Assembly: GCF_902652985.1 (NCBI RefSeq)
Contig: NC_047025.1
Span: 27,342,001-27,406,000, forward strand
Source: Pecten maximus
Taxonomy: Eukaryota
Length of the DNA: 64,000 nucleotides
Direction of reading: 5' to 3'
Part shown: positions 1 to 64,000 of the stretch, piece by piece
Layout of the letters: the number at the start of each line of letters is the position of its first letter
Position numbering within the stretch: the stretch's first letter is position 1
Position numbers and translations under genes: made by a program
The notes under the pieces: generated by a model
What the model was told of the DNA's origin: nothing
What the model saw: only the letters and a program-made list of their open reading frames with translations
The model's database searches: none

Positions 1-159
1 TGTTCTAATAATTCCTAGCTATGGTGATATGACAGAACGTATTCCACCTTTTCCCTCCACGACTTGAATCCTTTCTGTGACGCAGGGATCCATCATTAGA
101 AAGCTCCAAGCTTTGCTAATCAATTTGATGATACATATGTACATTATTTTAAATTTTAG

Positions 160-3100
160 GAAGCATGTACAGCACTGCTGATGGATGGGGTCGTGGGTCA
201 AAGGAGTTTTGGAATGAGGGATCAGTAAGGGTTAGGGTGTGGAGTCATTTTAAAGCTGATTTGATATACTCCGCAGTGTCTTTATTGGGAAATACTACAA
301 GGAAACGGCATTCCCATCACCTATCCACGCGTAAAGGAGGCTCAATGGACATTGACAATGGAATGATTTACGTAACGGTAAATATCTTGCTTTCATTACC
401 GTTAACTGTTTTTATTTAGTATTTGAAAAAAACAACTTCTGTTATAAAGACAGATGATTATGTTTCATTTCGTTTTGTGTAATTGACGAGTAAGGAGTAA
501 GATATATATTGTTTTAAGATTCTTTAGATGGGATTTTCAGCTCAAAAGACTCGACTTTGTTTAGTATGAAAAGGGTAGGTTCCTAAAACCATTTTTTTGT
601 AAAAGCATACCTGAATATGTCATTTCTTTTACAGTTATGAAATGCAAAAGGTCTATAGGACCCGTAATTTACTTTTTACACTACTGAACTGGGTAGGGAA
701 GTGGTGGTAGAGTGAAGTTACAAAAGTTATGTTTAAACATTCTTAGAGATATTTATGGAAAAATAGACCTTCGGACATACACTTTCTTGATAATAATAAG
801 TTAATATCACATAATACAATATACATAGGACCTGAAAAGGTTAGCGGTAACCTGCCCGACCACGCGAGTTTTCCCTGGGTAATCCGGTTTCCTCCTACAT
901 TAAGATCACTCGCACGCTTACATCCGGGCTAACAAGCGTGATTAGTATAAGTTAGTATCTAGCTACCAAAACACCCTAAGAGGACTGGCTGTGCAATTCA
1001 TTAACTATGTAATTTATTAGCTTTCTCTTTATAACTGTCTACAACAGTAAAAGCTTAATAACATATATGGTTTTAGTACCAGTTTATATTTAATGGAATT
1101 TTGTAATTTTCTGGATGCAATTAAATATAATTACCTTCTTGTGACTATATCACTGTTAGTGATTATCTCCCTTCTCACAGTTCATTATATCACAGATCTC
1201 TGATTAAATATACAATAGATATATAAATTCTGTTATCTATGTAGCGTAAGCAAACATAATTTTTTATTTACTTATTTTTATTTAATACTTGAAATTTGTT
1301 TGGTACAATGTACACATGGAGGAGACCGGTAATACCATCTATACCTATCCTTTGTTTTTGTATTACATGTAACTTCTGTTTTTCTATTGTTTTGAATGAA
1401 TGTGTGAGTGAATACTTGTTGATTATTTTATTACATACAAATCATCATTTATAGGCCTTACAGAAAGATGCTGTGCTTTTACTTCACTAAAGATTAATGC
1501 TACTTTTATGAATCTTAGCAATGCCATTGGACTATTTAGTAAATTATACCTTATATTTATGTATTGGAATGAAGTATGTGGTTCCTCTCGCCGTCTTACT
1601 CTTGTATAAATATATTTTTATACCTTCAATACTTTTCAATTATACTTGAGCATCAAAAGAGGGAGTGTAACATCTTTCTGTCAGGTCTAACCTGAAGTTT
1701 TTCTGGAAGAAGGCTTATATAGGCTTAGCCTGTTGTCTGATTCTTTTAACAATGCTGTATTTGCATGCATAAATATTTGTATGTATTATATATGTATTGT
1801 TAATAAAATATTTTGAAATTAGTATAAGTTGATATAACTTGTTTCGCAATAGTTGTAAAATAGATAAAGTTTATATTATATATATAATAGTTGGAGCAAA
1901 TTAGTATTAATTAATGTTTTATATGATAATTCAAAAGATATACCTGGTGATAGCCTTCAATGCAACATGGTTAGAAGTAGTCACTTAAATGTTTATGTTC
2001 TCCGTTAACGTAAATGATAATATTTTGTAAATGTAATAAGCAAAATTGCCGATATTTTTGTGTGATTAACTAGTTGTATGGTCTCTATTCACTAACCTAC
2101 CTAACCTACCTAAAATGAAACTGTAATACACGGAAAGGTGACCAAGTAGTATAGGATACTTGCTGTATGACAACACAAACCTACTCTGCGTTTTCCTGCT
2201 GGACACTGGCAATACTGATCTGTGATAGGGTCATCCTTGTTGTATGTATTGGATACTATCCAAAGATTGTATTTGTTCTGGGATTTGTGGCGAGAACGTA
2301 ATTTTGTATTTTTGTCACTTGATTAGGCAGTAAGGATATCTGAAGGTCACCATTATCGGTTAGGTGTATCCCGAGTCTGGCTGATTTGATGAGCGCTATA
2401 TCTGGCGGTTTCCGTATCAAGCTCTGGAAAAAAATGTTTGTACTTGTCTTCCACTAAGAATTATTCTTCAAGTCCAAAGAGAGCCTAGCTCTTCTTGCTA
2501 GTTTATAGTCTTTTGCTGCACGGGCAATAGACGGATTGTGTATAGGACCACGGATAGCATTCAGGCAGGCAGTAGTAACTCCAACAAGCTGTTCTATAAC
2601 GTATTTCAATAAAACAATAAAAAGATAACTGCTCTTTAACAATTTCCGCAGTTTAAATCCTCCGTAGTAACTTTCTACGTCTCAGCATGCTTTTGTACAA
2701 TGTCTGTTTGATATTTCTGTGTCATGCTGTTGCTAACCTGACCGCAAGAATGAAGGCATGTGTGATTCAAAATCAGATGACTTGATGAGGTCAGAAACAT
2801 CACCGATCTCTCTGTCAATAACAATGTTATCACTATTATGTAGCCATACTTTCAGGTTTGCCACAGACTAAAAATAAAAAAAGAATGAAATCTTGGCGTC
2901 CTTTCATTGCCATAAAAGAGCCCTATTGTGTCCAGAACATAACCACCTGGAAGCACAAAACTCACCAACTGTAGATAATACCGCGTTTGTTTGCCGCAAT
3001 AGGAAGACATTTGCATTTCTTGATCTATAGTTTTCCGGACTATATACCGGTAAACATGCCATCCAAGACAACTGAATTCTTTTTTTACGTTCAAGGCTTT

Positions 3101-6100
3101 TTTGAAAGAGGTTTTGTGAGAATAATTGCATACAATCGTCTTGTTCAATGCTGAAGTAACCATATGGAATGTTAAAAAAAAAACGTCAGACATCCAAATA
3201 CAATACAGTGCACCGAGTCGTGACCAAGATACGTTTGTTTTAAGTTTAACCCAAAACAAGATTAATGCATTGAATGGTGAACTACATTTTGTATTAGTGA
3301 TGTTACTGACACATAGCTCATTAACCTTCATTTTGTTAAGTGACTCATGTCTCACAGTCCTCATTGGAGAGAGACTCAAAGTCTAACCTGGGTTTGTCAA
3401 TCCAACAATCACTGTGCTTGAATCATCTAGCAGATCATTAACGATAGCTTCTGTTTTGTTACGGAGGTACTCCTTGAGATTTTGAGCATACGTATTAGGC
3501 AGCAGGATACCATAGTTTGAAGTTCAGTAAGAGAGTCAGACGTGCAGAGGTTCATCCGATTCCACTGTATCTGGATGGTTCGGACAGTTTGAGGCCCCTC
3601 TGAGACCTCTGCGATACCAATTGGTCTTCGTTTCCTCTCACAGCGTTTCAAACGTTTGTAATTATAATTATAATGTGATTATTGATGGGTCTATACCTTC
3701 TTATGAAAGAAGTGTTCTGTGCCTCTCATGTTTAGCAACCTTTCGGAAGATTATTATTATTTGGAAGCATGTCCTGATCCAACATGCGATGTTTGTGCCA
3801 TAAAATAATAGTACTGAAGAAACGTTTTTGTATAAATTACATCTACATAACTCGATAAGCCTTTTGTTTACAACTATACCCTAAAGAATATTGCGTTTCA
3901 ATATTTAGGTTTTCAAAAATTTAGTACCAGCCTTATTATACATACGTGTATATAATGTGAAGTGCAGGCATTGGCATAGGTGCCCTTTGACCTTTATTCA
4001 TTTGATGATATCATGATATATGAACAAGCACAATCAGGACGGACACTGGGTTTATTGCCAACAAAGATGTTAAATCTTAGTCCCTATTACACAACTATTG
4101 ATAACGCATTTGACTATTGAATGACAAAATAAAGATAAATAGACTTATTAAGGGTTTTTACTATACTTGTTGCTGTGACGGCTTCCTTTATCTTATGCTT
4201 AATGAAATAATCTTTGCAATCAAATATTATTTAACACGGGTCTGTTCCGTGAACAGGGATATATCAACCTGAATGTAAGAGTTTGGTCAGTCAGCACGAG
4301 GGTTGCTTATTTATTTTAGTTATATACTTATCTGTTACATTTTCAGGTTAAGGCTGTTGGAGGTAAAAATGCCGGATTTTCCTTCCCGGGAATGGGAGCA
4401 GTACAAAATGCTGATCCCAATGAATCTTTTGGTGGGTTAGTGTACGCCTATGGCCCTCGTTCAATAGCTGTATGGCAACACGTACAACATGATCATGGAT
4501 ATCTTGTTTACATCAACCAAAACTGGGGCGGTGGTCTGATGTCTCAGAAATCCAAAAACGGCAGCATGATAGTTCGGTTTTGGGAGCCTTACACTAGTAG
4601 ATGTACGTATACAAAGCATGAACTTTCAACAATGTATTCTATATTAAAATATTAACGAGGCCATTTCTTGTTTTTACATGGAAGCTTATATTTGATACAA
4701 GGAATGAATCGATAACATGTTACCAAATGCAGCTTGTTTTAACTAATGATAATTTGAAAAATAAATTTCAAATTGTAATTACTAATAACACTATTTTATC
4801 AAATTGATTGTTTTTTCCCAATTTTATTGTATTCAGTTTGATGCCATTAAGTTTTAATGTGTGTATGATGTTTTTATTCTATTTGTATTATGTTAAAAAA
4901 AAAAAACTTTCCGAAACATTTTCATGGATATAAATAACAATATGAACACAATGGGAATTTGTTTTTGTATGAATATATGAGAGAAACATTTCGTGTCATA
5001 GGTCCAACCTCTCCAATCAACCATCCAGTTACCGTTCATCTAGACAATGGGAATCCTACGACGTTATCCTCCGTACAGTCAGGTAACGTTTGTCATTTAG
5101 TATTTCATCTTCATTTATATCAACAATACAACCGCATTGTATAACAGCACGTTAGGTGTTGGATCCTTGATTTTGATCCCATTATTAATTCATATCCATA
5201 AATCAGCATTATAAACTAATTTACATCATTAATTATTCCAATAAGATATTCATTTTTGAGTACATATTTGCTTTATTGGTTGATATATATAAATGGTATC
5301 AATTTAACATGAAGAGGAAATTGAAAAACATGTTTGTTGTACTTACTTACTCTTGGCAGACTGTTGGCATTTTGTTTGACTTTAGATTCTAATGCATCAG
5401 TGATGAGATTCCATATATAATTCATCAAGACTAAGGCGAAACATGCAACGTTCGGATTTATTGCAGGGGATGTTGATATCGTATTTTTGTGTGTGGAGTT
5501 CTGATAATTGTATAATTGATATTGAATACTGATCATTTCCTTCTTACCAAGTAGATTTAATGGTGTATCTGCATACTTATATTCTGCATGTGAATTTGAG
5601 AAGATATCAATACTCTTAAGCTACGTTTTATATCATTCTATTTATTTAGTCCAATATTAACTACTCAATTAAATGGAAGATTAAGGAAAAGAACTACATA
5701 TCTCTTATTTTGTTTTAAAGAAAATAAAACATTTCAATATTGTACTAGTGCTGCTTTACAGAGCTGGTTTTAACAGGCGAAATAAATTAATAATTTTATC
5801 AGGTAATAACATTCAGATACATGAAATTATGTGATTGCGCAAAACATTTTACATGAGTTCCCGTAATTCAAAAAATATATATATATAGAAAATTAAATTG
5901 AAAAGTAAGATACGATAGATGTAAAGGAATACCCAATATACACACAAGATGTTAATACCATTCAAAACAAATTGGGAATTAAATACTGTATAGATAAATA
6001 AAACTAAAAAAGGAATCAAACTGCATCATACATTCTAGGAATCATCAGCTGAGCTAAGGTCCGAATGTGTTGATACCTATAAGGAACTGTAATCTAACAA

Positions 6101-9100
6101 AGAAATCATGAAATTGTAAAATAGTACAATGATCGCTTTAGTATTAAATTTGCATGTTCCTTTAAGTCTTTAGGTTCATGAAACGTTTCATAAATGGACG
6201 ACGTAATTCACATTCACAACAGCAAGAACCCAGGACTGAGTGAAAAGCGGATGGTTTCTCTTAATTTTACATGTATGATGCAGTATTCATATGAATAGGT
6301 TCCTTTTTTAATTAAGCCTTTATTTTAGCGATTTTAACTATAAATCCTTACTTGTGATGTTTTAAGATTCGTTCAATATTAAGTTTTTGTTATTATTGAT
6401 TTCAGCAGCAATGACCAACACTGTACACCTACATACGACAGCGGCACCTAACACCGTAAACACAAATACGACAGCGTCACAAACATCGGGTAAGACTAAT
6501 AGAATCGTTCACCCCCTTGGGGGTGAGACAGGGGAATCTCAACCCGAGGGGAAGATTATTAAGTTGCCAAACACGAGGCTTGCCGAGTGTTTGGCAGCTT
6601 AATTATCTTACCCTGAGGGTTGAGATTCCCCTGTCTCACTGCCATGGGGGTGAATGATTATTTTTCTCTTACCCTGTTTAACCTCTTATGTATCTAATAT
6701 TGACGTTAAAGTAATGCAAGGAAATGTTGACGTGACGAGATTGAATTGTCAACGTGCCGTCATTATACTGTTGCCGTGACGTCATGGTATTGTTGACGTG
6801 ACGAAATACAATTGTTGACTGCGGATATCCCTGCCCAGGGTAAGAGAATATTTTTCTCTTACCCTGTTTACCCCCTTATGTATCTGATATTTACGTTACA
6901 TCAATGGAAGGAAATGTTGACGTGACGTGATTGAATTGTCGTCGTGACGTCATTGTATTGTCGACGTGATAAATGCAATTGTTGAGAACGTGAAAAGAGC
7001 ACGTGTAGCTTGTCTTGAAATAAGAAAATCTCACCCTGGTAAAACTACGGATATCCCTGTCCAGGGATAAGAGAACATGTGATCTCGTATATCATAAAAC
7101 ATACCTGATTGTTCCAGAAACTCGAACAAGTCCTTTATATTACATTTGTTTAAGAACATTTCATGATATATATTTCCTTGTAGATTCTTTCTTGCAATAA
7201 ACTGCTTTAAAGTGCAGCTCATAGACAGTATGAATGTCACTTTATTATAAGCAAAGGACATGAAAGGCATCAATTTTATATCTTTTATATACGTGAATGG
7301 TACTTCTGTGTGGAATTGACCTTCAAAACTCGAATTTGTTTGTCCAGCTATGCAAGCTTCAACACATCAACAATCCACAATCGGAAGTAGTTCAGCGTCA
7401 TTTCTTTCCCCAGGTAAATATATGATTCTTATCATTGAAATAATACTAAGATAACAGATTAAACATTAATTAGAAAAATAGACAATCAAGATTTTGTCTT
7501 CGTCTTTCAATTACCATTTAACACGTTTGTCCACGAGGAGCCTTAAATGAAAAAAAACTACCATTTTAATCATATGATTTTTTTTCGTATATTGAATCCA
7601 TTTACATTCATCTAATTATCCTATCTGAATAATAATCTCATTTAAGCGGCCACATCAGAAGAATCTCAAGGAATGAGTGGTGCAGGTAGGTAATTATTTC
7701 TTATGATACCTGATTGTCTCTTTTGTTTTGTAATAACGATGTTACGAGGGATGATTTATATGTATGGAGCCTCGTATTGAAGGAGGTGCTCAATGAGGTT
7801 TTTTTTAAGTCCTATTATTCTCCGACAATATAGGGCCGTGTACCCAAGGACTGGTCTCATTTTGTTACTTTATATCGACGAGGTAGCACTCTAAAATGAA
7901 CAAGACAAGCGGCTTTTGTAAAATGGACAAAATCGGTTAGGGTTAGGGTTTGGGTGAAAGAATATGTCATTGCCATGACTGCCATTCACGATTTTGGCAT
8001 TAAATTGATTGAACATCCGCCTTATTCACCTGATCTCGCTCCATCAGACTTTCATCTATTTCCCAAACTGAAAACAGCTATTTCAGGCACCCTAACCCTA
8101 ACCCTTACATGCAGTGGATGACTTTCCTGAACAGCAGTATGTCCGACAAAATTCAAATCCTTCAATATGAGGCTCACAACTTATCAATCAGCCCTCGTAA
8201 TTTTTAGATACAAGCACATTTTGTTCAAAGTATATTTTTTTCACTGTCTTAGTGCTGTTTTATCAGGCCCAGTAGCTGTATGAGCCATTTGGCAATAAAA
8301 TACGATTTAGCTTATAATTTTTTGCATTGGTGATGTGAATATTTTCTGATTTGTCAAAATTTCGTTTTAATAAACTTTAGAGAAACAATTAAAAAATCGA
8401 ATTTAAATCAAAATTTAAAAGAAGGATAGAATTATAATAATAACAATACATTGTAGTACCTTAGCATCGGGATTATAGCACATTTGGATTACAGACTTAT
8501 ATATTACCACTACGCCAATATTCCTATTCGTATTAAATTCAATCAATTTAACAAAACTATACATCTCGTACGAGAATTGAAGATAAATGATAATCATTCT
8601 TCCTAATTTCAGTTCGGATTCTGTCCTAGACTGTTGATAATACGTATTCGTGTTTTATTCTTGTATAAAAATTCATATGAAATACAGTTGTATTTTGTTC
8701 CTTATGTAGAACTTGTATACATATTGAATGAATGTTTTGTTTCTGGTAAATTTTCATTTAATCACCTCTGCTGGATAATTACTCAATGTTCTGTTTCTAG
8801 TGTTAGGAATCATCATTGGAGCATGTCTGTTAGTAGTATGTGGTGTAGTTACGGGTGTCATATGTGCCTTTTATAAGAAGAAAAAGATGCAAATCGAAGA
8901 CAAGGTAACAACAATTTATATATTTTGAGCTCCTTAATTCTAAAATGAAAAACAAATTTGATTTCAATTATTCAAACATTTATAAGCGGAATATTTATAT
9001 TATTAAACTATCGGGTGACGACTTATATTACATCAATCATTTAACCCCTGAATGAAGGAAATAGTATATAACAAATAATGTATAATCATTGACATAATAA

Positions 9101-9249
9101 TCTCGAAAGCAAAATTAGCATAAAATGGCAATCCACTGATTGGTTATTTATTTAAGTTATTTATATTTTAGATCCTGATTATAATGTCATGAATCTAAGA
9201 TACCTACGAGTGATTTGGTTATTTTTTTCAGAATGTAGTCAATGAATAG
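160..9249 (+). CDS. Gene A (5'-partial): uncharacterised type-I membrane protein with 'GGxVY..x(R/A)(V/I)W' repeat domains, S/T-rich stalk, TM helix and very short tail; paralog of gene B
   Basis: Phase-consistent exons 160-377 (GSMYSTADGWG...VRVRVW...MIYVT), 4347-4602 (VKAVGGKNAGFSFPGMGAVQNADPNESFGGLVYAY...RFWEPY), 5002-5082, 6406-6489, 7348-7413, 7647-7685 (S/T-rich), 8801-8904 (TM VLGIIIGACLLVVCGVVTGVICAFY then KKKK), 9232-9249 (NVVNE*). All junctions are GT-AG. The first two exons align with gene B exons at 35730-35941 and 34884-35163. Confidence 0.8.
835..1875 (+). mobile_element. SINE remnant (CCGGTTTCCTCC core) interrupted by a ~860-bp insertion resembling a LINE 3' end
   Basis: The 'gggtaatccggtttcctcc' core is typical of V-domain-type SINEs. 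The SINE tail is split by insertion 954-1817, which is flanked by the direct repeat ATTAGTATAAGTT (941-953 and 1818-1830) and ends in AATAAAATATTTTGAA. Confidence 0.5.
2130..3650 (-). pseudogene. Decayed DDE transposase (PIF/Harbinger-ISL2EU-like) with C-terminal SWIM zinc finger
   Basis: Minus-strand fragments: VVLDG..YIVRKT...SSYCGKQTRYYLQLVSFVLPGGYVLDTIG (~2925-3075), IVIDR (~2810-2830), PSFLRSG*QQHDTE (~2715-2760), and YCQCPAGKRRVGLCCHTASILYYL (CxC-x-CxH SWIM, ~2140-2215). Stops and frameshifts are present. It lies in an intron of gene A. Confidence 0.55.
6497..7095. mobile_element. Non-autonomous element with a ~70-bp-arm hairpin followed by ~2 copies of a ~185-bp repeat
   Basis: Inverted arms ~6503-6573 and ~6587-6659 surround ACGAGGCTTGCCGAGT. 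The direct repeat 'tttttctcttaccctgtt...gttgacgtgacg...ggatatccctg(c/t)ccaggg' occurs at ~6660 and ~6850 with a partial copy at ~7050. Confidence 0.5.
7743..8199 (+). mobile_element. Internally deleted mariner (Tc1/mariner) transposon
   Basis: TA-flanked TIRs TACGAGGGATGATT...AATCAGCCCTCGTA. Remnant transposase start MDKIG at 7923, and VIAMTAIHDFGIKLIEHPPYSPDLAPSDFHLFPKLKTAISGT containing the mariner YSPDLAP(S)D motif. Confidence 0.85.
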
Positions 9250-10543
9250 TTTATTTCACTGGATATATTGACGGACAAGCCATGTGGTAGACAGGATATC
9301 TTCACAGCTTCAGTCGTAATCCATCAGTATGGACACAACCTAGTTGTCATTTTCACCAAGAACACATGAGATATATTGATGATTGCTTAATAACAGTATA
9401 TCCCGTTTAAAGATGTCGGATGGTAATTATCTCATTGTTGCAAAGATATTTATAAACAATGTGGATTCTTGTTCAAAACTAAAACATTACTATCATAATC
9501 TTTTCCTGACAATAAAACAAAAGACAATGCAATCAATTGTATTTTGTAAATTATACTTTTCAATGTTGATATCAATATAAATGTCTAATTTAATTCTGAA
9601 TCAGTAATGTTTGAATATTTGTATGTTTAATCCTTACACGACAAATGGTAATTCGTATTAAACCATTTAAATGGTTTTAAACTGTTCTTATTTTTTCACT
9701 TATTAAAACAGTTTTGAAATGTTTCCCTCCGATAATCGATGACAATTTTCGAGATTATATGGGCGTTATTGAAACCATATACCTACATGCATAATTGATA
9801 CTTAACTTTTTTTAATGATATGATTAAAGTTACATAAAACGTAATATGAATTAAATTTCAACGAAAATGAGATGAACCACTGATAAAAATACCCATGTTA
9901 AGACTACTCGGACATTCGTGTGATCAATACAGGAAATCGGAATTCCGATCTGTTCAATATTTCTGTCAGGAGTTTATCTTATCATATAACGAGTTACCTA
10001 TGTCTATATAAGGTGACGTAATACAGTACATATACTGAACACTACTAGTGCTGCTTGTTTCACCTAGGTTTTAGTGACTGCATGTGATGAACGCTATTTC
10101 TCAATCTATATTAAAATCTTGAATAGGAATTCCCTGACTAATTAATCCAACAAATCATGGATGTGAAAAAAATATTAAAGTCGCAACGTCAAACGCATTT
10201 TTGGATGATTAGACGAGGAATAAGACAGAGCTAAGATCGTACTCTCTGTTACTTGTATAAAATGATTTCTATAAATAAACCGGAAGGCGAACTGTAGTTT
10301 TCCACAGTCTATACCTATTCATACAATAACATATCTGTGACAACAAATGGCATATTGCTATACTGTACATTAATTAAGCTATTGTTAATCAAATGATGCC
10401 GACACAATTGTAGTATTATTTTTTATTCAAAACATATCATTTGACTTACAATACATATTTACAACAAAGTGAAACAACGAAGAGATCAAAGTAAATAAGT
10501 TTAAAATGAGAGAGCATCATATTTGTCAAATCTAATTATTTGT

Positions 10544-12185
10544 TCAGCATCCTGTTTGATCACACTTGATAAAGTGCCCGGTATCGATTCTAAAACCTTT
10601 GAAAACATTAAAGAGTTCATCAATTTTGGCTTGTGGTAGCGACCTCTGTCGGGAAAGAATCCAAGCAAATTCAAGATGGCTGATTCCAAGGATGTCAGTA
10701 CATGAGTAAATAAGTGTATATGAGGTGTAGTCTGTTTTAAGTACCCAGTAATTACCGTACGGCGTGTCTGTAACAGATAAAGAAATATATATAAGAGCGT
10801 CTTATTCACAGTGTTATCTATCATGTTTATTTCTGGAAATTTTGATACCATTATATCTCGGCACATATAAAGGTCTTTACTTATGAACTTACATGGAGAA
10901 AATTTTAAAAAGAGAAAAAGTGTAATGTGATTACTTACTTGCGGCGAATCTGATTTTAAGCTTAGCAGGTGAATTGAGGTCAGATTGGAAGGCATCACCG
11001 AAGGCAATAGAGCGATTTCTTGTCTTAGGACTGTAGGCGAGAAAATATACATTAGCAAATTACTTTGTACAATACCATATTTAGCAAATGTTGACAAAAA
11101 AATCAAACTTTATAGATTTTACTTATTGACACTTTCACTAGTATGTATGATAGTATACAACGGTCAGGGTAGGCCTAATTTTCAAGTAACATTAAAGACA
11201 AAACATAAAATGAATAACAATGCCATACATATTTGATGAACCAACTGTTACATAAAAGCCAGATATACCAAACAGCGTTCTGGTTAGAAAAGCATTTGTC
11301 TGACCATGATCTCATGTATACCTCTGTTAATATTATATATGTATAATTCCCGTTATAAACCACCGCTTCACTCATAAACAGTATATACTCACTCAATACC
11401 GACGTTCTTCACCCGGATATGGTTGTCAGGTAAAAGGGTATAGTTTGCGACGATACATTTCTCTCCTGATTCGAAGCTGGCTGGAAATTTGTAAAGTTCA
11501 TACCAATCGCCGATATACTGCAAAACAAATTGAACGAAACATTTAATTACTTGTAATTGGTTAATATTATAGTACTTTTTCATAACCAAGATTGATATTA
11601 ATGCCGTGATAATAAATCTATAAGAAGGCAGCTATATATTTTGGTTCATGCAACATAGAAATAAGAAAGGTTTAAACCTTACCTATGATTTTAGTTGAGT
11701 ATGACTTTAATTATGGTCAAGTAAGTATAATAAAATGGCATTTAAAGAGTCAAGGCATGGTTACTCACAGTATACGCCAAGAGGACATTTGTGATTTTAT
11801 ATTTTTCTTTTAATTAAAATATTAAAGACATATCACAGAGTATATTGATAAGAAAAATAACAAAAAAAAATGAAAAATGACATATTTAGTTAATTCATCT
11901 TATTGACCATGGTATTGCATAGATCATAGGGACTGCGTTTCATTTTAATTCCTTCTTTATATACCAACATATGCCCCTTTTTAGGTATGGGTTTAGGATT
12001 AAACCAATGGTTTCCAACAAAAGTTATGACTATTTTCTTTAAGCTTTTCTAATATGTGAATTCAAACTTACCTTGTTGAGATCGAAGTTTTCCATTGTAT
12101 GTGTAGTTGGGCAATGCCCGAAACTGAACGTCTGGGCCGAAGCGAAAACAACAACGGCCGCTAGAATTAAACCTTGTCGAAGCAT
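10544..12185 (-). CDS. APOD: Apolipoprotein D-like lipocalin 1 (184 aa, secreted)
   Basis: Exons 12185-12072 (signal peptide MLRQGLILAAVVVFASAQ, GHCP...FDLNK), 11517-11393 (YIGDWYELYKF, lipocalin SCR1 GxWY), 11030-10939 (AKLKIRF), 10767-10544 (YWVLKTDYTSYTLIYSC SCR2; AWILSR SCR3; ...KCDQTGC*). 555 nt, in frame. Confidence 0.93.
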
Positions 12186-12253
12186 GGTGGCAGTCGTGAT
12201 TTGTACGTTTTCAGCTGTAAGATGGATATGCAGGATTTTACTAAAACATGAGT

Positions 12254-12289
12254 CTTTATATAAGCAATGAACTAGACAAAGCTCACGTG
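12254..12289 (-). promoter_or_regulatory. TATA box (TATATAAAG) plus E-box (CACGTGA) of ApoD-1
   Basis: TATA at 12254-12262 lies ~70 bp upstream of the ATG. CACGTG at 12284-12289 has essentially the same spacing as in the paralog promoter. Confidence 0.6.
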
Positions 12290-14035
12290 TTGGGGAGTGT
12301 GAATTCCTTCAGTCTTATACAAGTCCTACTGTTATGAAATGTTTCTCACTGATAAGAGTCGGTGAAATTCCAGAGTAGCGAGTGTTGACTGTGTAAAGAT
12401 ATTGCCCAGTCACTACTGGTCAAAGGAATACAGCTGACCAGGATATACATCAAATGCAGACAAAAAGGAAACAGGCATATAACAGTATCGTAAAAGAAGA
12501 GAAAATATAACTATAATGTATGTACATTTATTGATGACAGGTATTCTATTAATTTTATTCGAAAGTTTGTTTTACAAATTTAATTATTATAAAAGTCCAT
12601 GTTACAACAACACCTGGCAATATACTTTTTTATATAAAGACACAATATTTCAATTGCCACTTATCAAGGTTTACATCTCCCCATCCAGATTTTTCTTTCG
12701 ACCGATTTCGAGCTTCCTCTATGGCCTGTTATTTATCAACACTTTTGACCATTAGCATCACTACCGAGTCCTAAAAAGGACGACAGCAGTAATTCCTTTT
12801 TGACTCTATTGTATCTTACACTCAATGGGAATTGGATAGTGCTAATATCTAGTGCGTCATTCGTAAAATCCATCTAGAACTATGTAAAGGATATTGCTGA
12901 TAGTTTTGTTCAAATCCTAGCAAAAAGAAAGACACTCCATGCTTCAACAGTTATCATCGATTCTAATCCCCATGATAAACAATAATTTGGAGAACTATTT
13001 TGGTTCTTCAGACGTTAAACAATTAGTTAATATTTGAGTAAATAATTAACATAACTGAACATCATAATTTAAGTTAACTGATTCTCTGTATAATTAACGA
13101 AATAAATTCTATAATTTGAACATATATCCTCATTACCGCAAATATCCATGTAAAGTATTCTTGGAAATGATATACAATGGATACTTATGCACATGCAAAC
13201 GGTAGACAAATACTGTGACTTTGTTGACTACATTATTAATTTAAAGGTACTTTAGAGATGAAACCAAAGCAAATATTTTACATACATAATATATACCTTC
13301 TAATAGGTCTGTATCGGACTATAGATTCGGTTTGAATTAAACGGTATATTACTTTCTTCACCTTAAATATCAATCTGACGTAAATAGTTCATAGAACTCT
13401 GCAGAATAACTGTTCAGAAGTTTGTTTACGATTCCGATATTACTTTATATGTAAGCCTTCCCCAACTCACGTGTACGGACACGGAGTTAGGGAATCACTG
13501 ACTCTGGTATGTACAGACGAGTGCTGGCCCTCTCATTCTGTCACAGATAAAGGACAGTTCATCTTCTAGGCTAGAGTTACGAAAGCTCTCGAGATGATTC
13601 ATCGGGCATAGTAATAACGTATATATGATTTTGCCCTCTTTTTCAAACTATGTGGATTACAAATGTGATTTCAGAAACAATGACGTGTCCATGAACACAC
13701 AAATGCATTGATCTTTCCGATTAAGTTTTTACAGTGCTTTAATTAAAATAATCCCTGAAATAAGCGGTAGTTCGGTAAAATGTTAATGTCTGTAGATTGT
13801 GTGTTCATATCTAATAATGAAATGCATATTATAAATACACTGGACTCCTCCGGGACTACATAATTTGGTCAGATTGTAGAGAGCATGATGTGTCATTACA
13901 TCTACAATTGATCAATAATAGTTGTGTTATGTATTGAATAATATATACAAGAAAATCTTGAAACCGCGTTTTATTTTATCTATATACAAACAGTGTTTAT
14001 TTCATATATGATCATTTTCCTGAAGAGCTACGTAT

Positions 14036-14592
14036 TGGTACGGTATAGTATTGGTACGGTATAGTATCGGTACGGTATAGTATCGGTACGGTATAGTAAT
14101 GGTACGGTATAGTATCGGTACGGTATAGTATCGGTACGGTATAGTAATGGTACGGTATAGTATCGGTACGGTATAGTATCGGTACGGTATAGTATCGGTA
14201 CGGTATAGTAATGGTACGGTATAGTATTGGTACGGTATAGTATTTACGGTATAGTATCGGTACGGTATAGTATCGGTAAGGTATAGTATCGGTACGGTAT
14301 AGTATCGGTACGGTATAGTATCGGTAAGGTATAGTATCGGTACGGTATAGTATCGGGGTACGGTATAGTATCGGTACGGTATAGTAATGGTACGGTATAG
14401 TATCGGTACGGTATAGTATTGGTACGGTATAGTATTTACGGTATAGTATCGGTACGGTATAGTATCGGTAAGGTATAGTATCGGTACGGTATAGTATCGG
14501 TAAGGTATAGTATCGGTACGGTATAGTATCGGGGTACGGTATAGTATCGGGGTACGGTATAGTATCGGTACGGTATAGTATCGGTACGGTAT
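14036..14592. repeat. 16-bp minisatellite (GGTACGGTATAGTATC)n
   Basis: About 35 near-perfect tandem units. They explain the spurious ORFs at 14002-14639. Confidence 0.95.
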
Positions 14593-15286
14593 AAACAACC
14601 ACCGGGAGCCAAGAAAGCCAACGATGCACACAAGATCAAAACGAAGTCGACGCCGGTTTACACACTGTAGATTTACTAGTGTAAAGAAGGAATGGGACCC
14701 TGAAATAAGGCCGGATTACAGAATACTTCAGTAGACCGAATTCGGCAGATTCAAAACCACTACAGATACATAAAGAAATATTCTGTACATTACTCGACTA
14801 GTTGAGACAAAGATCCAGATTGAACAGAGTCCGGTTTAGACAGTTTTCACTGTATATAAAATGTCGATATAATAGAATAAACAAGATACTACTGATGACG
14901 GTAATATCATACATAATTGTTTTTGCTTTGAAAAACTGCCAAAGTATTAAAAATGCATATTACACTGAAAGGCAAAATCCAACCAAATGTCCTCTGTCGG
15001 AAGCTATTAAAGCTTAAATATAAGAAAAAAGTTGTGAGATATGTATTGGAGAAATCAATAACGTTAAGGAACAGTCCGTGAGCCCAGTGCAAGCGTACGT
15101 AAAGGTAGAAGTAAGATTGGACATTCCTGAGAATATAATCTCGACTTTATCTGACCATGTCCAGTAGTGTTTCTTGTCGACCAACACAATTCAGGAATGT
15201 GGACATGGACGCTTGTTGACAGGTCTCGGTTGAAAATGTTTCATAAGCAACTTATATAATCTAAATTTCGAAAACACGCGTGAAAA

Positions 15287-15320
15287 CATGTGAGCACATC
15301 CTGGCCAGTGCCTATAAAAG
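15287..15320 (+). promoter_or_regulatory. E-box (CATGTGA) plus TATA box (TATAAAAG) of ApoD-2
   Basis: CATGTGA at 15287-15293 and TATAAAAG at 15313-15320, ~65 bp before the ATG at 15385. Confidence 0.6.
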
Positions 15321-15384
15321 GTGGACAATAATTTGTATAAACTGTGCAGACTTTTCTAGGGCTTGACACAACACTAAATCGACA

Positions 15385-17690
15385 ATGCTCAGACAAGCTT
15401 TACTTTTTGCCGTGGCCGTGGCCCTTTCTTCGGCGCAATCTTTCAGCTTTGGTGGATGCCCCTCCGTGACCACCCAGCAAAGCTTTGATCTCAACCAGGT
15501 AAGTCATTTTTACGATTCAGCATCACAGAACACCTTAAAAAGCGACGACAGAAATAGAAATAAAGGTTTGTCTCCGTACTGAAGGTATCCTTTATTTTGT
15601 TTTTTGTATCTGAGAGGAGTACATACATTTTTCTAATAATTAATACTTTTAATTGTTCCGGATTGTACAATATATCTAAAAATTCCAATTAATTCAATGA
15701 ACAGTATTCAATTTTACGCAAGCATATCATTTATTTTCAAATTAATCATTGTTTAAGCTACAGTAATACATATCACGTCTCTTTGCGACTAATTAATTCC
15801 GAAGTGATTGTTCTTCGTTTCGAAATATGACACAGGTACTTAGAAATCAATCAATATTTTATATAGCATTTTTTCTTGTCCGAACACTGATCTAGAAAAT
15901 ATTGCACATAGTGTATTTCAATCAGGAAACCTATTTTCCTGAACATATTTTCATCACGTTAAACTTTAACATGTTATTGTAATATAACTACATTGTTTCA
16001 TTCAAGATATACTCTAGAATTGATTTACATCAAGATAAGAAAATAATATATATCTTCCATTTTATTGTTGCATCGAATGTAGACAATTGTCAGTTTGCTA
16101 AAGATTAATATGAAAATCTAAATCATAAAATTGTTTAAAGTACTTTTTTAAAATTCACCCTGTTTCTGCTTATCAATAGGTATAACCTATCTTTTAAAAA
16201 CAATCCACGATCTGTGTGACCTTCTTTATCGATTGTGAGTTAGGATTTGTAGAACCTGCTATCAAACTATTGGCATCATCCTGATATTTCAATGACTTCT
16301 AGCAATTTTGGTGTGTGTGTGTGTGTTCGTCACCTAATAACCTCAGTTCTAGCCAACAGTTATAGACCTTTCTTCGTAAAACGCTCAAACATTGATTTCA
16401 ATGTTATAACGTCCTGCTATCAAAACAACATTGCACTAACAATGACTTTGAGATTACAATGACTGTATGCTTAAATGACCATTTGTTTACCATATTTCTA
16501 GTTTAATCGAAACCTGTACTAACTCTGACCGTATTACTTGTAGTACCTTGGGATATGGTATGAGTTGTACCGATTCCCTACCAGCTACGAGTCCGGTCAA
16601 AAGTGCATCACTGCTAACTACACCCTACAGGCCAACAACCACGTATACGTACACAATGAGGGATTCGAGTGAGTATACAAGAGCAATGATCCATTTCTTC
16701 AGGAATCATATAAGTATATACTTCCGTACATGTTGAAATATATTATTTGCTGTCAACTTTTAGAATCATACTAAAATAAAATTACAAAACAAAAATAGGT
16801 GGAAATACACCCATTATAACGGCAAGGGAAGTGGACAGTAAAGACCTTAATTCTTTGTAACCAGATAGCTTTTCCTCTTTTGCCATTTAGCAGACACCCA
16901 CTCAAACAGAGGACTGCCTTTTGGCATACGTTAATGGGTTAAGAACCGAGCAAAACTTTCATTTGGTCCCATATCCGCCACTTGGCAAAACAAATAAAAC
17001 AGCAAAATATTTTTTCATCCGATGTATTCATTACAATTAATGTGTACTCCTGTTACAGACCAAAGACAGGCAAACCTTCAATAGCCATCGGTGATGCGTA
17101 TCAGAATGATGTCCAGAACTCCCCCTCCAAACTGAAGATCAGATTCGCAGCCCGTAAGTAAACTACTGAAGCATCAGCTTCTCGGTTATTCATTTTACAT
17201 CATAACTGACTTGCGGCTTTTAGTATCTTAAGTTTTTCAGTTTTTGTAATATTTGCATACGAAATAAGTTACTGATGAATGCTGGACTTTTACTGCTTAA
17301 GAAGATGTTGAGTGAATCTTTAATGCAATTATCAACGTCCCTGATCGCAATGTGGACACGGTGTTTATAGATAAAGATATCAAGTGAAACGTATATGTTT
17401 TTTGTAAAATTTTCCTTTTGACTTGACATGTCATTATTAAAAATTTTAAATACTGTTTATTTCCAGATACACCTTACGGAAACTACTGGGTTCTGAAGAC
17501 AGACTACACCTCATACACACTGATATACTCCTGTATCGATATTGTCGGAATCAGTCATCTGGAACAGGCGTGGATCATGTCACGTGAAAGATCTCTTCCA
17601 CAAGATAAGATTGACGAGTTAATGGCCGTCTACAAAAGTTTCAACATTGATACAAACCACTTCGTGAAAGCTGACCAAGATAACTGCTAA
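15385..17690 (+). CDS. APOD: Apolipoprotein D-like lipocalin 2 (185 aa, secreted)
   Basis: Exons 15385-15498 (MLRQALLFAVAVALSSAQSFSFGGCP...FDLNQ), 16544-16668 (YLGIWYELYRFP...KCITANY), 17059-17153, 17467-17690 (YWVLKTDYTSYTLIYSC...AWIMSR...ADQDNC*). 558 nt. Intron positions and phases are identical to ApoD-1. Confidence 0.93.
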
Positions 17691-18689
17691 CCGCAACTTG
17701 AATATTCTACTTTCATTTTCCATTGTGATATCGTTAAACGTTTCAACATACATGCAAACCATTTCAAAATTTCAAAGCATTTTTGTGATATATAATGAAA
17801 TATTGGCGATTGAGCCGTTTAAAGTGTTCATCATAACTGTACATTTGTTATGTTGTTTAAATATTCTGTAAATACCTAAATGCTGTGCTTATATGATTAT
17901 GTTTTCTTTAATAAAAATGTGATATAAAAATAAAATGATTCTTTGTTACATTTACGTACGTTGAATACAGAACTAATCAGCTTTGTAACATACAGTGATT
18001 GGCAAATATTAGTCTTCCATTAAGTCGAATTCAAGCTTTTTTTTATTTTTATCTTTGTCAAATTGACTCCATAGTCGCTTAATACTAATCAATATCTGGA
18101 GACTGAACAAGTTACCTGCAGTTCAATTACCTCGGCTACTTCTGACTTTATCGCGGAAAATATTCTCAAAATGTAAAATATATTTTGGTTTTATTCAAAC
18201 TATGGCTGTGATGTCATCTTTTGTTGTCGTATGATGTTTAGCCGAGACAAATATACTATTATTACCTACAGCTGTGGAATAGTTTCCTTTTCCTGTGGAA
18301 TAGTTACAAACTATTCAACAATAATTTTAGCAACTGTTCCACAGTTCCAGGTGAAAGCAATATACATGTATATAAGACAACCCGTTAACAGGCAATTGTT
18401 TTAATTGAAAACATATATTGAATGGGGAAAATAACACTTGATATATAAGAGAATACACATTTAATAAATCCAGAAAGGGGAGATAATTATATCATCAATA
18501 CAGCCCTAATTAATCCAGTCATCATCATGGAAGGAAACATTTGATGTCACATCAGAATTTCACAGAAATTTTCAAATCTCCAGCCTGGATATTTATTTCT
18601 TTGTCCGAATTCATTACAGAATCCTTAACATTTGTGCAGCTTTCATCCACTTTCTTTGTTTTTTCCCCACCAGACTGCAACAGATAACT

Positions 18690-19340
18690 GACTTTCTCTA
18701 ACTGATTTTGACTGGTACGTTTATATCCTCTCAGAGCAGTGGACCTGTGGCGAGTTCTTCACTAATAAATTGCTCATCTATACCTGCTTTAAACGATCAT
18801 GTCGCAGCAGTTGCTCTTAGACTATGATTGGTGTAAAAGTCCTTGGAAACCTTCTTCTTTACGCATCCTACTCGCTGTATTGCTGTATGGGACTGGATAA
18901 GTTAGCATATAAAAAAAATCAAATTACTTGTAGTAGTATTTACCTTAGGTTCAGGTACTTTTCATAGATCCTTACTGGACATCTGTCTGGATGTTCTGGG
19001 TTTTCACAAGCACATATCTGATTGGGTGTCAGTTTACGATGATTGAGACCACAGGGATTTGTTTTAGATACATCCTGTGTGTACTGAATGTATCTTCGGC
19101 CATTTCCTTGAAGAAGTCTCAGCTTATCCGGCTCTTAGGGCAAAGCTAAGTCCTAAAGTATAGAGCAGGGTGTCTGATAGTTTTTGTGGTGTGTCTGTAC
19201 CCAGACTTTCAAGGGACCACAACTTAGTATTTTCTTCTATCTTAATTACAGAGCTTGGCGTTTCTGTATTCCAATGCCCTGTCTGGCTAAAATTTTCATC
19301 TTAGCATCCAGCAGTCTTCGTAACCCTTGAAAGTTTTTTC
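18690..19340 (-). pseudogene. Crypton-type tyrosine recombinase (DUF3504-like) remnant
   Basis: Minus-strand fragments KLWSLESLGTDTPQKLSDTLLYTLGLSFALRAG, YTQDVSKTNPCGLNHRK, HPDRCPVRIYEKY, and YTNHSLRATAAT*SFKAGIDEQ...HRSTALRGYKRTS (H-x-x-R...H...Y catalytic residues). It is frameshifted. Flanking element sequence runs ~18235-19760 with a hairpin at 19688-19759. Confidence 0.75.
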
Positions 19341-20043
19341 CACCAAAAAAGAATTACATTTTACGTTCGATATATCCGAAAAAATATCACTTTTGAGGTC
19401 AAAATTTGTGCTAGTTTTTGTTAAAGTGATGAGAATGTCATTATCACTAGTACCTCAGTCCCTTATTTGTTTAACAGTGAAAGCTTAACTAAATAAATGT
19501 TTCAATAGTAGCACCATAGTACCTGTGAAACATTCACAAATTTCATGCAAAGTATGATGCATGTTTTTTAGTGAAGTAAAACAGTGAATATCAGAGTGTA
19601 ACAGGTAAAGGTTAACCTGGAACAGTGGAATATTTAAACAATAAACCTGTGTAATAGTCAAGTCTAATGACGCCATGTTTTAAGTATGAGAAACACCTCA
19701 AACTGTGGAATAGTCAAGATAATGGATAGTTCAAGGCCCCACAGTTTGAGGTGTTTCTCTAATACATAAAGTTATCTAAATTCAAGAGAACCGGTAGAAT
19801 AGGTACACCATATAGTATTGAGGATGTCAGTTACGCTACTGATTATAATAAAAAAAAAGTTCAATACACGTGTTTAACATGACATTGCATGCTACATAAC
19901 GAGTAATATGTATTGATACCGCGCGATGATGCACAAGCTGCAGCAACAAATGTCATGTTTGGTAGTTATGATCGTTGACATGAATTTAATCACATATGTT
20001 ACCTGACACACTACTGACTTAAATCCACATTCTACAGTAAACC

Positions 20044-20156
20044 TAGCCCGAGTTTCCTCTGGCCCTGACACCATGTCTAGACATGGTGTCCCGAGTTTCC
20101 TCTGGCCCTGACACCATGTCTAGACATGGTGTCGGGGCCAGAGGAAACTCGGGCTA
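20044..20156. mobile_element. Palindromic mini-MITE (TAGCCCGAGTTTCCTC...GAGGAAACTCGGGCTA), copy 1, with internal duplication of the left arm
   Basis: Near-perfect hairpin. Flanks CAGTAAACC / CAGTAAAGC form an imperfect 9-bp TSD. A second family member is at 57564-57647. Confidence 0.8.
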
Positions 20157-21692
20157 CAGTAAAGCCTGTGTCTTACTGTATTTACCACTTCCACACCACG
20201 TGCAATCGGAAAAGCAATGTTATTATTAAATATCAAGACCAACCTTTTGTCGTCAGTTGTTTCCTAGCATTATCATTAGATCGGTAATGTGTTCGTTTTC
20301 TTTATTTTGTGTTGTCTAAAAAGTTGCCCCGAGTGTAAGAAAGACCCTTGTCATGCCACTTCCGCGTTTATTGACAGTACTTTGTCATCATTTTACACGG
20401 GATTATCACTTCTTTCCACCTCCTCCTCTATATTTAGACGTTTACCGAGGAATGTGTGTGTTTTAAACAAGTCGTGCCACTCTGAAGCAGAATGGCATTT
20501 TAATTTTTGATCAAAATAGATGAACATAATCACATTAATTTTAATAAAATCTTAACTTTCGCGCATTTATTTGGGAGTAGAATATATTATGCGTCTAAAC
20601 TGGCAAAGTGTATTCATGTCTATTCGGGACATTTCATGTGAAAATTTCCTGGTCAAATTTACCTTAAAGAGCAAAATAGTAAATTCATTTAATGTGTAAA
20701 TTGACCTGAATTTGACATTAAAAAAATCTTGTGAAATTCCTGTCCATTTCATGTCAAATTCAGGTCACTTTCAGGTCAATTTCTTGACATCAATTTGAAA
20801 TGATTTTCCCCGTGTGCAATTCAGAAAGAATTCAGGTCAATTTCAGGTTAATTTCAGAACAATTTTTTTAGGTCATGCTATTTTGCATGCATATGACGCT
20901 ACATGTTAGTATAAACATTTATGAACATTTTTGAACATTTTGAACAGTATATTATTTAAAAGCTAGGTAAAATAAAACGAAAGCAATCAATTCAATCAAG
21001 GTCAACAATACCGACATTTTTATTTAAAAAAATAACTATGTGATTAAGTATATGGTCTTTGGGTCAAAGTTACATTCAGAATTTCTAAATGAATTTATTC
21101 AGAATCGGCGTTTTCAAGGATAACAATATACTAGTAGTTCATAGCAGTACATATCATTGTCCCGGTCACATTGATTATTACTATAATCATAATTACAAGT
21201 ATAAATGTATTTAAAATGATATGTAGCTTGTATTGATTTACTTTTTTTTTGCAGTGCATTAAAAAATGTCCTGAGCGGCATAAAAGCTGCGATTTTATAC
21301 GTCCGTCAAATTTGGCTCAAAGTACGATGATATGGACTCGTCCGTCCGTCGGGCGTAAACTTTTGTTTGTCAATCACTTGTATTCCTCAAACTGAATGAT
21401 TAAACATTGACTTTGTACAGGTATAGAAAGGTGGGGTTATAGAACATGTCATATGTCATATAACCACTGTTTTGCTTAAAAAAATATATGCAGAAGCACT
21501 GGACACAAATTCTGTTAACTTATATACATTTCGTGTACAGAGCTGCGTTGATAAATACGGACTGGTGCCGACTTACATTTTATATACAGTTGTCACATGA
21601 TACGATCAAAGTCTGTTACTAAATTTAGACACCGGCGGTAGACTTTCGCTGATTGATTTAGGTAAGCAGATACAACACATGCTATTTTATCT

Positions 21693-23931
21693 ATGATGTC
21701 GTCGGAAAAAGTTTCCGTTGAATTCACAGATGATGGATTTGCAATCCTAACTATGAGGAACGGAGAGAATCGCTTAAATGCCGAGTTTGTACAGCTTCTC
21801 AACGATAGCCTGGATAAAGTTCTCAGGTGAGTGGCTTGTGGACAAAGGGAGGTAACTCTAAGATCTTATTCAGCTTGGCTTCGTAAGGTCATTTAAAGAC
21901 GACGAAATGAAAATAAAAGAATGCAACCCAGATTTTTTCCCCATTTAATTGTTATTATAATAATTTCATGCTGTTTTAATTTAGTGTTTTATGAATGTTT
22001 TAAAGTACCGTTTTGAAACAGGAATGATGAAAAAACATCTCGCCCATGCTGAGCGATCTCGCTCTCAAGGCAAACTTCCATCACTTCTGTTCCCACTCGA
22101 GATGGAAGTTAATTCGAAGGTCTCCGCTTGCTTTTATTCCAAGTACAGCTGCGCATGCTCAGAGAGCAAACCAACATACAAGTGTACAGATGCAGCAATT
22201 ATGAATTAGCTTTTATAAGGATAAATACAGGCTGAAGGGAAATTCCCACCAGCCTGAGCTAATAATGTGACCTATTCCCCCACTTTTACACTACTCCCTC
22301 CTTCACAAAGTATTCGCCCCGAAGACAGCCACAACTTAGGTTCCTAGGCTCCATGGAAGCCTTTCAGTCACGGAAGTCGTGATATTGGTAACAAGTCCTT
22401 GAATATCGAATCAATCGGGACATGTAAACACCGTAAAGTTTATTTGTTATGCTTTCACCGCTGGTTACGTTATAATTCTGTGGGAAATAAGATAGATTCT
22501 ATTCAACTTTCCAGAAATAAGAACTGCAAGGCTTTGATAACAACCGGTGAAGGTAAATTCTACAGCAATGGCGTAGATTTAAAATGGGCAATGAAACAGT
22601 CAAAAGAAGTGAATTTGAAGTTCCGGACCGATGTCCAGGGTTTATTCTGGCGAATCCTTCACTTTCCACTTCCGACAGTTGCCGTCATAAACGGTATGTA
22701 TGACGCCAACAGTTACCGGAGCCTCTATGAACCAAAGCTTAATAGTACGAAATTATTCTGATTCATGAATATCAGATATTTGATATCCAACATGTATCCT
22801 GTTAACAAATTTCCAGTTTAGAGAATTCATAAAATTTCTGATCAGAATACACAAATTCTATATTCTTCTTTTATTTTGATATTTTGCTGTCATTGGACAA
22901 CCGTTCTGAGCAAAGGTGAGACTATTTTGATTCTTGATCGGAATGTTGATGTCTTTTGGTCATAAATCATCTTTTCAGGACACGCTTTTGCTGGCGGTGC
23001 CTTTGTTGCGATTGCGCATGACTACCTTGTGATGAATTCACAACGAGGCTGGTTTTCTATGAACGAGGTTAGAGTTGGAATGCGAATTCCACCTACTTCC
23101 TGCGAGGTGCTCAAGTATGTTTTTATATTCAATCATTTATAAATAATGTATTTTCGATATGGATCAGTTGAGGTAACTTTTATGTCTGACACATGCAAGG
23201 AACAAAACAATTATTCAATTATGTTATTTGAATTTAAATTGGACAGACCTAGTGATCGTTACTTAAAATTGAATTCAAAGCCTAGGGTTCCTGTAACAAT
23301 TGCAATGATTATTGTGTACATGATACCAAACATCACACTCTGAGATGTATTTTTATATTACTATTCTCTTTGCAAAATTTTGTATTAAGGACACGTGCTC
23401 CATTTCTCATTATCAGGCTTGGATATATGAAAAGTTATCTCACTTCAAAAATTGGCCTGTCCATTGATTTTGCTGTATCTTATTGATATAAGGTTGTTAC
23501 ACATTCTGTTTAAATTACTACATTTTGAAGGAAGGGGAAAGAAAATATGGAATACATAGATTTCTCACATTAAAGAACAATGGAAATATGTACATGTGGT
23601 TCGTAAAATCCGGTACATGTATATAAATCTATGACCACTTTTAATTTATTTCAATTTAATTGTTTTCATCTATAACAGGGCGAAAATGAAGAACAAAAAA
23701 GCATTACGAGAGGCAGTCGTGTTTGCTCGATCAATTCCAGCCACAGAAGCCAAGAGCCTGGGGCTAATAGACGAGGTGGGGGAGTTATCTTCCCTTATGG
23801 ATGCTGCTAAGCGACTGGCACTTGGAGCGTTAGGCCATACAGGTATCGACCGTGATATGCTCCAGATAATGAAGAAAGATTTATACCCCAGAACTGTGAT
23901 GGACGATGACAGCATGAAATCAAAGTTATGA
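21693..23931 (+). CDS. Peroxisomal enoyl-CoA delta-isomerase-like protein (crotonase fold, 233 aa, C-terminal PTS1 SKL)
   Basis: Exons 21693-21826 (MMSSEKVSVEFTDDGFAILTMRNGENRLN), 22515-22693 (ALITTGEGKFYSNGVDL...FPLPTVAVING), 22979-23114 (HAFAGGAFVAIAHDYLVMNSQRGWFSMNEVRVG), 23679-23931 (...AEAKSLGLID-type motif...MKSKL*). 702 nt, in frame. Crotonase oxyanion-hole motifs are present. Confidence 0.9.
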
Positions 23932-24984
23932 TGTTTAACAGTATTTGGAATTGCGTAATTATAACGAATGTGTATATATGAATGTTGAGAGACAACAATC
24001 CAGAAAGTCGCTTTCAGATGACTATGTCGGAGAGTGACGTGTTGAACTGGAGAATATAGATAAGAACTTGGCTTCTTCCGTTAGGTGGAGTACACTTATG
24101 AGTTAAATGGTGCTGTTTACTTTCGTCCAATATTAATCAGGTCTATAACAAGTTCAAGAGAATATTCACATTTCATTAATTTCATAAAGCTTGTTTGTCA
24201 CTTTTCATCTTAATATATAATGATAAAACAATAAAATAGAAAGTATTTTTATATTGTTTGAAGATTATTTTCTTCTGAAAAAATATGTTTTATATATCTA
24301 AAACGTAAGGTTCAGTGCAGTTTAAACTTGATATCTTTCCTCTATACAGAACAGCGCATTAAGATATACAAAGAAAAGAGATATAAACGTGTCTTCTTAA
24401 CTGAGTATACATGACAGCACAGTAAGAAAGGTTAATATTTTATGAAGTAAGTTCATACATGAAAAAACGGACGGAGGGAGGGTATTATATTGACAGTACA
24501 AGGTAGAGAAAGAGAAAAATGGGAGACTAAGGGAAGGGCATGTTCTACCAACTAGGGGCGCCGATAGACTACAGATAACAATAGAAGGAAAAGCATTGTC
24601 GGATACTTAAGCATTGTACTGCTTTAATTTGGCAGTTATGGGCTGATGAGCCCATAACACCAACTGAAAGCAGTGCAATGGTTATATTTATCATCGCGGT
24701 TTAAAAAAAACAACAACACTATAATTAATAGAATTCAAGTTTCCCCGCCATTCTCGACTGTGAGCCTGTGTAACTGCTCTCCTATGCTGTTCCGCATAAA
24801 AAATAGAGCGTAAGATAATAGAAAACCAGAAATGAACAATCAATGTCCATAAAGTTTTTCAGAAAGAAAATGTCTATAAAGCGTCGAACAATGCATCTTA
24901 GATCTGAGCCTGAGATAATGCGGCCGGCGCTCTAACCGACTGAGATATCGACTTTTTTTAGAGTAGCGATCAATTATAAATTTA

Positions 24985-26375
24985 ATTGTCTGCAATATTT
25001 TTAGCGAAGTTTCAATACATATATTTTCTATTTGGACAGCCCAGTCTCCGATTGTTTCTGTTTACTCAGATTTTAAATTGACCACTTATGGTTATGAATT
25101 GAGAGATCGACTATTATATAAAGAATGGCATCGTCGACAGAACCTTTTATTGATGCATCAAATATATCGACGATGTCATTGATAAAAACAAGAAAATAAG
25201 GGGGCCTAAATGTATCCTTGGGATACACTTGCTTTAAGGGGCATCTAAACAGCAAATCCAGCCAAAACAGTTGATATTTTACAAGGCTATACATCCCTAC
25301 TAGGGTGTTATCTAATAGAAATAACTTGATAAAATTTTGATATGTATCATGTCAAACTGTGGGCCTTGCTGTTGACATTCAATTTGTTCAGTAGTTCGTA
25401 AATTTCAACAAAACATGAGAAAAATGCATGTTTCAGGGGGACATAATTAACTCATTTGTATCTCATTTATTGTGCAAAACAGTCATGTCGTTTTGCTCAC
25501 AAGGGTCTAAAGCACAAAATAGGAGCATTGGTTTGACTAGATTGGACTTTATGATATGTATTAACACTGATTTTATTTAGACCTTGAAATGCAAATGGCG
25601 GTTGTGAATAAGATCAGACAATTATGGCATATAAGAAGGTATTTCAAACGTCAAAAATGCTCATATTAGATACTATAGAGAACTCTAGACATGGCAGGAA
25701 GACTGTTTTTAGGAAAAAATGTTCATCCGTTGAGTTTGGGGTAAAAGATATATATTTCTGAAAAAGGCCCAAAACTCACCAGTTTGAAAATTTGTCTTAA
25801 AATGGTCATTCTTACTATAATCAGATGTCTTAAATGTATTATATAGGAGCATTTTTAATGGCTGAAATGCCTCCCTTTATGCCATATATGTGTAATATCA
25901 TCCACAGCCGCCATTTGCATTTCAAGGTCAAAACTAAATATGTGTTTATACCTACATAAAGTCAAATCCGGTCAAACAAATGCTCCTACCCTGTGCTATA
26001 GACACCTGTGAGCATGACATCTGGGCTATTTTTCAGGTTTGGTTATTTTTGTGGCTTAGAATTATTCCATGCTACAACTTACCACAAAGTAACTCTATGG
26101 AAGAAATTGTTAGCATCTACATCAAATTATTTGTGATTTTAAGACACTACATGTCCAAACAAACATTTTGGTATATTACATGACTATTTTTGTGCAATTT
26201 TTAAGCTATTTATTCGTGTTTGAAATTCAACATTATTCTGCTATATAGATGACCCTTAACGTACATATGCCAAGTCAGAAGATTTGCAATTTAAAGAGAC
26301 TTGCTAATTTTCAAGATAACTTTTGAACCAGGATGAACAGTTCCCCGCTAATACCGAAACTGGATAATTTAATTA
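24985..26375 (-). pseudogene. Non-LTR (CR1/L2-like) reverse transcriptase remnant split by a MITE
   Basis: Minus strand: KLSSFGISGEL..WFKSYLEN...LNCKSSD (26260-26375) and VSQG..LGP..FLVFINDIVD....IK..VDDAILYIIVD (25100-25230), i.e. degenerate QGSxLGP and YADD-region motifs on either side of the TTAA-flanked MITE. Confidence 0.6.
25234..26259. mobile_element. TTAA-flanked MITE (Kolobok-like)
   Basis: TTAA|GGGGCATCTA...TAGATGACCC|TTAA. There is a long internal inverted repeat (e.g. CCTTGAAATGCAAATGGCGG at ~25582 versus CCGCCATTTGCATTTCAAGG at ~25908). Confidence 0.7.
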
Positions 26376-26629
26376 GAATATTTCTTAACCAGAATCTAGA
26401 CATTAGCGTGAGGACAGAAGCGAATGGTCAAGAAAGTAGTTATGCACACATCGATACTATTCCCGAAGACGAGTACTTTAAGAAAAAATGTGCCTTTTTT
26501 CAAATATGAATAAATTTGTTTGTTCAGGACTGTATTCTCTAATTTCAGCATTGAGACAATTTGCCATCTAATAATCGGGTATAGTGCTCACTAACTAGCA
26601 CCTTTTATAATTCCAGTACTTCAGGGGAC

Positions 26630-28470
26630 TTAACAAAAGTAATACCTTAAACAAACAAAGGTAAAACCGTTAACAAACAAAGGTAAAACCGTTAACAAAC
26701 AAAGGTAAAATAATAAACAATCCATTGTAAAACCATAAACAAAGGTAAAACCATAAACAATCAAAGGTAAAACCATAAACAAACAAAGGTAAAACCATAA
26801 ACAAACAAAGGTAAAACTATAAACAATCAAAGGTAAAAACATAAAAAATCAAAGGTAAAACCATAAAAAAAACAAAGGTAAATCCATAAACAATAAAGGT
26901 TAAACCGTAAACAAACAAAGGTAAAACTCTGAGAAAAAAAGGTAAAACCCTAAATAAACAAAGATAAAACCCTAAACAAACAAAGGTAAAACCATAAACA
27001 AACAAAGGTAAAACCGTTAACAAACAAAGGTAAAATAATAAACAATCCATTGTAAATTCATAAATTAAGGTAAAACCATAAACAATCAAAGGTAAAACCA
27101 TAAACAAACAAAGGTAAAACCATAAACAAACAAAGGTAAAACCATAAACAAACAAAGGTAAAACTATAAACAATCAAAGGTAAAAACATAAAAAATCAAA
27201 GGTAAAACAATAAAAAAAATCAAAGGTAAAACCATAAACAATCAACGGTAAAACCATAAAAAATCAAAGGTAAAACCATAAACAAACAAAGGTAAAACCA
27301 TAAACAATCAAAGATAAAACCCTAAACAAACAAAGGTAAAACTCTAAGAAAAACAAAGGTAAAACCCTAAACAAACAAAGGTAAAACCATAAACAATCAA
27401 AGGTAAAACAATAAAAAAAATCAAAGGTGAAACCCTAAACAAATAAAGGTAAAACCCTAAATAAACAAAGGTAAAACCCTAAACAAACAAAGGTAAAACT
27501 ATAAACAATCAAAGGTAAAACCATTAAAAATCAAAGGTAAAACCATAAACAAACAAAGGTAAAACCATAAACAAACAAGGGTAAAACCATAAACAAACAA
27601 CGGTAAAACTCTAAGAAAACAAAGGTAAAACTCTAAGAAAACAAAGGTAAAACCATAAACAATCAAAGGTAAAACCATAAAAAATTAAAGGTAAACCTAA
27701 ACAAACAAAGGTAAAACTAAACAATCAAAGGTAAAACCCTAAACAAACAAAGGTTAAAACCTTAAACAAACAAAGGTAAAACCATAAACAAACAAAGGTA
27801 AAACCATAAACAATCAAAGGTAAAACCATAAACAAACAAAGGTAAAACCATAAACAAAGGTTAAACCATAAACAAACAAAGGTAAAACCATAAACAATCA
27901 AAGGTAAAACCATAAAAAATCAAAGGTAAAACCATAAAAAATCAAAGGTAAATCCCTAAACAAACAAAGGTAAAACCATAAACAAACAAAGGTAAAACCA
28001 TAAACAAACAAAGGTTAAACTCTCAGAAAACAAAGGTAAAACCATAAAAAAATTGAAGGTAAAACAATAAACAAACAAAGGTAAATCCCTAAACAAACAA
28101 AGGTAAAACCGTAAACAAACAAAGGTAAAACAATAAACAAACAAAGGTAAAACAATAAACAAACAAAGGTAAAACCATAAAAAATCAAAGGTAAATCCCT
28201 AAACAAACAAAGGTAAAACCGTAAACATACAAAGGTAAAACTCTAAGAAAACAAAGGTAAAACCCTAAACAAACAAAGGTAAAACCATAAACGATCAAAG
28301 GTAAAACCTTTAACAAACAAAGGTAACATCATGAACAATCAAAGGTAAAACCCTAAACAAACAAAGGTAAAACCATAAACAAACAAAGGTCAAACCTTTA
28401 ACAAACAAAGGTAAAACCCTAAGAAAACGAAGGTAAAACCATAAAAAAATCAAAGGTAAAACCATAAACA
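26630..28470. repeat. ~22-bp A-rich minisatellite (AAACAAACAAAGGTAAAACCAT)n
   Basis: About 1.8 kb tandem array. It explains the hydrophobic spurious ORFs on the minus strand. Confidence 0.95.
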
Positions 28471-29643
28471 ACAAAAACAACATTTATCGGATACATTTGT
28501 AAAACTTGCCAGTACTATTGGCTGTCTTTATCTTTAATATTACCAGAAATGGATTTTTTCGCTGTGGATCAAAGTTGGAATTGCCGGTTTTCCACTGAAT
28601 GACATACATTTACACTGTGAGAATAACAAGGTCAACAACGAGATCTGCAAACCCACACATTTCGTTATCGTCTGCTTGTAAACATGGCGATCCAGAGAGT
28701 GGAATCACGATACGTATCGGTGAAATTATACTCAACCTCTCTGACATAAATATCATACATAACAGTAACGATACGGAGCGGAGCGCACAGAAAACAAAAA
28801 CTGAACCTTTCAGATAAAGCAGTGTTTTATCTTTAAATGCAAAAATCACGTGCCTCTGTTCTGTCTATCTGCACCTTGATGCATACGAAAGGTATGATGA
28901 AGTCCTACATGTTGAAAATTACATCGCTGTATGCTTCAGTTTACAAAAGATAAACTAGTCGTGATTTTGTCCCGTTTTTATTCCAGTAACATACATTAAT
29001 GGTTGTAGAATAGATAGAATGCATCGTTACTGACTTGTACAATGCAAGATTTGTTTTTGGCCTCATTATATGGAAAAGACAAAGCATTTGATACTGAATA
29101 GTAGTCCATTCGGAAACTGTGAATTAATTAGTTCATGCATAATTGATTCAAGCGACAGTATTTACAGTTGCACACAATAATCTGGTATATAGACTGATTA
29201 CGTGATTACCAATTTCAAATTCTGTGAGATAACATTCGTAGGTGTTCAATATATAATGTCTAGGTGACCGCGTATCAGGTGGACGCCATAGACACCATCA
29301 ACATTCAGTTCGATATCTCGACAGGGCGCGAGTAAAGTTGTCTTGCTTTGTCGTTTTTATTTTATGATTTCTATAGCTGATCACATACACACACTCGGAT
29401 TCACATTCCAAGATATATACACCGCGATCCAGGTGCCCATATCATCAACATGAACTAGATGATCTGTCACTTTGAAGAATCTGCGGCACTAACTGTAATT
29501 GTAAATTAACGTAGTTATTAGTGCCTATTACAATGATTTATCAGGTCTGTTCATTTGAACAATTAAAGGTTTGATTGTCCTAACATACTCTAATCGGGAG
29601 TGTTGTAGTTCTATAAAAACTGACCATTGTTCCCACTAAATGT

Positions 29644-32600
29644 CTATTCCGGACGCGCAGTCTGTGGCCGATCTGTTGCTGCTGGTGGAGTTCCGTTATC
29701 TGCAGGAGGACTTCCGTTATCTATTGGAGGACTTCCGTTATCTATTGGAGGACTTCCGTTATCTATTGGAGGACTTCCGTTATCTATTGGAGGACTTCCG
29801 TTATCTATTGGAGGACTTCCGTTATCTATTGGAGGACTTCCGTTATCTATTGGAGAAGTTTCGTTTTCTATTGGAGGAGATACCTCATCTGGTTGATGAT
29901 GTCCGTCGTTGTTTGGAGGAGTTCCGTCATTTGATGGAGGTTTTCCGTTGTCGTCTACGACTTTTTGACTTCCAAATGCATCGTTTTCCTGTTCAAATAC
30001 ATTTAATCGTTAAAATAGGTGTAATTTACATTTGTATGTACACAATAATATTGATTTTATTCATTAATTCCATGAATTTTGTCATTTACTTCATTGACTA
30101 GATAGGTTTCCCTGAAAGGAAAGGCGCGCCCCAGCCCAGAAATGATTTGGTGTCCGATATTCTGATTGATTTCGTTTTGAATGTGTCGCGATTTACTTTT
30201 TAATCTGTTTATACTTTTTTGAGACCCGATCTTGTCTTGACTTTGTGCACTGATTGTGTTTTTAATTGTCTCTGAGACCCGAGCTTATCTTGTTTTTGTC
30301 CTGATTTTGTTTTGACTTTGAGACCTAATCTTGTCTTGATTTTGTGTCTTGATTGGGTTTTAAATTGACTCTAAGACCGGAGCTTATATTGTTTTTGTCT
30401 TGATTTTGTTTTGACTCTGTGTCTTGATTGTGTTTTGACCTTGAGACATAATCTTGTGATTACGTTGTGTCCTGGTTTTGACACAACATACCAAGACCAA
30501 TATCAAATCTTTTTCGTGTATAACAGATCGGTTGGACGCCGAACGTGCAAAATACATGTTTTAATGCTTATAAAGGAGTCGCTATTCAATATAATAAAAA
30601 ATGTAAATATCAGAAAAATATGTATTATAGCTAGTGTATATGTACTATATTTTGTATTTGTTTCATTGTATGTAAAGAGGAGGCGTTTCATAAGTACAAA
30701 TAGCTTGTGCACGATCCCTACGTCTCTTTCTTTGAAAATAGAATAGTTTGAACTAAACACAGCTAGAGGTATGACTAGTTAAATACAACAGTTTTCATAA
30801 GAAATAGGATATAGAATTGTCATGTATCAATCAAGAAAGTATTCGTGAATACTGGCTGAATGTCTTACCTCAAGCTCTGTGTCTAACTTTGGAATACGGA
30901 TTGAATGTTTTACCTCTGGGTCTACCTTTGGAATACTGACGAAATGTCTTACCTCTACCTCTTTGTCTACCTTTGGAATACTGACTGAATGTCTTACCTC
31001 TGGGTCTACCTTTGGAATACTGACTGAATGTTTTACCTCTAGCTCTGGGTCTACCTTTGGAATACTGACTGAATGTCTTACCTCTGGGTCTACCTTTGGA
31101 ATACTGACTAAATGTTTTACCTCTAGGTCTGGGTCTACCTTTGGAATACTGACTAAATGTTTTACCTCCAGGTCTGGGTCTACCTTTGAAATACTGACTA
31201 AATGTTTTACCTCTGGGTCTACCTTTGGAATACTGACTAGATGTCTTACCTCTGGGTCTACCTTTGGAATACTGACTAGATGTCTTACCTCTGGGTCTAC
31301 CTTTGGAATACTGAATGAATATTTTACCTCTAGCTCTGGGTCTACCTTTGGAATACTGACTGTATGTCTTACCTCTTTGTCTACCTTTGGAATACTGACT
31401 GAATGCTTTACCTCTGTGTCTAACTTTGGAATACTGACTGAATGTTTTACCTCTAGGTCTGGGTCTACCTTTGGAATACTGACTGTATGTCTTACCTCTG
31501 GGTCTACCTTTGGAATACTGACTGTATGTCTTACCTCTGGGTCTACCTTTGGAATACTGACTGAATGCTTTACCTCTAGCTCTGGGTCTACCTTTGGAAT
31601 ACTGACTGAATGTCGTACCTCTGGGTCTACCTTTGGAATACTCACTGAATGTCTTACCTCTGGGTCTGGGCCTACCTTTGGAATACTGACTGAATGTCTT
31701 ACCTCTTTGTCTACCTTTGGAATACTGACTGAATGTCTTACCTCTAGCTCTGGGTCTACCTTTCGCTTCTTTTTCGCCTTCTTCTTTAGTAAGCCAAATA
31801 TCAATCCACCTAGACAGCCGGCTGCGGATAGGATACTGGCAGTGGCAACCAATCCAGTAGCTACTGGTGACACTGAAAACAGCGGACATTTACCCTTAAT
31901 TGAATGAAGTCTAAGAAATATATACATGTATATATACAGTGTTTATAATACTGTCATAAGTACTTCAAACCATAGCAGCGATAACAATATACCGAATTGG
32001 GCATAGAAGTAACGTAATGAAAAATACAGTTTGTCAAAAATAGGGTAAGAGAAACGTCTAAGTCTTACGTCTAAGCCTAACGTCTAAGTCAAACGTCTAA
32101 GCCTAACGTCTAAGTCAAACGTCTAAGTCAAACGTCTAAGTCAAACATCTAAGTCAAACGTCTAAGTCAAACGTCTAAGCCTAACGTCTAAGTCAAACGT
32201 CTAAGTCAAACGTCTAAGTCAAACATCTAAGCCTAACGTCAAAATCAAACGTCTAAGTCAAACGTCTAAGCCTAACGTTTAAGCCTAACGTCTAATCCTA
32301 ACGTCTCAGCCAAATATCTAAGCCTTAAGCCTAACGTCTAAGCCTAACGTCTCAGCCAAACTTCTAAGCCTAACTTCTAAGCCTAACGTCTAAGTCAAAC
32401 GTCTCAACCTAACGTCTAAGCCTAACATCTAAGAGTCTAAGCCTAACGTCTAATCCTAACGTCTCAGCCTAACGTCTAAGCCTAACATCTAAGAGTCTAA
32501 GCCTAACGTCTAATCCTAACGTCTAATCCTAACGTCTCAGCCTAACGTCTAAGCCTAACATCTAAGAGTCTAAGCCTAACGTCTAATCCTAACGTCTAAT

Positions 32601-35600
32601 CCTAACGTCTCAGCCTAACGTCTAAGCCTAACGTCTAATCCTAACGTCTAAGCCTAACATCTAAGAGTCTAAGCCTAACGTCTAATCCTAACGTCTCAGC
32701 CAAATATCTAAGCCTTAAGCCTAACGCATAAGCCTAACGTCTAAGTCAAACGTCTCAGCCTAACGTCTAAGTCAAACGTCTAAGCCTAACGTCTAAGCCT
32801 AACGTCTCAGCCTAACGTCTAAGTCAAACGTCTCAGCCAGACGTTTAAGTTAAACGTCTCAGCCAAATGTCTAAGCATTGAGGGTAAGCTACCGATAAGT
32901 CACAGTTATGCCATTGTCGAGCCTGGCCACTAATCTTTTATCGTCATTATATTCTAAATACAATCCTGATAATGACCGATGCCTGCCCTATTCTTGTTGT
33001 CTGACATGTACATGTCATATCTTATCTTTCCAAAACCAAAAGTCTTTCTCGTTGGTCCAATCATAAGTCAGTATTTTAAATAATCTGTTTTCAATTCTCT
33101 TTTTCATTTTCCTGATTTCCATTAAGAATTACCACAATTTTGTCTCCTTCCATCTCTGAAGAGTCCTAGGACAAAACGCTATATGGTCCAGTTCTATAAT
33201 ATATACACTATTGATAGTATAGACTCTATTCACTGTTGTCTTTTGTATCGCCAGTATAAGAGATCGGGACATATGTCGTGCAAATGCGTCAGTGAAATGG
33301 CACTTTTAAATCAGGCCCTTAATTGGCCTAATTCAAGACGGTGCCGTTTTTAGATTCAACGTTGACCAATTCTGTGAAATGTCAGACTTACGGCCTTCGT
33401 CGCCCTGTTCCTCCTGGTTGCCAGCTGTCAGAGAATTTTTTGTAGTTGCTGAAGCCGGACCTCCGGTTCGACCTGTTACTCTACTCCCAGAAGTTGTCCT
33501 TGTTCCCGTGGATCTAGTTGTCTTTCCATTACTTCCGGCAGAAGGGCCACCTGTACTAGCTCCGGCGAAGGTCGTTACAGTGCTTGCCTGTCTGGTACCA
33601 CCTGTTGATGTTTTATGTAAGACAAGTAAGTATGCACAAAATTTACGAGGGAAAAACTACTGAATACTGTAAAGTTCAAATAGGCCTGGTACTGCATGAA
33701 CATAATGTACATAAAACGTAATATCTATAATTATTATTAGTATGATTATGCAGGTGTTCCGTCCCTTTAGGACTGGTCAGCGATGACACCAAAATGGGTC
33801 GGAACAGATAGTAAGGGGAAGCATTTCGGTTCTAGTTTCGTTCTTTGTTTTGATTTTTAAAATTGAATTAAATTTCATTAATTTAATATTTAGTTTTTTC
33901 ATTTTTGTTTTTGTTTTGTTTGTTTGTTTGATCTTTTAATTAACTACATTCCTATCTAGAGTATTGTCATAACACAAAGTATTACAAACTTGGAACTTCT
34001 ACCTGTTGATGCCACTGTGACTGTTGTCAATATTGATGAAGTAGAAGTTAACAAGGGTACCGAAGTCACTGGTCGGGATGACGTAGTCGAACCACCTGTC
34101 GGGCCTGATGTGTGAGAGCCAGAACTCTTAGTTATAGTACCGGTAAAAGGTGATGTGCTGGCCTTGGCTGGAGTGGTGGGTGGGGGACCTGTTATAATAT
34201 ACCAGAACACATTTTCACATTATCGACTTTGTAGTGCAGTGAATGATGTAATAAAAGAAATTTTCATATTGAAGAAAAAAAACACTCTCAATATTGACAT
34301 CCTGCATTAGTTGGAGTTCATTTTAGACATTTATTCTGTCGACTTTCCTTCTTTGAGAACATGTAACAACATTTCTTTGACGTAGGTTTACACTACAGAT
34401 ATTATATTGGACAATGAACAGTGAAAGATGTAATGAAATATGTTGAAATTAGATAAAATATCCAATATTTAGTCTGACATCCTTACTTTGAGGATATTGC
34501 CCTATATTACAATACATATATTGGCGGGAAACAGAAATACAATCATATTCATTGATGATTTTCTGAGGGACTCCACCTGAAAATCTTGTTAATATTTTCA
34601 TCGATTTTGAGTTTGAATTACGGTTTTGATAACGCTTGTATATTGTTTCCTTATTCATTTCCTTATTTTTAAACAAAGGAGACTGAATGTGTAGCTCAAA
34701 TATAACATTATGAATAATTTTAAGGATGCATAATATTTTAAGCAAAGGTGGTAAACAATCATCACAATACATAATATCAAATGTATCACTACAAAAGTAA
34801 AACAAATACACCAATCATGTTCCTAAAGTATGCAGTACTGATCATTTTTGTCAAATGTATAAATGACTTCAGGAGATACACACATTTTCCAGTGTAGGAG
34901 TTCCAAAACTGAACTTCAATTAATCCAAACTTGGAGTCTTGGGAGTGAGCACCACCTCCCCAATATGGAGATACGTAGATAAGTGTCCCTTTACTGTACA
35001 ATGACGTATTTCCGCCGCCAGGAATGATGGGATGCCAGACCCGGATTCCGTTTGATGAGTAGGAATACACCACTCCTCCAAACTTGTCATGAGGATCTGT
35101 GTTCTGAACGGCACCCAGGGCAGGAAAGAAAAATCCTTTGTTGTCGCCGCTCAGGGCTTTGACCTGCACAAATCAATATTCCAAGTTCTGGTGTATTCGA
35201 TTTTAGCGCATCATAAAATTTTGACAAATGGCGTAAATATGAACTGGCACACTCGTTATTAGATGCTATGAAAATAATATAGATGTTGTACAGTATAGTT
35301 AGCGCTATGCCTCCGCCGCGAAAAATGCGAAAATAAGGCTACCGCTGAAATATGCTTATTTACAGTTAGTGATCATTTAAAAAAAAAACTATTGGATTGC
35401 TCTGTTTTTAATTCGATATTATCTTTACAATATGGGTCGCGTTGTTACCAAAAGTTTTGAAAGAGAAACATTTCAATTCAATTTCATTTCAGTTTTATTC
35501 CGAAAGTCTTACAACATATAGGACTATAGTATATATACATGAAAGGACACACCCTCGTTCCATCGCTACAATATCATTTTTGATACAGGAAACTTACAGA

Positions 35601-38600
35601 ACAATATCAATTTTCTACAGAGATTATGAAACCATTATTTCTGTATTGATGTAATTACACTTAATTTGTAGCAATTCTTCGCATTTTAATTTATATCCCC
35701 GAAAAGAAGATCTACATTAACATTTTTACCATTACAGACACCAGTCCGGTATCTATGTTCAGTCTCCCACCAACACTCCCCAGTTGAGAGGAATGCATTC
35801 CAGGACTTTGTCCAATGGTTGCGTTAGATTTATAAACAGAATCTCCAGGCATATGTCCCCACACTCTGACCTTGACCAAGCCCTCTGACCAAGTCTCTTG
35901 TGATCCTATGCCCCAACCATCCGCCACACTAAATATTTTTCCTGAAACAAGAAAAAAATCATAACAGACATGTCACTTTTATTGCGAGAGTTTATGTGCC
36001 AGAAAGTTTATGCTTGGTGACGTAAATGAAAGTGATAAGAAGAAAAAATTAGCTATAATCGTTTTGTTTTCATAACAATTTGTGCTTTATACATTGAAAA
36101 AAAATAGCAATAGCAAAACCACATCATCAGGTTTAGTTATTAACACTTATTACATAATACACAATATACATTAAACGTGTACAGTGCATTTAAAAATAAA
36201 TTGATGCATGAAAGAAATAGTTTAAATGTTTGATTCGGAATGATTAAAATAAAAACAGAATACAACGAGAAATGCATGAACTGTGAACAGAATTTGAGAA
36301 TTATCAAAGTCTATTTATTTCTATTTATACAGTGTACAGATACAGATACAAATAGTTTATTAAAGTTTTACCTTTCGTAAATACATTAAAACATTGCTAT
36401 ACATGCATATGAATAATCACATAAAATTTAATCACGAAAGTCACTCTAAAAGAGTTATGAGAGACTACAGATATTTGTTTTAAATGTAACATCAATAAAA
36501 ACTTTACATCGGGTTAAAATAAGATCAGTCTCCAGAAAAGAAAATAATTCATTGGTAGTACATTAGATTTCTTCGGCGATTTAAAATATCACACAGGGTT
36601 AGGCACAGAACTAAACACAGTGTCTGTCTGAAAAACCTATTGCAGCTTCTGAACGTTACTAAGCTGATTAGAATAAGCGTCAATATTTTCCGCTTTAATA
36701 AAAAGAGTTTCGCGTATATCCTCGTAAATGGGACATGTACCTCATCCCCGTGTCCTCGTTTATTTGGGTCAGCCCCAGCGAGGATATTAAAACAAGAGCA
36801 GCTAGCCAATGACATGAATCTTGTAGATGTAAATGTTTACCTGTGTCGAATCCAGGTACCCATATCCGTACGTATGTGTCATTGAACCCGTAGACAACCC
36901 CACCCCAGGATGTCTCTTTCTTGAGATTATTGGGTGTCATTCCTGATGCTGAACAGAATAAAATGGAAAACATAATTTAACAGCAACAGCATACAGGCAA
37001 TCCCAACCGGTAGATGACCGGAACTTAATAAGATACTAAAGATTAAAACATATCTTTTGTGTTATGGAGCGAACGGATTGGGCAAAAGTTATTTCAAAAT
37101 ACACAGTAATAAAGGTCCTCTACTACCAATTAAGAAATAGCATAATCTGATCGCAATGAATACCATTTCCATACAATAAAATATAATAGTACAGTTGATA
37201 CAAGGTGGTTTATGAAAATTTAAGATCACATAACTAAACATTTTGCACATTTATAAAAATTGTAAAGTTTAGACATTTTCTTGATTGAGCAATGTATTGA
37301 TCGCTATTTTCTGTTTTCCTTGATATTTCCCCCTCTCTCTTAACCTCTGTTGTAAGGTCATAATGTGTATGAAACGACATATCATTGCAATCCAATAATT
37401 TTTGTAGCAATAACTGGTATATTTTACAAAATTGCGTTATAATGTGTTCCAAAACTGCGAAAGTATATTTAGCATCATATACATCATATCTAAATATATA
37501 TTTATATATACATAATGCATAACGAAAACAAAATAATTTTTTTTTAAAAACGCGCTAAACGTAAGAAATGTTCTTTGCCAACTGCGGCCAAACTATCGTA
37601 TACGCAGTCAGAGGTACAATCCTAAATTATATACGTCATATTTAAATATTTATATATACATAATGCATAGCGAAAAAAAATAAAAAAAATAAATAGAAAT
37701 AGAAGTTTATATAAGTGTGAATTATGAAACTCAAGGTAGGTAAGTATGTTTTTTTTTCCAGAAATTATACCGAGTTTACGCGGATGTTATACTTCAAGAG
37801 AAAGACAGGAATATCTTACCATTTTGAAGGTACGTCTGGGGTTGTGGAACATTAGAGTACTTATAATCATATACTCAAATCCACACAAGATCTGAATACA
37901 ATTGTAAGTGATAGTATTTCTATCACTACCCTTATTTTGATTTAAGCTTCCTAATATTATTGATAATAATACGACAATACTTCGATCAATAATACATCAC
38001 CAAACATACCTATTCCATCTGCGTACCAGTCGGTATCATTGTTCCACACTTGTACCGTTACATACTCGGGAACGTAACCTAAATTGTGACGTACTTCTTG
38101 GAAAGAGTCAGTACCTAAAAGTGAAAATGTAAACAGTGCATATTCAAATCATTTGTAATCAGCAAAATGTTTTTTCAGCTTTCACAAACAATGACAAAAA
38201 ACAAAAATAAAAAACAACCTTTTGTTTCAATTTTCAATGAACGAATAGAATTGTAAATTATTCTACATCGTACATAAAAGTAATGTAAACAGCATGGTCC
38301 GTTACGTAATATCCGTGAAAACATTTCATTTTTCGTTACCGCGAATACTTGAGCCATCGAAAACCTTTACAGTATAAATATGAGAAAAGCACACAAACAA
38401 ACAAAAAAAACCATCCAAGTTGACAGTAGATAACGCCAATATATATACTTGCCATTTTTTACTTTCATGTGGATCCAGTTTGACTCGTAATCCGGAGTGG
38501 GGAAATTACAGGAGGTCCACACCCTGACTCGTGTCTCAGCTTCCTCCTCCTTCTGTACCTTAGGCCCAAACCAAGTATTGTTATAGCCTGTCAATGGGAG

Positions 38601-40664
38601 TACAATAACATATACATATCATATCTATGTATATGCTGCACGGTAATTACATTCATTGTGGAATTTATTTTCGGGGTTTGTGTATTTTAGCATACCCCAC
38701 GGTGATTTTGTTCTGTGTAATATTCATTTTCGTGATTTGTATACCCTTTTATGCTACCGACACAATATTTTATCACAGTGTATAGTGTTCATAATCTTTG
38801 TAAATATTTATTTTATAGGTTTAGGTTTCCTGTAATATATTTCTCGATCATCCATATTTTAAACTAACTCTTTTACAGAAGGTCTGAATTTTCAACAAAA
38901 TAATCCATAGATAAAGCGTGTAGAGTAAAATCAAAACAAAGGTAAGATTTACCGTCATATTTTACCATAATATAGGGGAATGTCATCGTGCACAAATTCT
39001 CATTAAGTTGATTGTATTTTGCGTGTGATAATTTTATTTACTGACCTTTGCAGTATTTGTCATATATGTAATACATTTTTTTTTTTTTTTTTTTTTTTTT
39101 TTGTAATACATCAACTGTCAGTTAACCTGGTCACGTGGCAGCGAAATCTATAACAAGCCTTTATTATCTTACCTGTAAATATTACCGTACCATCACCAGA
39201 ATTATCGTGCCTATTGGGAACATACAGTTTGACTGACGTTTCATTATACTTGTAAACAACGCCTCCATACACTCCTGATTTGTCATCATCACGTTGAGAG
39301 GATCCAAGTCCGGGGAATACGAAGTTTGTGTCACTACCGCTGATTGGCCTAACTTGGATATCAACCTTGATGGGAACTTGTGTGATGTTGAGTTGTATGA
39401 TGGCCTCTGAGTGGACAGATTGTGCTTTAAGTTTGACGTAACTGCTGACGTAATTTGGCGGTTGGAGACACGTCCCACATTTTATAGTTGCGTCTGATGA
39501 TCAAAACGAAAACAGTATGGCATCATAGCGACAACACATGTAAACATCTATCGGTATCATAGCAACAATACATGTACATATATATCGGTAACATAGCAAC
39601 AGAAAATGTATACATCTATCGGTATCATAGCAACGACACATGCACACATATCTCAGCATCATAGCCACACAAAATCGGTATCATAGCAACGACATATGTA
39701 CGCGTCTATCGGTATCATAGCGACAATACATGTACACATCTATCGGTATCATCTTAGCAACACATGTACACATCTATCGGTATCATCTTAGCAACACATG
39801 TACACATCTATCGGTATCATAGCAACGACATATGTACGCGTCTATCGGTATCATAGCGACAATACATGTACACATCTATCGGTATCATCTTAGCAACACA
39901 TGTACACATCTATCGGTATCATCTTAGCAATACATGTACACATCTATCGGTAGCATAGCAACGACACATGTACACATCTATCGGTATTATAGCAACAACT
40001 CGTGTACACATCTTTTGGTATCATAGCAACAACACATTGACACATCTATTGGTATCATAGCAACAAGATATGTACACAACCATTAGTATCAAAACAACAA
40101 CGCATGTACACATCTATTAGTATCATATCGACAACACATGTACACATCTATCGGTATCATAGCAACAACACATGTCGCATCTATCAGTATCATAGCAACA
40201 GTAAATATACACGTTAACCATCATATCAACAATGAATACTACAGAAAATATACATGTTAAGACAGCCATGATGTATGTAAAATGTATTTTAAGTTAGGAG
40301 AAGGCTAACTAAGTTGTAAGAACTTGTGCCTAATCCTTTTTTTTGTCATTTTAAGGCAATGCAATATATCTAAACCAATACTACATAATCTTGATATACT
40401 ATACATATTTATTTCATTTTAGATAAGTTTCAGTGTTGTCTTACTGTCTTTTCAGTCCTCTACTTACGGCCTTTGGCGTATAGGGCAACACACATTATTA
40501 CGTAATTAAAAGTGTCAAAATTAAAGAAATGGCATAGAGATGTTGCTGATCGAAAATTAGAGAAAAAAAAAGTGCAGTTATTAATATTAGATAAATAATG
40601 GTAGTTGTTTACCTGTATGATAAATAGAGGCTATAAAGACACTGTAGAAGGCCACTTTGTCCAT
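29644..40664 (-). CDS. Gene B: uncharacterised type-I membrane protein (~694 aa): signal peptide, three ~120-aa repeat domains, S/T/G-rich stalk, TM helix, (IDNGSPP)n cytoplasmic tail
   Basis: Exons 40664-40613, 39493-39173, 38587-38453 (GC donor), 38114-38010, 36948-36841, 35941-35730, 35163-34884, 34188-34003, 33601-33392, 31872-31742 (TM LVATASILSAAGCLGGLIFGLL then KKKAKKKRK), 29988-29644 (stop TAG). Total 2085 nt, in frame, with all phases matching. Confidence 0.8.
29690..29880 (-). repeat. 21-bp coding repeat (IDNGSPP)n in the last exon of gene B
   Basis: Tandem GGAGGACTTCCGTTATCTATT units on the + strand, read in frame as IDNGSPP on the minus strand. Confidence 0.85.
30860..31760 (-). 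repeat. 39/45-bp tandem array (22 units) derived from the gene B exon-intron junction; open reading frame VDPE(LE)V(R/K)HSVSIPK
   Basis: ORF 30827-31927 continues the TM exon through the whole array. Each unit contains GAG|GTAAGA, GAG|GTAAAA/G or (once) GAG|GTACGA. Confidence 0.9.
32054..32876. repeat. 13-bp minisatellite (AACGTCTAAGCCT / AACGTCTAAGTCA)n
   Basis: Tandem array inside a gene B intron. Confidence 0.95.
39520..40200. repeat. ~33-bp minisatellite (ATGTACACATCTATCGGTATCATAGCAACAC..)n
   Basis: About 20 tandem units in the first coding intron of gene B, next to the acceptor. Confidence 0.9.
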
Positions 40665-42218
40665 AATCCGAGAGCTCCTGTTGGAACAATCTGTTTCCTT
40701 GAGTTGACTAGCTTTATATCTCCTATATTGATAAACTTTCGTCCATCTACTCACCTTATGTGATAAACCCCGTCCAAATTGTCACTGTGTCTCTGTAATC
40801 TACTTCTGACTCGAGTACTGGCGATTGGTGATAACATTGTCATCAGAAATGTCATTCTACTTTAACCCCGTTTTTATTGGAAGTCGTGAGCCATCTACTG
40901 TATAGTAGTTATATGTGATATTTAATATTGCTGATTTATCTAGGAGATTACTGGCCTGATTTATTGAAAATATTTCATCTCATTTTCAATTTTTTAACAC
41001 ATGTTAAACTCACTCAGTCTATAAAACATGGTAATATCATAATACATTGCCTACTGGAAGTTTAGACATAATGCTGAGGATTAAGTTAGTCCGACGGCAT
41101 GCATAGTTTTTGTATGACATGTAGTTTCGCAAAAGAAATGGGGATATGAATCAAAAAGAGGAAGCAAACGACAAACACCTGACTTTTAGTTCAAAACCTC
41201 CCCAGTACCTTACTAGAACTACAATCGTGAAAATGATATTAAGTAATCGTAAAAATAAAGATTATGTCAGAAAACATGCATTATGGCGTTTCAGTAATAT
41301 CCCATTGCCTTAATTCACATTAGAATGTATCAATTTCAAAGCCGTTACACTCAATCAATTTATTTTCACACGATTTCGTTTAATTATCCATACATGTACG
41401 TGAGTTTAAGTTAACACCCCAGAGTTAAGAGGAAACCCTCTGAAATAACATCATCAATGTGTGTTTCAGCATTGAATGTCGAGATAACTACTGTAGTTTA
41501 AAACCTACCAAAATAGAAACTAAACAGGAAGGATGTATCCTTACAGAGAGTCCTACATGTCATTGGAACGTAAATTACATTAATTAATTCGACGTTCATA
41601 CTATAGCAGTTTGTTTAAAGGGTATTTAAGGCGAGCATTATTTATAACTTAGTTACATTTTTGTTTTTTATATGATTAGCATTTAGCCTAATTAACCCAG
41701 CTGTACAACTGGGACTTGTCACTACGCTCGTAAGTAGTCCTCTCTTTACTTACAGTCATCGTAAGGACTGTCTGTCTAACTAATTGTATATGGAGTCTCA
41801 CTATGAAATTCTCATGAAAACTTTTGATAGGAAACAAAATATCCCAATTCATTTTAAAGATATATGTTTTTGCAAAGTCGCGACGGCAAAATCGAGAAAG
41901 TAATTTCGTGTGTTCGCCATCGCGTATACGACATAAACGTCTGGCTAAAGGAGCCTCTGTCAGTCGGCATGGGAAATATACGGTAGGGAAATAGTCGATT
42001 CCGAGAGTAAGTAGTAATATTATGATTGAAATGATCGTGCTTTTATTTTATTTTTTAAATCAAATCCTTTCCTGAATAGATGACCCACGTTAATGATAGA
42101 GATCCCTTTATAGAAGGTCACCTGGTACGTTATGATGGTAGAGAGCAAGAGTATGATATCGATATCTCTGAGGTGGCCATTTTCCTGCCATATATTTTCC
42201 CGCCTGCTATGCTTGCGC

Positions 42219-43014
42219 GAGTGTAGGACAAAAGCCCCCCCGGACATTAGCCCCCCCGGACATTAGCCCCTAGGACAAAAGCCCCTCCGGACGAAAGCCC
42301 CCCCGGACATTAGCCCCCCCGGACAAAAGCCCCTTCATTATAAATTTAGCTGGTATACTTTATATAAATCTGTACTTTTGAAAAACAAAAACTGTATATA
42401 TACTGCTGTTTTTATCTCTGAAATTTGTAATATACTGCAAATATTGATAATCAAAGAAATGCCTACAAAACATGTTGCTCTGTGTTGTAATTTTAATTTT
42501 AGGAATGATTAAAATCAAAGAAACAATATAAAAACAATTTATACCTGTGCAAACATAGAAATTTCACTGTTGATACACATGAAGCCATTAATGATATATT
42601 TCCTTCGAGGAGAATACAACATCAATGAAAAACCTACCAAACACCTGTGTAACAGCTTATTGTTTATGTAACAGTAAAATCAATGAAAAACCTACCAAAC
42701 ACCTGTGTAACAGCTTATTGTTTATGTAACAGTTCAAGTAGTTGTTTACATTGCAGAAGCCACTGGTGACTGAAGTCACTTACATATATATGTAGCACTT
42801 AATATAACCACTGCTAAAACATATATTGTAATTTAAAAAAAAAATGAATAAATAAAAACATAAAAAAATAAAAAAAATAAATATAATTTTTTTTATGAAG
42901 GGGCTTTTGTCCACTTTTTGATTAGTGTGAAGGGGCTAATGTCCGGGGGGGCTTTTGTCCTAGGGGCTAATGTCCGGGGGGGCTAATGTCCGGGGGGGCT
43001 TTTGTCCGTACCTC
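42219..43014. mobile_element. MITE with sub-repeated TIRs (GGACAAAAGCCCCCCCGGACATTAGCCC) and 8-bp TSD
   Basis: TSD GCTTGCGC at 42211-42218 and 43015-43022. Inverted GC-rich arrays at 42226-42334 and ~42900-43007. Internal ~55-bp direct repeat at 42620-42733. Confidence 0.85.
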
Positions 43015-44389
43015 GCTTGCGCATGGTCCTTAGTTCGAAAAGGCAAAATCGCTAAATAATTTCGAGATTTTGTTGTCGGGTTTTCGCGATTTCGACCTTA
43101 AGTTGAAATAGCGAGATTGCGAGATGGTCCTAACCAGTCACCATATCTTTAAAATGAATTTTATAAAAATATTTCATTCAAAGTCGATTTTTTGCTGTGT
43201 ATATAATTTTACATCTAAAAATAAATTTAATAGTGCAAAAAGCATTGATTAATTGAGAAATTGTCATTCGTTGATATTTTAGCCATAGTAAATCACAAAT
43301 TTTTCGTCAGTTTTTATTTTCACAGGGGTGGCGTACATAGATTTGGCGAGTATCTACGTTCACGTAAGATCAATACCATGTGTTAGGAGATTAACAGTTT
43401 ACAAACGGATGACCTGTCTATTTGACCGATTTCTCTACTTCGTGTGGCCTTATAGAAGATAGGTTACATTACTATAGCATTGCTTTAATATGAATTTAGA
43501 ATTTGAGGGAAAATGAAAATTAATTGTTCACCAAATAGATTAATCTGAATACTAAATGTTAAATCATTTTTCTTTCTTCATGAAAAAAACCCCATTTACA
43601 TTATATTAATATGAATTTAATTTGTTTCGTGATCAACAAGTTGTGTTCCTGACCTGGTTGGACGTCGCCCATCATGAAGTGCCCGCTGGGTTTAAAGCCG
43701 TAGTTCGTGTCACCAGAAACACCTAAACCGCTAACAAATACTACATATCGTATAGCAAATCTATAGGCTTGTGTAACTAGTGTGCATTCCTTGGTCATCT
43801 CGGTGCCCATAGTTATGGTGCTATTGTCTTGTTTATAAATCAAATGAACTCCTATCATTATTCCAAGTAATGAATTGCTTGAAAAGGAACTTAACTGTGT
43901 GGGGGGACCGACAGGTACACGTATCATCTGTCGAATTCAGAGCGACATGAAAACTTACCCGATGTCAAGTTAAATAACGTGTATGGAGTACTTGTTATTG
44001 ATCTTATAACCACATTTTATTTGATACCTGTCCATATATGGTGTACCCAAAGTATATAAATCTTGATTATCAATTTCAGAATAAAAAAACCCATCCTTGA
44101 TATTCTATCCTTCTACATAACGAGAATGATTTGGTATACTTTCTTATAATTAACCTGTTTCAATAGAATTTTATAAATGTAGGATGTGTTTAACTGAGTG
44201 GTTGTTTTGCTTTTTCTGGCTGGCTCAGATGTATCTGCACAATCTCAATGTCAACCCGATATTATTGTCTTCTAGAAGCCCATGTGATGAAGAATCTAAA
44301 ACTTATGACAATTTGTTCACAGGTTATGGAAATAAACAAATTTCTTTCGTAAGGTCGATTTTAGATATTGTAAATTTTCAGGTCTCGAG

Positions 44390-45320
44390 CATATCACTGA
44401 CGAGTCCTAGAAGGCCAAACAGCTGTGTGATGTCCCTCACATCACTGTCGAATCCTAGAGGGTCAAAAAGCTGTGTGATGTCCCTAACATCATGACGAGT
44501 CCTAGAGGGTCAAACAGCTGTGTGATGTCCCTCACATCACTGTCGAATCCTAGAGGGTCAAACAGCTGTGTGATGTCCCTAACATCATGACGAGTCCTAG
44601 AGGGTCAAAAAGCTGTATGGTGTCCCTGTCATCACTGGCGAGACCTAGGACAAACAGCTGTATGATGTACTTATCTTCACTGACGAGTTATAAAATGACT
44701 TTACATAAGAGCCCAAACAGATGTATGATGTCCCTAACATTACTGACGACTCCTAGAAGGCACAACAGCTGTACGATATCCTTAACATCACTGTCGAATC
44801 CTAGAGGGTCAAACAGCTGTGTGATGTCCCTAACATCATGACGAGTCCTAGAGGGTCAAAAAGCTGTATGGTGTCCCTGTCATCACTGGCGAGACCTAGG
44901 ACAAACAGCTGTATGGTGCCCCTGTCATCACTGGCGAGACCTAGGACAAACAGCTGTTTGTGTCCCTGTCATCACTGGCGAGACCTAGGACAAACAGCTG
45001 TATGGTGCCCCTGTCATCACTGGCGAGACCTAGGACAAACAGCTGTTTGTGCCCCAAGCATCACCAAGAGACCTTGGACAAACAGCTGTATGGTGCCCCA
45101 AGCATCACCAAGAGACCTAGGACAAACAGCTGTATGGTGCCCCTGTCATCACTGGCGAGACCTAGGACAAACAGCTGTTTGTGCCCCAAGCATCACCAAG
45201 AGACCTAGGACAAACAGCTGTTTGTGCCCCAAGCATCACCAAGAGTCCTAGGACAAAAGAGCTCTATGATGTTCTTGTCATCACTGACGAGTCGTAAAAG
45301 GACTTAACAACTGTATGATG
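44390..45320. repeat. ~42-46-bp minisatellite (GAGACCTAGGACAAACAGCTGTATGGTGCCCCTGTCATCACTGGC variants)
   Basis: Tandem degenerate units. They account for the ORFs at 44184-45251. Confidence 0.9.
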
Positions 45321-46732
45321 CAGTTTGATTCATTATTCGGCATCTACTGTATTCCTACATCAAAAATATTTTTTGATGAGTAACGAAAAAGGAAAACTTA
45401 AATTTCGATCTTTTCCTGAAGTTTAAAATTTCATTACAGGGGCATCAGATTTTACTCAGTACATGCACCTCCTAAGGTTTAATCTAAGGCTGTGATACTT
45501 CTTACTGTTTAAGCGTATTTGTGTCTTTGATTTCATTGTAGACAAGACAATGGTATGAATAGCACATTTAGCTATGCATTTAGCAATACAATATATAACG
45601 AAATATGAATTACACTGCATCATAGTTAAAAATATTAAGTTTTTTTTTTTATTACTAAATCATAAGTTGACAAATATAAAAGAGTTAACTAACGATTTTA
45701 TTGTTAAAACATGTGTAAATAAATTCATCATGACATGATCAAATCTAAATACAAAATATCAATGAGACAGTGAATATTATAATTGACTACAAATTGAGAT
45801 AGAACTTTTTCTATAAAACTTACCCAAAACAAAAACAAACAAAAAATTGTTTGATTATTTTCAATATACCTGTAAATGCTTTAAAAAAACCCCACATATT
45901 TAACCTTATCACAGAAAAAAGGCATTTCTAAAAACGATAGGCATTATGCTTATTAGTGACTTGTACCACAAGAGCCCATCTATAATGCATAAATGTGTAT
46001 ATGTCAAATGTATATCAAATACAAGTATATCACAGAAATCTTGGTTAAAAAATAAAAGTGCAAAAGTCAGAACAATACTGAAAACGTTTTGAATATCTAT
46101 CAGCAAATTAATCCAAATGTTTCCTGTGACAAAATATTCCTAAGACCGTACATTGTTGTTTCAACATTGGATTGCTTTACAATCATGTCTTTGGAATGCC
46201 TTGTCCCACAGAACATTTCATGGAGATTTAATAAGAAAAAATGATATATGTATACATGGCACTTTTTTTCTTCAGAAATAGAAGGAATATGATTTTTTTG
46301 ATATTCTGAAACTCATTTTTGAACATTTCTCCAAGATTTCTGTTGCTGACCAAACAAGTTTTAAAAACAACTGGCTTCAAAGTAAAAAAAATCGTTCTTG
46401 GAACAATGCATCTCATTTCATCTGTCACATCCCCGATTTGTTTCTCAGCTATTATCAACAAACAAGATGGTTAATTGTACAAATTGAAATCCTGATTTCC
46501 TCCAAGTCGTGCCAAATTTCACCTTAGATTCAATACTTTTATATTCATGATTTTTGTACTTGCTCTTTCATTTTTTTGCTCTAAGATGCAAATGTTGCCC
46601 ACAGAAATAAATGACTACTAATTACAGAGTTTTTGAGAATCTTTTTTTCCTGTTGAAGATTTCCAAACTGCCATATTCAGCACACAGGAAATGTGAAGCC
46701 AGAGTTTGCTCTAATGATATAAAGTTACATAT

Positions 46733-49700
46733 TTAAAATAAATCCTTCAGAATATTCTTTGCTGTAGGTTTCCATGTTTTCATCTGTCTGATGCTGAAAT
46801 ATCCATATTTGATACTCCCGTAGCTATGTTTGCGGGTGTGGCCATAGGCAATGCCTTCCTCATTTGCCTTATGGGTCTGTACCAGTTTTTGCCCTGCAAA
46901 TGATTATTGAAAGTAAACATCAAAGACATTAAACATAGGAAAAATACAATAAATTACCATCAATTAAAGTGTATTGTGTTCTAAAGCTGTATTAACTTTG
47001 TTTTTGTTTTTTTCCAGTTTGAAGTAATAAAACCCTTGTTACTATGTTTCTGTCAATTACTATAAGTATGCATTTTGCAAGTAGTGTCCAACATAAACTT
47101 TATTTACAAAAGTTCTTGGTATCTTGAATCAGGATTTTGTTTACTCAACATATATGCTGGTAGCTTCCTCAGGTCTTCCCATTGCAATTCAAAATAAAAT
47201 GCACCATGCCCATGGAAAGCATTTTTATTAAATATAATTCTTTCCCATCTCACCCACAAATAATGAACAGAAATACATGTGAATGAGCAAAATAAAGTGC
47301 AAGCAGAACCATTCATTCTACACATTCAGTTTACCGATGTTGAAAGTTACCTTTTTTAAAGCGGAGGTAGTCATTATCTGAAGAAGAGTGTGCCACAAGA
47401 GCTTTCAGTGGTCGAGACTGTTCCAGGGGTACACCATGGTTTGTGTATTGACCTGCGTCTATCTGGGGTCTGTCCTGTTCCATCATGTTCACAGACACTT
47501 GCTCTTCAGCATTATTCACCCATCCTTGCCGAGTTACACAGGGTGGTGGTGCATCACCTTCATCTGAATCTTGGGGTGGTCTAGGGAGTTTCCGTTTCCG
47601 TTTTCCCTCATGCTCAACAGGTTCTGGTGAAGTTTTTCTGTTTAGTTCCTGCACAGTAGTAATTTCATCCTGTTTTACAGCTTTCCTTATTTTCTTGGTC
47701 TGTCTTGGCTTTCCCACCTCTTGTTTGGAATTTTGGTTGCCAATGTTTCCTCCTACAGTTCTTGCAGGTTTCTTGGCATCCTCATCGGAACAGTTGTCAT
47801 CTGTTGTTAAACAGGATAAGAGAAAGAATAAAATCACCATAAGAAACTACCCTTAGAATTTAGTTACTTCAATAGACATATTACAGGTTTATGTATAGAG
47901 TATCACTGCTTGTTAAGCATTTATTTAATTTTGTTTTATCTTAACTTGTTTAGAAATAAGAATACTAAAATCCAATGACACTGACTCAATAATTAATTGA
48001 AATGCAAACAATTATTTACATATATAATTGTTTTCATGTGATATATTTATATACTGTATTATTACATGGTCCACAACTAAAAAACATCACACCATCTTGG
48101 ATCTACCCTAACATGCAGAAGAGAACATACATGTTGTCTAAATTGAACAGATCCAACACAAGACATCCAAGCAATTGTCATTGGAAAAAGAGAGGACAGC
48201 AAGCCTTAACAGCTATCTGATCATAAATGTTTATAGAGGGAGAATGATGACTTTGATATTCACACCTCTTTCAGCAAAATTAAATGAAGAATCTGTCAAT
48301 TAGGGTTAAGATTTGGTCAGTAGTGGGTAAATTATACAGTTTTGTACAGTCATCAAAAAGCATTGAAAGTCACATTTGAACTAACTTCTCCTATTGGGAA
48401 CTCTCATCTTTGTGCCTAGAGGTCAGATGGCCTAAAAAAGGCTTCTTATTTTTTTTACCAATAGTTACCATTTGAATCATAGGATGAGGAAGGTGTTGAG
48501 CAATTCTCTGTATCCTGTACATCTACAGTTTCTTGAGATTCCAAAATGGGCTTGTAAACTGGTTCTGGAGCTAAAGTTGTCTCTGAAAATCCCAAATTTT
48601 TAAGCTGCTCCTGAAAACCATAGAAAATATTCATGTGCAATGTTGCCAAGAGATCATTAAACAGACATACCTTAATTTTAACCTTACAGTATACAAATAT
48701 ATATAAATCCTGAGATTTCAACCCAAAGCTCTCTCTGGGTATGTTACTTGTCAAGCCTCTCTGACAGGGGCTTTAAACATTCCTATGACCCAGAATGAAA
48801 AATTAACCCCAGGGTCTTTCCCCTATATCACTAATTAATTTCATAGGAACATACATGTATCATTATCAATCCCCTTTGCCTCTCCATCCCAATATTTAAC
48901 AGATCCTTTAAATCATAGGATCAGCTGCTAACCTCCAACCTTTCTATTCCAATAAATATCAAGAATCATACATCTTAATATCTCACTTTGTTTTGTGTGT
49001 TTTTTCTTTTTTAATTTGACATACATCAATTATGGTGGAAAGGAATTATCACAAAAAATCCTTAAAAATTAACTTTTTTAAAATGTTACACTTGGGTAAA
49101 TATTGGTTAACATTACATGTATATGGTTTCTGTGAACTTACTGCAATGTCTGGAAATTTGTAGACAATGACATTATCTTTGCTCTTCAGTGACACCTTCT
49201 GGACCTCAATGAATGTTGGAGATAGGGAAGACATCAGGTCATATGTTGACTGTTCTTTTTCATTTCTAAACCAAAACATTAAAAACCAATTAAAAATTTA
49301 AAACACATGAATAATTGAATTTTTAGTGCAGACTGTAATTATATAGATGAATATGAGCTGTTGTAAGGTTGTAAACTTATAAAATAAGCATGTATTAAGA
49401 TTGAAAAGTGTGCAGTGGGAAAATGAAAATGAAATCATACCTATTAATCTCCTGTTGGTTCAAGATTCCAACAAATTTGGTCATAGCAGCATTGCTAACT
49501 TTTACTCGTTCCTCGTCAAAGCTCTCTATTTCAGCTGCTATCTTTGTCATACCCTGTCATTAAATATACAAAAAACTATAATAAAAGTGTTTACAGCTTT
49601 ACATTCTCTCTATTAAACAAGAAAATACCATGATATACTCCTTAACAAGTTTCTCATCATTCACTAATATATGTTAGTGTGAATGGGAAGGGACAATATG

Positions 49701-52700
49701 TTGATGTGATCATATCGGTGAGGAATAGGGGATGGACAAATAAAGTGCTAGTGAGGTCAGTGGGTCATATCAGAAAGGGTAAAAAATTGATGTCAGTGGG
49801 TTCAGATGAGAAAGGGGTGATAAACTGATGTCAGTGGGGTCAGATGAGAAAGGGATAATATGATGTCAATTGGATTAGATGATAAAGGGATGCTAAATTT
49901 ATGTCAGATGAAAAGGCACCAGTATATAGATGTCAGATGAGAAGGGGACAATGTAAATATCAGATTTGGGAAGGGGCTAGTGTATTAATGTCAGATGAGA
50001 AGAGAACAGTATATTAATGTCAGATGAGAAGGGGACAGTGTAGATGTCAGATGAAAAGGGGGTCAGTATATTCATGTCAGATGGGAATGGACTGGTGTAT
50101 TCCTGTCAGATGAGAAGGGGCCTGCTTTATTGATATCTGATGAAAGCTGTCTTTAAGTAACCTTAGCTGTTGACAAGACATTAAACAATAATAAACCAAA
50201 ATCTGATGAGAATTAAGGTTCTAATATATTGGTGTCTGTGGGTAATCATATACAGGGACCTTCATTGTACTGTTAAATCCTCCTCATATCATACAATATC
50301 AGTGAGGATGTTAAGAGGTCTATGTTATTTCATTGAAAATGACAGTGATATATTGAAGCCAAAAGACATTTAAGTGATAGAAGTGATCATATTCTTTAAC
50401 CATGGCATTAATATATTAAGGATAGAATTTTACCTTTTGAAGGCTTTTTCTACTTTCAGCTTCTTCTATAATAAGTGCCTGGCATTGTTGGAAGGATTTG
50501 TTAAGACGATTGATCAAGTCCTTTTCCAGCTCTCTGAGAGTTCTCTGCTCTTTGATGTCACGAGCTGATACTTCTACATCCATACTTATAGTAATCTGCA
50601 GTGTGGCTTGAACATTTCTCAGCTTCTTCTGGCAAGTTTCCAGCTGTCCACGTATCTTTGTCAGTGTCTATTTTATAAATAGAACAAATTCTTACCACGT
50701 TTATTCACAATCTTTGTTATAATCAATATTATATTCAATAACAAACAAATCTGAAGTAACCACATTTGTTAATTGTAAAAAACAGTAATGGAAATACATT
50801 TTTTTTAACTTACCTTTTTCTCCTTTTTTAGAAGTGTGAGTTTACTGGCATGGTCATCACGAAAGTTGGAATACTGCTTCTTCAATTCTTCTGGCTTGGT
50901 TTTGGTTGTGGGGGCATCCAACCACCTTAAAAAAAAGAGATACTAGAGAGTACAAAAACCTCATCCAAATAAGGAAAATTCAAACCGACACACTGTACTA
51001 AAAAATATTGTCAATGCTCCCAGTTCCTTTGACACTGAAAAAACCAAGTTAAATTTTTCATCAGACCATTTATGACAAGAAAGAAATTTCCCTTAATCTT
51101 ACCTTTTCATCATTTCATATGGTCCGTCAACTTCACGTAATTTGGTAACCATGTTCTGTTGGAGCAGGACAGAGCTTTTCATGTAAGCCTGGTACTTCTC
51201 CGTGAAATTCTCAAACATGGGGTAATTTGATGCTGCGAATAATACAAAACTATGCTCAGAGTGGAACTTAATTTCAATAGTTTTATTTAATACTGTTTTC
51301 TCCTTATTTTGCTGAAATTTTAGAAGCTGAATCTCTAATCTTATGTCACTGTTTCTTCAGGACATTACAATCACATCAGACCTGAAAAAATATACATGCA
51401 TTTCTCATAGCCCTACAGATCCTTGGCTATAGTTTTGTGCCTACCCTAAAGCACTTTGGTCATTTTCAAGGAAGAACTTAAAGTCAAAGTCAAGAATCCT
51501 GGTCTATATAACCTTTAAAAAGAAATCCTCACCTTCCCATGGTATTTTTTTTCCTGCCATAATACACATGACATCTATTATTTGTTTAGGCATTGATCAG
51601 AGTTTTTTTAGGAAAAAATCTTCAAGTTCACTTCACTGAGACTTAAACAGAAAATTAAATTATAAATTATTTTAAGTGAGACCCTCAAAAAAAGAGTTAT
51701 CTAAAATACGTATATGTAAAATATTTGAACATAGACTGCATAAATAACAGTTTATAAAAAAAATCACTTGGTGTGTGTAGGATATATCTTTAAGGGAAGC
51801 AACTCTGTATGATTTGAAGGATAGTGAGGCTTTTGGATTTTAGACTACAGCTATAGCGCAGTTAGTGACTAATGGCTAGTATATTTTGATATCAAAATAT
51901 TTCCATTCCTTGGATAGTGGCGAATGCTTGGTTGTTTATTCAAAAGTTTCAAAATATTGAGAAAATGTTGATATAAATTAATGCTATTCTTAAACTGTTA
52001 CTTTATATCAGACTTTAATAAGTGTATGTAAAATAACTCTTCATGTACAAGGAAATAACATTATTTGGTATTGTCAATATAACTCGAAATCATAAGTTGA
52101 AATAAAATGAAACATTAATAAAAGAGAAAGATTTTGTTTCAAGTATGACTTTGATTGAAAATATGTGAAAAAGTCACGACTTCAAGAGTTAAAGAGGGCC
52201 TAGATCTATCACTTTTTTTTTTAAAACTTTTGCAATACACAAAGTACTTACCACTTTCATTCAATGATTTCAAAGTAGCATTATTTTGCTTTTCCATAAG
52301 TTGCAGTTGGGATGATTCACATCCCAGTCGGTCTTTGACAATGTGCTTAATCTGCACCGCTATGCTGAAATAGTTAAACAATAAATATCCTAGTTATTGA
52401 ATTTATCAATCCGTTTCCTAATGAGTCATACGTTTTATATTCATGGCCTTCTATTACTTCACGAAGCTATTTGAGAAGTTCGCTTCTCAGAAGTAATAAC
52501 AATTTTCTGACACAATTTTCTGAGTGGTCAGAGTTTTGCAAATAAAGTAAGAAATCCTAAGTTGAACTCTTTATAAAGGAACCATAGGCCTGGTTAGTCT
52601 GGTAGGCCTAATGCTACTGAAATACTGTTGAAAAAATGATGAATTTATCATCTTGTTCAATGATAAGTTTAAATGGGCTAAATTAAAAAAAAAATATATC

Positions 52701-53099
52701 AATCCACTGAAACGCGATTAAAATATACCACAATGTAGATATGCTTACATAGATCGATCAATCGATAAGGTGTTCAAGACGATGGTGTACACAAATGAAG
52801 CAAGTTTTGTAGATAGATAACGTTACTGTACGTAGGATTGATATCTACATTTAGAATCTAAGCTGATTAAGATATTTCTTGTGTCATAGTGAATATCACC
52901 TTCAAAAAGTAAACTTAAAGTAACATATTACGTACTCGCGTCCCTTGACGATACTGTCAATTGTTTCTTTTTTCAAAATACGCATTTTACAGTTCATTTT
53001 CTTGGGAAGACTTTCAGTCGTCGGCTCCATGGTTGATTCACAAATGGAATATGGCGCCTTAGCAACCCTCCAAAAGTCACGTGGCAATTGCTGCGACAT
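46733..53099 (-). CDS. Divergent F-BAR-like coiled-coil plus C-terminal SH3 domain protein (PACSIN/syndapin-like architecture, 580 aa)
   Basis: Ten phase-consistent exons: 53099-52936, 52364-52252, 51232-51103, 50925-50814, 50667-50434, 49553-49441, 49265-49142, 48610-48469, 47800-47351, 46893-46733 (1743 nt). N-terminal DFW motif and ~300 aa of helical/coiled-coil sequence, then a disordered linker, then SH3-like LKALVAHSSSDNDYLRFKKGQKLVQTHKANEEGIAYG...KYGYFSIRQMK. Confidence 0.75.
49680..50150. repeat. Degenerate ~30-bp tandem repeat (GATGTCAGATGAGAAGGGG core)
   Basis: Recurring TGTCAGATGAGAAGGG core within an intron. Confidence 0.6.
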
Positions 53100-54829
53100 C
53101 TATTAACGATATCCACGTAAAAGGGGAGGTAACTCTAAATGACGTCGGGCCTTTGAGACCATGCTACTAAATGGAACTTTTATTTTTGTAAAATGTATAT
53201 TGTATATACAATACATCAGCTAGAAAGAAATGTGTTTAATTAATTTCTTTAATTATTTCGCGTGCGCATATATACATTTTCGATTTTAAGTATGTAAAAC
53301 TGGTGGACAACGCCTAGGGTCAATAATCATCTCAAATTTTGTTTTGTTCCCCCACAAAACATTAAGTAATTAAATAACACGGTAATATATTATCTATACA
53401 AAATGGAGGCAATCCTAAGTTCAAATATTATCACGACAACATCTAACCATACATATGTGACATTTATCTAATATAGAGATCTATATTTCCTTTCCAATTA
53501 ATTACATATATTTGTGTGTGGGAATTTAAAAGAAAAAAGTGATACCTATAAATACAGATATCTTTACTAAAAATATAGCCCCGTTTGAGTTTTCCCCCAT
53601 TTAAACTAAGATATTTTGTATTTTACAAACCGATATTTGTGTTTCTGACATTGTTACAGATCACTGTAAATGAAAAATGAATGCTTTTAATTAAGATACA
53701 GATATCTGAAGGGCATGCCATGGACATAATCAGCCACTTTGCGCATGCATTGAATTTTGTTCGCTGTTAAAATGTAGCATAGCATGCAAAATACAAGCAG
53801 GAATGTACCTAGAGATGTAATATGTTAGTATGCAAGTATAGTGTACATATTTTCAATGTTTTTGTATATATATATATACATGACATGTATATGTAAATCA
53901 AATGTTTCAGACATATCTAGTTTTTGTTTGTAGTTATCTGAATCTGGTAAAATTGCCATGCAGAATACAGGCGATTGGATCTTGATCAAATCTGGCATCC
54001 ACATCAAGTCTTATATAAGGTCTAACAGAAATTATCTCAACTGGTGCTCACATTACCTGTAGTATAAGAGTCTACGTAGAACATCCACAGCCTAGGTGAG
54101 TGCGGACATGTACTTAAGTGACATTTTCGTGCTGCACAGCATGCTTAGGGTGATTGGATTTTGACCAAATTTAGTATGGGGCATTAAGTCATCTAAGAAA
54201 TTATCTCAATTCGGTGCTCAAATGACCCATAGCATAAAAGTCTCAGTAGATTCAATTGAATTTTGATCAACTAGTGACTTTATTTGAGTCAAAGAAAATG
54301 TTTTTACATTGTGCATATGAACATCTTACTAAATAGACGTCATACACCTATTGAACCATTGTAAAGCCATGTGTACCTTAAGATGCACCATAAAAATGTC
54401 AATACTAGATATATCTTATTATGCGTGTATATAGGTATTTTATATGCTTATAATGGACGCAGCTCGCGCGCGTCCTTCCTCTAACTGACCACTGAATGAC
54501 ATTTTATGTTAATCAATGTTACGGCGATCACGCAACATGCACGATACTTAAATCCTCATCCAATAGAAAGCGATGAGCTAATAAAACAGTGATAACAAAA
54601 ATTACAAAACAACAATAAAAAGGGGGAGTTTTTAGATAGTATATAACAACACATGGAAACGTGGAGGAGGGAGATAAAACGAACATATTATTTCGAGTTT
54701 ATGCTTAAAAGTGACATTGCTTATTTTGTGATCCTGGTACCTATACAGTGTTCATTAGGTCAGGAAAATTGCCATCTGACAATACTTTCGTGACCACCTC
54801 GACGGAATCGAAATTTGAGTACGTTTGAA

Positions 54830-55320
54830 GACAGTGACCTGATGGTTTTCGCCTGTGATAAGTGTAATTTGTGCACATTGTTGCACCAGGACCTGGTAAT
54901 TTTCACCTGTGACAGTGTGGTTTATGTATGTTATTTCACAGGGACCTGTGGATCTTCACTTTTTATGGTGATCTGTGTAACTTTTGTAAGTTGTCACACA
55001 GGGACCTGAACATTCTCGCATTTGATCAGCGCAGTTTGTGTAAGAGGGATCTTGCAATATACAACTGGTAAGTGCAGTTCAGGTACATTGTAGCACAGGG
55101 TTCTGAGGAGTCTTGCTTGTGATAAGTATATTTTGTATAAAATGTATCACAGAGACACGAGAACTAAAACCTTTTGATTCTGCCCTGTGAAGAATTCCGT
55201 TTGTGTAGTTCATCTATAAAGTTTGATAAAGTTTTACTTTCGTATGACCTCTTTCGATTGTTCATGGTTGCCACACAGGGACATGAGAAGCTTCGCCTGG
55301 ACATGAAATGTCTGTGCTGT
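54830..55320. repeat. Highly degenerate ~42-bp tandem repeat (CACAGGGACCTG...CCTGTGA core)
   Basis: Recurring ACAGGGACCTG and GCCTGTGA motifs at regular spacing. Confidence 0.45.
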
Positions 55321-56138
55321 GTTGTAACCAGGCAAATTAGAGTTTCTACACTTTTCGCATAATTAGTCATGGCAACCAGACTAAAATCTCTATTTCCATG
55401 AGATTTCATATAATTATATCATAATCTATCAACTTGGCTTTGTTTATGACACACAAATACGATACTCTAATTGTATTAATTAATTTTTATGAAATAGTTT
55501 GTCATTAAGATGTAATGCTTACGATGTAATTTATTTCATCGATAGCATAGTTAAAGTTAAAATGAATCCGAGAACAAAACATTTCAAGGGAGACAAAAAA
55601 AATAAGATCATATTAATGTGACAACACAGATACACGTAGAAAGCTGACTTAGCTCATTATCGTTAGAGAGAAAAAATCGCATTATATCGCAAATGTATAT
55701 CGTCATAACTCGAACCTGTCGTTACAAAGTTAAACTTTCATGTGACAACGCGAAACCAACATGTTTTAATGCGACATTTTCGAGGTATAACGTATATACG
55801 TTGACCATCTGCAATGGCGAACCTACTTCAAACGCTCAAAGTGCTAAGTGACCGCAGTGACCATCTTATAGGTTATATGTTAACGATGTACTGGTCTTTT
55901 TTTTTCTCTCTTTTGCTTCAGCCATACAGACATACCTTCCTCGTCCATTAACATAATGGTCATCCATTACGATTGAACAAGGCATGTAGTCAGTTGTTTT
56001 CCCCGCACACAATAAAAAATATCAAACACATAGAAACAAAACTACTGTACGGTTCCTAATAGATAGGTCGAGTTCCGGCCGTCGTTAAGCAGTGTCCATT
56101 CGACCGGACAAAAGGCTGAAGCAGCGGTCAGAAGGAGC

Positions 56139-59100
56139 ATGAGGACTGGAAGGTAAGCCGCTGTTCTAAAAATCAAATAATTTTGATAACATTCCTTTTA
56201 AAATTGAATCTTTAAATTTAATGAAAAAATGCACCAGAAAAAGTTGGGCATAAAAATATTGTTTTTTTTCTTCCATATTTGATCTAAATTTTAGTACCTT
56301 AGTCTAATTGCTAAATGCATTAACCTTTATGACTACTTTAACAAAACATTGGCTTTCAACACGAAGAAGGCTTAAAATCCATTATCTAAGCCCTTTGGTT
56401 GCCTATTACATCTGACTTAAACTCAATATGACGTCGTCAGTTGTTTGCAAATGTATACAACTCAGCAGTGGGAGGCATTTTAGATCAATTTAGAAATAGA
56501 TAGACTACAGCAAAATTAATGCCGAAGGACCATTAACAGTAGTTCTGACTTGCGATTTTAAAAATTACGTTTTGTGATTCGTTTTGTCATTCGGTATAAT
56601 TTAAATTTATAATTAATATACAAAGTAGTCAGAATCATTCAGACTAAGTATAATTTTGCTTAGATATAGCTAAGCAAACTAGCATTTAAAAATTGGAACA
56701 GTAAAATCATAAGAGAAATAAATAAATGTAAACAGTGTTATTTCTAAAGTAGTTAAGTACAAAAAAGCAACATTTTTCATTAAGATATATCTAGAATCTA
56801 TTTCCTTGTTAATTACATTTATATTTATAAAAAATATTACACCATAATTTAACACATTTAAGTGATGTTTAGGCTGGTGTTCGTTGTTGTTTCTTATATT
56901 ATTGTGGTTGTTGTTTTAATTTTGATTTATATTTGTATCAGTATGCAGTGGCTTCTGGTTATCACCGTGGCAGTGTGTGCATGTACAGCTATTGTCAAGG
57001 CAACTGTGAATACGCATTCATCGACTCTGTATGACAAATGCTTATACAACCAATCAGTTGTCAGTTTAGATTTACCGCCGCTTGCACTTCGACGTGAATG
57101 CATAGAACTGTTTTCATTGGACATTACAAATAATTTGTCAACGTACAACATAACATCAGATGAATCTTTATACATCGAGTCATTACTACGGAAAGTCATA
57201 TCAGACATATCGCCTGGACATCGTGGAAAGCGCCAAATAAATCGATGGAACAGACGAGAAGTGCGAACTTTGTCACCAAGAGAATGGCGAAGGTTCACAA
57301 CACGTCTAAATGTTCTAAAACGTCAGGTTTGTTTCTACCTTTGATACATATATATTAATGTAGTAATACTTTGGCAAAGTGAATCTCGACTACGTGTAAG
57401 TTACATGTACTTTATACACAGTGAAATAGGGGTTTGCAGAATGGTACAATATTTAAAATATTGGGCCGGCGACTTCTCTGTGTTCATATCAGTACGATAG
57501 CTGCTGTTTGGTTTCTGCATTATCGTAAATTCACTTTGCATGGCCGACGAACATCTTGTTTAATAGCCCGAGTTTCCTCTGGCCCTGACACCATGTCTGG
57601 TGTAGGGCCACCAGACATGGTGTCAGGGCAAGAGGAAACTCGGGCTACTTGTTTAATTAAACAAGAATGATATTGCCCATGAAAACTGTATCGACAGAAG
57701 AGACCAAAGCTGCGTTTATCAGGTGTCAGTTCTCTGACCTTCCAAGGGGAAGGGGAGAGGGAGCAGGTATGGTAGTTAATATTCATAACTGTTTTCTTTC
57801 ATCTGTAGCATGCTTAGTTGAGGGAAAGAATGTACGTATTTCAATGCCGTAGACAACAGACCCATTAATCTCCCCGAACAACACGAAGAAGACTTCAAAA
57901 TCCATTCTCTAATCCCCCTTTTTTTTGCTAATTGCATTTGAATTAAAATTAGTCTAATGTTGCCAGTTGTACATGCATAAACAAATATAAGGCTACTATG
58001 ACTACTTCAACAATACGCTGGCTTTCAACACGAATACGGCTTCAAACTTCATTCTCACTTATTCACCGAAATTGTTGCTGTCGGTTGTATGATTTGTTCT
58101 CCGTTTTGTTTCTCGTTACAACATGTATATACTTTTCCTTGTTTGTTATAATCCAAGTTTCGACATTCTGGTTACAGAGACTTGGCAATAGTAACCGGTA
58201 TGATGCCATAGCGAACGTCCACAGAGGAGCCGTGCTGAACTCAGCACACGGCGGGCCTAATTTCCTCGGCTGGCACAGGGTCTACCTTCTAATGTAAGTC
58301 CAGCCATCTAATGAACTGTGATGCGGTTTGTTAGCGAGAAGGGTTTTATAGCAATGGAGTGTAAAGTGGTGGGTATTAGGACCAATCGTAGAAGTAAATA
58401 GGCCATCGACAGCTTAATTGATAGGTATTCGTACACGTTCCTCTTTTGATATTAGGTATGTATAATGAGGTTTACCTATCCGACCACGTGGGTTTTCTTT
58501 GGATATTATGGTTGGCTTTAAATAATCTACCACAACAAGAGCGATCAGTTGATATAACTCGTTGCACACATATTGGGATACAATAAAGTTTATTTTTTGT
58601 CACTGTGTCGTCATTTCCCCCCTTGACGTTGTTACTCGTCATGAACTCTATATGAACAGCGTTGTCCATTACTAAGCAGGTTTCCGTTTTCAGACTCGAA
58701 GCGGCTACTCAATATCCGACGCCATATTGGGACTCCTCACTGGATTTCCACATGTCCGATCCGACTCAGTCTGTGCTATGGTCTGGCGAATTCTTTGGAA
58801 CAGGATTTGGAACAGTAGACGATGGACCATTTGCAAGTTGGATCACGCCGAGCGGAATTTCGTTAGTCCGAAATATAGGCAACGCCGGGAGTCTGATATC
58901 ACAAGATGGCGTCCGTAACGTGCTCAGTCGCACGCGCCATCGAGAGATCGTCGAGCCAAGTCCTAACCCATTGTTTAGTTTGGAGGCGTACCACAACGGA
59001 CCACACGTATGGGTAGACGGCCAGTTGTCGTCACCCATGACGGCCGCACAAGACCCGATCTTCTTTCTGCATCATGCGTTTATCGATTACATATGGGAGT

Positions 59101-59543
59101 TGTTCCGGACTCGCCAAAGAAGGATCGGGATTATGTCGGCCTTCGATTACCCAAGAGTTCAGAACCCGCTTCACCGGCCGGGACGGATAATGGATGGATG
59201 GCCGTTTATCCGAGGACTAAGGAACATCGATGGCTTCAATGAACGCTTTGCTAGAATGACGTCATACTCTCGTTCACCAACTTGTGCAAGATGTTATAAT
59301 CCAACATGGCCGTTTCCGGTTTTACAGTGTGACGTTGGGAATCGACGATGTATTTCTGCACCAGTTCCGCCCCAGGATACGGTAGCATTTGCTAGCGCCA
59401 TGAATAGAGGGAACCAAGTAGCCCGAGCTAGGTCGAGCGTGGAAAGAATAGGCCCCTTGCCAATAGGAGGGAAGTTTGAGTCAGTGTTTACCGACGCCAG
59501 GGTTAGGGGTGATACTCTACCATACGGTCCTGTGAATAACTAA
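56139..59543 (+). CDS. TYR: Secreted tyrosinase / tyrosinase-like protein (~454 aa)
   Basis: Exons 56139-56152 (MRTG, micro-exon, tentative), 56942-57326 (signal MQWLLVITVAVCACTAIVKA; propeptide ending RGKR; RREVRTLSPREW), 58178-58293 (YDAIANVH...SAHGGPNFLGWHRVYL, CuA), 58694-59543 (PYWDS; EAYHNGPHVW; AAQDPIFFLHHAFIDYIWE, CuB). All six copper-binding His are visible. Confidence 0.93.
57564..57647. mobile_element. Palindromic mini-MITE, copy 2 (84 bp) with perfect 9-bp TSD
   Basis: TAGCCCGAGTTTCCTC...GAGGAAACTCGGGCTA flanked by CTTGTTTAA (57555-57563 and 57648-57656), in a tyrosinase intron. Confidence 0.85.
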
Positions 59544-59924
59544 CTCTATGTATATTGTACTTGTTCGCATTAAAAAATATCATAAAAAGTGTGAAGCTGA
59601 TTTGTCGTAATCATAAGAGGGGTGTAAGGCTTTAAGGATGTATGAGGTTTAAAGGTGGGAAGGGGGCGTCGGGCTAATGCAACTTCAGCTGAAGATTCGA
59701 TGTTCGTGGTTCGATACCTACTCGGGGCAGTTTGTGTTTCTTAAGAAGCTGAGATCACGGACTGCCTTGTGCTGTTGTGGTTATGTCTTTGGGCAATTTG
59801 ACTTCCAGCATGTTGTTCAATGATGTTAACACACGTTCCCAAAAGGAGTAAAATAACCATCTAGTAGCAAGCAATACATCTTTGCACCGTGGAATGCATT
59901 CGCTTCAAGAATAACTCAATACAG

Positions 59925-62900
59925 TAGGGTTATCATTAGGGCCATCATTAGGTCATCGGTAGGGCATAACAGAAGGGCATATCAATACGGTCATTAGTAA
60001 GCTTAACAAAAGGGGCAACCTTATGGCACACTGGCGTGGTTATCTGTACGGGATAACAGAAGGGCATAACAATAGAATTATCAGGCCTGGCGGTACGGTC
60101 GTTAGTAGGCAATAATGGTACGGCCACCAGTAGGCTATAACGGTACGGTCACCAGTAGGCCGTAACGGTGTGGTCATGAGTAGGTCGTTACGTTACGGTC
60201 ACCAGTAGGCCATAATGGTGCGGTCACCAGTAGTAGGCCATGCCGGTACGGTCATCAGTAGGCCATGCCGGTACGGTCATCAGTAGGCATTGACGGTACG
60301 GTCACCAGTAGGCTATAACGGTACGGTCATCAGTAGGCCATGCCGGTACGGTCACCAGTAGGCTATAATGGTACGGCCACCAGTAGGCTATAACGGTACG
60401 GTCAACAGTAGGCCATGACGGTACGGTCACCAGTAGGCCATAACGGTACGGTCACCAGTAGGCCATAATGGTACGGTCACCAGTAGGCCATAACGATACG
60501 GTCACCAGTAGGCCATAACGATACGGTCATCATTAGGCTATAACGATACGGTCATCATTAGGCTATAACGGTACGGTCATCAGTAGGCCATGCCGGTACG
60601 GTCATCAGTAGGCCTTGACGGACCGGTCATCAGTAGGTCTTGACGGTATGGTCATCAGTAGGCCATAAGGGCAGGGTTATCAATATGATAAAACAGTCGG
60701 GTTATCGGTAGGCTATAACGGTACGGTCATCAGTAGGCTATAACGGTACGGTCACCAGTAGGCTATAACTGTGCGGTCATCAGTAGGCCATGACGGTACG
60801 GTCACCAGTAGGCCATAATGGTACGGTCACCAGTAGGCTATAACGGTGCGGTCATCAGTAGGCCGTAACGGTACGGTCATCAGTAGGCCGTAACGGTGTG
60901 GTCATGAGTAGGTCGTAACGTTACGGTCGGTAGTAGGGCTTAACAATAAGGGCATGGGTACATGTATGGCACAATAGCATGCTAATAAGTACGGGATAAT
61001 AGCGGGCATAAGGGTATGGTTATAAGTAGGACATAACAGTAAGGTTACCAGTAGGCTATAACGGTAGGGTTATCAATAGGGCTTATCAGTAATATCACCA
61101 TTGGATAACGGTAGGGTTATCAGTAGTGTTGTCATTGGATAACGATAGGGTTACCAATAGGGCTTATAAGTAGTGTTACCATTGGATAACGGTAGGGTTA
61201 TCAATAGGGCTTATCAGTAATATCACCATTGGATAACGGTAGGGTTATCAGTAGTGTTGTCATTGGATAACGGTAGGGTTATCAATAGGGCTTATCAGTA
61301 ATATCACCATTGGATAACGGTAGGGTTATCAGTAGTGTTGTCATTAGATAACGGTAGGGTTATCAATAGGGCTTATAAGTAGTGTTGTCATTAGATAACG
61401 GTAGGGTTATCAATAGGGCTTATCAGTATAGTGTTGTCATTAGATAACGGTAGGGTTATCAATAGGGCTTATAAGTAGTGTTACCATTGGATAACGGTAG
61501 GGTTATCAAAAGGGCTTATCAGTAATGTTACCATTGGATAACGGTAGGGTTATAAGTAGTGTTGTCATTAGATAACGGTAGGGTTATCAATAGGGCTTAT
61601 CAGTATAGTGTTGTCATTGGATAACGGTAGGGTTATCAATAGGGCTTATAAGTAGTGTTACCATTGGATAACGGTAGGGTTATCAAAAGGGCTTATCAGT
61701 AATGTTACCATTGGATAACGGTAGGGTTATAAGTAGTGTTGCCATTGGATAACGGTAGGGTTATCAATAGGGGTTATCAGTAGTGTTGTCATTGGATAAC
61801 GGTAGGGTTATCAATAGGGCTTATCAGTAGTGTTACCATTGGATATAACTGTAGGGTTATCCATAGGGCTTATCAGTAGTGTTGCCATTGGATAACGGTA
61901 GGGTTATCGATAGGGCTTATTAGTATAGTGTTGCCATTGGATAACGGTAGGGTTATCAATAGGGCTTATTAGTATAGTGTTGCCATTGGATAACGGTAGG
62001 GTTATCAATAGCGCTTATCAGTAGTGTTACCATTGGATAACGGTAGGGTTATCAATAGGGCTTATCAGTAGTGTTACCATTGGATAACGGTATATCAGTA
62101 GTGGATACAGTAGGGTTATCAGTAGTGGATAACAGTTGGGATATCAGTACGGGTCGTAGTAGGGTTATCAGTAGAGGATAACAGTAGGGTTATCAGTAGA
62201 GGATAACAGTAGAATTATCAGTAGTGGATAACAGTAGGGTCCTCAATAGAGGATAACAGTTGGATAATCAATAGAGGATAACAGTAGGGTTATCAGTAGT
62301 GGATAACAGTAGGGTTATCAGTAGTGGATAACAGTAGGGTTATCAGTAGAGGATAACAGTTGGATTATCAGTAGTGGATAACAGTTGGATTATCAGTAGT
62401 GGATAACAGTAGGGTTATCAGTAGTGGATAACAGTAGGGTTATCAGTAGTGGATAACAGTTGGATTATCAGTAGTGGATAACAGTAGGGTTATCAGTAGT
62501 GGATAACAGTTGGATTATCAGTAGTGGATAACAGTAGGGGTATCAGTAGTGGATAACAGTAGGGGTATCAGTAGTGGATAACAGTAGGGGTATCAGTAGT
62601 GGATAACAGTTGGATTATCAGTAGTGGATAACAGTAGGGTCATCAGTAGTGGATAACAGTAGGGTCATCAGTAGAGGATAACAGTAGGGTTATCAGTAGA
62701 GGATGACAGTAGGGTTATCAGTAGTGGATAACAGTTGGATTATCAATAGAAGATAACATTAGGGGTATCAGTAGTGGATAACAGTAGGGGTATCAGTAGA
62801 GGATGACAGTAGGGGTATCAGTAGAGGATGACAGTATGGGTATCAGTAGAGGATGACAGTAGGGGTATCAGTAGAGGATGACAGTAGGGGTATCAGTAGA

Positions 62901-63130
62901 GGATAACAGTATGGGTATCAGTAGAGGATGACAGTAGGGGTATCAGTAGAGGATGACAGTAGGGGTATCAGTAGTGGATAACAGTATGGGTATCAGTAGT
63001 GGATAACAGTAGGGTTATCAGTAGTGGATAACAGTAGGGGTATCAGTAGTGGATAACAGTAGGGGTATCAGTAGTGGATAACAGTAGGGGTATCAGTAGT
63101 GGATAACAGTAGGGGTATCAGTAGGGTTAT
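59925..63130. repeat. Compound satellite: 25-bp (CGGTACGGTCACCAGTAGGCCATAA), ~47-bp (GGATAACGGTAGGGTTATCAATAGGGCTTATCAGTAGTGTTACCATT) and 25-bp (CAGTAGGGTTATCAGTAGTGGATAA) blocks
   Basis: Three adjacent, mutually alignable arrays at ~60090-60930, ~61050-62095 and ~62100-63130. Confidence 0.95.
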
Positions 63131-64000
63131 ACCCGAGTGCTATACATATAGACTTAGCAGTGATTGACCTCAACAAACAGCTACATGACTATATATGGGT
63201 AGGGTGGAAGACTACTCGGTCAGTCTGAAGCTCGTTTAGACAGACACTCATGGTGTCTTTTTAACAAGCGAGAGTATTGGTCAATTTTCTTCATACATAT
63301 ACACGTGTGTAGTTGTTTAGATGTGGTCGTCATCTTAATTACATTTAATTATGCAGTTCATCTGTTTAAAAATACACAACTGTAATATATGTATTTCTAA
63401 TTAAATTGTTGGACACCGGTTTCATCTTTACTCACACGTAGAAGGAAATATATTTGATAAGTAATCATATTTTGCCTATACATCATGTAAATGATGATAA
63501 TAAATCGCCTGACACTGCCAGTATGACATTTACTTACATGTGTGCCCTACGTCGATACATATGGTTCAAAGCCCTGTGGTTACCGCGGTACTGACAGAAA
63601 TTTTAAAAAATCTGAAATGCTCGTTATATTGATGGATGAGTCGACAAGATGACGTCATCATTTTTTAAAATGTTTCAACCGATCTAACCAATCGACTAAG
63701 TTTTTATTTGATTCCGTGTCTACTATATTTAGTATCGATTGTCACCGTTACTTAGTATGGTTTCCTGAAAAGATTATCAGTATTATTATGTACATGACAA
63801 CACAGGTGTCTGCATCTAGTTAGTATTTATTGGGGGGAAAAAATATAGACCCTTACTCATATCAGATATATGACAATACATACATGTTTCTGTTCATATA
63901 GTAGGAGTAGGGTCTAATGTTTTATTCCTATAAATGCCTGTGGAGCCACTAATACACTTTTAGTATTTTGCCTTCATTTTAGTGGTCCTCAAGTGCGAAA

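Follow-up and report, generated by a model that had tools for sequence, protein, structure and literature searches.

Gene B of the scallop Pecten maximus carries, at the end of its transmembrane (TM) exon, a tandem array of 22 in-frame 5' splice donors, and we consider it most probable (at roughly 0.7) that this array is an intronic minisatellite of the Pecten lineage, the first unit of which spans the exon-intron boundary, with the first donor being used and the other 21 being removed together with the intron. What we document below is the anatomy of the array in the window (the whole stretch of 64,000 nucleotides analysed here), its origin, its lineage restriction, the apparently neutral variation among its units and the use of the first donor in the annotated gene model. 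By analogy with F7, LMNB2, PDGF, IFI6 and CBS, the downstream donors would be mostly silent in vivo.

Gene B and its protein family

Gene B has as its sole model NCBI's 'mucin-19-like [Pecten maximus]' (P0001, 487 aa, chromosome LR736848.1), the locus of which (L003; GCA_902652985.1, LR736848.1) is identical to window positions 27644-38940, and joining the seven window exons listed in Table 1 rebuilds the P0001 sequence exactly. Counted with its upstream piece, gene B (window 29644-40664 (-); L003 1-792) is represented at NCBI by two models, of 192 aa and of 487 aa (P0001). P0002, a 631-aa protein encoded by one ORF in the RNA-seq assembly of another scallop, is colinear with all gene B window exons, which suggests that the 192-aa and 487-aa models are one gene split in two. 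An enoyl-CoA hydratase-like gene (PF00378; 22348-23928 (+)) adjoins gene B, and a matching neighbour is found in Mizuhopecten yessoensis (L004 23059-26745), so that synteny is conserved.

The penultimate exon lies between the acceptor ...ttttcag/TGT and the donor GAG/gtaagaca (slashes mark splice junctions), and its final 18 nt are the exon part of array unit 1. P0001 joins this first donor (31742/31741) to the acceptor of the last exon at 29988, which makes array units 2-22 intronic in this model. The same intron holds an unrelated 53/99-bp repeat (30218-30416). The last exon contains a 21-bp tandem repeat (29683-29878 (-); 9.3 copies, 93% matches by TRF) that encodes SPPIDNG units, is translated in P0001 and is hence truly coding. 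Only about 3 copies of it occur in Ylistrum balloti (L001 8060-8124), and the length of the cytoplasmic tail does differ among scallops, by way of this exonic repeat.

Table 1. Window coordinates of gene B, its last intron and the donor array.
Feature	Position	Strand	Basis
Signal-peptide exon, gene B	near 40611-40664	-	tblastn P0002/P0001
Ectodomain exons, gene B	about 39171-39497, 38448-38594, 38011-38115	-	tblastn P0002/P0001
Upstream exons of gene B, overall	33392-40664	-	tblastn of P0002 and P0001 against window
P0001 exons 1-3 of 7	36940-36841, 35941-35730, 35163-34884	-	exact rebuild
P0001 exons 4-5 of 7, mucin-like stalk	34188-34003, 33601-33392	-	exact rebuild
P0001 exons 6-7 of 7	31872-31742, 29988-29647	-	exact rebuild
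Penultimate exon, 131 nt: TM helix, KKKAKKKRK stop-transfer, VDPELE	31742-31872	-	exact rebuild, translation
Boundary-spanning minisatellite, 22 units (12 x 39 bp, 10 x 45 bp)	30842-31759	-	TRF and parsing
Authentic first 5' splice site GT (GAG/GTAAGA), donor of the annotated model	31740-31741	-	P0001 ...KKKRKVDPELE/ENDAFGSQK
TGA closing the read-through frame if the intron is retained	30827-30829	-	translation
Last intron, unique remainder; acceptor ...tgaacag at 29989-29990	29989-30826	-	
Last exon, phase 0 start (ENDAFGSQK...), stop at 29644-29646	29644-29988	-	exact rebuild

The family of gene B is small and comprises 11 homologues from scallops and mussels, all named matches being from bivalves, and its members share a signal peptide, three tandem all-beta repeats with the conserved motifs DGWG and VRVW, a Ser/Thr-rich stalk, one TM helix and a short tail. 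Modelling with AlphaFold2 gave a confident ectodomain, its pLDDT values being mostly 80-95 over about residues 30-410. None of the ten gene B exon ORFs has a Pfam domain above the cut-off, and a Foldseek comparison of the modelled ectodomain with the PDB gave TM-scores of 0.2 or below and no convincing match. An NPM1-C match to the array ORF was discarded as a repeat artefact, no stretch of it passing alone in Pfam. The gene B product appears to be a type I membrane glycoprotein, restricted to bivalves among the named matches.

Anatomy of the array

TRF reports the array at 30847-31745 with a period of 39, 21.1 copies, 84% matches and higher-order periods of 84 and 123. Each unit consists of a copy of the exon end, GTAGACCCAGAG, in some units extended by another CTAGAG-like hexamer (12-18 nt of repeated exon in all), followed by a 27-nt copy of the intron start, GTAAGACATTCAGTCAGTATTCCAAAG. 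Twelve of the 22 donors read GAG/GTAAGA, seven GTAAAA, two GTAAAG and one GTACGA when parsed on the minus strand; all 22 are in phase 0, and units 2-22 therewith supply 21 phase-0 pseudo-donors. The frame of the TM exon, followed from 31872, stays free of stops across the array until the TGA at 30829-30827, where it ends in ...HEYFLD. The original prediction had specified this architecture, that is, 22 units of 39 or 45 bp with length steps of 6 bp, a phase-0 donor of the given type in every unit, an open frame to ...HEYFLD at 30827 and a final exon beginning in phase 0 at 29988, and it is borne out by parsing, translation and the P0001 rebuild, respectively. In addition, every unit contains another phase-0 donor-like site, AAG/GTAGAC, which resembles the authentic donor CAG/GTAGAA of exon 34188-34003, so that the array holds about 43 in-frame GT sites and not 22.

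The repetition itself is far beyond chance: the 27-nt intron part has 21 copies at three or fewer mismatches, all of them inside the array, versus 0 expected, and a 22nd passes over into unique intron sequence. Because all 21 full matches are confined to the array, we rejected a dispersed repeat or transposon fragment as the source of the unit.

The window as a whole is very rich in minisatellites, for which TRF lists 58 rows. Immediately downstream of gene B, 84 copies of a 22-bp unit form an array (26632-28475), the intron that precedes the TM exon holds 66 copies of a 13-bp unit (32053-32876), and dense 25-bp and 128-bp minisatellites at 60091-63130 follow a 295-aa open frame (58656-59540 (+)) with a tyrosinase central domain (PF00264, E = 9.5e-19). 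Given this richness, boundary-spanning arrays may perhaps not be rare in the P. maximus genome. The window further contains two lipocalin genes in inverted orientation (10547-12308 (-) and 15367-17687 (+), with PF00061 matches on exon ORFs), the C-terminal exons of which are near-identical (...DTPYGNYWVLKTDYTSYTLIYSC...).

Orthologous junctions and the origin of the array

Paralog A (P0005, P. maximus LOC117338115) lies on the plus strand at 159-8905, cut by the window start, and its TM exon (8803-8905 (+)) ends QIEDK/GTAACA; TRF finds no array next to this exon between 6969 and 14032, just as had been predicted. An ORF at 7900-8118, between the paralog A exons 7347-7412 and 8806-8904, reads HPPYSPDLAPSDFHLFPKLK, which we take to resemble a mariner/Tc1 transposase motif; Pfam gave no match to it.

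The scallop orthologues splice at the position equivalent to array donor 1. In Y. balloti the exon ends GTCGACCCGGAAATCGAG/GTGAGA (VDPEIE) and the protein junction is ...VDPEIE/NNDAFGSQ, the RNA-seq-derived P0002 has ...VDSETE/DEENGK, and in M. yessoensis the exon ends ...GATCCAGAGGGCGAG/GTGAAAAAGACTTAGTCAGTTCTGG. Neither the Y. balloti intron (about 630 bp) nor that of M. yessoensis (about 276 bp) contains an array, and because both species share the junction and have short introns free of the repeat, the array is a novelty of the Pecten lineage. In alignment, the 27-nt intron part of the unit in Pecten is recognisably similar to the M. yessoensis intron start, and unit 1 is the real exon end; the prediction that an exon end and the start of the following intron had been amplified is thereby upheld.

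The ancestral unit is the one of 45 bp (VDPELE plus 27 nt), from which the 39-bp form differs by the loss of one hexamer of a CCAGAG/CTAGAG sub-repeat. The variants AAAGAG and ACAGAG are found in 39-bp and 45-bp units alike, which suggests repeated 6-bp slippage or exchange between units, and such events in a hexamer sub-repeat change length only in multiples of 3.

Variation among the units

The 22 units differ by 29 variant types, distributed 13/8/8 over codon positions 1/2/3 with no third-position excess, and the ratio of synonymous to non-synonymous types is 8/21 against 31/98 possible. Unit variation therefore looks neutral and free of protein-level constraint; no synonymous or third-position bias of the kind that marks a selected coding repeat was found among the units. 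Within the intron part, variation is highest at donor position +5, where 9 of the 22 units have A in place of G. Of the six reading frames over the array, three are open or almost open, one of these being antisense; in an intergenic 16-bp array at 14032-14593, two frames are open throughout. Other window arrays at 83-91% matches have 0% indels by TRF, so that the lack of 1-2-bp indels in the gene B array is typical of its surroundings and was rejected as a sign of selection, the length steps of 6 bp moreover falling within a direct repeat of a hexamer. Four checks (substitutions, donor +5, open frames and indels) thus speak against selection of the in-frame property. A period divisible by 3 necessarily puts every copy into the phase of the first donor, and an open frame needs nothing beyond such a period and a stop-free 27-nt intron start. 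The in-frame and open-frame pattern is therefore not remarkable, being an expected by-product with a prior of about 1 in 5 by our own rough estimate.

Donor strength and search for products

GAG/GTAAGA agrees with the donor consensus at 7 of 9 positions. The other authentic donors of gene B, read from the P0001 rebuild, are CAG/GTAAAC, ATG/GTAAAA, AAT/GTGTGT, CAG/GTAGAA and GCC/GTAAGT, and the GTAAAA units equal in quality donors that the gene already uses. In consensus match the donor of every array unit is no worse than these other authentic donors, and most array donors are as strong as the real donors of gene B; the array donors would in principle be competent. Any alternative product would be in frame and would thus escape nonsense-mediated decay.

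Products of this kind did not surface in protein databases. With the array ORF as query, a word-indexed search of the 204-650-aa proteins of a 5.8-billion set did not find the unit peptide and matched only P0001 and orthologues, confined to the TM part; with the TM exon and first units as query, the 69-220-aa fragments gave no match. P0002 as a word-indexed query returned family members but no long isoform of gene B, and no P. maximus transcript-derived protein of gene B stood among its matches. A full HMMER scan of 1.84 billion representative sequences with the array ORF did not find the unit peptide either, its 52 matches being of low identity save for the orthologue P0003; the three that were checked (P0015, P0026 and P0049) proved to be unrelated periodic proteins. 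One of these, P0015 (835 aa), has roughly 25-30 copies of QEDQDVEVLVFIP in otherwise ordinary sequence and might be a gene model reading through a similar period-3n minisatellite. These negatives are weak for the unit peptide, because short-read assemblies break at repeats of this kind.

NCBI annotates no second isoform of gene B. Since the NCBI model is incomplete, the gene being split in two, the first donor in P0001 may be the choice of a prediction program. Both the annotated model and the junctions of the orthologues are in accord with units 2-22 being intronic in the main mRNA.

Discussion

A class of minisatellites in which the first monomer lies across the border between exon and intron has been described (PMC1557585). 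The scallop array has minisatellite-sized units, and its unit 1 is the authentic exon end plus donor, reiterated downstream; on this structural definition it is an invertebrate, fully in-frame member of that class, of which no mollusc example was found in the literature searched. The IFI6 unit, with 12 nt, is much shorter than the scallop unit. A close counterpart of the arrangement is human F7 intron 7, a 37-bp VNTR of 5-9 units in which only the most upstream donor is used and the pseudo-sites work once that donor has been inactivated (PMC1557585). In both genes the first monomer spans the boundary, and the authentic donor is followed by pseudo-donors of identical sequence in competition for one acceptor; the array is intronic with respect to the normal transcript in F7 and to the annotated model in gene B. 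However, the F7 unit is not a multiple of 3 and most of its pseudo-sites would be frameshifting, whereas all 22 scallop units of 39 or 45 bp are in frame; F7 repeats only 4 nt of exon, compared with 12-18 nt here; and the silence of the F7 pseudo-sites is experimental, while the scallop array is known here from its sequence and a gene model.

The minisatellites of CBS, LMNB2 and PDGF, of 10-20 units, likewise reiterate a donor in the intron, but unit sizes differ and so does usage: LMNB2 and PDGF intron 4, with units of 100 bp and 81 bp, use the authentic donor alone, whereas CBS intron 13 uses, besides the authentic donor, the two pseudo-sites that lie closest to it (PMC1557585). IFI6 (6-16, G1P3), with a minisatellite at its exon 2/intron 2 boundary and about 25 pseudo-sites, again uses the authentic donor and the two nearest, so that three mRNAs and different isoforms of the protein result (Turri et al. 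1995, cited after PMC1557585 and PMC4526556). IFI6 is closest to the idea of a full ladder of isoforms built from downstream donors, yet it yields three mRNAs and no full ladder, and as an interferon-induced gene of vertebrates it has no relationship to gene B. Coding minisatellites of cytoplasmic or mucin domains, such as the SPPIDNG repeat within gene B itself, are alike in having a period divisible by 3 and in altering protein length, but the SPPIDNG repeat lies within an exon and is translated, whereas the 39/45-bp array is downstream of the annotated donor. Going by these cases, donor 1 is expected to be dominant, with the next one or two donors perhaps making a minor contribution.

We therefore favor the following sequence of events. 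A 45-bp segment, made of the 18-nt exon end (VDPELE) and the first 27 nt of the intron, would have been duplicated in tandem in the Pecten lineage and would have grown to 22 units via unequal exchange, the 39-bp form arising from 6-bp slippage in the CCAGAG/CTAGAG hexamer sub-repeat. Unit lengths of 39 and 45 bp are each divisible by 3, so that phase-0 donor and open frame would have been passed on to every copy as a by-product. On splicing, the donor farthest upstream (31742/31741) would be joined to 29988 and the 21 others would leave the mRNA with the intron as pseudo-sites, with at most the next one or two being in low-level use. Several observations count against so silent an array. The downstream donors look fully competent, in-frame products would be immune to nonsense-mediated decay, proximal pseudo-sites are constitutively used in IFI6 and CBS, the rule that the upstream donor wins comes from mammalian cells and not from molluscs, and the NCBI model is in two pieces.

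A modest departure from this would be a limited ladder, in which donor 1 is dominant and the second and perhaps the third donor are used at a low constitutive level, in the manner of IFI6 and CBS; units 2 and 3 would then add 13 or 28 residues with no particular function. Donors 2 and 3 share GAG/GTAAGA with donor 1, lie 39 and 84 nt downstream of it in frame, and have a precedent (PMC1557585, PMC4526556). Set against this, NCBI annotates a single isoform, and identical pseudo-sites are wholly silent in F7, LMNB2 and PDGF; we regard such limited use as unlikely, though it is the most credible of the alternatives.

The original prediction went considerably further, reading the array as a possible tunable cytoplasmic tail in which any donor could join 29988 in frame and add 0-21 copies of V(R/K)HSVSIPKVDPE; in its full form, this rival has many or all of the 22 donors in use and the frame kept by selection. 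It could appeal to the phase-0, consensus-like donors, the open frame, the phase-0 last exon, the exclusive 6-bp steps in length and the precedent of IFI6 for a short in-frame ladder from such a minisatellite (PMC4526556). However, the hexamer sub-repeat suffices for the 6-bp steps, an antisense frame is equally open, synonymous and non-synonymous variants stand as under neutrality with no third-position bias, the sole annotated isoform uses donor 1, the unit peptide is absent from both large protein databases, and the array is missing in Y. balloti and M. yessoensis. Known cases, moreover, use the first three donors at most (PMC1557585), and a functional ladder of 22 rungs, which would exceed every case on record, is unsupported. 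The origin by amplification, the competent-looking phase-0 donors and the lack of an array in paralog A thus survive from that prediction, and the tunable tail is unsupported: we consider it improbable that many of the 22 donors are used to produce graded tail lengths in 13- or 15-residue steps, and just as improbable that such a module is maintained by selection. Finally, an alternative terminal exon, with the intron retained, polyadenylation inside it and a protein ending ...HEYFLD after about 290 repeat residues, would make use of the frame open from the TM exon to 30827, but no gene model or database protein reads in this way, orthologues splice at that position, unit variation carries no coding signature and open frames over arrays are common in the window, all of which renders it very improbable indeed.

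What is unusual about the gene B array is that none of its 22 donors is out of frame, most equal the real ones in strength, and their products would escape nonsense-mediated decay. Unused donors could consequently not be put down to transcript decay, and the array would offer a natural substrate on which the human F7 rule that the most upstream donor wins can be tested in molluscs. It also carries a warning for annotation, in that an open frame running over a period-3n array follows from the period and is no evidence of coding. Should many of the donors turn out to be used after all, array length polymorphism would translate into a heritable, variable repertoire of cytoplasmic tails in this scallop, beyond the three rungs of IFI6.
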